A stretch of DNA of 64,000 nucleotides from Neoechinorhynchus agilis (GCA_051530055.1 CM121341.1:9092784-9156783), one strand, 5' to 3'; shown: positions 1 to 64,000, numbered from the stretch's first letter. Notes: generated from the sequence alone by a model not told the origin. Translations and numbers: made by a program.

Positions 1-1
1 A

Positions 2-808
2 AACCAAACAAATCGAGTTCAACCAACTAGACGCAAACGATTGAAACATGGACCATCAACGAATAAGAATGGTACGCAACCACCAATAGTACCACATTAC
101 ACTCCACAACTTGAACACTTCGTGGAAGGATCAGTACAAATGGATAACATAGTACCAAACAATCCGGCGTTCGAACCGATAGTCTTCCCACATGAAACGA
201 ATGCGTACGATAATACAATTCCATATTCCAGAGATCAATCAATAACACAATTTTTGCCTTTCCAGCAGTGTGCAACACAGTTGATTACCGAAACAATTTC
301 CCAGCATTGTACTAATTCTGAACAACAATTTGATTTTCCCGTTATGATCAATCGAAATCCAATTGAAATGATGAATTATCCACATCGAAACCTTGCTACG
401 GTCCAACCACCGATTCCAACAATTCCGGGTGGATCAGGGCACGAAAACCCTTATTTGTTTAAGCAAAACAACGCTGCTCAGCAATACGGAATGCCGGGAA
501 ATACATCCATGCTGCAAACCATTCAAGATCACTATCCAACCTATAGAAGACCGCGAGTTGAACAGAATTTATTTCCATTCTATCAAGATTACACAACTAT
601 GGAACAGTGCAACGAGAACCCAAATGCTCAGTTCAATGGTTACGATCAAATAGTGAACTATGGAACGGAATTTAATTTCGACCATTGTGATAATTTTACC
701 AATTACTATGAACCACAATGGATGGAACAAAATGCTTCATTAGGAAGGCCTTCTTCGCTCGATGAATTCTACGGTTCAAGTGAAGGTAAAAAACGAAAAA
801 TGAACTAA
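2..808 (+). CDS. Unidentified Q/N/P-rich low-complexity coding region, 5'-truncated by window edge
   Basis: Frame is open from base 2 to TAA at 806-808 (>260 codons in AT-rich DNA); basic clusters RRKRLK and KKRKM; possible donor GAAG|GTAAAA near 785 with acceptor TTTAG| near 862 would add a short last exon. No family motif recognised. Confidence 0.5.
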   Translation, partial: NQTNRVQPTRRKRLKHGPSTNKNGTQPPIVPHYTPQLEHFVEGSVQMDNIVPNNPAFEPIVFPHETNAYDNTIPYSRDQSITQFLPFQQCATQLITETISQHCTNSEQQFDFPVMINRNPIEMMNYPHRNLATVQPPIPTIPGGSGHENPYLFKQNNAAQQYGMPGNTSMLQTIQDHYPTYRRPRVEQNLFPFYQDYTTMEQCNENPNAQFNGYDQIVNYGTEFNFDHCDNFTNYYEPQWMEQNASLGRPSSLDEFYGSSEGKKRKMN

Positions 809-1199
809 AAGAAGACTTCGCAAAGTACTAATATTAGTAGAACATCGATTAAAAATAATTTAGCTATTTCTACGGACTCAAAGATCACAGAGGAAGATAA
901 TTTTCGTTAATGATTTGCATGCTAAAAACACGGTTTTAAATTTGTATCTGCATGATCCACTCATTGATATAGAAATTATCAAGCAAGTTCATGGCATAAC
1001 GACACGTGACTTTGTGGGCTTTTTAAATAATAGTTAAAGTTTCCTAAAAAACACGGTGAACAATTTAAGAATTTCGGAATATTTTTGACGCATAAAACAG
1101 AGCTTCTATTCTTCGCAGGTATGTAACACAAAAACCATCCACAATTAACTCGCTATATTATTTCAATTTCCAGATCGCTGCTCGGCGCGACACATAGGC

Positions 1200-4100
1200 C
1201 GTTTTTAAAAACGTTAAAACGAAAAAGTCGATAAAATCGACGTAAAATAAATTGCAAAAATTTCCAAACAATGAGTTCAGTTATAAACTTAAAAGAAAGG
1301 AATTGTTGCAATGCTCCAACTCGTCCACCATTTTAGTTAACGATGAACGATTTAATACATTGAAACTCATTTTCGGAGAAATAAAACGTCAGAAAAGGAG
1401 AATCTCTTCTGAGACAAGGATTTCTCCTTTGAATCGATCTACAAAACATTGGCGAATTTAAAAAGAGAAACAAAACAAGAGAATAAGGCGACGTTTTAAA
1501 TCGTTAAAACGAAAAAGTCGATAAAATCAACTTAAAATCAATTGCAAATATTTCCGAATAATGAGTTCAGTTAAAAACTTAAAAGAAAGGAATTGTTGCA
1601 ATACTCCAACTCGTTTACCATTTTAGTTAACGATGAACGATTTAATACACTGAAACTCATTTTCGGAGAAATAAAACGTCAGAAAGGGAGAATCTCTTCT
1701 GAGACAAGGATTTCTCCTTTGAATCGATCTACAAAACATTGGCGAATTTAAAAAGAGAAACAAAACAAGAGAATAAGGCGACGTTTTTAAATCGTTAAAA
1801 CGAAAAAGTCGATAAAATCATCGTAAAATCAATTGCAAATATTTCCAAATAATGAGTTCAGTTAAAAACTTAAAAGAAACGAATTGTTGCAATGCTCCAA
1901 CTCGTCCACCATTTTCATTAACGATGAACGATTTAATACATTGAAACTCATTTTCGGAGAAATAAAACGTCAGAAAAGGAGAATCTCTTCTGAGACAAAG
2001 ATTTCTCCTTTGAATCGATCTACAAAACATTGGCGAATTTAAAAAGAGAAACAAAACAAGAGAATAAGGCGACGTTTTAAATCGTTAAAACGAAAAAGTC
2101 GATAAAATCAACTTAAAATCAATTGCAAATATTTCCGAATAATGAGTTCAGTTGTAAACTTAAAAGAAAGGAATTGTTGCAATGTTCCAACTCGTCCACC
2201 ATTTTCATTAACGATGAACGATTTAATACATTGAAACTCATTTTCGGAGAAATAAAACGTCAGAAAGGGAGAATCTCTTCTGAGACAAGGATTTCTCCTT
2301 TGAATCGATCTACAAAACATTGGCGAATTTAAGAAGAGAAACCAAATCCGAGAATAAGGCGACGGTTATAAGCCATTAAAACGAAAAAGTCGATAAAATC
2401 AATTGCAAATATTTCCGAATAATGAGTTCAGTTAAAAACTTAAAAGAAAGGAATTGTTGCAATACTCCAACTCGTTTACCATTTTCATTAACGATGAACG
2501 ATTTAATACATTGAAACTCATTTTCGGAGAAATAAAACGTCAGAAAGGGAGAATCTCCTCTGAGACAAGGATTTCTCCTTTGAATCGATCTACAAAACAT
2601 TGGCGAATTTAAGAGGAGAACCCAAATCCGAGAATAAGGCGACGGTTATCAGCCATTAAAACGAAAAAGTCGATAAACTCAATTGCAAATATTTCCGAAT
2701 AATGAGTTCAGTTAAAAACTTAAAAGAAAGGAATTGTTGCAATACTCCAACTCGTTTACCATTTTCAATAACGATGAACGATTTAATACATTGAAACTCA
2801 TTTTCGGAGAAATAAAACGTCAGAAAAGGAGAATCTCTTCTGAGACAAAGATTTCTCCTTTGAATCGATCTACAAAACATTGGCGAATTTAAAAAGAGAA
2901 ACAAAACCAGAGAATAAGGCGACGGTTATAACTCATTAAAACGAAAAAGTCGAAAAAATCAACTTAAAATCAATTGCAAATATTTCCGAATAATGAGTTC
3001 AGTTAAAAACTTAAAAGAAAGGAATTGTTGCAATGCTCCAACTCGTCCACCATTTTCATTAACGATGAACGATTTAATACATTGAAACTCATTTTCGGAG
3101 AAATAAAACGTCAGAAAAGGAGAATCTCTTCTGAGACAAAGATTTCTCCTTTGAATCGATCTACAAAACATTGGCGAATTTAAGAAGAGTAACAAAGCCA
3201 GAGAATAAGGCGCAGGTTTTAAATCATTAAAACGAAAAAGTCGATAAAATCAACGTAAAATCAATTGCAAATATTTCCGAATAATGAGTTCAGTTGTAAA
3301 CTTAAAAGAAAGGAATTGTTGCAATGCTCCAACTCGTCCACCATTTTCATTAACGATGAACGATTTAATACATTGAAACTCATTTTCGGAGAAATAAAAC
3401 GTCAGAAAAGGAGAATCTCTTCTGAGACAAAGATTTCTCCTTTGAATCGATCTACAAAACATTGGCGAATTTAAGAAGAGAAACAAAACCAGAGAATAAG
3501 GCGACGGTTTTAAGTCGTTAAAACGAAAAAGTCGATAAAATCACTAAAATCAATTGCAAATATTTCCGAATAATGAGTTCAGTTAAAAACTTAAAAGAAA
3601 GGAATTGTTGCAATGCTCCAACTCGTCCACCATTTTCATTAACGATGAACGATTTAATACATTGAAACTCATTTTCGGAGAAATAAAACGTCAGAAAAGG
3701 AGAATCTCTTCTGAGACAAGGATTTCTCCTTTGAATCGATCTACAAAACATTGGCGAATTTAAAAAGAGAAACAAAACCAGAGAATAAGGCGACGGTTTT
3801 CAGGCGTTAAAACGAAAAAGTCGATAAAATCATCGTAAAATCAATTGCAAATATTTCCAAACAATGAGTTCAGTTAAAAACTTAAAAGAAACGAATTGTT
3901 GCAATGCTCCAACTCGTTTACCATTTTCAATAACGATGAACGATTTAATACATTGAAACTCATTTCGGAGAAATAAAACGTCAGAAAAGGAGAATCTCTT
4001 CTGAGACAAGGATTTCTCCTTTGAATCGATCTACAAAACATTGGCGAATTTAAAAAGAGAAACAAAACAGAGAATAAGGCGACGTTTTAATCGTTAAAAC

Positions 4101-4650
4101 GAAAAAGTCGATAAAATCACTAAAATCAATTGCAAATATTTCCGAATAATGAGTTCAGTTAAAAACTTAAAAGAAAGGAATTGTTGCAATGCTCCAACTC
4201 GTACCATTTTCATAACGATGAACGATTTAATACATTGAAACTCATTTTCGGAGAAATAAAACGTCAGAAAAGGAGAATCTCTTCTGAGACAAGGATTTCT
4301 CCTTTAATCGATCTACAAAACATTGGCGATTTTAAAAAGAGAAACAAAACCAGAGAATAAGGCGACGGTTTTCAGGCGTTAAAACGAAAAGTCGATAAAA
4401 TCACTAAAATCAATTGCAAATATTTCCAAACAATGAGTTCAGTTAAAAACTTAAAAGAAACGAATTGTTGCAATGCTCCAACTCGTTTACCATTTTCAAT
4501 AACGATGAACGATTTAATACATTGAAACTCATTTCGGAGAAATAAAACGTCAAAAAAGGAGAATCTCTTCTGAGACAAGGATTTCTCCTTTGAATCGATC
4601 TACAAAATATTGGGGAATTTAAGAGGAATAAAAAACCAGACAATAAGGCG
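1200..4650. repeat. Tandem array, ~290-bp unit, ~12 copies
   Basis: Unit (..gttaaaacgaaaaagtcgataaaatc..ctacaaaacattggcgaattt..) restarts near 1200, 1488, 1778, 2068, 2358, 2640, 2918, 3209, 3499, 3789, 4079, 4360. Confidence 0.97.
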
Positions 4651-5145
4651 CCGACAAGATCAACGTCTAATTTTCTGTTTTTTTGTGGCATTTTTAAGCT
4701 CAGAAATTATTGCGGCCTAAAGTCACTCTATGTTTAAAAATTTGCTTGTTGTCAATAACTATAATTTATGTGTAAAAATAAAGATGAGATTAAACATTCA
4801 GAAGCGTGATTTCTTTATTAGATAGAAAAGTTCAACCAAAACTTTGATAATTTTAAACGTTTGTAGACTATTTGAAGACACCTTAATTTAAACGAAAATA
4901 TGCTGGATTAATAATACGTTTTGATTAAGATAGTAATTTTTAATTAGAAGTCGGTGGAGATTCACGGCTATTGCAAGCTTGCTTCTATGATTTTCTGATC
5001 TCGTAACCTACGTAGCTCCAGATTCAGGTTTTTGTTTTTAGGATGAACTTCAAACGAAATTCGCTAATTTTCTAAAATGTTATCCTTTTAGATACGCTTA
5101 AAAGGAAACGTCTTTATTTTTCCCGTTTTGCAAATACAAATGTCC

Positions 5146-6883
5146 TCAATGAAACAACCTAGAGGAAATCAACGTCAGAAATCCATTGATTCCTATTGGA
5201 AAAGACTCACGTGTATGGATAAGACCGATTTTTCAGAAAGAAGAAGTAGGATATTAAATTGATACCAACCATGGTCAACACAACTCCTGCCCACATAAAC
5301 TCTTAAAATTGCTGTAAGGAGAGTGTTCATAAGTTCAAAGCATACCTGATTTCCGTTTCTTACTTGATTTTCGTTTCTTTCCTGAACTGATAATTTCTCC
5401 CCTGTTGGCTTTGTCGAGCAGAATGAGACCGACTATGCCGAGTAGATATGATCCGAAAACGAGATACGTTTCAGCCAATAACTGATACGACGAACTCCTT
5501 GCAATATATTTCTACAATATTGTTCAAATAGTAAAAAAAAGAATTTTTCAATCGTACCTCAAATATATCCTTAGAGCCGTCGCCTCCGTCGAATGGCGGG
5601 TTCCTTATCTGGTTCCACATTTGTCCAGAAATAAACACGAGAACTGCCGTTACACTTAGCACAGCCCAGGGAAGGTAGGAAAATGCGTTCCGGAAATAAT
5701 AAACTGCAACGAAGAACAAGATGCCAAATACTGCCAATCGAATCAGATTGAACGCTTGTATCTTGGGTTCAAGTGATTTTAAATGAATCATGACGTTTGT
5801 TTTATCGCGAATCCATCTACATATACCTTGGGCTTCCATTTGATACCTGAGAGAATAGATTAAACGTTGTTGAATCACAATCATCCGTACTACCTTTCCA
5901 TCGGCATTGATTGCTCCAGAAATGACTGAGCCTTTAAATTGGACCAAAATATAACCAAGTGGGGAACTGTCGCAATGTGATACTAAATATATCCATTAAA
6001 ATGAGGAATTCAATGTTAAATTTTTTATTGGTGACAAAAGCTCACTATAAAACATCAAATCGTTTATCTATTGAAATTGCTATATAATATAAATATCCTT
6101 AAAAAAACTTAGGAAATGGATGTCCGTTTTGTTTAATAAAAGAATATCTCGGATATACGTTTAGAATATGACCTATATTGTTAGATGTTTACAAAATAAA
6201 CACAATCGAATATTTTGTAATCGGAAGTTTGATTGGCTTTCCAAATTTCTGGTTTCCTATGAAAAGTTTAAAATATAACTGAACGAAAAAGAATAGCTAC
6301 CGATATAATGAACGGTTTGTCAACCGTGTCGTCTTAATATTTTTAACATATGACTTTTAATCGATAAATTTGATCAAATTGATAGCGTTTTTTTGTGACT
6401 AAGTGCATCGCCTACATTTTCAGACCCATTTCGACGGTACCAAGGCTGTAAAACCAAAATCATTTCAAATGCAAACATTTAGAGACTTAAAAAATTTGCC
6501 ATTCTACCGACCTTCTCAAAGACGCTCTGCGCTTTCTGATAGTCGAGCAAAGCGAAAAACAATTTCGGCAGAGAATCGTCATTGTGTTCATAGGACTTTG
6601 AAATCGCATCAAGATGTTCTTTGAATAAGTGGCATCCGTGACAGTTGTGGCGAGGATCCATTGTGGTGAACAAAGTGACAATCCCATATCGTTCTTCAGA
6701 TAATTGATTATCATCACCTTCCAGATATCTTTTATACATTTTGCTATCGAACGATAAAACCGTTTTGTCTGCTCGATTCGTGAGGTCCTCTAGTTCGGAT
6801 ACAAGGGAACCATCGACAAAAGACAACCGCATTGTCGAAATTGTTAAAGCCACAGCAAAGATGAATTGTTGGGCAGTTTTCAT
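5146..6883 (-). CDS. TUSC3/MAGT1: Oligosaccharyltransferase OST3/OST6-family subunit (TUSC3/MAGT1-like), 6 exons
   Basis: Signal peptide, thioredoxin-like domain with CHGC, SGQMWNQIRNPP motif, C-terminal KNRSYPY; exons joined by canonical GT-AG introns (four of ~45-50 nt, one of ~0.5 kb); stop TGA at 5146-5148. Confidence 0.93.
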
Positions 6884-7404
6884 ATCTGAAATACACAGTA
6901 GAATGAATGAGCGAAATGATATATTCGACGCAATTCAAATTACAGAAAATTATTACTCTTCCTTGCTTCTTTATAATTCCAATAGGTAATGATGAACATT
7001 TTTATATTGGGTGAAATTTAAGAAACTTCTTGGGTCTCACTTATGGCCGTTGAGTACCGCCTGCACGAGAAGATTTTAAATTTCTTATAAACTGCTGAAA
7101 TACGATGTAGCCGATAAATACAAAGGTGATTTTTAAAATTAAGAGCTTTAGAATGCATTTAGGAAAAAACAATAAAGAAATAATCTCCTATTTTACATTT
7201 TCATGAAGATTGCCGTCTACAATGCGATGAGATCAACATAAACTAGAATCATAGGACCAAGTTATCTTTTGGAACGATAAAAACTCATATATGTTTTAAG
7301 AACAAAGTCTATAAAAAAAGATTTGGTGTCTTAAAACTTCTCCCACTGAAGTATACAAATTGCTCAGTCTAATCTTAGATCGTGCGCTCTTTCATTCTAA
7401 ACGT

Positions 7405-8103
7405 TCACATAAAAGAGAATCCTCCGCTCTCACGTATCATCGAGCCTAATCGATCGGACTTTGCTTTCAGTAAATAACAGAGTGTTCGTTTGTTGACGTA
7501 ATCTGAAAGGAATGAAGATAATTCGTGTTCATCCATAAGATCCTCGTGTGAACTTCGATCCTTGAGAACTTTTTGGCTTTCGGCCTGCAATAGTTATGAA
7601 TAGGAATATTAAAAACGGATTCACTAACCTCAGTTTCAGCATCGAAAGAGGATGCGGCGGTCTGAATTCGAATCCACGACATTTCTTGGGAACTCTCACA
7701 ACAGGCGGATTCTGAAATAAACTGTTAGATTTTTTTATACTAGTCCGAAAATAAACAAATTACCATGCATCTTCCACAGCTCTTCATAGCGCTTACTGAG
7801 CGATTGAGCATCTTCATACAACCTAGTCAAATCCTCTTTAGCGGCAATCAACTCGGGTTCCCTCGATAAGTTTGAAGTCGCAAGGGTACAGTTGCGTTCA
7901 CGGCAGGTTCGTTTGTGACGTTCAAGACCTTTAACGATTTCCAAATCATCGATTAGACTATTAATCTGATCTGGTTCATCCGATAGTCGTCTAAGAGAAT
8001 CAATGCTAATGTGTTCAAGACGCTCACTGAGTTCCTGTTCTGCCCCTGACCATTCCGAAACGTCTTCAGGGATCGATATACTCCGTGAAGGATTTAGTAC
8101 CAT
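7405..8103 (-). CDS. VPS37: ESCRT-I subunit VPS37 (Mod_r domain), 3 exons
   Basis: LATSNLSREPELIAAKEDL and RIQTAASSFDAETE|AESQKVL...LSSFLSDYVNKRTLCYLLKAK match the Mod_r pattern; two short GT-AG introns give a continuous frame. Confidence 0.8.
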
Positions 8104-8411
8104 CTATCTAAAATGTGTGAGCTTTTGTTTATAAAAGAAGATCAAAAAGGGTGTTGACGATTACGGTCGGTGAAAAACAATAATCAAACGTGTACAATAG
8201 CCAAAAAAATTAGAATAAGCAATCCTAGGAAAATATCAATGCAATGGCGAATATTCGCTTGCTTAATGAATAAAGCAATCACATTCACCTAATTGCCAAA
8301 CAATATTCAGGATGCCGCCGGAACCTGTAAAGCTTTTTGGATAATCTATAAGTCTTTTGTAAAACAATCGCTACCAACACAACCAAAACGTATTTGTTTG
8401 TTTTATGGACC

Positions 8412-9248
8412 CTAAGGATTGTTACCAGCGCCAATATTAAGTAAAATTGGTAGTCCATGTGGAACATAGGAAACTCCACGAGACCGTGACAACTGACTAG
8501 CAATGTCTTCACTCGCCTCTATCCGTCTAAGTTCCACAATACCCTCGCCGGCATCCTGCAAAGCTTTCGCAACCAACTCAGCAGCTTTACTGTCCCCTTC
8601 GGCGGCTATAATGGCTGCCTTTTTGTACTGTTCAGCCTTCTCAACCAAAAATCTTGCTTTCTCAGCCTCCTGCTGAGCTACTTGTTTAGCCTCGACGGCA
8701 GCCGTGAACTCATGACCGAACGTAAGGTGTGTAAGACTGATATCATCAAGAATTATCCCGAATTGAGCAGCTCTTTCAGTGAGCATCTGACAGATCCGTT
8801 GACTAACCATTTGACGTTGAGTGATCAATTCACCCGCGTCGAATTGAGCAACCACAGATTTGAGGACTTCATTGGCAATGGACGGAAGCACTCGGTCTTC
8901 ATAATCGAGACCGAGGTTAGTATATATCTTCGGCAGAAAATCAGCTTTAGGTCTGTATAGCAGTCTAAGAGTTAAATTCACTGTCTGGAGATCTTTGCTT
9001 CCAGTTGAACAAGCCACAGATCGAGGACGCGTCCGAACAGAAAATATAATTGGTTGATGGAGCCACGGGATCATGAAATGCGTCCCTTCGTCTATTATTT
9101 CTTGCTTAACACCCTGAAACCGGTCAAAGATTATAGCACGGTGACCACCTTCAACGTTGTAGAGCATTGAGTTGACCGTGCCACCCAAGAGGGCGACACC
9201 AACGCCCAACTTTGCTACGGTGTTAAAAAATCGATTAACTGCAGCCAT
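8412..9248 (-). CDS. PHB1: Prohibitin 1, intronless
   Basis: [61 protein letters not shown]; ATG at 9248 (MAAVNRFF). Confidence 0.97.
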
Positions 9249-9399
9249 ATTGAACGATCGATTCACAGCTCGGTACCTTGAATTCGTGGAAAATCAACGT
9301 TTTGAGTAAGGATGTTCTTGTAGCAAACGGAAGAATTTTATTGGGACAGGGAATTTGTTGGATCTTAATGCGATTTCAAACATCTTTAAGTCTCTTATA

Positions 9400-11090
9400 C
9401 GATCATGAAACCGCACCGATATCTCGTACATCGGAGAAGTGATTGAATCACTTAGACTATTCTGAACCATTCACGGTTATGAGTTTTGTACGAATCCATT
9501 CGGATCCTTAGATATCTTCCCATGAGGAGACCGAGTTTCCTCTTCCCTTCAAAGTGGTATTTCGTCCCCTTTTTCTTTGTGAGTCATCGGCGATAGTGGA
9601 TTTTGATTAACTTAAATAGGGATTTAGGGTTAAAGACCTTTTTAGACCATTTCAGCACAACCACGGAATGTACAAAAAACTCCGCCAGTTTCTAATTTTG
9701 GTCTGTGTTTTAAGTATGGCCTTTTTCATGGCTGATAATTTTTTGTTGTTGTTGGCATGAAACCGCACCGATATCTCTGGCATCAGAGAAGTGATTGAAT
9801 CACTTAGACTACTCTGAACCATTCACGGTTATGAGTTTTGTACGAATCCATTCGGATCCTTAGATATCTTCCCATGAGGAGACCGAGTTTCCTCTTCCCT
9901 TCAAAGAGGTATTTCGTCCCCTTTTTCTTTGTGAGTCATCGGCGATAGTGGATTTTGATTAACTTAAATAGGGATTTAGGGTTAAAGACCTTCTAAGACC
10001 ATTTCGGCACAACCACGGAATGTACAAAAAACTCCGCCAGTTTCTAATTTTGGTCTGTGTTTTAAGTATGGCCTTTTTCATGGCTGATAATTTTTTTGTT
10101 GTTGGCATGAAACCGCACCGATATCTCTGGCATCAGAGAAGTGATTGAATCACTTAGACTACTCTGAACCATTCGCGGTTATGAGTTTTGTACGAATCCA
10201 TTCGGATCCTTAGATATCTTCCCATGAGGAGACCGAGTTTCCTCTTCCCTTCAAAGAGGTATTTCGTCCCCTTTTTCTTTGTGAGTCATCGGCGATGGTG
10301 GATTTTGATTAACTTAAATAGGGATTTAGGGTTAAAGACCTTTTTAGACCATTTCGCACAACCACGGAATGTACAAAAAACTCCGCCAGTTTCTAATTTT
10401 GGTCTGTGTTTTAAGTATGGCCTTTTTCATGGCTGATAATTTTTTTTGTTGTTGGCATGAAACCGCACCGATATCTTGGCATCAGAGAAGTGATTGAATC
10501 ACTTAGACTACTCTGAACCATTCGCGGTTATGAGTTTTGTACGAATCCATTCGGATCCTTAGATATTTTCCCATGAGGAGACCGAGTTTCCTCTTCCCTT
10601 CAAAGTGGTATTTCGTCCCCTTTTTCTTTGTGAGTCATCGGCGATAGTGGATTTTGATTAACTTAAATAGGGATTTAGGGTTAAAGACCTTCTAAGACCA
10701 TTTCAGCACAACCACGGAATGTACAAAAAACTCAGCCAGTTTCTAATTTTGGTCTGTGTTTTAAGTATGGCCTTTTTTATGGCTGATAATTTTTTGTTGT
10801 TGTTGGCATAAAACCGCACCGATATCTCGTACATCAGAGAAGTGATTGAATCACTTAGACTATTCTGAACCATTCACGGTTATGAGTTTTGTACGAATCC
10901 ATCCGGATCCTTAGATATCTTCCCATGAGGAGACCGAGTTTCCTCTTCCCTTCAAATAGGTATTTCGTCCCCTTTTTCTTTGTGAGTCATCGGCGATAGT
11001 GGATTTTGATTAACTTAAATAGGGATTTAGGGTTAAAGACCTTTTTAGACCATTTCAGCACAACCACGGAATGTACAAAAAACTCGGCGA
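9400..11090. repeat. Tandem array, ~350-bp unit, ~4.8 copies
   Basis: catgaaaccgcaccgatatctc restarts at ~9404, 9756, 10106, 10456, 10807. Confidence 0.96.
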
Positions 11091-11385
11091 GTTTTTATAC
11101 ATTGGGTGCCTAAAAAGTGCAAAAGGCGTCCAATTTTGTGGTACTTTTACTCGAGCATAAATATTCAGGCGAATATTTTTAGAATAACCAAAGTCTCGCT
11201 ATTTCACTAATTGTGACGTCACACGTTTATTTGTCCCTGTAACTCATTGAACAGGCTTAACATTAACTTCGATTAATTAGTTGAATTGGTGGGTATTTCA
11301 ATTTCCGAACTTATGCTGATTAGTTTTCATGATGAAACACAACTATATTTTTAATTCTATCCAATTGTTCCTTCGAGTGGATGTG

Positions 11386-11610
11386 TATTCTCAATGGCGT
11401 ATTGTTACACACTCGAGTTTTATTGATGTCAACCTTGCAAATTTTCAAAGCCTCAGCCTCCTCAAGCATCTAAAAATAGATGTGGCGTGGGTACCTAAGT
11501 TGGTAGCCTCGACTCGGGTGCGCGGGACCGTCGATTCCCGAGGTGATGTTTCACCTCGCAAGGTTGACTTCAATAAAACTCGAGTGTGTTACAATTCACC
11601 ATTGAGAATA
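11386..11610. mobile_element. MITE-like element with 53-bp terminal inverted repeats
   Basis: 11386-11438 is the reverse complement of 11558-11610 with 4 mismatches; outermost TA on both sides is compatible with a TA target duplication. Confidence 0.6.
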
Positions 11611-11824
11611 TATTTTTAATGTTTATCATTCTGTGAAACAAACAAACGACTATTTCAACGTAACGTCGAAGCATTGGATTAGCACCAAAAAGGTTTCGTT
11701 CAAAGTTTACAACTTAGTTCGTATTGATTTGAAGATAAAAGTGCGAAAATGACCACAATGACGTTAGTAGTTGACCAAAGATTGATTCGATTTTTTATCT
11801 GCCCATCTCAAAAAATATAGAGAT

Positions 11825-12200
11825 CATAGTCATAGCAATAATTTCTATAGTTTGAATCTCAACTTTCCGCACCAACAGAAAGCAAGTCACAATGATTTTC
11901 GCACGAATCTGTAAGGATCCTCATGATGGTACTCGCAGCAATAATTTCCATAGTTTGAATCGCAACTTTCTGCAACAACAGAAAGCAAGCCACAATGATT
12001 TTCGTACGAATCTGTAAGGATCCCCACGATGATACTCATAGCAATCATTTCTATAGTTTGAATCTCAACTTTCTGCACCAACAGAAAGCAAGCCATAGTG
12101 ATTTTCGCGCGAATCTGTAAGGATCCTCACGAAGGCACTCGCAGCAATAATTTCTATAGTTTGAATCTCAACTTTATGCACCAATAGAAAGCAAGCCACA
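11825..12200. repeat. Degenerate tandem array, 103-bp unit, ~3.5 copies
   Basis: aataatttctatagtttgaatctcaacttt.. restarts at 11837, 11940, 12043, 12146. Confidence 0.9.
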
Positions 12201-12527
12201 ATACCCTGATTAACAATGCCCATGAGGAGGCGTTTCCTGTTCTTTTCAATGAGGATTGATAAGGCTCTAGTTCACAAGACCATTTCGGTACAACTATGGA
12301 ATGTATAAACTTCCCCCGCCCCTTAGCTTATTCGTGACTCAGTCGGTTACATGAATGTAAAGGATCCGGAAGGGTGCGTACAAAACCAATGAGCGATCCA
12401 TTTCGGGCAAAGGAATTTGGCCGTGTAGCTTTCTTTGATTTCCCAACTCTCAGCAAGAAGTGCTACTCAACTCTATATTCGCGTATAAGTGTTTAATTTT
12501 CATTTCTTTTACTCTTTCTCTTGACGG

Positions 12528-13274
12528 CTATGAGGCCCACATTCTCAATTGTTTAAGATCATCATCTTCTTCGGCTTCAGGTTCGTTCTTTTCTCTAACC
12601 GTCGATTTCACAACACTTGTTACAGTTCCCTGTTGCTCGGTGGTGGTGGTGGTGGCGGTGGTGGTGGTGGTGGTTGCAATCGCTGGCACATGAGGGAGAG
12701 GGCCCACTTGCATCATTTGTTTCTCTAGCTCCTCTTGCTCCAATTGTTCAAGTTCGTTCATGAGTTCATCTTCGTCAAAGTCACGCGAAGCTCCAGCCAC
12801 CGGATTAGATATTGCATTGGCGATTTCACTAGCAATCTCATGCTGCTCAGCAATATCATCGATGATATCGTAAACTTTGTCGGGATCAATGTTCTGATTC
12901 ACACTTCGCATTGCCTTTACTGCATAGGACATAACCTTAAGGATGTCGGCGTTTGATTGAGCGTTCTGGATGGCCTCACGTTGATACTCGAGTGTCGTTA
13001 TGATCCCATCGGTTTGCTCCAACTGCTTTTCCAGCCTTTTCTTTTCTTTTAAAGCACCTAAAGCTTGGCGCTTGTTTTTGGTTCCAAATCTTCGCGCCCG
13101 TTGAACACATTCGTCGATTTTATCTTCCAAATGTACTTGGCGCTTTTGCATTAAATCAATGAGTTCTGTAATACGTTCGGCTGCTTGTTGTGGATTCGGC
13201 GCTGAGGACCCTCCGGATGAACCTGACGAAGATCCGGATCTATTTCCGAATAACTTGTTTAAAAACCCCGACAT
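12528..13274 (-). CDS. CHMP4: ESCRT-III SNF7/CHMP4, intronless
   Basis: GTKNKRQALGALKEKKRLEKQLEQTDG, FDEDELMNELEQLEQEEL, C-terminal DDLKQLRMWAS; poly-Thr tract from an (ACC)n run. Confidence 0.95.
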   Translation of the reverse strand: MSGFLNKLFGNRSGSSSGSSGGSSAPNPQQAAERITELIDLMQKRQVHLEDKIDECVQRARRFGTKNKRQALGALKEKKRLEKQLEQTDGIITTLEYQREAIQNAQSNADILKVMSYAVKAMRSVNQNIDPDKVYDIIDDIAEQHEIASEIANAISNPVAGASRDFDEDELMNELEQLEQEELEKQMMQVGPLPHVPAIATTTTTTATTTTTEQQGTVTSVVKSTVREKNEPEAEEDDDLKQLRMWAS

Positions 13275-13721
13275 GGATTCGTCTGCAAAATAAAAGCGAA
13301 CGACGTAAACAAAAAAAGGCGTCCTGGGATCGCTCGCTCACACAAAAACCAACAAGTGCATGTTTGACTCCTTTGATTCTTCCGTATTACGCGCGCATTC
13401 AAACTTTTTTGGGATAAAAGAGTGTTGTTTTTATCTTTCTCAATTTAGGAGCCGAAGACGTGTGTGTGTGTTTGCAAATCAACGTACCGTCACCAAATGC
13501 GTATATTTCAGAAGAACGTCTCAGCTTGTTTTGGAGACTTTCGTTTCTTCTCATTAAGCGCGCACGCACACGTCTCATAAACAATTCGAGGTCATCAAGA
13601 GAAGTGGTCATGACGACACGTGTTTTTCTCTTATTCTTCCGAACATTGTTTGTGTGTGGGGCGTTTTTCTCCTGCCCGTTTCTTCGTTTTCTTCAGTAGA
13701 GGTCACCACCACCACCACCGA

Positions 13722-14228
13722 ATGGAGCATCAACACGATCCATCATCTTCTGCTGCTAGGAAGTTCGATGATGACCACACCGATCCCGATTGCATTGACG
13801 ACTTCTTCCACCAAACAACGATCGAACTCGTTTCACCTCGAAAACTTATCGTTGCAATATTCTTTTTGGCGTTTTCGTGGATATTTAGCTCTTACACGAT
13901 TACTCTGGCCGATGAACGATCTCCAGATCCTAACCAATACAGACCTCTACCCGATATATTTATAGACAACGTCACGAGGATCCCGTGGGCCGCTACGGTC
14001 AGTGAAGTCATTATTGTCGCTTTCGGCATCCTATTCCTTCTATTAGTCACTTTCCATCGATATAGGACACTCATCGTGGTCAGATGCTGCGTTATCCTTT
14101 CTACTCTTTATCTTTTCAGAGCCATGACTATCTGGGTCACCAGTATGCCCGTAGTTGGATCTCATCTCAATTGTAGATCGGTGAAACCTAACACTCTTAC
14201 AGGCAGAATTGAACGAGCTGCTCATGTT
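13722..14228 (+). CDS. Sphingomyelin synthase family (SGMS/SAMD8-like), 5' half
   Basis: PLPD motif, RIPWA, LYLFRAMTIWVTSMPVVGSHLNC...RIERAAHV; ATG at 13722; no SAM domain seen; homology stops at 14228-14231 without a canonical donor. Confidence 0.88.
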
Positions 14229-14364
14229 TTACAAACCTGCATTGGCCCACGGATAATCGCGTTTCCGGTTTCACGGCCCTCTACTTATCGCCTTCTTCTT
14301 CTATTACGAAAATTTCCCGTTTCTGCTCCTAAAATGTCGTCGATGCAAGCGGCAGAGGGGAATA

Positions 14365-16020
14365 TTACACCCATGAAGCGTTCTCTAGAAATATATAAAA
14401 AGAAATTTCTAGTTTTTAGATTATAAATTGTGATTTTTAACGCCAGAATTGCAAGTTGTCGCTTGGAAAGTTTTGATTAGAGTTCGTATATTCTTCTATT
14501 TCATAAGAAGTTCAGATTTTGATGGTTTTATGACGATCTAAACGATGAAAATAAGGGCGCATTTTTAAAACTCGAAAATTCTCAAGTCTTTTTTAAAAAA
14601 ATTATCCCCAAGATCTTTAGCAGGCGATTTCAGTCTATAATTTACCGATTAATGTCGATATCTGACGAGGAGGTACTAAGGGGCGGGGGAATGCGTAAAT
14701 AAATTATTGTTTAAAAGTCTTCATCCGCCTTAAATATTGATTTTATAGTTATTAAAAGCATCTTCAAATAATTTTGACTTTTATCTTACAGCCATGAAGC
14801 GTTCTCTAGAAATATATAAAAAGAAATTTCTAGTTTTTAGATTATAAATTGTGATTTTTAACGCCAGAATTGCAAGTTGTCGCTTGGAAAGTTTTGATTA
14901 GAGTTCGTATATTCTTCTATTTCATAAGAAGTTCAGATTTTGATGGTTTTATGACGATCTAAACGATGAAAATAAGGGCGCATTTTTAAAACTCGAAAAT
15001 TCTCAAGTCTTTTTTAAAAAAATTATCCCCAAGATCTTTAGCAGGCGATTTCAGTCTATAATTTACCGATTAATGTCGATATCTGACGAGGAGGTACTAA
15101 GGGGCGGGGGAATGCGTAAAGGAATTATTGTTTAAAAGTCTTCATCCGCCTTAAATATTGTTTGTAGTTATTAAAAGCATCTTCAAATAATTTTGACTTT
15201 TATCTTACAGCCATGAAGCGTTCTCTAGAAATATATAAAAAGAAATTTCTAGTTTTTAGATTATAAATTGTGATTTTTAACGCCAGAATTGCAAGTTGTC
15301 GCTTGGAAAGTTTTGATTAGAGTTCGTATATTCTTCTATTTCATAAGAAGTTCAGATTTTGATGGTTTTATGACGATCTAAACGATGAAAATAAGGGCGC
15401 ATTTTAAAACTCGAAAATTCTCAAGTCTTTTTTAAAAAAATTATCCCCAAGATCTTTAGTAGGCGATTTCAGTCTATAATTTACCGATTAATGTCGATAT
15501 CTGACGAGGAGGTACTAAGGGCGGGGGAATGCGTAAATAAATTATTGTTAAAAGTCTTCATCCGCCTTAAATTTTTTTAGTTATTAAAAGCATCTTCAAA
15601 TAATTTTGACTTTTATCTTACAGCCATGAAGCGTTCTCTAGAAATATATAAAAAGAAATTTCTAGTTTTTAGATTATAAATTATGATTTTTAACGCCAGA
15701 ATTGCAAGTTGTCGCTAGAAAAGTTTTGATTAGAGTTCGTATATTCTTCTATTCCATAAGAAGTTCAGATTTTGATGGTTTTATGACGGTCTAAACGATG
15801 AAAATAAGGGCGCATTTTTAAAACTCGAAAATTCTCAAGTCTTTTTTAAAAAAATTATCCCCAAGATCTTTAGTAGGCGATTTCAGTCTCTAATTAACCG
15901 ATTAATGTCGATATCTGACGAGGAGGTACTAAGGGGCGGGGGAATGCGTAAAGGAATTATTGTTTAAAAGTCTTCATCCGCCTTAAATATTGGGTTTTTG
16001 AGGTTATTAAAAACATCTTC
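14365..16020. repeat. Tandem array, ~420-bp unit, ~3.9 copies
   Basis: ccatgaagcgttctctag restarts at 14371, 14792, 15211, 15624; same family at 42130-43390. Confidence 0.96.
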
Positions 16021-16300
16021 TGATGGTGAACCCACGGTGAGGTTCGTAGAGAACGTCTTTAATAATTATTTACAGCGGATGAAGACTTTTAAACAATAAT
16101 TCCAAAGACTTCTAAATAACACTCCTAATGCAAATTAAAAGAATTTATTGATTCCAATATTTCGGCAAGGCACGATCTTGTACGCAATTAAAAAGAGTAC
16201 AGGATTGTGCCTCGTCGAAAACAATCGGCAATTTTAAAATAAAATCAAATTTCTACGCGCTAGAAAACAACCACTTTATGAACAGTTCAATCTTCAAACA

Positions 16301-16458
16301 GAATTCATTGATTCCAATATTTCGGCAATTCACAATCTTGTACGCATTCTTTATCAAAATTTCTTGTAGGTTTTTAAATATGTAAGTTCATGTAAGAAAC
16401 CTTGATAAAGAATGCGTACAAGATTGTGCCTTGCCGAAATATTGGAATCAATGAATTC
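16301..16458. repeat. Long inverted repeat (57-bp arms), member of a dispersed palindromic family
   Basis: 16301-16357 matches the reverse complement of 16402-16458 with 2 mismatches; a further arm copy lies at ~16143-16180. Confidence 0.9.
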
Positions 16459-17629
16459 TTCTAATTTTTACACGCCAGCCGCAAACATGAACAATTTAAT
16501 CTTCAAACACTTCTGATAAACTTTAGCTCTGAATCATTGTTTAAGTGGGTCAAGTGGTTGTTCATAATCCACGATCGCCGTGAAGGAAGGAGGAAACTCA
16601 CTGATCGGTGTGCTGTGTGCCTAAAACAAAAATAATCAGCAGTGTAAGGGATGTTCACTTTTAGAATTTAGTTCAGAAACCGATTGTTCAATTATCTATG
16701 TGTTCTTTAGCGATGAGAAGAGATATTGATTCCCTTTTTCACAATATTTCGTCTCGATCTATGCTTCTCATCGCCGTAAAAAAACACTATGATTACCTTC
16801 TTTTTATCCTTCATTTCTTGTTGATTTTTCATGATCGTTTGTTGGAGAATACGGACATTTTAAAGAGTTTTAAAGGTAAAACGCACTAGAGAAAAGCCAA
16901 CCTTTTAAATTCGCCTTTTTGCTTACAAAATATCAGCAATAGAAAGAAAAAGAGAGAAAAGGACAGTAGTTACAATTCTCGAGACTCTTTAACCCAAGTA
17001 AGACAATGGATTGCGCAATCGTTTGGTGTGAAACTCCTAGATGGTAAGAATGTTGCCTATGACTCTTACACTCGTGATTAGAATGGCTACGAAAACACAA
17101 CTACAATTTGAAATGAGATAGAAGCACTGTTGAAAATGGAGTATTTTTCCAGAATGATGATCTTTGTTCCCCAAAGGCAATAAGTTTTTTACTGTACCTT
17201 TTGGAAATGAGTACACTAAACCATCTATAAAGATTCTGATAGCTCCAGCTGAGAACGTAACGTTCTGTTTGTATGTAGAGATTTTGTCGACCAAAGTTAC
17301 TGGTCTTTCTAAATAAAGATAATCTTCACCTGGAGATATCTGTCACAACACTTCGGGATTATGTAATGCTTTTAGGGATTTGCAAGGATGATTGTCTAGA
17401 ATGAGTCATGCGAGCATTGTTACACTAAATTCTGAGTTTAAAAAAAGTGAATTTTTTAATTACGGAAAAAAGGCCACGCTCTTTAAAAAAAATAAAGAAT
17501 TCTTATACAAATTATGGAAATGGCTAAGAAATTGGCTTCTTTGTCATTATATTTATAAACTTTAGCCAACGACCAAGCGCATAGAACAAAGTTTTAGGAA
17601 ATGGTATCTTAAATAGAATGTGAATTTTC

Positions 17630-20600
17630 GTGTATGCATTTTCCATACTTGAAACTAAAAGTTTTAAATTGATTTCTCGTGCTTTGGTCAAAGTTCCTTT
17701 TCCCCTCCCGAATGTCGTTTGCTCTGAAGAAAAACATTAGCAAAGAATTTGAAGCATTTTTGGATTCGAGAAGCCTAATTTTTTTATGGAACATTGCATT
17801 TTCCATACTTGAAACTAAAAGTTTTAAATTGATTTCCCGTACTTTGGTCAAAGTTCCTTTTCCCCTCCCGAATGTCGTTTGCTCTGAAGGAAAACATTGA
17901 CAAAGAATTTGAAGCATTTTTAGATTCGAAAAGCCTAATTTCTTATGGAACATTGCATTTTCCATACTTGAAACTAAAAGTTTTAAATTGATTTCCTGTG
18001 CTTTGGTCAAAATTCGTTTACCCCTCCCGAATGTCGTTTGCTCTGAAGAAAAACATTAGCAAAGAATTTGAAGCATTTTTAGATTCGAAAAGCCTAACTT
18101 CTTATGGAACCTTGCATTTTCCATACTTGAAACTAAAAGTTTTAAATTGATTTCCCGTGCTTTGGTCAAAGTTCCTTCCTCCCGAATGTCGTTCGCTCTG
18201 AAGAAAAACATTAGCAAAGAATTTGAAGCATTTTTAGATTCGAAAAGCCTAATTTTTTTATGGAACATTGCATTTTCCATACTTGAAACTAAAAGTTTTA
18301 AATTGATTTCCCGTGCTTTGGTCAAAGTTCCTTCCCCCTCCCGAATGTCGTTTGCTCTGAAGGAAAACATTGACAAAGAATTTGAAGCATTTTTAGATTC
18401 GAAAAGCCTAATTTCTTATGGAACATTGCATTTTCCATACTTGAAACTAAAAGTTTTAAATTGATTTCCCGTGCTTTGGTCAAAGTTCATTCCCCCTCCC
18501 GAATGTCGTTTGCTCTGAAGGAAAACATTGACAAAGAATTTGAAGCATTTTTAGATTCGAAAAGCCTAATTTCTTATGGAACATTGCATTTTCCATACTT
18601 GAAACTAAAAGTTTTAAAGTGATTTCCCGTGCTTTGGTCAAACTTCCTTCCTCCCGAATGTCGTTTGCTCTGAAGGAAAACATTGACAAAGAATTTGAAG
18701 CATTTTTAGATTCGAAAAGCCTAATTTCTTATGGAACATTGCATTTTCCATACTTGAAACTAAAAGTTTTAAAGTGATTTCCCGTGCTTTGGTCAAACTT
18801 CCTTCCTCCCGAATGTCGTTTGCTCTGAAGGAAAACATTGACAAAGAATTTGAAGCATTTTTAGATTCGAAAAGCCTAATTTCTTATGGAACATTGCATT
18901 TTCCATACTTGAAACTAAAAGTTTTAAATTGATTTCCCGTGCTTTGGTCAAAGTTCCTTTCCCCTCCCGAATGTCGTTTGCTCTGAAGGAAAACATTGAC
19001 AAAGAATTTGAAGCATTTTTAGATTCGAAAAGCCTAATTTCTTATGGAACATTGCATTTTCCATACTTGAAACTAAAAGTTTTAAATTGATTTCCCGTGC
19101 TTTGGTCAAAGTTCCTTCCCCCTCCCGAATGTCGTTTGCTCTGAAGAAAAACATTGACAAAGAATTTGAAGCATTTTTAGATTCGAAAAGCCTAATTTCT
19201 TATGGAACATTGCATTTTCCATACTTGAAACTAAAAGTTTTAAATTGATTTCCCGTGCTTTGGTCAAAGTTCCTTCCTCCCGAATGTCGTTTGCTCTGAA
19301 GGAAAACATTGACAAAGAATTTGAAGCATTTTTAGATTCGAAAAGCCTAATTCTTATGGAACATTGCATTTTCCATACTTGAAACTAAAAGTTTTAAATT
19401 GATTTCCGTGCTTGGTCAAAGTTCCTTCCTCCCGAATGTCGTTTGCTCTGAAGGAAAACATTGACAAAGAATTTGAAGCATTTTTAGATTCGAAAAGCCT
19501 AATTTCTTATGGAACATTGCATTTTCCATACTTGAAACTAAGTTTTAAATTGATTTCTCGTGCTTTGGTCAAAGTTCCTTTCCCCTCCCGAATGTCGTTT
19601 GCTCTGAAGGAAAACATTGACAAAGAATTTGAAGCATTTTTAGATTCGAAAAGCCTAATTTCTTATGGAACATTGCATTTTCCATACTTGAAACTAAAAG
19701 TTTTAAATTGATTTCCCGTGCTTTGGTCAAAGTTCCTTTCCCCTCCCGAATGTCGTTTGCTCTGAAGGAAAACATTGACAAAGAATTTGAAGCATTTTTA
19801 GATTCGAAAAGCCTAATTTCTTATGGAACATTGCATTTTCCATACTTGAAACTAAAAGTTTTAAATTGATTTCCCGTGCTTTGGTCAAAGTTCCTTTCCC
19901 CTCCCGAATGTCGTTTGCTCTGAAGAAAAACATTGACAAAGAATTTGAAGCATTTTTAGATTCGAAAAGCCTAATTTCTTATGGAACATTGCATTTTCCA
20001 TACTTGAAACTAAAAGTTTTAAATTGATTTCCCGTGCTTTGGTCAAAGTTCCTTCCTCCCGAATGTCGTTTGCTCTGAAGGAAAACATTGACAAAGAATT
20101 TGAAGCATTTTTAGATTCGAAAAGCCTAATTTCTTATGGAACATTGCATTTTCCATACTTGAAACTAAAAGTTTTAAATTGATTTCCCGTGCTTTGGTCA
20201 AAGTTCCTTCCCCCTCCCGAATGTCGTTTGCTCTGAAGGAAAACATTGACAAAGAATTTGAAGCATTTTTAGATTCGAAAAGCCTAATTTCTTATGGAAC
20301 ATTGCATTTTCCATACTTGAAACTAAAAGTTTTAAATTGATTTCCCGTGCTTTGGTCAAAGTTCATTCCCCCTCCCGAATGTCGTTTGCTCTGAAGGAAA
20401 ACATTGACAAAGAATTTGAAGCATTTTTAGATTCGAAAAGCCTAATTTCTTATGGAACATTGCATTTTCCATACTTGAAACTAAAAGTTTTAAATTGATT
20501 TCCCGTGCTTTGGTCAAAGTTCCTTCCTCCCGAATGTCGTTTGCTCTGAAGGAAAACATTGACAAAGAATTTGAAGCATTTTTAGATTCGAAAAGCCTAA

Positions 20601-23600
20601 TTTCTTATGGAACATTGCATTTTCCATACTTGAAACTAAAAGTTTTAAATTGATTTCCCGTGCTTTGGTCAAAGTTCCTTCCTCCCGAATGTCGTTTGCT
20701 CTGAAGGAAAACATTGACAAAGAATTTGAAGCATTTTTAGATTCGAAAAGCCTAATTTCTTATGGAACATTGCATTTTCCATACTTGAAACTAAAAGTTT
20801 TAAATTGATTTCCCGTGCTTTGGTCAAAGTTCCTTCCCCCTCCCGAATGTCGTTTGCTCTGAAGGAAAACATTGACAAAGAATTTGAAGCATTTTTAGAT
20901 TCGAAAAGCCTAATTTCTTATGGAACATTGCATTTTCCATACTTGAAACTAAAAGTTTTAAATTGATTTCCCGTGCTTTGGTCAAAGTTCCTTTCCCCTC
21001 CCGAATGTCGTTTGCTCTGAAGGAAAACATTGACAAAGAATTTGAAGCATTTTTAGATTCGAAAAGCCTAATTTCTTATGGAACATTGCATTTTCCATAC
21101 TTGAAACTAAAAGTTTTAAATTGATTTCCCGTGCTTTGGTCAAAGTTCATTCCCCCTCCCGAATGTCGTTTGCTCTGAAGAAAAACATTAACAAAGAATT
21201 TGAAGCATTTTAAGATTCGAAAAGCCTAATTTCTTATGGAACATTGCATTTTCCATACTTGAAACTAAAAGTTTTAAAGTGATTTCCCGTGCTTTGGTCA
21301 AACTTCCTTCCTCCCGAATGTCGTTTGCTCTGAAGGAAAACATTGACAAAGAATTTGAAGCATTTTTAGATTCGAAAAGCCTAATTTCTTATGGAACATT
21401 GCATTTTCCATACTTGAAACTAAAAGTTTTAAATTGATTTCTCGTGCTTTGGTCAAAGTTCCTTCCCCCTCCCGAATGTCGTTTGCTCTGAAGAAAAACA
21501 TTGACAAAGAATTTGAAGCATTTTTAGATTCGAAAAGCCTAATTTCTTATGGAACATTGCATTTTCCATACTTGAAACTAAAAGTTTTAAATTGATTTCC
21601 CGTGCTTTGGTCAAACTTCCTTCCTCCCGAATGTCGTTTGCTCTGAAGGAAAACATTGACAAAGAATTTGAAGCATTTTTAGATTCGAAAAGCCTAATTT
21701 CTTATGGAACATTGCATTTTCCATACTTGAAACTAAAAGTTTTAAAGTGATTTCCCGTGCTTTGGTCAAACTTCCTTCCTCCCGAATGTCGTTCGCTCTG
21801 AAGAAAAACATTGGCAAAGAATTTGAAGCATTTTTAGATTCGAAAAGCCTAATTTCTTATGGAACATTGCATTTTCCATACTTGAAACTAAAAGTTTTAA
21901 ATTGATTTCCCGTGCTTTGGTCAAAGTTCCTTTCCCCCTCCCGAATGTCGTTTGCTCTGAAGGAAAACATTGACAAAGAATTTGAAGCATTTTTAGATTC
22001 GAAAAGCCTAATTTCTTATGGAACATTGCATTTTCCATACTTGAAACTAAAAGTTTTAAAGTGATTTCCCGTGCTTTGGTCAAACTTCCTCCCGAATGTC
22101 GTTTGCTCTGAAGGAAAACATTGACAAAGAATTTGAAGCATTTTTAGATTCGAAAAGCCTAATTTTTTATGGAACATTGCATTTTCCATACTTGAAACTA
22201 AAAGTTTTAAATTGATTTCTCGTGCTTTGGTCAAAGTTCCTTTCCCCTCCCGAATGTCGTTTGCTCTGAAGAAAAACATTAGCAAAGAATTTGAAGCATT
22301 TTTAGATTCGAAAAGCCTAATTTCTTATGGAACATTGCATTTTCCATACTTGAAACTAAAAGTTTTAAATTGATTTCCCGTGCTTTCAGTTCTTTCCCCT
22401 CCGAATGTCGTTTGCTCTGAAGGAAAACATTGACAAAGAATTTGAAGCATTTTTAGATTCGAAAAGCCTAATTTTTTATGGAACATTGCATTTTCCATAC
22501 TTGAAACTAAAAGTTTTAAATTGATTTCTCGTGGTTTGGTCAAAGTTCCTTTCCCCCTCCCGAATGTCGTTTGCTCTGAAGGAAAACATTGACAAAGAAT
22601 TTGAAGCATTTTTAGATTCGAAAAGCCTAATTTCTTATGGAACATTGCATTTTCCATACTTGAAACTAAAAGTTTTAAATTGATTTCTCGTGCTTTGGTC
22701 AAAGTTCGTTTACCCCTCCCGAATGTCGTTTGCTCTGAAGGAAAACATTGACAAAGAATTTGAAGCATTTTTAGATTCGAAAAGCCTAATTTCTTATGGA
22801 ACATTGCATTTTCCATACTTGAAACTAAAAGTTTTAAATTGATTTCTCGTGGTTTGGTCAAAGTTCCTTTACCCCTCCCGAATGTCGTTCGCTCTGAAGA
22901 AAAACATTAGCAAAGAATTTGAAGCATTTTTAGATTCGAAAAGCCTAATTTTTTTATGGAACATTGCATTTTCCATACTTGAAACTAAAAGTTTTAAATT
23001 GATTTCTCGTGCTTTGGTCAAAGTTCCTTTCCCCCTCCCGAATGTCGTTTGCTCTGAAGGAAAACATTAACAAAGAATTTGAAGCATTTTTAGATTCGAA
23101 AAGCCTAATTTTTTATGGAACATTGCATTTTCCATACTTGAAACTAAAAGTTTTAAATTGATTTCTCGTGCTTTGGTCAAAGTTCCTTTCCCCCTCCCGA
23201 ATGTCGTTTGCTCTGAAGAAAAACATTGGCAAAGAATTTGAAGCATTTTTAGATTCGAAAAGCCTAATTTTTTTATGGAACATTGCATTTTCCATACTTG
23301 AAACTAAAAGTTTTAAATTGATTTCTCGTGCTTTGGTCAAAGTTCCTTTCCCCCTCCCGAATGTCGTTTGCTCTGAAGGAAAACATTGACAAAGAATTTG
23401 AAGCATTTTTAGATTCGAAAAGCCAATTTTTTATGGAACATTGCATTTTCCATACTTGAAACTAAAAGTTTTAAATTGATTTCTCGTGCTTTGGTCAAAG
23501 TTCCTTTCCCCCTCCCGAATGTCGTTTGCTCTGAAGGAAAACATTGACAAAGAATTTGAAGCATTTTTAGATTCGAAAAGCCTAATTTCTTATGGAACAT

Positions 23601-25390
23601 TGCATTTTCCATACTTGAAACTAAAAGTTTTAAATTGATTTCCCGTGCTTTGGTCAAAGTTCCTTCCTCCCGAATGTCGTTTGCTCTGAAGAAAAACATT
23701 AGCAAAGAATTTGAAGCATTTTTAGATTCGAAAAGCCTAATTTCTTATGGAACATTGCATTTTCCATACTTGAAACTAAAAGTTTTAAATTGATTTCTCG
23801 TGGTTTGGTCAAAGTTCCTTCCTCCCGAATGTCGTTTGCTCTGAAGGAAAACATTGACAAAGAATTTGAAGCATTTTTAGATTCGAAAAGCCTAATTTCT
23901 TATGGAACATTGCATTTTCCATACTTGAAACTAAAAGTTTTAAATTGATTTCCCGTGCTTTGGTCAAAGTTCCTTCCTCCCGAATGTCGTTTGCTCTGAA
24001 GGAAAACATTGACAAAGAATTTGAAGCATTTTTAGATTCGAAAAGCCTAATTTCTTATGGAACATTGCATTTTCCATACTTGAAACTAAAAGTTTTAAAT
24101 TGATTTCTCGTGGTTTGGTCAAAGTTCCTTTACCCCTCCCGAATGTCGTTCGCTCTGAAGAAAAACATTAGCAAAGAATTTGAAGCATTTTTAGATTCGA
24201 AAAGCCTAATTTTTTTATGGAACATTGCATTTTCCATACTTGAAACTAAAAGTTTTAAATTGATTTCTCGTGGTTTGGTCAAAGTTCCTTTCCCCCTCCC
24301 GAATGTCGTTTGCTCTGAAGAAAAACATTAGCAAAGAATTTGAAGCATTTTTAGATTCGAAAAGCCTAATTTTTTTATGGAACATTGCATTTTCCATACT
24401 TGAAACTAAAAGTTTTAAATTGATTTCTCGTGCTTTGGTCAAAGTTCCTTTCCCCCTCCCGAATGTCGTTCGCTCTGAAGAAAAACATTAGCAAAGAATT
24501 TGAAGCATTTTTAGATTCGAAAAGCCTAATTTTTTTATGGAACATTGCATTTTCCATACTTGAAACTAAAAGTTTTAAATTGATTTCTCGTGCTTTGGTC
24601 AAAGTTCCTTTCCCCCTCCCGAATGTCGTTTGCTCTGAAGGAAAACATTGACAAAGAATTTGAAGCATTTTTAGATTCGAAAAGCCAATTTTTTATGGAA
24701 CATTGCATTTTCCATACTTGAAACTAAAAGTTTTAAATTGATTTCTCGTGCTTTGGTCAAAGTTCCTTTCCCCCTCCCGAATGTCGTTTGCTCTGAAGGA
24801 AAACATTGACAAAGAATTTGAAGCATTTTTAGATTCGAAAAGCCTAATTTCTTATGGAACATTGCATTTTCCATACTTGAAACTAAAAGTTTTAAATTGA
24901 TTTCCCGTGCTTTGGTCAAAGTTCCTTCCTCCCGAATGTCGTTTGCTCTGAAGGAAAACATTGACAAAGAATTTGAAGCATTTTTAGATTCGAAAAGCCT
25001 AATTTTTTATGGAACATTGCATTTTCCATACTTGAAACTAAAAGTTTTAAATTGATTTCTCGTGGTTTGGTCAAAGTTCCTTTCCCCTCCCGAATGTCGT
25101 TTGCTCTGAAGGAAAACATTGACAAAGAATTTGAAGCATTTTTAGATTCGAAAAGCCTAATTTCTTATGGAACATTGCATTTTCCATACTTGAAACTAAA
25201 AGTTTTAAATTGATTTCCCGTGCTTTGGTCAAAGTTCCTTCCTCCCGAATGTCGTTTGCTCTGAAGGAAAACATTGACAAAGAATTTGAAGCATTTTTAG
25301 ATTCGAAAAGCCTAATTTTTTCATGGAACATTGCATTTTCCATACTTGAAACTAAAAATTTTAAATTGATTTCCCCTACTTTGGTCAAAC
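17630..25390. repeat. Satellite array, ~155-160-bp monomer, ~49 copies
   Basis: Monomer ..ccgtgctttggtcaaagttccttcctcccgaatgtcgtttgctctgaaggaaaacattgacaaagaatttgaagcatttttagattcgaaaagcc.. repeated head-to-tail with few variant sites. Confidence 0.98.
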
Positions 25391-25500
25391 TTCCTTTCCT
25401 GCTCAAAAAGCAGTCTCTAGAGAGCATTCATGTTTTTTCGATAGAACTCCTCAAACCGAATTTCTGGCTCTTCTACCATTGCGAATCGTGGTTCAATGTT

Positions 25501-26202
25501 CTAATAAGCCAAGGCTTAGACATCTACGGCAGTGATATGTGTGGCGACTACATATTCAGTGGTCATACCTGTATGCTGGTTATTCTGGCTCACTTCATAA
25601 CGGAATACGTTAGTGATAATTGTGTACTATTCCGATTGCTTGTGTGGTTCACTTGTGGAAGTGGAGTGGTGTGTATATTGGCGGCACATTTCCACTACAC
25701 AGTCGACGTGGTTCTAGCAGTGGTGATTGCTTCAAGATTATTCGTTTACTACCATTCGCTGTGTCAATGTCCAGTGATGTTCGAGTCTTCAATTCGACAA
25801 CGATTCATTTATCAGATTCCTCTGTTCTATTTTGCCGAGAACGAATCCACGTGCGAACTACGATCAAGAGTTCGAGGAGCTGTACAAATCCCACCGTCGT
25901 TTGTTTCGGCAATTGGCCGATTGCGACGACAGTTCGGATTCGGTCAGCGGGTCGGAATGAGTAGCGCTAGGAGGAAACGCGTTGCCACTGGCGATGCCAA
26001 TGCAGGGGGAGGAGGAGGTATTGGTGCGAATAGTCACCATCTCCGTCTGCGCCGTAACGATGATTCTAACGAAACTGTCAGTCTCATCTGTCCACAGTCA
26101 ACACGAATAGCTGCCGCGGTTAATATTGAGGCGGAGGAGGATGATGAAGCGATGGCACGGAGAAACTCCGTGGTTCTTGTAATCGAGAACGATGAATTGT
26201 AA
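25501..26202 (+). CDS. Sphingomyelin synthase family, 3' catalytic half
   Basis: LISQGLDIYGSDMCGDYIFSGHT and AAHFHYTVDVVLAVVIASRLFVYYHSL carry the family His/His/Asp catalytic motifs; stop TAA at 26200-26202. Confidence 0.9.
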   Translation, partial: LISQGLDIYGSDMCGDYIFSGHTCMLVILAHFITEYVSDNCVLFRLLVWFTCGSGVVCILAAHFHYTVDVVLAVVIASRLFVYYHSLCQCPVMFESSIRQRFIYQIPLFYFAENESTCELRSRVRGAVQIPPSFVSAIGRLRRQFGFGQRVGMSSARRKRVATGDANAGGGGGIGANSHHLRLRRNDDSNETVSLICPQSTRIAAAVNIEAEEDDEAMARRNSVVLVIENDEL

Positions 26203-27114
26203 TGAGCACGAAGTGTAACAGTGAATTTGTTTCGGAGGACTTTTTTCAGACATACGGGCGATAAAATGGTTCTGCTGACGATATGATAGAGTGCGAATTT
26301 GTAAAAATTGAAATGACTAAAATGCGAGTGCGGGATTTTTGAACGAAAAAAGGAACGTGGCTTACCTCCGTTTCCTCGCTCTCCCTTTTCTTTGAAGAGT
26401 GTGCGTAAAAAATGAGAGCTGTACGACCTAAATGACTAATGCGCTTTTTAGAGAATGTAAGCTTGAAATTTACCGGAAAAAAGAACTTATCACGTAGAAG
26501 GATCTTAGAAAATCGGACAATCACATCTTCGGTTTCCGCGGCGGTCGATTTTTGAGGTTTCTTATTTGACATTTGTGTTGTTGTCGATTGGATTACAACA
26601 GAATTGATAATAAAAAGGATTCAATCAGTCCACTTTAATATGCGATCCTTCTCTCTCAATCAAGAAAAACACGAATTTGGGTTTCAAGCGTGTTTTTGGT
26701 AAAGAACAAATATTTCGAAAGACGATGCCTTACCTAATCAATCATTGTAAATTAGTCTAAGTGACTAGCAATTTAATACTTGTTAACCGGCAGGATCTTC
26801 ACCAAAATTCTTACATTTATAAACTGGTAAATGATTTTTGACTTTAATGCATTTCGACCCAACCATCCTGTTCTTGGAGCACATTCCGGGTATTTTTTCT
26901 GCCACTCACAATCACATATTTAGTTTCCGCAGCCCTCGATTTTTGAGGTTTCTTACTAAAACCAACAGATAGTCTTTGGACATTAGTCAAAAAAAGTTGG
27001 CGATGCGATTATCCGGAAGGAGTCTGCGTTTGTGCAAATATTTGGATAATGCGCATTTTCCTCTAATGGTTTTGTCGCCATCGAAAAGAAAATGGGGTTA
27101 AAAAGTAGAAATGA

Positions 27115-27700
27115 AGTATGGTAGGACTCACCCCTGATGGCGAGAATTCGCAGCTCTTTAATTTCAGATTCTCGTGACCTGGTGAACCGAACTCGATTGG
27201 CGGCAGTCTCCACACGAAACTCACGACTCGTCGAAGTGAACGCAATTCTCTTAGTTGCGCCTTGAATACTGTGAATGCTTACCGAATCGATAGCCGTCGT
27301 AGACCGGACGGTATCATAGTATTCCCGCGGCGAGGAGAGGCAAATGCCTTCTCTTGGACGCCGTTTGCAGCCAGCAACATAAAATTCGCCACTGTTAAAA
27401 CGAAGGGGGAGCAGTGACCGCCGCGGAGGACCGCAAAAAGATCAAATACAGGGACCTGAGTCGAAATCATTATTTTGTTTCCTTTGGCGTCGTGACGCTC
27501 TGGTCGTTTGGTATTGCGGCGCAGGACATGGTCAAGATATTGAGACAAATCACTGGCGATCTGAGATCAGGAGCAATCCTCCAACAAAACATAAGTCTAA
27601 CTCTACAATGGGAGGGAACGCTGAATCCTTCCTTTCGACCGTTACACCAGGACGGCAGCTGAGTGATCCAGAAAGGCGGTGGTGTGAATGTTTGTAAGCT
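27115..27700 (+). mobile_element. CRE-like RLE non-LTR retrotransposon, decayed 3' fragment
   Basis: With frameshifts reads RRPDGIIVFP, AAEDRKKIKYRDLSRNHYFVSFGV, QQNISLTLQ..GNAESFLSTV, typical of the restriction-like endonuclease C-terminus. Confidence 0.8.
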
Positions 27701-28262
27701 CTTCACAGCCTCAAAAATGGGTATGCTGGAAGATTCTATTTTTATCTCAGTTCAGTTACGAATTCATTAACTCGCATACTCACACAAAATAAAGAAAAAC
27801 GTCAAAGGAACACGATATCTCGTGCGCGCCTATACTTTTATCAGATGTTGCGAGAACGTTCGATTAAGCGAGGAAAACGCCGTAAATTTCACTTATTTTT
27901 TAAAATACATTCTTTAATAATTATAGTTACACTTTTTAAGAACAAGATAAAAATTCAAGACATTTTTGTTTACCGCAACGAACGTTGCGATTTTTTGAAA
28001 CGACCGAGAGGGATCGCTAAAGGCCGATTTATATTTCAATTGATGGAATCAGTAATTATCAATTCTATTGTTCAAAATTAGGTAATCTTAAAAATCAGTC
28101 GAAATACACATTCGCATTTAACGATCCCTCTCGGCTGCTGACAAGCGACCAAAATAATAACATATATAACCATGCGAATGCAATCCTCAATAAAATATTC
28201 TAAAAATTATCTGAAAATTCAATAAATCATAATTCAAGCTATTAAAATAACAAAGGTATATA

Positions 28263-29015
28263 GTGATCACGATGCTGTGCGATAGAGTCCATGAACTTTC
28301 GTCACACGAGGCTCTATTTCTGATCAAGAATACCCTCTTCATCCCGGAACTACTTTATAAACTGCGCACGGCTTCCTTCGTCAAGCACGTCGATAAGTTA
28401 AAGAAGCTTCATTGCCTGTATCGTCCGGTGGTTTGGGTATTCTAAAAGCAGTAGATGTGTCGTTGCCCGCGTTTTTAGGATCATTCGAACTGGGTTGGGA
28501 TCTGGTAAAACGTATATCGGGACCAATGTTCTGTTTTGCGGACGAATTTCTAGTAGCTGTCCATAAATGGTGGGAGAATACGGGTTATTACCAAGTTCCC
28601 GTGAATGGTCTAAAGCAGTCCATCTGGGATAAACTTTCAGTCGCCCGAGCTCATAGTTCTCTAATTTCAGGCTCTCGCGACGAGGTCGACCGGGCTAGAT
28701 TGCTGGCAGTCTCTGCAAGAGAATCGGGAGCATGGTTAAAAAACCCATTGCATCAGTGGGAACACTCCTCGTAGACGAAACAGTTCGGATCGGAGTTTCC
28801 CTCAGATTAGGTCTACCGATTTGTGTCGAACATCGTTGCCGGTGTGGAATGATTGTGGATCCACTGGGGGGACATGGCCTTGTTTGCAACAAATCAGGGG
28901 ATCGTTTCTCACGGCATTCTGAATTGAACGACGTAATTTCGCGTGCTCTAAATACGATGAACGTCCCGAACATTTTAGAGCCAAACAACCTGTGCAGGCT
29001 TGATGGTCGTCGTCC
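28263..29015 (+). mobile_element. CRE-like RLE non-LTR retrotransposon fragment
   Basis: LPVSSGGLGI..LPAFLGS, RARLLAVSARESGAWL, LRLGLPICVEHRCRCG..GHGLVC..RFSRHSELND..LEPNNLCRLDGRRP; frameshifted and truncated at both ends. Confidence 0.88.
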
Positions 29016-29829
29016 TACATGTCATCGTAGTTGACAAATTTTTTTACCAAAAGTTAGTTTAACTTCCTTAAAAAAGCATAAGACAATCGCATTAATAAAC
29101 TGAAATGGTACAGCAGCAAAAAATAACGGCATTTAAAAAATAGTCGAAAAAGACGGAGTACTTTTTAAAAACGAATATTAAAGTTTCTGACGAAATTGTG
29201 AATCCATAATCAGAGGAGGCCTATTTACCGGTGTATAATTTGCCCAAAGATAAAATAATGCGGCAACCAAATCAACCAGAGTTCCAGCGAGAAAATACTC
29301 CATCAATCGAAAACACAAACCAGCGCATAAAAAGTGAGCGGTAATGCTAACTTCTTTAGCTTCCATTTATTAAATAAAATCATCTTGGTACATATACACC
29401 CAGATATTAAAAGAATATATGATATACAGTTCGATCTTCTCGGCGATAAAGTCTACATTGTTTTATACGGACGATCTTTGATCAATGACAAAATAATTCA
29501 TTAAGAACCATCTAGAAATCTGACTGCAGTGGAAAATTGAACGCTATGATTGAAAAAAATGTGAATCCTATTAGCCATTCGCTCATAAAATTGCCAATTT
29601 TGTTCATGAACGAATTCTTGAAATTTTAAGATCTTAATGATTTTTAGCCGAATCGGAGATGATTTTGAGCTAACGGAAAATTTTCATTTGCGATTAACTT
29701 CGAATAACGATTGGGAAAAAATTAGGTTTGTCAATAACGCGCTAATTTGTTATCTGATAAACCCACGAGTTCTGATTTGTTAAATGAAGGCCGTTGTTGG
29801 TTTTGGCGTGTAGTACGAATCCGGTGGGG

Positions 29830-30470
29830 GGATGTCCCTTCGGGTTAGAGATTGGCGGATATTGTTTGCCGGAGAGTTTGTGAGGTTGGGTCTTTCGTTC
29901 GATTCGTTTCGGGTCTCGATATCCGAGAACATTGGGTAGTATGGAAAAAGGAGCGGAGGCTGAGGAAGGATGAAAGAGCGGAAAAAATCAACTGTAAAAA
30001 TTTTAGATGCTCTTCTTCTTGAAACATTTCAGCGAGGGATAGAAAGATAAAGCCGAAGTAAAATTTGTAGAGGTCGAGTGAAGGGATTTCCAAATGTCGG
30101 AGGCGTTTGAGGAGATAAATTTTAAAAGTGTTGTGCTTGAGGGAGAGAGGGATGTGCGAGTCTAATTTCAAATTTGATTGAAATTGGAGACCCACAATTC
30201 ATAGGGGGGTTACTCGTAGGATGGCATTTAGAGGCTCAGGGGAGAATGTAGAGTTTCAGGAGAATGAAGAGATCATATCGAAGCATTTAGAGAAATTCCG
30301 GTGGATTTTGGGATTGGTGCAGAAATCTTTTATGTGTGTGACTTCGTTAGAGTTTAAGGAAAGGGAGAGGTGGTGAATGGGTGATGAGGGTGATATCGTC
30401 GACGTTTAAGAAGAGTTTAGAGTGAGAGGAAAGAGGTTTGAAGTCGTTAAGGAAAATATTAAAGTCGATT
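29830..30470 (-). mobile_element. Decayed APE-type LINE reverse transcriptase fragment (CR1/L2/RTEX-like)
   Basis: FNIFLNDF..KLFLNVDDITLI (degenerate YxDD region) followed after a frame break by GLQFQSNLKLDSHI..IYLLKRLRHLEIPSLDLYKFY (RT thumb pattern). Confidence 0.75.
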
Positions 30471-31904
30471 ACTCATATAAATCAATCTAAATTTTAAGAG
30501 CTACAATACGCTTTGAAGACGTGAATCTCGTACTGAAAGTGTAGAATGGTCGCCTTGATAAGTTCTAATAGAGTTTACATCGCGATCCAAAGAACCATGA
30601 TAAAATTTCCATATTCTACTCCCAAGTTTACATTTTTATAGAGAATTATAATAATTGATTGATTTATTTGGGCCTTCGCGTAGGCCGAAAATTATCAAAT
30701 ATTATAATACCCGCTATAAAAAAAGTAAATGATGAACATCTTTACGAAAACTCTCAAGCTTCCCGATTCGAGAAGATGTGTAAAATATTATAAGAATTAT
30801 GAAAAAAGAAGTTGACAATAAAGTCTATTGTATTCCATAGAATCAAAAGGCATTGAAACTGTTTTTTGAAAATGGCAGTTATGATTGCTGAGAAATCGCC
30901 AGTTCGTTCAGGTGTTCCGAATTGACGTGTCTTCATAAAATATTGTTTGAAGATTGAACTGTTCATAATGGTTGAATTCTTGTATTTTCCTTTGAAAACA
31001 ACGTTGATCAAAAGGCGTACAAGATTGTGCCTCCGAAAACAATCAGATTTAAAAAATCATTTCAATTTTTCTAGGCCATAAAACAATTATAAAATATTAA
31101 AACCTTGATATCGATAATTTTTTGTATAACGGCACAATAAGAACAAAATAATCAAGTAGTTTTCACGGCAAAACACAAGCGTAATGAAGCTCCGAACAAG
31201 GGTTCAATTCTGAAATTGCTACTTTTTTTTGAGAAAACGCAAAACCGATCAAAGATTGATTTTGAAGAAATAAAAGAACAAAATTTAATGAATAGACCAC
31301 GTCCGATTCAAAAACTAATTGTAAACTTTAACAATTAAAAATTAAGTAATCTGAAAAAGCAATAAAAAACATTATTGAGTAAAAACATGCGAGAAATCCT
31401 TTTTTAAGAATAAGATGTTTAAAAGATTTAATTTCCTCGTTTAATTTGTTTCCTGTGCACCAAGCTAAAACCCAATCAAAAAAGGCTTTTCGCTCGTTTC
31501 ATGTGCTCTAAGCTGACATCAATTTTTCTCTAGGTTCTGAAATATTTCTGTATTGAATAGCAAAGTCTCAAGGCGACTGATTTGTGATTTGGATTGTTTA
31601 AAAAAACGAGGAGCCACGGCGTAATGTGACGATTTCACTATAAAAATTCTATTTCGTTCAGAGAATCAAAAACGTAAACCTTTAATGAAAACTAACCATT
31701 TAATGAACGATTGTAGATGATTCTTAAAGGAGTTAAATCCTTGCGGTTTGATTATTTAACGCTAAAAGGTCATCGCAGAAACTATGATCTAAAGGACCGG
31801 CACGATCAAAGAACAACGATTCTAGGGGAAAGAATTCAATTATCCGAACGGTCAATGTATTCTGAATTTGTCTTCGGAAATTAAATTCTTCTACGAACTT
31901 TGTA

Positions 31905-32465
31905 TTTTCTTTCAATTATTTGCTGTACTCCTTTAGTTTGATTCTGGCTAAAATATCCCAAATCTCAGTGAATTTTCATTTCGTGAGTCCAATCGATCAC
32001 GAATTATTGCATTAGACTTTCGCCAATATTTGAGAGACGTCCAGCTACGATTTATTTGGGCAATGGAGTCGATGATTTGTGTTCAATGATTAACGCCCTT
32101 TGACTAAGTCTAATTTTCATCATTTATTTTGACTTGTCTTTCTAAAAGGTTGAACGTTAGCCTAAACTTCCTTATGAATTTTCTTTCAATTATTTCCTGT
32201 ACTCCTTTTGTTTGACTCTGGCTAAAATATCCCAAATCTCAATGAATTTTCATTTCGTGAGTCCAATCGATCACGAATTATTGCATTAGACTTTCGCCAA
32301 TATTTGAGAGACGTCCAGCTACGATTTATTTGGGCAATGGAGTCGATGATTTGTGTTCAATGATTAACGCCCTTTGACTAAGTCTAATTTTCATCATTTA
32401 TTTTGACTTTTCTTTCTAAAAGGTTGAACGTTAGCCTAAATTTCCTTATGAATTTTCTTTCAATT
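31905..32465. repeat. Tandem duplication, 274-bp unit, 2 copies
   Basis: ttctttcaatt.. restarts at 31907, 32181 and 32456; copies nearly identical; ends ~35 bp before the RacGAP ATG. Confidence 0.93.
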
Positions 32466-32498
32466 CTTACTTTTCTTTCTAAAATGTCATAGTCTTAG

Positions 32499-33999
32499 AT
32501 GGAGCGCCGAATCGACGAAATAAAGAAAATGTTACAATCTCTGATTGCAGCCGACCAATCCAACATTGCTCAAGTAAAGAACCTGGTTGAGTATTGTGCT
32601 GAGATTGAACGTAAACTCGCATTGGCTCGAAAACGGATCGAAAGTTTGAGTAGTTTAAAGGAGCAGGACGACAATGAAAAGGAGCAATACAAGCTTCGGA
32701 TTACTGTTATGATGAAGGAAATTGAACGGTTAACAGCTCAAAATGAATTGGCAAGAAGAGATTTGAGGGACGATATTTCGGACGAATCCGAGGAACACGT
32801 TGATCTAAGTGAACCCACGGCTCCGCCTTATACTGAAGCGAGCGATGAAGATGAGTCTTGTATAAGTCTCGATTTCAATGATCTCCTTCCTCGTACTCAT
32901 GTGACCGAAACTCGGACAATGTTCCGAAGTGAGTTTTGCGATGGATGCGGAAGGAAAATATCGTTTAATTGCCTACATCCCATGAGATTCATGCCCATGG
33001 GTAAGTAGTGAATCTCGTAGAAATACGACTTCGGTGCCAGATTTGTTGTCGAGTGTGCCATATTGAATGTGGTCAAACTTTGAGTGGTAAACTTCGTTGC
33101 GTTCTTGCAATGAGACATCCTACAAAACGACGTCTAAGTCTATCTGATTATTGCCCAGCTTCACCTCCGTTCATTCCACCGATCATTTTCTATTGTGTTC
33201 GGGAAATCGACTTTCGGCGGCTCAATCAGGACGCGAGTAAGGTTTATTCAAAGAAAGCAAATGAATCACGAGTTCGACTTCTTAGACATGCTTTTTTGAA
33301 ACCTCATCGAGCTGGTCTTCTATCATCTCACACGAGAGATTTACCGCCAGGAGTTTCAGATCTTCGATTAACTGATTTGGTGACCATCGCAGCTACAATC
33401 AAACAGTTTCTATCAAGTCTCGTTGAACCAATTATAACTCACGATGCAGTTCACAAATTTGCTAAAGCTGTCGTTTCGTCGGAATACGCAGTTCAGACAT
33501 TGACGGAAGCCTTGCTTTCAATTCCACAAGAAAACCAACAAACACTCGCATTTATTTTACTTCATTTACAAAAGTTATCGCATACAACAACTGTTCAAAT
33601 GGGCACTCATGAGTTGGCGAATGAGTTCGGACCGCTGATTGTGGGAACCAGCGTTTCTGCTTTAAGAACTCGGATCGCAACTGAAGCGAATACCCAAATC
33701 TCGATTATAAAATCGCTTCTTGATCACATCCCGTCAGATTTCTACCGTTCACTTTTGGTAGACAAGCGAATTGCTTCAGTTCTGCGGAAAAGGCAAGGTG
33801 AGTGCTCTAATAACTTTTGGAAGAAAAGGAAACCTTGTAATTGATTAAAAGTTTTCATTAACCTTTTAACTTATTTAAAGAAAAAATCAATGATTTGATT
33901 ATGTACTGTAGATAATGAAGTTGTTTAAATTACGCTAACATCAATTTTTTTTAATGATTTCAAGGAGCAGTGAAAAACCTTGTACAAGGACCGCTCTAG
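32499..33999 (+). CDS. RACGAP1: RACGAP1/CYK-4-like protein (coiled coil, C1 domain, divergent RhoGAP domain)
   Basis: N-terminal coiled coil; C1 CDGC..CQIC..CHIEC; LSDYCPASPPFIPPIIFYCVREID, IKQFLSSLVEPIIT, TLAFILLHLQKL, FGPLIVG; introns 33001-33020 and 33798-33964 inferred; last exon tentative. Confidence 0.8.
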
Positions 34000-34899
34000 A
34001 CATTTCGATGAATTAGAGATGTGGTGATCATAATCCTGGTTAAAGTATATTTTATTGAACTATTTGATATGCGGGATTAACTCTATAATCCCAAAAGGTT
34101 TTCTCTCGACATTTAGATACGGGCAAATACGCATGCAAAATTTAAGGCAAATACTTGGAAACGAAAATCAGCAAAGAATAAATGATAAACAAATACTTTG
34201 CCGGGTTTCGTTCTCTTCATTGCGGAGAAAGTTTTCCCGCACTCGAATGTGCTCTGAAAAGTCGTAATCGTCTTCATCGTTATTTCTCGAAAAATTTGAA
34301 AAGGTTTTTAATGGTAAATCAACATAAAACCCGGATAGCTTTTATCTCTCCAAATTTGTCAATCAGTTAACACTATGGAATGAAAATGGATTTTAAAGCC
34401 AGCGGATTTCATTCTCAACGTCTATAAGATCTACAATACTCTTTTCAAACATTCTACTCTTTTTGAAGCGAACACGTTGAAAAATGCATCAGATTTCATT
34501 TCAAATTGAACAGTTTTAATTTTGCTTAAAATGCATTTATGTCCGTGCTTTATTTTCGGCCTTCATTGTTCAGCCATGAAGATTTTAATCTCATGTTCTT
34601 AGTTCAAAAAAGAATTTTATGACTTTACTCCGACTGCAATATAAAAAGTCATTAGGTTCAATTGAATTCAGACCGACGCATGCGACCTAAAGAAGTTCAC
34701 AGATTTAACGATAACCTTCATTAATGTTCAGAATTAAGCTGGTGAATTATTTGAACTCATCAGTCATCACAAGTCTCGTTCCATGCATTTCATAGCTGCT
34801 AATTGTTCGCTAATTTCAAACGTAGTGTTTTTATACCACGAATAAACACAAACAATTTAACGGTGTCATTAGCAGCAATAAATGTATTCAATCAATCTT

Positions 34900-35230
34900 C
34901 ATCTCTCGGCAATTAACACACTCACCACCTCCCGCCAAATTCCAGCTTTTGTCCTTCCTCGACCGCCGCCATCACGCTGGCAGCATTGCCCCTTTGTACT
35001 GCTAGCGAGATATTTTGTCGAAGGAATCAATTTCTTCGAGAGATCCTGGAGCAGAGAGAGTGCCGAGCGCTCCATACGTCTCTACCCCAAGGGGGATAAA
35101 ATAATGAGCCCTCGATAAGTGAAGATATTTCCGTATTTTCCTCCCTTCCGCTGCACTGGCGGCACCACCGGCGATTTCGAGGGAGTAGGGGATGTTGAAG
35201 AAATTTCGAACTGACTTGTCTTTGGTTGAA
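34900..35230 (-). mobile_element. CRE-like RLE retrotransposon 3' fragment
   Basis: AGGAASAAEGRKIRKYLHLSRAHYFIPLGVETYGALG then, after frameshifts, ISLAVQRGNAASVMAAV..W*. Confidence 0.85.
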
Positions 35231-35626
35231 GTGGGAGATCGCTGGACAGAGTTCTTCTACTATAACTTGAATAGACTTCATGCAATCTTCTTCCAAGAAA
35301 CAAATTGGTTAATCCACCAATTTTATTTCTCATCAATTTGCTAATTTTCCATTCACAACACAAACCAAAATATCCAACATAATCTGCTTTTTTTCGTATT
35401 TTCTTTTAATATTGTGTTCCTAGAACATGGCTATCGTCTTCTTACAGATGAGATAAAACGGGTTGCTCGTTCATACAAAAAAACATGAAACCTTTTGCAC
35501 TCAGAATCTTCCTCATCTTTCCTGTGAACCGACCAATTTATTTTTTTTAAGCTGGCGCTAGAAAAATCATTCGACTGCTTTTACCCGAAAACTCCATTAG
35601 GGATGCGGGACATAAGAAGATTAATG

Positions 35627-35780
35627 ATGATGGTGAACTGACGGAAAAAAATTATGAATATATTAATCAGAATTTTCGACCAATGCGTTGGTCTTACAAG
35701 CAATCACTGAAGAAGACCAACGCATTGGTCGAAAATTCTGATTAATATATTCATAATTTTTTCCTTCAGTTCACCATCAT
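35627..35780. repeat. Near-perfect long hairpin, ~69-bp arms, 17-nt loop
   Basis: 35627-35695 versus reverse complement of 35713-35780: one mismatch and one homopolymer indel. Confidence 0.93.
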
Positions 35781-36320
35781 AATTAATTCCTAAATGAATA
35801 TCTACACAATAAGAAGATTAACAAAAGTGGTGCCGGAATTCTAGGAAATATTAAGGAGAGGAATATGTGGCAGCTTTTCTTTTAAAAGTTATTTTAATAC
35901 TACAACCGTAATTTGTCGTTTTAATGAACGGATGTAGCCCACGATCCGTAGCTTGGGTAATGTCAGTGAGTCATCATCGACGATTTTATTGCCTGCTCTC
36001 CTCAGATCTCTTGGCATCTCCTATGAAGATACCTAGCAATAATATGGAAAAGACAAAAAGAAAAAATCAATTGATCGTACGAAAAAACCAGTTTTAAAAG
36101 CAAAACATGGAAGTGAGGTGATTTAATTTCTAACAATATTTTATTCGTTTCTTTCAAACTGTTTAAAATTTCAATTCACCATTTTGAAAAATACCGAGGT
36201 TTTTGCATTAATAAAAATAAGCTCATTGAGATTATTTAAAAGTACACCTTTAGTATCATTAGACCTGATCGTATTTATGTTATGATTGATTTTTCTACTG
36301 CAGTAATATAAATGTTGTTT

Positions 36321-36960
36321 TTAGTTTACCGAACCCAAACCCGATATTCCTTGATGGCCGCGGCATTGCCGCGTTGGATCGCCGCGCTGATTCGCTGCAA
36401 CAGGAAGTTGCTGGATCGCATATCGCCGGTGGCATGTTTTAGCATCCCTCCCAGTCGTGAGAGGAAATAATCGGCTTCCGCAATCGGGATGAAAATATAT
36501 TGATGCCCATCGAGCGAGGAGTACTTCTGCCGCTTCTTTTCCTCGCTGAAGCTGGCGATTGTTCCCGCCTTTGAGGTGCCATCCCGTAACTGGGATGCTG
36601 CGAGCGTGTTGGGGCAGGTAAAATCCCAAACCAGTATTTTCCCGGAGCACCATGGGAGGAGGGCGTTTACCGTCGTTCCGGGAGAGTCCGACTGGTTCGA
36701 GTCGAGCGGGAAAACCGGCCGTTGAGAGTGCCTCCCTGATTATGCGGTTGACTGCTGAGTGCCGTGCGTGCCGAGCAGTTGAACGCTTGCAGTCAAGGCC
36801 GTGAGTTCTCGATCCGTTCACTGTCTCACCGCACCGACACGTATATGAGCCTGAGAATTCGATGCCCAACCGAAGCCCCACAGCGACGGTGATGGCTTGG
36901 TCATCCAGCCTCGTGCCAACAGCCGTGATCGGGAAAGCCTTCAAGAAGTCGCTGGAGTAG
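36321..36960 (-). mobile_element. CRE-like RLE retrotransposon 3' fragment
   Basis: AVGLRLG..CRCG..HGLDCKRSTARHARHSAVNRIIREALSTAGFPARLEPVGLSRNDGKRP; shifted frames give WDFTC, EEKKRQKY, QRISAAIQRGNAAA. Confidence 0.88.
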
Positions 36961-37258
36961 ATAAGAGAATTATTTTACCAGCTAAAAATTTCGTATTCAC
37001 TAATTCCGTATACAAAACCTATTAATATTTTTTGAGCAAAAAGATTTACGGTTGTTTATGGTGGAAAAATTAAACTAGCCGACTAACTAATAAAGAAACA
37101 AAAAAAAACACAATCTCGTGCCCTTGAAAATAAAATCGGATTTAATAAACCGCCTTTAATATTTAACTGTTATGAATAGTTCATTTTTGGCACCAATAGT
37201 TTTTGATAATACTAAAAAATATGGCAAGAATTTATAAATAGTATTAAGTCTATAATAA

Positions 37259-37681
37259 CTAATGTTCATCACCGTCGATTTCTCCTACGATTCGTATCCC
37301 ATCGATATCCATATCGCCATTGACAGCCATGGATTGCACAGCTAATTGGAGTTCAGTGCGTTCTTTTGAATGTTCAACGAGTTTTTGATTAAGCCATGCC
37401 ACATTTTCCGCCACCTCCATATTCTCTTTGAACTGTTCACTGGACGTTAAAAGTTTCAGCATGTCCAAACATAGAGGATACTTTATAAACCTCAAGTAAG
37501 GTTCAGTTGTCCAATATTTGAGGTATTCAACATAAGCCATGAATGCAGCACTTTTAAAAAATCCGTTTCGGGCTAAGAAATGGAGATAACGGGGATTGGC
37601 CAAGCATTGGACAAAATCTAATTCAGCTTCAAAACGGCACTTATCCATCTTAGCCTTGTCGTTGTTCGGTGTAGATTCCAT
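37259..37681 (-). CDS. MED31: Mediator subunit 31, intronless CDS
   Basis: RFEAELDFVQCLANPRYLHFLARNGFFK..FMAYVEYLKYW..PYLRFIKYPLCL; ATG at 37681 (MESTPNN). Confidence 0.95.
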   Translation of the reverse strand: MESTPNNDKAKMDKCRFEAELDFVQCLANPRYLHFLARNGFFKSAAFMAYVEYLKYWTTEPYLRFIKYPLCLDMLKLLTSSEQFKENMEVAENVAWLNQKLVEHSKERTELQLAVQSMAVNGDMDIDGIRIVGEIDGDEH

Positions 37682-37699
37682 ATCTAAAAAAAGCATTTA

Positions 37700-37860
37700 A
37701 ATCCCATGTGTTTGTGCCTTTTGGGATTGAGACCTACGGATCTCTTGGTAACGAAGCTCTTCAACTTCTGAAGGATCTGAAGCGACGCCTTCAGGTTATA
37801 ACAAGGCAAGCATTCGGGCGACAATTGAGGACGGCTAGGCTTTCCTCCAAGATTTTGATA
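37700..37860 (+). mobile_element. Short CRE-like RLE retrotransposon fragment
   Basis: KSHVFVPFGIETYGSLGNEALQLLKDLKRRL, homologous to the 34900 and 27115 copies. Confidence 0.75.
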
Positions 37861-38224
37861 AGTTAACAAATTATCCAACTTTAACAATAATAAATTACAC
37901 AAACTATAAAAAAATGTCCATGGTAATAATGATTAATAATCCTTTTATTTTATAACAAATCCTCACGTCCAAGTTCAATATATTTAAGACTATATTGAGA
38001 GCTGTGTGTTCTCCGAAATGAAAACAACCGCCTACAATCATACAAATAAGAACTCGAGTGTTCATGAGGTAACTAATAAAATTATCTGAGAAACATATTC
38101 TTGAACAGCCGCAAAAAAAATTTAATTTTCAGGAGGGAATAATAAAAGAAAATCCTTCGAGTCTTTTTAAATCTCTATTTGCTTGAAGATTTATCACCTT
38201 TTTGAAAGCCTCTCGGCTAATTTG

Positions 38225-38340
38225 CACACTTCGGAGGCGCTCAGCCGCACTCGAAGGGACCACAGGACCAACCCTCCCGTGGAACCCAGCGACCTGCGGA
38301 TTTGAACCATCGACTAATCGAGATCACTCGACCGAAGATT
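38225..38340 (-). mobile_element. GC-rich tRNA-like/SINE-like segment
   Basis: Minus strand has A-box-like GGTCGAGTG and B-box GGTTCAAATCC followed by a GC-rich body; spacing too short for an intact tRNA cloverleaf. Confidence 0.3.
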
Positions 38341-38356
38341 GAACTGTTCATAAAGT

Positions 38357-38474
38357 GGTTGTTTTATAGGGCGTAGAAATTAAGCCGATTGTTTTCGACG
38401 AGCCATAATCTTTTTGTACGTCGTTTGATCAAGGTCTAAAATAAAACCCCGTTTCTACGCGCTAGAAAACAACC
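38357..38474. mobile_element. MITE-like element with 23-bp inverted repeats
   Basis: ggttgttttatagggcgtagaaa versus reverse complement of tttctacgcgctagaaaacaacc (2 mismatches); shares modules with 16140-16510, 30945-31050, 45475-45590. Confidence 0.6.
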
Positions 38475-39009
38475 AAATCTTTATTTACAAACAATGAATG
38501 ATCGAAAACCACGCGAAAAATCACAAACTCGGGATTATGCTCATCGCGTATCCATTGAGCAAAATATTATTGTTTATTCGAAGAACATTGATTCTTTTGT
38601 TTATGTAGCGCTTAGCCGATACGATGGACACGAAATGTTATCGATCGCAATTGATTTCCAAACTATGAAGAAGCCCTCGTCGGGTTTGAAGAACGTCTTG
38701 AATTGAGAAGACTTCTAAACAATAATTCCCGGCATAGTAACGTTCTTAATTTTTTTGAAGGTTTTAAGATATGTCTAAAATTCGATGAGTTTAATATCCT
38801 TTTTAATAATTGATTTTATGATATTTTCCAATAATAAAATTTGAGTAAATTAATGGAGCGAGTATAGCCTTTTGAAATAGACAGAATAAAATCACAGGCT
38901 GTCGGGCAATAAAACTGAAAAAGTTTTTTGAGAACTCGTAAACAATTTCTTAATATACACAAATTCACCAATGAAAGCTCTGGATACCAATCTTCATGAA
39001 AAAATATTT

Positions 39010-39190
39010 TAGAATTCGTTCATCCCTTTGGCATCGAAACGTTCGGATCGATTGGTGCCGCGGCGCTGGACCTGGTCAATCAATTGTCCAAAAGATTGAG
39101 ACACATCTCCTGCCCTCGGATCCGCCCTTTCGACCGTTAAACCGGGACGACAGCTCGGCGATCCAGAAAGGCGGTGGTGTGAATGATTTC
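39010..39190 (+). mobile_element. Short CRE-like RLE retrotransposon 3' fragment with internal deletion
   Basis: PFGIETFGSIGAAALDLVNQLSKRLRHIS; last ~60 nt closely match 27630-27690. Confidence 0.75.
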
Positions 39191-39609
39191 TGCTCCGAGA
39201 TTAAGTGAACCTTTATAAGATAAATTTGCCGTTTGTCAATTAAATGGTTGAAAAATAAGATCAATCGAAGAAGTTAATTACGAACTTCCTCAGAAACCAC
39301 AATTTCTCTTCAAAATCACGATGTACGGCAAACTTTTACCGATAAACCATGAAAATAGAATTAAAATTGATAAGAAAACAAGTAGCCACTTACGCTATTT
39401 CCTTCAATCCCCATTTCAAATGTTCTCAAATCTCTCAAAAGCTTCACTAAAATCCATTTCAATCTGAAATTACGCTTAAAAGGTTTTTACACATTCAAAA
39501 GCCAGAAAGTAAAAGATTTTACTATCTAATATATAAAGCAAAATTAAATACTGGTGTATTTTCCAGAATAATGATTTTACTCCAAAGAGCAAATGCAGTT
39601 TTCCATTTC

Positions 39610-40990
39610 AGATCCTGAACTCTTAATGGTGAACTTCTTAAAGAAAGGAACTACAAGTCAAACAGCGATCCAAACGAAGAAAAAGAGTGAAAATGCAATT
39701 CTTTAAATCATCAAAACTTTTTGGGGAAAATATAGCGAAAACATAAATCCACATTCGTTAAAGGACGAGAGGACAAATCAGAATCACATTTTATCCTCAT
39801 ATTTTAAACGTGGTCTTTAGATTATTAGAAGACAGTGGTTTTCTTTTTAAAAAAAGCACTTTGAAAAATGGGTGTACAATCAGAAAACAATAAAGCTCCA
39901 GAGCTCTTAATGGTGAACTCCTTAAAGAAAGGAACTACAAATCAAGCAGCGATCAAAACGAAGAAAAAGAGTGAAAATGCAATTCTTTAAATCATCAAAA
40001 CATTTTGGGGAAAATATAGCGAAAACATAAATCCACATTCGTTAAAGGACGAGAGGACAAATCAGAATCACATTTTATCCTCATATTTTAAACGTGGTCT
40101 TTAGATTATTAGAAGACAGTGGTTTTCTTTTTAAAAAAAGCACTTTGAAAAATGGGTGTACAATCAGAAAACAATAAAGCTCCAGAGCTCTTAAAGGTTA
40201 ACTTCTTAAAGAAAGGAACTACAAGTCAAGCAGCGATCAAAACGAAGAAAAAGAGTGAAAATGCAATTCTTTAAATCATCAAAACTTTTTGGGGAAAATA
40301 TAGCGAAAACATAAATCCACATTCGTTAAAGGACGAGAGGACAAATCAGAATCACATTTTATCCTCATATTTTAAACGTGGTCTTTAGATTATTAGAAGA
40401 CAGTGGTTTTCTTTTAAAAAAAAGCACTTTGAAAAATGGGTGTACAATCAGAAAACAATAAAGCTCCAGAGCTCTTAATGGTGAACTTCTTAAAGAAAGG
40501 AACTACAAGTCAAGCAGCGATCAAAACGAAGAAAAAGAGTGAAAATGCAATTCTTTAAATCATCAAAACTTTTTGGGGAAAATATAGCGAAAACATAAAT
40601 CCACATTCGTTAAAGGACGAGAGGACAAATCAGAATCACATTTTATCCTCATATTTTAAACGTGGTCTTTAGATTATTAGAAGACAGTGGTTTTCTTTTT
40701 AAAAAAAGCACTTTGAAAAATGGGTGTACAATCAGAAAACAATAAAGCTCCAGAGCTCTTAAAGGTTAACTTCTTAAAGAAAGGAACTACAAGTCAAGCA
40801 GCGATCAAAACGAAGAAAAAGAGTGAAAATGCAATTTTTAATCAAAACTTTTTGGGGAAAATATAGCGAAAACATAAATCCACATTCGTTAAAGGACGAG
40901 AGGACAAATCAGAATCACATTTTATCCTCATATTTTAAACGTGGTCTTTAGATTATTAGAAGATAGTGGTTTTCTTTTAAAAAAAGCACC
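39610..40990. repeat. Tandem array, 284-bp unit, ~4.8 copies
   Basis: ctcttaa(t/a)ggt(g/t)aac restarts at 39620, 39904, 40188, 40472, 40756. Confidence 0.96.
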
Positions 40991-41200
40991 ATTTTTGAAC
41001 AAATGTCGTTAAATAAAGACTCGGTTTTTTTAGCGCTTATTATTAACTTTTGGCGCATTGAAAAGAGTAAAGATTTCCATTGAAATATTTATATAAATGG
41101 AATCATAATTGAGTATTAGGTCTTAATGCTTAAAATTGTACAACTTCCCAATGTTTTCAAAAGTCCATCTTAATGATTTATGTAAAAAAAACACTTTTCT

Positions 41201-41741
41201 TTAAGCTTGTTTCGTTGATGAAGATGTTAACGAACTAGCACTCGTTGCATATGAGGCAGAAGATCGTTCATTCGCTGGATGGAATCCGTCTATTCGAGCT
41301 AGACGAGAATAGATTGCATCTACATAAAGAGACAAAGCCGTCGCCACATTAGCTCCAATTCTAGCATAATGAATAGCTCCGCATTTAAAGGTACATTGAA
41401 CTAATCTGAGGAAAATTGAGGCGTGAGTCAGTACGAGCCATACAATAGTGTTTATATAGAGAATTTTTAGAAATTGATTTTCTTCCATTAGTTCATCATA
41501 TTGGAGAATGTAATACCAAAGACTTTTTATAAGAAATCCTGTAAGTCTTTGGGTAAGCTAGGAAATATAGAAAGACAACAGTTGTACAGGTACAAACTCC
41601 AAAGTCGTATAAAAGTGTTATCAGATCAAATAGATTTGTCACAATCTGAAGAGCGAAACTGTAAGTTAAAAGATTCGCTGTACCTGCTGCCATAACCAAT
41701 ACCATCAATAATTTCTTTTTAAGGTGAACACAAATTAACAT
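41201..41741 (-). pseudogene. Hydrophobic multi-pass membrane protein remnant or frameshifted gene, family unknown
   Basis: Two adjacent hydrophobic ORFs join into one frame if one A is removed from the A5 run near 41525 (..YRISYKSLWYYILQYDELMEENQ..). Confidence 0.35.
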
Positions 41742-42129
41742 TTAAACTTCTTCGCAATTAACGCGAACCTTTCCTTACAATATCGGTTGTCATGGAACCA
41801 AATGTTATTTTTTATATTCCTTTTATTTAACCGAACTTGAGTTCACTATCTCGGCCAGAACCAATTGATGGACACAATAATGTTTATCAACTCAAAATAG
41901 CACGAAATCAATAATTTTTATCTAATCGCAACTCTCTATAGACGTTTCCGTCCTTATCCTGATTTACAAAACGCACGAGTTCTGAGATAAATGATTTAAG
42001 TGTTTTTTCTTGTCAAATGTTTCATTTTTTCAAGTAAGAAAATCTCATTAGCCTATTCATTAAAGTCAATGTTAATTCAATGCGTTGTTATTAACTAAAT
42101 ATTTCTTGTGATTTTGTCCATCATTTTTT

Positions 42130-43470
42130 ATCTTACACCCATGAAGCGTTCTCTAAAAATATATAAAAAGAAAATACGCGATTGCTTTCTATTTTTAGAT
42201 TATAAATTGTGATTTTTAACGCCAGAATTGCAAGTTGTCGCTAGAAAAGTTTTGATTAGAGTTCGTATATTCTTCTATTTCATAAGAAGTTCAGAATTTT
42301 GATGGTTTTATGACGATCTAAACGACGAAAATAAGGGCGAATTTTTAAAACTCGAAAATTCTCAAGTCTTTTTTAAAAAAATTATCCACAAAATCTATAG
42401 TAATCGATTTCAGTCTATAATTTACCGATTAATGTCGATATCTGACGAGGAGGTACTAAAGGGCGGGGGAATGCGTAAAGGAATTATTGTTTAAAAGTCC
42501 TCATCCGCCTTAAATGTCAGTTTTTTTGAGGTTATTAAAAACATCTTCAAATAATTTTGACTTTTATCTTACACCCATGAAGCGTTCTCTAGAAATATAT
42601 AAAAAGAAATTTCTAGTTTTTAGATTATAAATTATGATTTTTAACGCCAGAATTGCAAGTTGTCGCTTGGAAAGTTTTGATTAGAGTTCGTATATTCTTC
42701 TATTTCATAAGAAGTTCAGATTTTGATGGTTTTATGACGATCTAAACGACGAAAATAAGGGCGAATTTTTAAAACTCGAAAATTCTCAAGTCTTTTTTAA
42801 AAAAATTATCCCCAAGATCTTTAGTAGGCGATTTCAGTCTATAATTTACCGATTAATGTCGATATCTGACGAGGAAGTACTGGGAGCGGGGGAATGCGTA
42901 AATAAATTATTGTTTAAAAGTCTTCATCCGCCTTAAATATTGATTTTATAGTTATTAAAAGCATCTTCAAATAATTTTGACTTTTATCTTACAGCCATGA
43001 AGCGTTCTCTAGAAATATATAAAAAGAAATTTCTATTTTTTAGATTATAAATTGTGATTTTTAACGCCAGAATTGCAAGTTGTCGCTTGGAAAGTTTTGA
43101 TTAGAGTTCGTATATTCTTCTATTTCATAAGAAGTTCAGATTTTGATGGTTTTATGACGATCTAAACGATGAAAATAAGGGCGCATTTTTAAAACTCGAA
43201 AATTCTCGAGTCTGTTTTAAAAAAATTATCCCCAAGATCTTTAGTAGGCGATTTCAGTCTATAATTTACCGATTAATGTCGATATCTGACGAGGAGGTAC
43301 TGGGGGCGGGGGAATGTGCAAAGGAATTATTGTTTAAAAGTCTTCATCCGCCTTAAATGTCAGTTTTTTGAGGTTATTAAAAACATCTTCTGATGGTGAA
43401 CCCACGGTGAGGTTCGTAGAGGACGTCTTTAATAACTATAATAATTTACAGGCTGTAGACTTCTAAACAA
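42130..43470. repeat. Second ~420-bp tandem array (~3 copies) with the same fold-back 3' terminus as 14365-16100
   Basis: ccatgaagcgttctcta at 42139, 42575, 42995; followed by catcttctgatggtgaacccacggtgaggttcgtagag as at ~16015. Confidence 0.95.
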
Positions 43471-46065
43471 TAATCCTAATCGATTAATGTCCATTTCAGA
43501 ATCCTTACGATTTCCGCTTACAAAAGGTCCCCGTTCCTAGAAATACTCTATATTGATCATTATTTAGTTATTTTAGTATTTTCTTATAAAATCCAGTGAG
43601 TTTTTGACAAGAAGTTCGGTTCCATTTTAGATTTAATAGTTCGCATCCCTGTTAGTTTTTATAACTTCAACGTTTAATCATCGTTGTTGCTTCTTTTTAG
43701 GTGTGTAAACCGTCATTAAAATACCAAGATTAAAATTTCGCTAAAATTTTGGACTATATTTGCATGGTAAATAACCTTTTTGTAATAATGTTTCACATTT
43801 TGTTTGATTATAGAAAATGCTCCCGTAGCATTTCCTAAGGATATTAAAGAGCGGCTAAAAAATAAGTTCTTTAGCTTAATGAATATCTTTTCGCTTTTAT
43901 GGCACCTTTTCGTCCACAAACAACGACTTTTTTCGCATTATTTACTTAATGTTAAACTCTTAATAAAATCTAGCATTTATTTCAAGACATCGCCTATGAA
44001 AAGTACTCAGGCAGACTGTGAATCAATATGCTGATAAACCTCTTATTCTAACTACATTTCGTTCCACATATCGATCAAATCCTTTTGTAGACGAAGATGC
44101 GATCACCATTGGGGTTTTTTGATAACTGACACTTTAAAATGTTCCCTGTGTGAAATTTTAGAAACATTGTCCACATTGACACTTGATCATAATTTAAACA
44201 AATGATTAACCATGAGGATTTCCTTAGTTCGTTATTTATGAGATTCCGACAAAACCCCTGAAGGTTTTCAGCAATGAAAGCACTTGGCATATTTTGATAT
44301 TGTCAAAATCCGTATTGCGTTTTTCAGTTTTATCAGTGATATGAATAGTTTTGCAGCTATCTCATTGATTCCTCAACAAATTTATTTATCGCAACTAAGA
44401 CAGTTTCGAAAGTAGAGAATCATTTAATCCGACAAGTCATATTTAGTTACAATCTTGTTTATAATCTTCTTATTTTCTGAACTTAAATATTATTTTAAAA
44501 TCTATTTGATGGTTATAAAATTTCTCTTTAGAGAACGTATTGCTCTATTTTGCAGCAATCTAATGTTGGTCACACGACAAGGCGAGACTTTTCTTAGTTC
44601 GAGAATGTAAAATCAAATTGTTTGTACAAACGTTAGTTCGTCTACTCAAAGACAATGGGTCCTTTCTTCACAAAAGGACCACCAATGACCATCGTAATGA
44701 AGCAGTCGTCCACGAAAATCATCTAATCGTTTTTAAAAGTATTGCTTTCGAAAGCCGTTTTTATCAGTGCTTCGTCAACATCAAACTCACAGAGTGCATC
44801 TCATGACATCAAAACGGATATTCATTGTTAGCTGCCATACGAAACTATTTGCTGGCAATGGTTCGTCGTAATTCAGAGATTCCTTTTCTTGGCACAAGAA
44901 TCACTTCCATTAGCAGAGTGCTAATCGATTCTCTTCCAAAATACCAGAAACTTGGGTTGATCTCTCCTGAGTGCTTTCATGGCTCATTAATGTATTAGAT
45001 TAAGAAAATGGGAAGAGAAATGGATTTTAGGGAAAGACCCTTCAATAACTGCAACATTATTGCTTCAAGTCTTTCAACAATTCGAGGTTAATAAGCTTTA
45101 CAGTTACTTTAAGAACTTGCTCTTCAATTCACAAAGGAGCGCAATGAGCCTCAGTCTTTCATAAGACACATTATTCTTGGTGTAAATGAACGCATTTCTA
45201 TACTAAGAGTCTATATATCATCCAACAGTATATTTTATTCTTCTTTAATAATATTTCTCGCAATTAAAATTTTCGGTTAGTCACTTCGGACCACAGCCAG
45301 TCATCGTCCGGACATTCTACGAACTATGCTTCCACAAGACTAATGTCTCTACGTCGCTTTTTTATATGCAGACGGTCTTTAGTTGCCTCTGCGAAACAAC
45401 TGATTTTTTTGATAGTTTTGATGTTGCTTTTTTGATTTATTGGATTATTGTTTTGCCAACCCACCCCGGATCTAAATTCGGTTGTTTTCGGGCGTAGAAA
45501 AATTAAAATGATTTTATTTTTTAATTCCGAGATTTTGCAGGCACAAGCTTGTACGCCTTTTGATCAAGGTTGTTTTCGGAGGAAAATTCAAGTTCGAAAT
45601 TATCCAATGTGAAATATCGGAAATAAATTAAGAAAATATTTGATTTATTTGAAATATTTCAAAGTGATAACCTCGCCTTATTAAGTCGAAAAAAACGTTT
45701 AAGCGACGACTAATGAAGCGAAGTTATCTCTTTCGAAATAGTTCAAATAAATTAAAAAAAAGCTATGCCCGGGGGATTATGCTAATCAAAACTATACCCT
45801 GATCATCCCGAAGGATTTTATGATTAATTTTTGTGTGTCTAACAGTGATGTGGGTCGTGCTTTTTAAAGTGTCCACCTTTTCAGTTAGCTTTTAAAGTCA
45901 ACTTTTTGAAGGATAGACACACACACACCTTCATTCCACAAAAAATAGAATACGTTATTATTTAAATGAAAATTCGTAGGATCCTTTCAAGCTACCTATC
46001 TTGTTGGATAACCACTACAACTTTTTTTTAGTACTAAATATAAACCCATGCCGTAATGCTTTAAA

Positions 46066-47298
46066 TTAGAATAATCCACCATGAGCTACGGAACTAATTT
46101 CGCCCTTTTCGTTGCATTTTGTAAGAATTTGATGTGGAACACCATATTCTTCATAATCAACCGATCCATCCTCGACCTCCTTTGGTCGATTAATCGTAAT
46201 TCCGTTAGACATTGATGAATAAATATCACAGATCATATATTTGGCGCTTAGATAAAGCTGGAATCCATCGGTTTTATCAACACTGACAGTTGGAAGCTGT
46301 GCAGTTGTCTGTACTTGCACTGATTTACAATTAATGCAGTCAAGACTGCTTACAATGGTCGATTGAACGATGATGGCCACTTGCTCACATGAATCAATCG
46401 TTAGAGTGTTCATTTTCCCGCTCACTTTAAACGTTGCGTTCTTGCATTTGAATAAATATGCAGAATGCTTCATCTCATCGATGTTGATTTCAATCGGAGG
46501 ATCATGTCGATCAACATAGTATTCAACAGTTTTTCGATTATGTTCAATTCGCATTGATGGTTCCTTTTTAGCCGATCCACTGGTCACCTTTGGAGTGGGG
46601 CGTTTCACTAATGGTATTGGTGGTGAAGTAGGAGACAACGCAGAAATAACTTCATTTCCTAACCACATTGGTTGTTCGGCGAAGTTCTCCTCTACAAACG
46701 AAATAAGACTTTTCAGTAATTTTAACCAACTCGTTATCCACATCTGATGTTTGGCTAGATACTCGCTAGATTTCTGAGCACTTAGAATTCTGTTTGTATA
46801 GAATTCACTGGCTCTCATCATTTCAATCATGTAATTTACCATTGCCGACTGTTCACAGGTGAACCACCCGAATATTGATGCAGCGTCAGCTATAGCTTGG
46901 ACGTGATCAAACGCTCCTTGTTTTGGTTTACATTTCTGTTTAAGTTGTTCAACGTGTTCAATGGACTTTTGAAGTGGTTCGAGAAGCGGTAGAAGTTGTT
47001 CGTTTGATTTGGGTTTTTCATATTTCACCACAAAATCGGTGATAAAAGTTCTTTGGAAATCGACCATTTTCTGAACATGTTTACCAGCTTCTTTAAGAAC
47101 CTCAAATCCATCAATGGAATTGATAGCATCATTTTGTTTCAGGAATTCTTCACATGCTTTATCCACTTGATCCACGAATTTAGCTCTGTTTTCACCGACT
47201 ATTTGATTGTTAGTTTTCGCCTCTGGCGTTTTGAATTGGCTCAAAGCAGCTTCGATTTGATTAGCAAGGCGATCAAGTCTCAATAGAACCGCGTCCAT
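46066..47298 (-). CDS. CAP: Adenylyl cyclase-associated protein (CAP/Srv2), uninterrupted ORF
   Basis: N-terminal LLRLDRLANQIE, helical domain with FDHVQAIADAASIFGWF and EFYTNRIL, CARP domain YLFKCKNATFKVSGKMNTLTIDSC..VSVDKTDGFQLYLS. Confidence 0.93.
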   Translation of the reverse strand: MDAVLLRLDRLANQIEAALSQFKTPEAKTNNQIVGENRAKFVDQVDKACEEFLKQNDAINSIDGFEVLKEAGKHVQKMVDFQRTFITDFVVKYEKPKSNEQLLPLLEPLQKSIEHVEQLKQKCKPKQGAFDHVQAIADAASIFGWFTCEQSAMVNYMIEMMRASEFYTNRILSAQKSSEYLAKHQMWITSWLKLLKSLISFVEENFAEQPMWLGNEVISALSPTSPPIPLVKRPTPKVTSGSAKKEPSMRIEHNRKTVEYYVDRHDPPIEINIDEMKHSAYLFKCKNATFKVSGKMNTLTIDSCEQVAIIVQSTIVSSLDCINCKSVQVQTTAQLPTVSVDKTDGFQLYLSAKYMICDIYSSMSNGITINRPKEVEDGSVDYEEYGVPHQILTKCNEKGEISSVAHGGLF

Positions 47299-47349
47299 TT
47301 CTGAAGCAACTGAAACGATTACGGTTGTTTAGTGTGTGTGTGCGATGCC

Positions 47350-47616
47350 TTAGGAAGAGAGCGAGAGGTATAGCGTTGGTTTCAGCGGAGAGACGAAGAC
47401 AGAGAATGTGTAGAAGCGATTAGAATTTGCGTACCCACCACGTTCGTTTTCATCATGTTTCCGATATCTGTCGCTATTTTCCTCGGTCTCACTTGTAACA
47501 GTTACATTATCGTTCTCCTTCAAATCCGGCACTGAGTGATGTTGCTCCTCTGATTTTTCACGATTAGTGCCACCACCCAGAAGCCATTTTGTTGAACCAA
47601 CGATTGCGCTATACAT
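47350..47616 (-). CDS. Short ORF upstream of CAP; possible N-terminal exon of a longer CAP isoform
   Basis: ATG-initiated 88-codon acidic ORF ending 52 nt above CAP; a phase-1 donor G|GTGGGT could splice in frame to either acceptor (tttcag or cttcag) before the CAP ATG. Confidence 0.35.
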   Translation of the reverse strand: MYSAIVGSTKWLLGGGTNREKSEEQHHSVPDLKENDNVTVTSETEENSDRYRKHDENERGGYANSNRFYTFSVFVSPLKPTLYLSLSS

Positions 47617-48032
47617 CTCTTCTCAAGCACTCGGGAGGCGATTGCAAGAAAGGTAGAGGAAACGCGTCAGTTGCTCTTTTTTTGAGCGACACAGAAAATG
47701 GAGACAAAAATGGGGAATACAATGTTTTCCTAAGAATGTAAAAGACAAATACACTTTAAAACCAATACCCAACTTAAAAAAAATACTTCACAATCCTAGC
47801 CTTTAGTATTCTATATGATGAATCAACAAATATTATGCCAATTTGTGGCTCTCGGAAACCTCTTCAGTCTACTTGTAAACGGATTCTCACTTACACAAAA
47901 TGAAAAACGAATCATTCGAAAAGGTAACGTACACTTTTTCTCTTTTTAAGCTTATAACAAAAAAAATTAGACCGATATTTCGAGTGTAAATGTGGCGCGT
48001 TCACGGATACAATATCACTTCGGAATCTATCA

Positions 48033-51000
48033 ATGATCACGTCCAATACTCATAGCCTCAAAGGTTCTGAATGTCGCTCAAATTACACTTGTCTAGGATA
48101 CACCTGCACTCACATTTACTCACCAAAACAAAGACGTGCATTCGGAGAATATGAGTTTATCAGCAGTTTCGGGTATGTAACAAGAAAGTTTTATAAACTC
48201 TTCGCAATGTCATTAGAACTATCTAAGTGATCTGGAGGTTCTTTAGGCAACCATAATTCCCAAATAAGTCATTTTGATTTCTTTTTTGAGGGGTTTCGTT
48301 CGTTAGGTGCAAAAAATGCATTTATCGATCAAAATCTGTTAGTGTTCAAGGTCTATTTGATTGAGCGGCCGAATTGAAACTTCTCAATGTATAAAACGAC
48401 GTAGTGTCTTTGAATCGGCGTAAAATAAGTGTCTAAGATTATTAAAAAGATCTCAATTATTACTTCAAAAAGAATTGTATTTAAATATATCCCAAGCTAA
48501 ACTTTTTTAAAATTCGGATCTCTGCTTAAAAATCCACATTTAGATGCATAAATGTGACCGCTGCTGATTTATCATATTTCATCGCTTGCATGAACGATGA
48601 CAATCGTGAATATATCGATTGTTGTGCTGGTAATCATTGCAATGCCGCAACAAATGTCACTGCTAAAGTGTTGGATTATTTACTGGGAGCTGACCGAGAT
48701 GGATTTTTGAACAATAGAGCATATGTAGTTCGTAAGGAAGCCGTTCCGGATAAAGGGGAAGTTCGCAGGCTTGGAATAATTGACCCCCGACCAAACTTTT
48801 TAAGCGTTCATTTTTGAAATCGTTTGTGGTTCGATCTATTGACGACCCATTGGAGTCCGTAAAGGTGGAACTTATACTCTTTCTTATATATATCAGTTAT
48901 TTACTATATTTATTTTTGTTTGTCCATTCAGTGACAATAAATCCATCTATTTTTTAATTTTTATAGTTTACGATCTTTGTCTTTAAATGCATTACGTCGT
49001 TCGACTAACATTTTCACTTCTAAATTCCGGTTCTTAAGCCAAAGTAATCCCATAAATGTAAAAAAGATAGTCCTCATAACATCACTCGTCCGCTTATCAT
49101 GAGAATCCGAGTCTCCAAACAAAAAATCTAGTTATCTGAAACGGCTTCGGTAAGCGATGGTTTACTGTACTGATTATTTCAATCGTAATTCTTATCCTGT
49201 TCATCATATTGATTGGTAGTTGTACAAAACAAAACCCCATCTACGACTCAAGCTCGTTTAGTGCCGGTCAAAAAGTTATTAGGTTTTAATTTTTAGTTTC
49301 CTCTACTTAAAAAGAGAACCATATACCATGTTTAGCGCTCTACTTCACCGTCGATGCCGATTTAAAGTTCATTCAAAAACAAACAATTTCATTCCGGTCA
49401 ACAACCCACACCTCTATGATAAATTGATACAAAAGGGTCATGATGGCATGTGTCCGCCGGTAGTGAACTCCAAACACGCTCCCGTCCCAGGGACACGGGA
49501 ATTCGACGATCTCCTCGACACAGCGAACCTTAACCAAGTCATGGAAGAGTTTTCAGGATCAGGATCCGGAGCTGGTCTTCCCTTACTTGTTCAAAGAACA
49601 TTAGCACGTCAGATCCGACTTGTTGAAATCATTGGAAAGGGTCGATTCGGAGAGGTATGGCTAGGAACATGGCACGATGACCCCGTTGCAGTTAAAATAT
49701 TCTCAGCTCGTGATGAACGGTCGTGGTTTAGAGAAACTGAAATTTACCAGACTGCTCTAATTAGACATGCAAATATTCTAGGATTTATTGCAGCCGATAA
49801 TATCGATACTGGCGCTTGGACGCAATTGTGGCTAGTTACAGACTATTATCCGGACGGATCATTGTACGATTATTTAGTTAAACATGTTGTAACCGTTGAG
49901 ACAATGCTCATAATGTTAACTTCAATCGCTACAGGCCTAAATCATCTTCATATTCAAATCGACGGATGTGAAGGTGCGTAAAATTGGTAGCTTTCGAAAT
50001 GTGATAGAAATAGAAGGCAATTATTAATCCATTAGACTTACATGTAATTTCTCTCTCTCCTAAAAGGAAATATTGATAGATTTCTTCTCTTGTAATTTGC
50101 GCTTTGTTCATCATCATCATAGTTATTGGCGCCATCAGATTATGAAATTTTCAATAAAGATTCCAAAACTATTTCCCCACATTTACTATCATATTGTAAG
50201 AAATCCTGGGAAAACTTTTGAAATACTCTTAGTGTTTTTAGAATCCTAACTTGAATGGACTGTTTGAATTAAACTCGTTATTTAGGATGAATCTCTTTTA
50301 TCAACTTTATTGAGCGGTTTAGATAAGCCAGCGATTGCCCATCGAGACTTGAAAAGCAAAAACATTCTCGTGAAACCGGACTACACATGTTGTATCGCTG
50401 ATTTCGGTTTGATTGGAAAATTCGATCGCACATTTTTTGATACTGCTTCCAAATAGGTCTCGCTGTCAAGCACGACGCTAGAAACAACAAAATTGATATT
50501 TTGCCAAACAGTAAAGCTGGAACCAATCGATATATGTCGCCTGAATGCTTACAAGGCAAACTTAACGTCAATTCATTCGATTCGTTCAAGCAATCGGACG
50601 TCTATTCATTGTCCCTTGTAATGTGGGAAGTTTGTTTTCGATGTGATGCGAATAACGGTAATGTCGTTCATTTACGGACTATTTAAAAAAATTGTGATCG
50701 TTTAGCTGGAAACGTACCGGGATATTGTCCTCCCTATGGCGAGTACACTAACGCTGATCCTAGTTTTGAGGAAATTCGAGAAGTTGTATGTGCGAAGAAA
50801 CTCAGACCAACCATTGAAACTACTTGGTTTCAGCACCCGGTTAGTCCTTCTCGCTCACTCCACACTCATCTTTTTTATATGCAGATCATCGGGAAGGTGG
50901 TTCGACTCATGAAGGAAAGCTGGTACGACGAACCAGCAGCACGATTATCTGCTCTAAGGATAAAAAAGACTTTAAATTTTGTTTTAACCGAACAACGTAG

Positions 51001-51037
51001 TGATTTTGGTGTTGGAGCCAATCGAATTCTTGTATAA
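48033..51037 (+). CDS. TGFBR1-like: TGF-beta/activin type I receptor kinase, ALK4/5/7 (Babo) type
   Basis: Cys-rich ectodomain pieces ([12 protein letters not shown]; CCAGNHCN), TM segment near 49160-49225, GS box [23 protein letters not shown]45 loop [33 protein letters not shown]; short canonical introns; true start not located. Confidence 0.92.
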
Positions 51038-51728
51038 AGAATAGATCGCCGTAGATTGTATGTGGTGAAATCGTGTGGGTGTGTTTTGATCGACAATTCA
51101 CCTTATTTTCTCCAAATGTTCGATTTTTGTATCGACGTCAAAGTAAACGAACAAGTAGATGAAGGTTATTTTTTAACAATTAGATTTTCATTTCGTATTT
51201 TTTGATGCGGATTTAGATTGTGCCGAAATATCGGATTTAATAAATTCTTTTAATTTCGTACGCCATAGCAAAAATACTTAGTCGGTAGACTGCTTGAGTG
51301 AGGCAAACTTGAGCATCTAACGAGGCAAATTTGGAAAAAATCCAATTGCGCTTTTGTCGATTCTAACGACTTCTATATAGTTAATTTTAAGCTTTAGAAA
51401 CTAAATAGGCCAACTTTATCGTGCTAGACTGAGTTGTGTTTTATTGGTTAACAAGTGGTGAAGCAACTTGACCTCGAATTTATCTTTTCCGCAAAAAATT
51501 ACTTTTATCTTTTATTGCGCTAATCTTAGACAACAGATTCATTATGATCACTTTGTGAGGTTTGCTGGCCTTGTCTCCTATGATGAATCCTATTGCAATC
51601 GTATGAAAGCTTTCTCAAACGGATTTACCTACAAACCTTGGTGTCTGAGGTGAAGCTCGTACAAAATCCATTGAGCTGTCACTTTCAATAGGCTAAAATT
51701 GTTTGAATTTTGCGGTTAAATATAAGTT

Positions 51729-54700
51729 TTAAATCGTTTTTACCATATAATCTCGCCTACTAAAAAGGCGCTCCTTTATCCTTGACTTTGCGCCAAGTCC
51801 TTTTGACCTTGAATGAACTTTTCGATGAAAGGTGAAAGACGACGTAGTCGAGTCGTATAACGGTCCTCCTAAATGCCTTGAATCTGTTTCCTGCTCTGGA
51901 TAAGTTGAACTAATTTGATCTGATGTTGTCTCCTGGGTACTACTATGGGAAATATGGCCAATTGTTGTCTGTGTGGCCTTCTTTTGAATCTTCTTATGAT
52001 AGCTTTCGAAAAGACCGGTGATCTTAGCCACGTCTATTTTCTGTATCTTTTTTTTCGTTGGTTTATGTCGCTTTCCATGAGATGGACCTGCTAAGCCTTG
52101 TCCTGTTTGCCTTCCAGTGCCATACACTGCGGCTGCAATCGATTTTTCTTCAAGTTTGCACTTCGATGGTCCATCGTGTGATTCTTGAGCAATCGAAGAT
52201 GATCCTTGAGCTTAAAGGAGTTATTTTAGCTATAATGATGGACTTTATAATCTTGTACCGATCGATTGCTTTATTCGTTTAAGTTCATCCTTTAGACTGC
52301 TAAGAACCACAGATCGATTTACGAATTTTACTTTACTATTGCCTTCCAGTCGTGATTCGAGCATCTTTAATCTTTCGATATCTATCGATCCGTCCATACC
52401 GAATGTTTGTATCTATTTCACATAGAATTTGATGTGTTATTTTCGTTATGATTGAAACCAACCATGTATTGCAGAGATGTTCGCATGAATAAAAATAAAG
52501 GATTCCGTGTGAAGATAATAAATTCGACAAAAGCAAGGACTGAATCAATAGGCACTCCTTGCATTTGTCTAGTGAATAAGAGCTTTATACTATTGCTTAG
52601 TCTTGTCCAGTCCTTTTCCAAATATTGAGAATATCCCGTTATTATTATCTTTAATGCTAAAAAGGCGATTAAAAAATCGGATTTTCTCGAAAAAAAGAGA
52701 AATACTTTATGATTTTTTAGGAACTACATTTTCGAATAATACTAAATTTCAGTGTGATTCACAGATGTGCGAATTCAGAGCAAAAGTTTTATTTTCGAAT
52801 ATAAAATTAAAGCTCGATTGTAGATGAGCACAAAATTGTCTAAAAATGTATACTTTACCTAATAGAGCAGTTCTAAACAAATGTTCCTTGGCTTGTTTTG
52901 TAGTTTTTTGTGTTATATTGGTGGATAGAAGTGCTTCTCCGACAGTGAGGTGTTGTCTTTGAACTGAAAGGGCACTCGGGACTTTGCTTTGTGGTCTGAT
53001 GACTTCAAGGACAGATCCAAGAATAAAGTGCACATCTTGGGTATTGAAGAATGGAGCATCTTTGAGATTGATTAGTTATAGTCTGTCGCTAAGAACGAAC
53101 CTTTTCTATTGCTAACTGCCCAAAATAAAAGCGGAATTAGGAATTGAATATACAAATTGAGAACAGAGTTATTGCTGGCTAATAAAGCTCCATTTACCAT
53201 CGGCTCGAGATTTGGAGTTTCCTGTTCATAACATTTTTAAATGACGAAAAAAAAAGAGAGGATATGAACCCTCAGTAAATGTAGATATCGCCCACTTAAC
53301 TTTATTACGGCACACCGAAACGATTGGTCGTGGGCAGGTGGAGGCTCTATTGTTGTTCCTTCATTGAGTACCAATAAGATGCAGTTGGTCACGACGTTCT
53401 ATCGACGAGGTTAGAGAAATAAAATAAAATTTTAAGCCAAAACTAACTCTGACTTGAGAATAATGTGCCAAGGATGGAAACTTTCCAAGTGTGGAGAACA
53501 AACCAGTCAATATACCTGCCATCGCGTCGAAATTTACATTCCTCTGTTAAAGAAATTTTCAGACTGTTCTTAGACTGATTACACAAACCTTGACGAAATT
53601 CAGTTTTATTACGGGCCTCTTTGTAGATTTACTGAAACATCTATCAACTCTTCTTAGCAGGTTAAGAAACGAAGGTCGAATCTCGTTCTCCCTCCAGTCT
53701 GTTGCTGGACACAAGTCTTGGAAATAACTGAAATAAGATGCAAAAGGAAACATTTGTGGAATTCATGATTATAAAATGATAATGTTCGCTATCATATTTC
53801 CTTTTGAAAATTTGTTAAAGAAATGTTTGCAATTTTCCCATAAATTATTTTAATTGTCATCAATTGAAATAATTTTGAAAAATCATCAACAAACAAATAA
53901 AAATAGCGAATATAGATATACCATTTAAATTATTAGATAATTAATGTTGATAAAACAACGAACCAGTAAGGCATTATAAAAACGAAGTTAGAACTGGTAA
54001 ACTTTTTATCGAAAAACCAATTTCACTGCATAGTAATTTGTCCATAAATTCAAGATACCTTTGTAGACCTTTACATGCCAAAGCTTGATGTTCATGTGCT
54101 CCCAACTTGAGAAGAAACTGTGCCATTTCCGCAAGACGATTATGGGATTTAAAATCAAGAACTTCCGGTAAACGGAAAGTTCTGTCGTTCAATAGCTTGT
54201 AGATTTCATCGTATCTATTAGTGGTCCATTTGACATAAGTCGAAACAATCGATAGAATTCGATCACGTGGAAGTCTTAATTCCTGCCCAATGTCCATACC
54301 ATCATCCATTCCACGGATCTTTTGTCTTGTAGTATCATCCAACCTTACGGACTCGTCTTCAATTGCAAAACTTGGTGAATGATTCGATTTCTTCGGTCCA
54401 CGGTGGTACACAGGATTCTCGTGTTTAAGATTAACGAAGCCGCGACTGTTTTTGTGAGATACACAATGAATTATTAGGCGATAGCGAATTTATTCGCAAA
54501 CCTCGATAAAGTTTCACCGGCGGTTACAAGAGTGATCATAGATACCATTATGGTTTGAAGGTCTGCGATTTCCTTCTTTGCGTTCGCGATCGAGGGACGT
54601 TGATATGTTCGGTTCTTGAGGTGTTTTAAGAGACAAGGAAGGATGTAGTCGAGAATACCCTGTAAGTAATTAAAATGAAATAATCAATAAATACAAAATA

Positions 54701-57700
54701 TTATGCGCTACCAATATCTGGACTGATCTAGCTGCCGATGGAGCGAATGCAATCACAGTGACACAAATATTGATTGATGCAAGTGCATTAAACTGATTAT
54801 CGTCTTCAGAATAGCAAAAATCCTGTATCAACTAAACGTTCAACAGTTCCCATGAATGAGTTTAACTCACAAGTGAAGTTATGTTCTTGTCCAATACCAT
54901 TAACTGTAAAATGTCCCATCGATCGACTAATTCCTTCTCGAACGACAGCAACAACTTACAAATTGTATCAGCGCCTTCTCGAGTCTTTTCTTAATGTATT
55001 GATTTCTAACGAATTTAATGAACTTATACTCACAATTGGATCAAACATATTCTGGTCATCAGAATCGAGAAGCGAAGACAGACTACCAAATAACTAAAAA
55101 ATTTAAAAAGTTTGCCATAATTTTGTTGAACTAAATATTTAAAGATTTAATAATTGTGTCGAACGTTATATTAAGTTTATTTATCTATCAGGACTACAAA
55201 TGTTTCAAGATTTCAGAAAACTTAAGTTTGACAATAACGTTTAATATAATGTTCGGTTTCCAACCCCAAAAAGACAAGAGTTTAGCTTTTTGTAAAAAAC
55301 ATTTAAGCGATAGCGGGTTTTAAGGAATTTTTTATATCAACTAATTTTAGACTTATTAAAACAAAATTAGAATCTAAAAACCTGCGTTTTGTTCTTTTAC
55401 AAAAACATCAAAAGAAACAATTAGAAAATCTAGATGACTGGACGAGATACAGATATCCCGGATATTTTTAAAAGTATTTAATGAAAAAATTGACCGTTCT
55501 TAGCGCAAAAAATAAGCATTTTGGTGCAGCGGGGCAATGCGGCTAGCATTTTGGCCAGCGCCGATGAATAGGAGCGTTGATTAAACTATAAATTATGTAT
55601 GCTTGCTTAAAAAAATTGAGAAGTAAAAAAATTTGATACCATTATTTCGCGGCATATCTTCGTGGATAAGTAAAATTTCGAACCTGTAAGATAAATGGAA
55701 TCCGGTGAAGAATATAAAACTGTTTGCATGTAAATTCGACCGCTTGACAGAGACTCTTATTGCTTTGCGTTGAAGCATAAATTGCGAGAAGAGCTGGCAG
55801 GATGAGCATGTACCTATTAAGAAATTTTCCAATAAATCAGCCAATGAAAAAAAATTGATATTACCCATTTATCTCAAAAATATGTTTAAAATACCGAGCA
55901 AGATTAATATAGGTAGCCATAATAAGTCGAATTAATGCATAGTTCTCCGAGTGAGTAAGCAGACTTCCACTAACGACATTGATGTGAATAGAAATATCGT
56001 AGATTGTCAAAGTGGCTGGATCCATGTTGAACAGAACCATTGTGAGAAGCTTTGAATCCGGAGTTGTTGGCTATAAAACTCAGAAGGGATCTTTACCTTG
56101 ATCCAGCAGATCTTATGAGACACATCCAAATTCATAAGTTCTTGTTTCATAACCTTGAACGACATATCGTAGTCGGACTCTAAAGGTTTTCTTGGAAAAC
56201 TCGGACATTTGAACAAGTCGTCAAATATTATTGAGGAAAGAATACGGATCTATATGAACATTGTAAGCTTGCTAAAAACCACGAGAAAGTACCTGATCAT
56301 TTGGAATTGCGCTTAAAATATTATTAATCAGCAATACTTTGCTAATTTCACCAATTTTAATTGAAAATGCCTTTATTCGATATTTTTAGGTGTTTAGCAA
56401 GAAAATAGAGGCAAATACATACGACAACTTCCATTTTTTTATATGCTTCCTTTGTAGCAATATTTCGAAGTGACAGTTGCGGATAGATGTTTCGTTTGAA
56501 AAAATAAAAATCTCTAACGTATGTCTCCGGTAACATAATTTGACCTTTTTTACATAAATAAATTGCCCAAAAAAGAAGGTTTTTAGACCTGTTTTATTAT
56601 CCGTCAAATGACATTTATCTTTCTTTGAATCAGGAATTCCGAAAAATACTCTACTTTCCTGAAGAACTGTATTGAATTTCATATCCTGAGTTCAATGATG
56701 GCTATGAAAAGGAATTAGAGAAATATTTACTTACATCTTGGACCATTATTTGAGTGGGGATTTGACTCATATCTAAGCCATTAACAATCACCTTTTTGGT
56801 TGTTGGAACTGACGCTGTTATCAGTATTGATAACTATTTGTATTTCAAGTAAATTTTATCTATTTTCTCCATGCATACCTCGCATTGCTCTTTACGCAGG
56901 AGCTGTTTAAAATCTTTCCAGGAAAAGTTCTTCACGTGTGGCATACACTATTTTTTAAACGTTTTTCAAGAAATTAAAAATTAAAAAAATACCATCCAGA
57001 GCAAAGATAAAGTTGCGTTCACGCAATCCGCATATCCTTCCGCTGGAGTTCGTACGAAATTCATTAAAAGTCCAAGCTTTTTAAAAATATCTTAATGTTT
57101 CTTTAAGCTATAAAGTACTCACAAGACAATTAAAGAAAATATAAGCCGCTTGTGGAGGTATACTTATAAAATGAATGAATAATTTCTTCACTGTTTGCAT
57201 GGCTTTTTTCTAAATTCCATTTTTTTTAATCTACAGCGATTATAATAGTAGAACAAACCGTTCGATCTCTATGAGTAACTTTCTCCATGAAGAACCGTGA
57301 GAATAAATGCGGATCTTCGACAAGACACGACCAAACAATCGATCGAGCCAATTCAGATACTAAAAATTAAAGTATTGCTTTTCAATAAGTCATAAAATTA
57401 ACCTGTGCTTCCGTTCTTACAAATTTCCTCTTCATCTTCCAGTAAATTAACCAATGAGATTACAGCCCGACCAAGACTTGCCGGAAATGCTGGTTGTGCA
57501 ACTTGTACAGTTTCTTCAAACATCATCTTTTCGTCCTCCAATTGTTCATCTTCCACCGCATCCGAAGTCACTTGTCCTCCCGTGCCACCACCACCACCGG
57601 CGCCGCCTCCACCGCCACCGCCGCCGCCACCACCAGCACTAACTAATCCACCTGCGACATTTGCAGCAGCACTTTGAGCCGATTTTGTATAGTGCATGAT

Positions 57701-60700
57701 GGTCTCCGACGATGCACTCTGCAAAAGTGCCACATTTGAAATAACGAAATTCTCACGAGCCACACGTCTCGTAATTTCCTCCCTATGCAAAGCCTTCCTT
57801 AGATTCTCTTGCTGGTGCTTTTTGCGACTTTTACTCGCAGTCACAACCGCACGGACTTCATCTTGGCTTACGGCAACTTCTTCAACTCGATTTCTTGACC
57901 GTGGTAGCCAGCATGGATCAATCATGTGAACAAGAGGATTTCCAATTTGAGGAGACGGCATTGCAAAGTCAATCGCCGGCGGCAAGATCTTATAAAAGGC
58001 CTGAGCACCTTCTTCGACTCTCATCCAAAACTGATAACGTTGACTCCAGAGTACATGGAACCGGCATACGGCATTGTATCTGATAAGAGCCGACGGATTT
58101 TCGAATTCTCTTAAAAGAAGTTGTTCAACAATCACCGGGGATTTTGCAGCTGCCAAAATAAAGACCGTGGCTAAAGTTGTTAAAAAAAGATGGCAACGAA
58201 TTAAAATTATTATATTTACCGGCCGTAGCAGAAAGCTCTGCATTTCCATCAAGAAGTAACTCCCAAGTTGTATAGAGGACGCCGTTAAAGCTATTCTCAT
58301 CGAGAGGACCGGAATTTTTGCATAGAGTCATCAGAGGAACATGTGCCAAAGTCCTAGCCTATTCGACGTACTATTGGAATTTCTGGTCTTTATTAAAGAT
58401 AATTTAGAAATCGAATATTTTATATGATCGATCCAATCTTAAAACATATGACACTGACCTGAAAATAATCGGAGAATACAGTATTAGCGTATTTCATTGC
58501 AAATGTCTCCGTTCGTTTCGATTGAACGTGATCGACATCTTTTGCAACACCAGGAGCACAACGATAACTTAAAAGGGATGAAATCTAAAAAATTTAATGA
58601 GAAAAACCTTGCGATATTTAAGCAACCGCAAACCCGTTTATTTTGTCGGTCGACAATATTTTGAAGGAACTCTTGTTCCTCACTGAGTGAAGTTTGACTT
58701 TTGAGGATGTTTAGATTAGATTCTCGGCATAATCGGTAGGCAGCTCGGACCAACAACCATGAACTTTCACTTTGCCGATCGAAGCAATTATAGGCGCAAT
58801 TCTCGCCATGTTCGCAAACGACATTTGTGCTGCCAAGAAGTCTCACAATTACATAAAGCCATGAGAGGGATTTCTTCGATTCATTTTCTTCTTGTGTTGC
58901 TCTAGCTGTTGGATTATTTTCCTCGTTCAAAGAACTTCCCGTACGTGAAGCGCTTTGTCCTATATCGTCCGAATGAACGCTTCCTCTACATTTTACAGAC
59001 ATATTCCGACTTAATTCACGGCTTGTGTGTCTTCGGTTTAAAAGAATACTGGATTGTCTCTGCTTAGCACTTGTTTTTCGGGCGCTGTATTTATCCACTT
59101 CATCTGGACCGATTGTACTTGTGCAAGAATCGTTTCGTTCATCAATAACCAATGGTTCTACATTAGAAGCACTAGACGACTGAAAAGAGAATATGCTTCC
59201 TCGGGTTTTTCTTTCTAAAGCCCGGCTCATTCGTTGTCTCCGAAAAGGTGGCACGTGAGCTCTCTGACTGGTTAAAAGATTGGATTCTCTGATATAAATC
59301 GTGATTTCTAACAAGAGAAGAGCTGCCAACATTCTAAGTCCGTATGGACATTTCGTTGTGGAATCGTTTGTAAATGACTCAATGTAAAGGTCATTCATTG
59401 TACTCGTCGACCAGTATTTGCTCCTATTCTCTTCATTATCTTCTTTATCGAAGGTTGCATCAAGTTGGATAGCAATCACCTAATTTTGAATGAGATTATA
59501 ATGAATCGAAGCATCGGAAATGGCTCACATCCGCCCAAAGCAGAAATGTGCGCCGAACATTCATTTCTACGCTCTTTTTCTTAGTAGTTGGGAATGAAAC
59601 AACCGATATCCTTTGTGATCCCATCTGAGTCCAGGCTGGCCATTGACCTGCTGAACATTTATGAACAAAATCAATGCACTCAAGAATATATGCGGCTTTT
59701 GTGACCACTGGCGCTTCCTTTTAAATACATTTTAATGCAGTAATCCACATTAAAAATGTTTGCTTACCAATTCGAATAATACACTGAGGAATAAAAGATC
59801 CGGCACGCTTATCAATGGACAATTGTCCATCAGGAATCGTGCAGCTCGTATTGAATTATGCGCTGATTGAAGGTCGATATAGTGGACTTCCTCGTTCTTT
59901 GCAGTTATACGGCCAGTATCAATACTTGATCCCATCGCTTTAAATTTAGAATATATTTCAATTGGAGTATGCACAGCATGTATTTACTTACATTGAGCGG
60001 TCGACTTAAATGTCTTCATTTTGGAAGAGAGGTTAGGACTCTGCGTACGATAATCTTTATCAATCGAATCTCTAGAGGGCTGCATTTGTTGTAGGCTGAT
60101 CGATTTCACTGCCTTATCTTCTTCATCTGAGTCACCTTCTTTGGACCTGGAAATCGAGATAAAATTTCAAAATACAAATAACTGATCACAAATCAACTAA
60201 TTTTTAGTCGGCATAAATGCGCCTTCCAAATTTTTCTAACAAGAAAAAAAAGTTGTTTTTGCTTATTGTGACCAGATACGCACAAAATCCAATTAATTGA
60301 ATGTGCTTTTGAAAGATTCGTCAAGCAAAAGTTTCTTAAATTATGTTAATATGAATGAAATCAGGAACTAGAAGAGAAAACGCAAAGAAAAAATAGACGT
60401 TCTTAAAGAATAAAATGGTCAACACCTCCACAAATCAACTAATTTTTAGTCGGCATAAATGCTTTTAGTCGGCATAAATGCGCCTTCCAAATTTTTCTAA
60501 CAAGAAAAAAAGTTGGTTTTGCTTATTGTGACCAGATACGCACAAAATCCAATTAATTGAATGTGCTTTTGAAAGATTCGTCAAGCAAAAGTTTCTTAAA
60601 TTATGTTAATATGAGTGAAATCAGGAACTAGAGAAGAAAACGCAAAGAAAAAATAGACGTTCTTAAAGAATAAAATGGTCAACACCTCCACAAATCAACT

Positions 60701-63700
60701 AATTTTTAGTCGGGATAAATGCGCCTTCCAAATTTTTCTAACAAGAAAAAAAGTTGTTTTTGCTTATTGTGACCAGATACGCACAAAATCCAATTGATTG
60801 AATATGCTTTTGAAAGATTCGTCAAGCAAAAGTTTCTTAAATTATGTTAATATGAGTGAAATCAGGAACTAGAGAAGAAAACGCAAAGAAAAAATAGACG
60901 TTCTTAAAGAATAAAATGTTCAAAACCTCCACAAATCAACTAATTTTTAGTCGGCATAAATGCATAAATGCGCCTTCCAAATTTTTCTAACAAGAAAAAA
61001 AGTTGTTTTTGCTTATTGTGACCAGATACGCACAAAATCCAATTAATTGAATATGCTTTTGAAAGATTCGTCAAGCAAAAGTTTCTTAAATTATGTTAAT
61101 ATGAGTGAAATCAGGAACTAGAGAAGAAAACGCAAAGAAAAAATAGACGTTCTTAAAGAATAAAATGTTCAAAACCTCCACAAATCAACTAATTTTTAGT
61201 CGGGATAAATGCGCCTTCCAAATTTTTCTAACAAGAAAAAAAGTTGTTTTTGCTTATTGTGACCAGATACGCACAAAATCCAATTAATTGAATATGCTTT
61301 TGAAAGATTCGTCAAGCAAAAGTTTCTTAAATTATGTTAATATGAGTGAAATCAGGAACTAGAGAAGAAAACGCAAAGAAAAAATAGACGTTCTTAAAGA
61401 ATAAAATGTTCAAAACCTCCACAAATCAACTAATTTTTAGTCGGCATAAATGCGCCTTCCAAATTTTTCTAACAAGAAAAAAAGTTGTTTTTGCTTATTG
61501 TGACCAGATACGCACAAAATCCAATTAATTGAATATGCTTTTGAAAGATTCGTCAAGCAAAAGTTTCTTAAATTATGTTAATATGAGTGAAATCAGGAAC
61601 TAGAGGAGAAAACGCAAAGAAAAAATAGACGTTCTTAAAGAATAAAATGTTCAAAACCTCCACAAATCAACTAATTTTAGTCGGCATAAATGCGCCTTCC
61701 AAATTTTTCTAACAAGAAAAAAGTTGTTTTTGCTTATTGTGACCAGATACGCACAAAATCCAATTAATTGAATATGCTTTTGAAAGATTCGTCAAGCAAA
61801 AGTTTCTTAAATTATGTTAATATGAGTGAAATCAGGAACTAGAAGAGAAAACGCAAAGAAAAAATAGACGTTCTTAAAGAATAAAATGTTCAAAACCTCC
61901 ACAAATCAACTAATTTTTAGTCGGCATAAATGCTTTTAGTCGGCATAAATGCGCCTTCCAAATTTTTCTAACAAGAAAAAAAGTTGTTTTTGCTTATTGT
62001 GACCAGATACGCACAAAATCAATTAATTGAATATGCTTTTGAAAGATTCGTCAAGCAAAAGTTCTTAAATTATGTTAATATGAGTGAAATCAGGAACTAG
62101 AGAAGAAAACGCAAAGAAAAAATAGACGTTCTTAAAGAATAAAATGTTCAAAACCTCCACAAATCAACTAATTTTTAGTCGGGATAAATGCGCCTTCCAA
62201 ATTTTTCTAACAAGAAAAAAAGTTGTTTTTGCTTATTGTGACCAGATACGCACAAAATCCAATTAATTGAATATGCTTTTGAAAGATTCGTCAAGCAAAA
62301 GTTTCTTAAATTATGTTAATATGAGTGAAATCAGGAACTAGAGAAGAAAACGCAAAGAAAAAATTGACGTTTTTAAAGAATAAAATGTTCAAAACCTCCA
62401 CAAATCAACTAATTTTTAGTCGGCATAAATGCTTTTAGTCGGCATAAATGCGCCTTCCAAATTTTTCTAACAAGAAAAAAAAGGTCAAGCAAAAGTTTCT
62501 TAAATTATGCTAATATGAATGAAATCAGGAACTAGAGAAGAAAACGCAAAGAAAAAATAGACGTTCTTAAAGAATAAAATGGTCAAAACTTATTATTGGT
62601 TATAAAAATGTACTTTGCCGAACCAAATCAAACCTTTCAAATGCGTTTTTCGCCATTTTAAATCTTTTTTGTGTCTTCAACATTGGTCCATAAGCAGTAC
62701 ACATGAAAGTGTCATTGAACGTTTCCTTGATATGGTACAACATTAGCCTCATATCTTCGAATATATTCTAAATTTGTGAGTAAAGGATTTCATGTAGTGT
62801 GTGTGTAAAGTACGCAAACCGAATTCTCCGGTTTTGTCAGCATATCCTGGCATTTGGCTAGTCGAATGATAAGTGGATCAAAAACAACACTGACAATCAT
62901 TGGAACAATTCCATGTGGTTGTTGACTTGGTGATTGGAAAATCGTTGATCTTTGAATCTGGACTACATTTACAAACTTTGTAATGTACGGAATAAGCAAA
63001 GAGCTAGTCGTCACCTGTCCATGGAATGGGTGCAGATTGACAAAATCCGGTCAGGGCATGTACCGTCTCCATTATAAAGTACAATTGACCTTGATTTATG
63101 AATTCCATCAAATATCTGTATCGAAAGTTCAATAGAACATGTAAATGAACAGGTTTAAACTACCGATTAAATTTCGGAGGGCAAATTTCCCTTACACGAA
63201 GAAGAGTCAATCTCACTTTAGATCTTAGATGTTCGCATTCAAGATTTTTTAGCGAACTGCAATAAGAGCAACCAAGTGATCGCATAATTCTAAAACAAAT
63301 GATGTTAGTGCATAAAATTAATTTGATACGTTAAAGATACCTCATACAAGTATCGATCGCGACAAAATAATTCTCTTCGTTCTGACCGGATACGTACTCG
63401 AGCCAAATGGATTCGTCAGACTTCTCTGGATTTTCAGAAAATGTTCCAATCGTAATAAGGACTTCTAAGATGTTTAAAACAACTCCAAACGCTGATGTCG
63501 ATTCCTCTTTGCAAACAACTGCGTGGATTCCTATCAAAATCGGCCCGTATGCGAGAAACCCATCATCCTTGGTAATGTACTCAATCGAACCAGAAGCTCC
63601 GGATGATTCCGTCAAACACCGGTAACTTAAGTTCGAGTCACTTAAACCACTGAATTCCAATCTATGAAACTCGTTGGAATCCCGTGATGTATGCTCCTAG

Positions 63701-64000
63701 CGTTTTCATTAAGTCGCCTACGGCTACCTAAATCGGCCAGCAAATTTGTTTTACGATCTCCAGATTTTAAAATTGGTTCGGTTCCGGATATTGTCGATAT
63801 GTTTATACTGTCCAAGAATTGATCAAATCCTTTGCGATGCAAAGTCTACACCGTGGGATTACCATAGATCGTCAAATAGAAAGATCTTATAAAACTTACA
63901 TGTAAAAATCTGCCCGGTCGTAGGCCACCGGGGACGTTCCTTTCATTTGATGCATAACTGTCCCTATTTAGATGCGCCAATTCCAATACATCATCGTCAA
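51729..64000 (-). CDS. UNC80: UNC-80 (NALCN channel complex subunit), multi-exon, 5' end beyond window
   Basis: LLLREFENPSALIRYNAVCRFHVLWSQRYQFWMRVEEGAQAFYKILPPAIDFAMPSPQIG..DPCWLP, APVVTKAAYILECIDFVHKCSAGQWPAW, GIHAVVCKEESTSAFGVVLNILEVL; many checked junctions are GT-AG; full exon map not resolved. Confidence 0.88.
57581..57640 (-). repeat. Poly-Gly-encoding (GGN)n tract inside UNC-80 exon
   Basis: ccaccaccaccggcgccgcctccaccgccaccgccgccgccaccacc on + strand. Confidence 0.9.
60185..62585. repeat. Tandem array, ~241-bp unit, ~10 copies, inside a canonical UNC-80 intron
   Basis: aactaatttttagtcgg restarts at 60196, 60437, 60697, 60938, 61187, 61428, 61669, 61908, 62166, 62406; flanking minus-strand donor GAAAG|GTTTGA and acceptor TTTCCAG|G are phase-matched. 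Confidence 0.97.

Follow-up and report, generated by a model that had tools for sequence, protein, structure and literature searches.

An 11.3-kb repetitive block divides the coding sequence of an SMSr-like gene of Neoechinorhynchus agilis: a possible recent insertion

Introduction

In Daphnia, double-strand-break repair gives rise to new introns that lie between short direct repeats; these are short and carry working GT-AG ends. When circular DNA integrates through short homology, as for Crypton-type elements and satellite-derived extrachromosomal circles, a direct repeat without TIR would be left. Ciliate IESs, which are flanked by pointers or TA, are precisely excised. Introners, or transposon-made introns, are found in Micromonas, dinoflagellates and some animals; there, GT and AG come from the element together with its duplication, and near-identical copies are numerous (bioRxiv 10.1101/2022.06.06.494994 = PMC9860276; PMC12130899).

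The locus described here lies in a window of 64 kb (the whole stretch of DNA analyzed) from the thorny-headed worm N. agilis (GCA_051530055.1, CM121341.1:9,092,784-9,156,783), in which the coding sequence of an SMSr-like gene is interrupted by a block of 11.3 kb (Table 1). As in exons into which a mobile or repetitive element has inserted with duplication of its target site, the interruption is exact, repeats stand at the ends, the content is repetitive, one component has a second copy and splice signals are lacking. The block differs from such elements in having no TIR, LTR, poly(A), Helitron-type termini or transposon protein, and in being a nested composite whose ends have no further copies in the window or in one 21.5-kb N. 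agilis locus. As with introners, a duplication-flanked insertion into coding sequence is seen, which could in principle create an intron; here, though, AG is missing from ATGTT, a usable donor is lacking and a copy family was not seen. The block was also considered as an introner and rejected, as its ends have no AG/GT arrangement and the flank peptides occur in no other annotated protein. Filler DNA in an exon between short direct repeats recalls the Daphnia introns, which are unlike it in their shortness and functional ends. End repeats, a non-coding block within an ORF and restoration of the gene by exact deletion are features of ciliate IESs, whereas the case here stands alone in 64 kb and comes from an animal, for which a split between somatic and germline genomes is not known. 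Integration of a circle may, as a mechanistic suggestion, fit an insert of tandem arrays, although there is no tyrosine recombinase gene and circles were not observed.

Table 1. Positions, in the window, of the gene halves, the parts of the interrupting block and the signals near its junctions
Feature	Position	Strand	Remarks
Coding half A, SMSr-like gene	13722..14228	+	codons 1-169; 3' end ..GCT CAT GTT; stop-free
Donor-poor zone at left junction	14100..14430	+	best GT 2.4 bits
Left ATGTT repeat copy	14224..14228	+	extended form ATGTTTTA, 14224-14231
Interrupting block	14229..25500	+	11,272 bp; CM121341.1:9,107,012-9,118,283
Left unique flank	14229..14361	+	48.9% GC; no stop in gene frame
Dispersed repeat unit with 421-bp x4 array	14362..16100	+	array 14365-16020
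MITE-like nested hairpins	16132..16467	.	arms 66 nt and 55 nt
AT-rich middle segment	16468..17634	.	non-repeated; no recognisable coding content
158-bp satellite, ~49 monomers	17635..25396	+	monomers 151-160 nt
Best acceptor-like site by right junction	25391..25410	+	..CTCAAAAAG/CAG, 7.1 bits, phase 0
Right unique flank	25397..25500	+	41.3% GC; no stop in gene frame
Second direct repeat TCATGTTTT	25428..25436	+	also 14222-14230, identical reading frame
Right ATGTT repeat copy	25496..25500	+	extended form ATGTTCTA, 25496-25503
Coding half B, SMSr-like gene	25501..26202	+	codons 170-402 + stop; begins CTA ATA AGC; stop-free

The Interrupted Gene and Its Paralogue

Removal of the block yields an ORF of 1,209 nt encoding 402 aa, which ends with TAA at 26200-26202 and has no stop or frameshift in its joined codons; the two halves, the junction coordinates and the deletion of 11,272 bp agree with those given in an earlier note on this DNA. 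The joined protein matches Pfam PAP2_C (PF14360) at 1.4e-22. Aligned with human SMSr (PDB 8IJR), query residues 143-244 run ungapped through the seam with an E of 3.4e-47, and this alignment confirms the claim that 31 residues separate the two Cys in both proteins. Among the family-invariant residues, 41/42 are retained, and the catalytic motifs CGDYIFSGHT and HFHYTVDV are located in half B. In an AlphaFold model, the core helices show pLDDT values of 84-94, and the seam lies in the stretch coding for residues 159-172, a predicted luminal helix. On the basis of the domain match, the catalytic motifs and the predicted six-helix core, the window gene belongs to the SMS/SMSr (PAP2_C) family.

A second SMS-family gene of N. 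agilis, P0003, is located on another chromosome and bears introns. Its seam region reads RIKRAANVMLSQGMEING, and that of the window copy reads RIERAAHV/LISQGLDIYG, the slash marking the seam. Both P0003 and the P. laevis homologue encode the seam stretch within one exon with no intron there. Across eight SMS-family proteins from a wide range of animals, the length of the loop is constant at the seam; only P. laevis differs in loop length, by +2 residues close to the first Cys. The window copy is the slower-evolving, more conservative paralogue, with 50% core identity to the gene of P. laevis vs 43% for P0003. Three tiny introns are common to P0003 and the P. laevis gene, and all are absent from the window copy. 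Regarding an origin as a processed retrogene, the introns of the intron-bearing gene are thus all missing, and neither a poly(A) relic nor a flanking duplication was found beyond the stop or before the start of the window copy; such relics are not expected to survive, because protein identity is 58%. Many genes in the window are intron-free, and plain intron loss is an alternative to a retrogene origin.

The N. agilis annotation, which was RNA-seq-guided and made with BRAKER (PMC12690905), splits the halves into two genes. P0002 (234 aa) is half A extended to a run-on stop at 14424-14426, and P0001 (317 aa) is half B with its start placed upstream, at position 25249, on an ATG that belongs to the satellite; no feature is annotated in the block between window positions 15249 and 25248. 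This two-gene call carries little weight, because the annotation did not bridge a long canonical intron of UNC80 either. The separate annotation of the halves, the intron-free state of this paralogue of an intron-bearing gene and a normal intron size of about 50 nt are observations that go beyond the earlier note.

Composition of the Interrupting Block

Tandem arrays make up 84% of the block. The dispersed repeat unit that contains the 421-bp array has a second copy at 42126-43474 with 94-97% identity and is demonstrably mobile as a unit. The hairpins in the block have arms of 66, 55 and 37 nt; of the nested ones (66 and 55 nt), partial copies are present at other places in the window and also on a different chromosome. 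The 158-bp satellite has a mean pairwise identity of ~96.5%, independent of distance within the array, and many indels. Satellites of like kinds are also found between genes of the window and within one of its canonical introns. The description of the block as an old-looking mosaic is fair: satellite monomers are ~3.5% apart, and the two 421-bp array copies 3-6%. Of the contents listed in the earlier note, the two satellites, the hairpins and the lack of a transposase and of TIRs hold good, and the 'gene remnants' are not confirmed, no block ORF giving a credible Pfam match. ORFs of the block have no Pfam match to a transposase, reverse transcriptase or recombinase, the matches to satellite ORFs being repeat-inflated. 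No register of the block ends has matching termini of the TIR, LTR or terminal-direct-repeat kind; the sole terminal feature is a sub-terminal complementarity of 10/12, which is out of register between the ends.

The frame of the gene stays open for 65 codons through the left flank, to 14423 (~6% of random positions match this), and back from the right junction for 122 codons into the satellite (~1% match). Codon-usage scores of both flanks are intermediate between coding and non-coding values. The left-flank peptide occurs in no other database protein and has no Pfam match. The right flank was considered as a degenerate satellite unit or an exon copy, and is neither.

Junctions and Splice Signals

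ATGTT flanks the block on both sides, as a target-site duplication of a mobile element does, and can be extended to ATGTT(T/C)TA, an 8-nt repeat with one mismatch, as had been claimed. In 200,000 random deletions from this window, a junction ambiguity of at least 5 nt arose in 0.77%. The TCATGTTTT repeat (BLAST E 0.089, in a small search space) permits another join, in which the frame is kept and 22 residues are added.

The six registers of the join give AT..CA, TG..AA, GT..AT, TT..TG, TT..GT and TT..TT. GT-AG, GC-AG and AT-AC are absent from all six, which upholds the statement that no register has GT..AG ends. A U12-type intron was rejected: with 5' ATGTTTTACAAA or GTTTTACAAA and 3' ..CGTGGTTCAATGTT, there is neither /RTATCCTT nor a TCCTTAAC-like branch site. 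The in-frame donors at the left junction score 0.1-1.3 bits, the top one being 14319 (1.3 bits), vs a median of 7.0 bits for reference donors (n=32), 31 of which reach 2.9 bits or more. Near the right junction, the 7.1 bits of the acceptor at 25410, which lies 12 nt into the flank, are equaled in 10% of random 100-nt windows, and a second acceptor-like site ending at 25444 (TTTCGATAG/) scores 4.1 bits. The frame is open between the sites inside the block and the seam. A weak GC-AG intron ending at this second acceptor had been proposed; it is in frame as described, but its donor scores -0.4 bits and the conserved helix would be replaced.

The usual N. agilis introns examined are GT-AG and 41-56 nt long, the longest in an annotated model being 590 nt. 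That other introns are canonical, as noted earlier, is borne out by the annotated UNC80 model, in which 29/29 introns are GT-AG. The satellite-filled UNC80 intron of 2.5 kb is also readable as GT-AG (62633-60147), with a donor of 7.8 bits and an open frame across, along a path inferred from frame and splice scores.

Origin of the Interruption

The reading favored here, with a probability of about 0.5, is a recent, possibly polymorphic insertion with target-site duplication that disrupts this SMSr-like copy. Repetitive DNA of 11.3 kb would have entered a formerly continuous coding exon of the intron-free paralogue, the 5 nt of ATGTT being either duplicated at insertion or used as microhomology, and the gene would have been split within codons of the conserved luminal helix. 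There are no splice signals at the seam and no usable donor nearby; therefore, the allele is most likely without a full enzyme. It would yield no more than a truncated N-terminal protein that continues into the block as far as the stop mentioned above. Since both halves are perfect, the event would have to be recent, and the allele may be polymorphic among the pooled worms that were sequenced. P0003 would remain in the genome as the other gene of the family.

Among the five candidates of the earlier note, insertion with target duplication is the best supported. The comparison of sequences argues for it through an exact seam that restores family-typical length and sequence, the junction repeat, the uninterrupted exon of the relatives at this site and the mobile and satellite content; the lack of a splice register, the weak donors, the small canonical introns, the lack of junction pairing and the two-gene annotation point the same way. 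Against it, the ORF shows no decay, the copy struck would be the slower-evolving paralogue, and GC-rich flanks that are stop-free in frame are odd in such an insert. The chief argument against a simple dead gene is the old look of the mosaic, as the block appears older than the intactness of the ORF allows. If the gene had been dead while the arrays built up on site, its 1,209 nt should have collected ~5-6 ORF-breaking mutations, and the estimated probability of an intact ORF would be <1%. Therefore, under the favored reading the insert must have come ready-made, by a mechanism without TIR, LTR or poly(A). We infer that the composite was inserted ready-made, that the insertion is recent and that the gene is inactivated.

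An old, tolerated insertion is possible but doubtful. Most of the block would then be spliced as a normal GT-AG intron with sites inside the inserted DNA (donor 14226, 14268 or 14319 and acceptor 25410), leaving the luminal loop longer by 29-60 in-frame residues, and repeats would later have accumulated within the new intron, as in UNC80. This would explain an intact conserved ORF beside an old-looking nested block; the stop-free flanks are GC-rich like exons, the right one offers a phase-0 acceptor, and long satellite-filled canonical introns do occur in N. agilis and are missed by the annotation. However, there is no donor of normal strength (merely 4% of random 200-nt windows are as donor-poor as the left-junction zone), the extra residues would split the predicted helix in a length-conserved loop, and the flank codon usage is not clearly coding. 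The coincidences of open frame and acceptor count little, because many donor-acceptor pairs are possible.

Misassembly, in which the block was misplaced by MaSuRCA/Flye, instaGRAAL or TGS-GapCloser and the true locus is uninterrupted, is unlikely, with a small probability. The assembly is a hybrid one from a pool of ~50 worms, made with MaSuRCA/Flye and purge_dups, re-ordered with Hi-C by instaGRAAL at restriction fragments and gap-closed with raw long reads by TGS-GapCloser, and the distance between the right junction and a HinfI site is 14-18 nt. A clean 5-nt duplication flanking unique sequence on either side is nevertheless the product of biology and not of these programs; the window has no N runs, and the junctions do not coincide with the restriction sites.

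Exact removal between the ATGTT copies, from somatic DNA (IES-like) or from RNA (non-GT-AG), is improbable as a whole, and neither form, as candidates of the earlier note, gained positive support. Were it true, N. agilis would keep its most conservative SMSr-like gene functional despite 11 kb of satellites in an exon. Removal from RNA exactly at the seam, by non-spliceosomal or highly atypical splicing that restores the 402-aa enzyme, is very improbable on its own. The seam yields a perfect family-typical protein and the ORF is intact despite the old-looking block; moreover, BRAKER and standard aligners filter out non-canonical junctions, and such a junction would go unreported. Against this, the other N. 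agilis introns examined are GT-AG (35 tallied: 29 annotated and 2 inferred in UNC80, 3 in P0003, and a 50-nt RhoGAP gap with uninspected ends), and the single register that begins with GT ends with AT and has no U12-type 5' sequence. RNA pairing between the junctions is not above that of random windows (11-22% of controls are equally good), and no Rfam family matches the block ends. To our knowledge, such removal of an 11-kb element is without precedent in animals.

Least probable of all is programmed DNA elimination, in which germline-limited DNA is cut precisely between ATGTT pointers in somatic nuclei: the short direct repeats and intact ORF would fit, the satellite-rich content resembles the eliminated DNA of other animals, which is satellite-rich, and the sequenced DNA came from whole worms including germline and embryos, but like satellites sit in ordinary intergenic DNA and a canonical intron, full-text literature searches turned up no account of DNA elimination for Acanthocephala, and we know of no precise intragenic excision in animals outside antigen-receptor loci. 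Among the other genes of the 64-kb window there is no second case: OST3, Mod(r), Band7, Snf7, RhoGAP, Med31, CAP and UNC80 either run without interruption or have canonical splicing.

Split SMSr-like gene and its seam

Rereading of the window reproduced the coordinates and sequences of the SMSr-like locus given in the earlier note: half A (13722-14228) and half B (25501-26202) are free of stop codons and are separated by a block of 11,272 bp (14229-25500). Joined at the seam, they encode a 402-aa protein carrying the PAP2_C domain. The closest outside matches of this protein are a second N. agilis member of the sphingomyelin synthase (SMS) family (P0003, ACOME3_008946, on CM121343.1), then proteins of Pomphorhynchus laevis and Seison, and then SMSr of many animals. 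Homology crosses the seam continuously, since RIKRAANVMLSQGMEING of P0003 aligns with RIERAAHV before and LISQGLDIYG after the seam in the joined protein. Alignment with human SMSr (8IJR) is ungapped over residues 143-244 (E 3.4e-47), and the 31 residues between two cysteines, the count given for the human enzyme in the earlier note, are found in both proteins. In an AlphaFold model (mean pLDDT 65; 84-94 in the membrane core), the seam is placed within helix 159-172, in the loop preceding the catalytic CGDY helix. ATGTT is present at both block ends, as reported, and a junction ambiguity of at least 5 nt arose in 0.77% of random deletions made in the window. The statement that the seam lacks canonical intron ends also holds in all six registers.

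A second direct repeat, TCATGTTTT, occurs at 14222-14230 and 25428-25436 in a common reading frame on both sides, and a join at this repeat would keep the frame while adding 22 residues. It may be due to chance (BLAST E 0.089 in a small search space) or be a relic of a more complex insertion history. Within 13680-13722, an acceptor-like TTTTCTTCAG is located 24 nt 5' of the start codon, which would fit an intron in the 5' UTR or the addition of a spliced leader.

Paralogue and relatives

Three GT-AG introns, of 49, 49 and 44 nt, interrupt the conserved core of P0003, and the P. laevis SMSr-like gene has introns at three matching positions. As the stretch split in the window is one exon in both of these genes, the block lies in what used to be an exon rather than at the place of an old intron. 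All three shared introns are absent from the window copy. This intron-free paralogue is either a retrogene or a case of the general loss of introns observed here; CAP, Snf7 and Band7 in the window are likewise single ORFs. Judged by core sequence identity, it is the more conservative of the two N. agilis paralogues (50% to the P. laevis protein, compared with 43% for P0003; the two paralogues are 58% identical to each other). Of 42 positions at which seven other family members do not vary, it retains 41.

No synteny was found between the window and the P0003 locus. Translated similarity of 44-63% identity links window segments 28565-29013, 34943-35196 and 36512-36956 with 8531-9361 and 35125-35422 of the P. 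laevis locus (L002), where they flank the SMSr-like gene. These segments are probably a coding sequence common to both loci, either repeated or derived from a transposon; no Pfam match came from the ORFs on the window side.

Anatomy of the block

Components of the block between the two halves of the SMSr-like gene
Feature	Position	Remarks
Left flank	14229-14361	unique, 48.9% GC
421-bp x4 array unit	14362-16100	second sharp-ended copy at 42126-43474, 94-97% identity
Nested MITE-like hairpins	16132-16467	partial copies elsewhere in the window (30944-31086, 38334-38484, 51221-51256) and on another chromosome (13178-13229 of the second N. agilis locus, L001)
AT-rich unique segment	16468-17634	
158-bp satellite, 49 monomers	17635-25396	~96.5% identical at any distance; lengths 151-160 nt
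Right flank	25397-25500	unique, 41.3% GC

The 421-bp unit comprises 3-4 repeats per copy, with sharp boundaries common to both copies and no visible TSD or TIR. Because this unit occurs twice with shared boundaries, tandem arrays appear to be mobile as units in N. agilis. The hairpin family, with arms of up to 66 nt, is dispersed over at least two chromosomes, and its sub-threshold Rfam matches to plant miRNA precursors merely reflect the hairpin shape. Long minus-strand ORFs through the 158-bp satellite (17609-18010, 22325-22861) pass just over the Pfam gathering threshold for PF18736 (HEPN pEK499_p136), and these matches are almost certainly repeat-inflated.

The GC content of the unique flanks contrasts with 31-34% in the block interior. 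The sequences just inside the boundaries (14229-14423 and 25135-25500) are stop-free in the gene frame for 65 and 122 codons, respectively; they have no Pfam match and are shared by no other protein. No further copy of the flanks was found in the window, in the other locus of this genome or by protein search. The block ends bear no TIR, consistent with the earlier note, and no LTR or terminal direct repeats in any register; a transposon-type domain is likewise lacking, in line with the reported absence of a transposase. Three origins of the flanks were ruled out. The right flank is not a degenerate monomer of the satellite (alignment score 18, within shuffles), neither flank is a diverged copy of the adjoining exon (suggested by 'KPN' on both sides; scores below shuffle means), and the right end has no head derived from a SINE or tRNA (nothing from ARAGORN or Rfam). 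The block as a whole contains no tRNA-like or Rfam-recognisable element.

Proposed insertion into an intron-free paralogue

The most likely reading, to which we assign a probability of roughly one half, is a recent, possibly polymorphic insertion, in which satellite-bearing DNA would have entered the intron-free SMSr-like paralogue with a 5-nt duplication and disrupted the gene. An insertion event is indicated by the exactness of the seam and the significance of the repeat, and also by the single exon in relatives and the repeat content. The ages of the two components conflict, as the gene is without any decay whereas the block is a nested mosaic whose arrays differ internally by ~3.5% with many indels. 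If the arrays had grown in place in a dead gene, its 1,209 nt should by estimate have collected ~5-6 mutations that break the frame. Therefore, either the block arrived recently as a finished composite, or the gene has remained under selection while carrying it; the former is plausible because array-bearing units appear to be mobile in N. agilis.

Splicing and other alternatives

The annotated UNC80 protein (P0066, ACOME3_002163) was mapped back onto the window to read its introns. All 29 are GT-AG; most measure 41-56 nt, and none exceeds 590 nt. This minus-strand model (region 59992-63842) takes an internal ATG (60085) as its start and leaves out upstream exons. The predicted upstream path contains two canonical introns, one of 52 nt (62819-62768) and one of 2,487 nt (62633-60147); the latter, the repeat-filled intron that had been called canonical, can indeed be read so, with a donor of 7.8 bits and an open frame, and contains a 241/490-bp satellite. 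Human UNC80 (PDB) was too divergent in this region to map the junction. The predicted path implies that long, satellite-filled canonical introns exist in N. agilis and are missed by BRAKER, whose call of two genes at the SMSr-like locus is therefore hardly informative on splicing.

Cryptic canonical splicing at sites inside the block is improbable, although the stop-free, GC-rich flanks would suit it. In a position weight matrix built from 32 real introns, the median donor score is 7.0 bits and 31 of 32 donors reach at least 2.9 bits, whereas the top GT in 14100-14430 scores 2.4 bits and the top in-frame GT 1.3 bits; a donor of normal strength is missing. An acceptor at 25410 (7.1 bits, phase 0) is equalled or bettered in 10% of random 100-nt windows. 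Such splicing would also add at least 29 residues to a conserved helix, in a loop of near-constant length across animals. The GC-AG intron proposed earlier is in frame, but its sites are weak (-0.4 and 4.1 bits). Since the seam matches no splice signal and has no usable donor close to it, inactivation of the allele would be the simplest consequence of the insertion. The stretch 14100-14430 is unusually low in donor-like GT, only 4% of random 200-nt windows being equally poor.

Exact removal of the block, at the RNA and DNA levels taken together, would account for everything, but it is quite unlikely: nothing supports it positively, the window holds no second example, and we know of no precedent in animals for the removal of such a block. 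No second interrupted gene was found in the window, OST3/OST6 being ruled out because it ends before a 291-bp satellite and UNC80 because its long intron is canonical. Long-range RNA pairing of the two junctions was not significant.

An assembly artefact is slightly less likely still, as a clean 5-nt duplication is not its natural product; the rest of the probability is given to none of these readings. The assembly, GCA_051530055.1, is a MaSuRCA/Flye hybrid of Illumina, ONT and a small share of HiFi reads from a pool of ~50 worms and single females, processed with purge_dups, instaGRAAL Hi-C scaffolding and TGS-GapCloser, with RNA-seq-guided BRAKER gene models (PMC12690905). Publicly available are DNA reads (ONT, HiFi and Illumina), obtained both from the pool and from individual worms, as well as 74 RNA-seq libraries; the supplement of the genome paper contains no SMS-family entry (PMC12690905). 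Positions in the 19.4-Mb record CM121341.1 are obtained by adding 9,092,783 to window positions. The joined protein and P0003 have no transcript-derived database members, only genome annotation, and a missing joined transcript is thus uninformative.

Implications

Were the gene still functional, the case would be remarkable, pointing to a new animal route to tolerating a large exon insert or to precise DNA excision, of which we know no case in Acanthocephala. If the block is an insertion allele, the event is ordinary; it would nevertheless show that satellite-bearing units move within a parasite genome that is very compact (46 Mb), and would provide a dated marker of repeat dynamics. It also flags two mis-annotated models, the SMSr-like gene split in two and the truncated UNC80. 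The N. agilis genome measures 46.2 Mb, of which 31.6% is coding (PMC12690905). Of the 64 kb of the window, ~20 kb are taken up by tandem arrays built from nine different units (103-490 bp). These arrays lie between compact, mostly intron-free genes or within them, a striking situation in a genome of this size.
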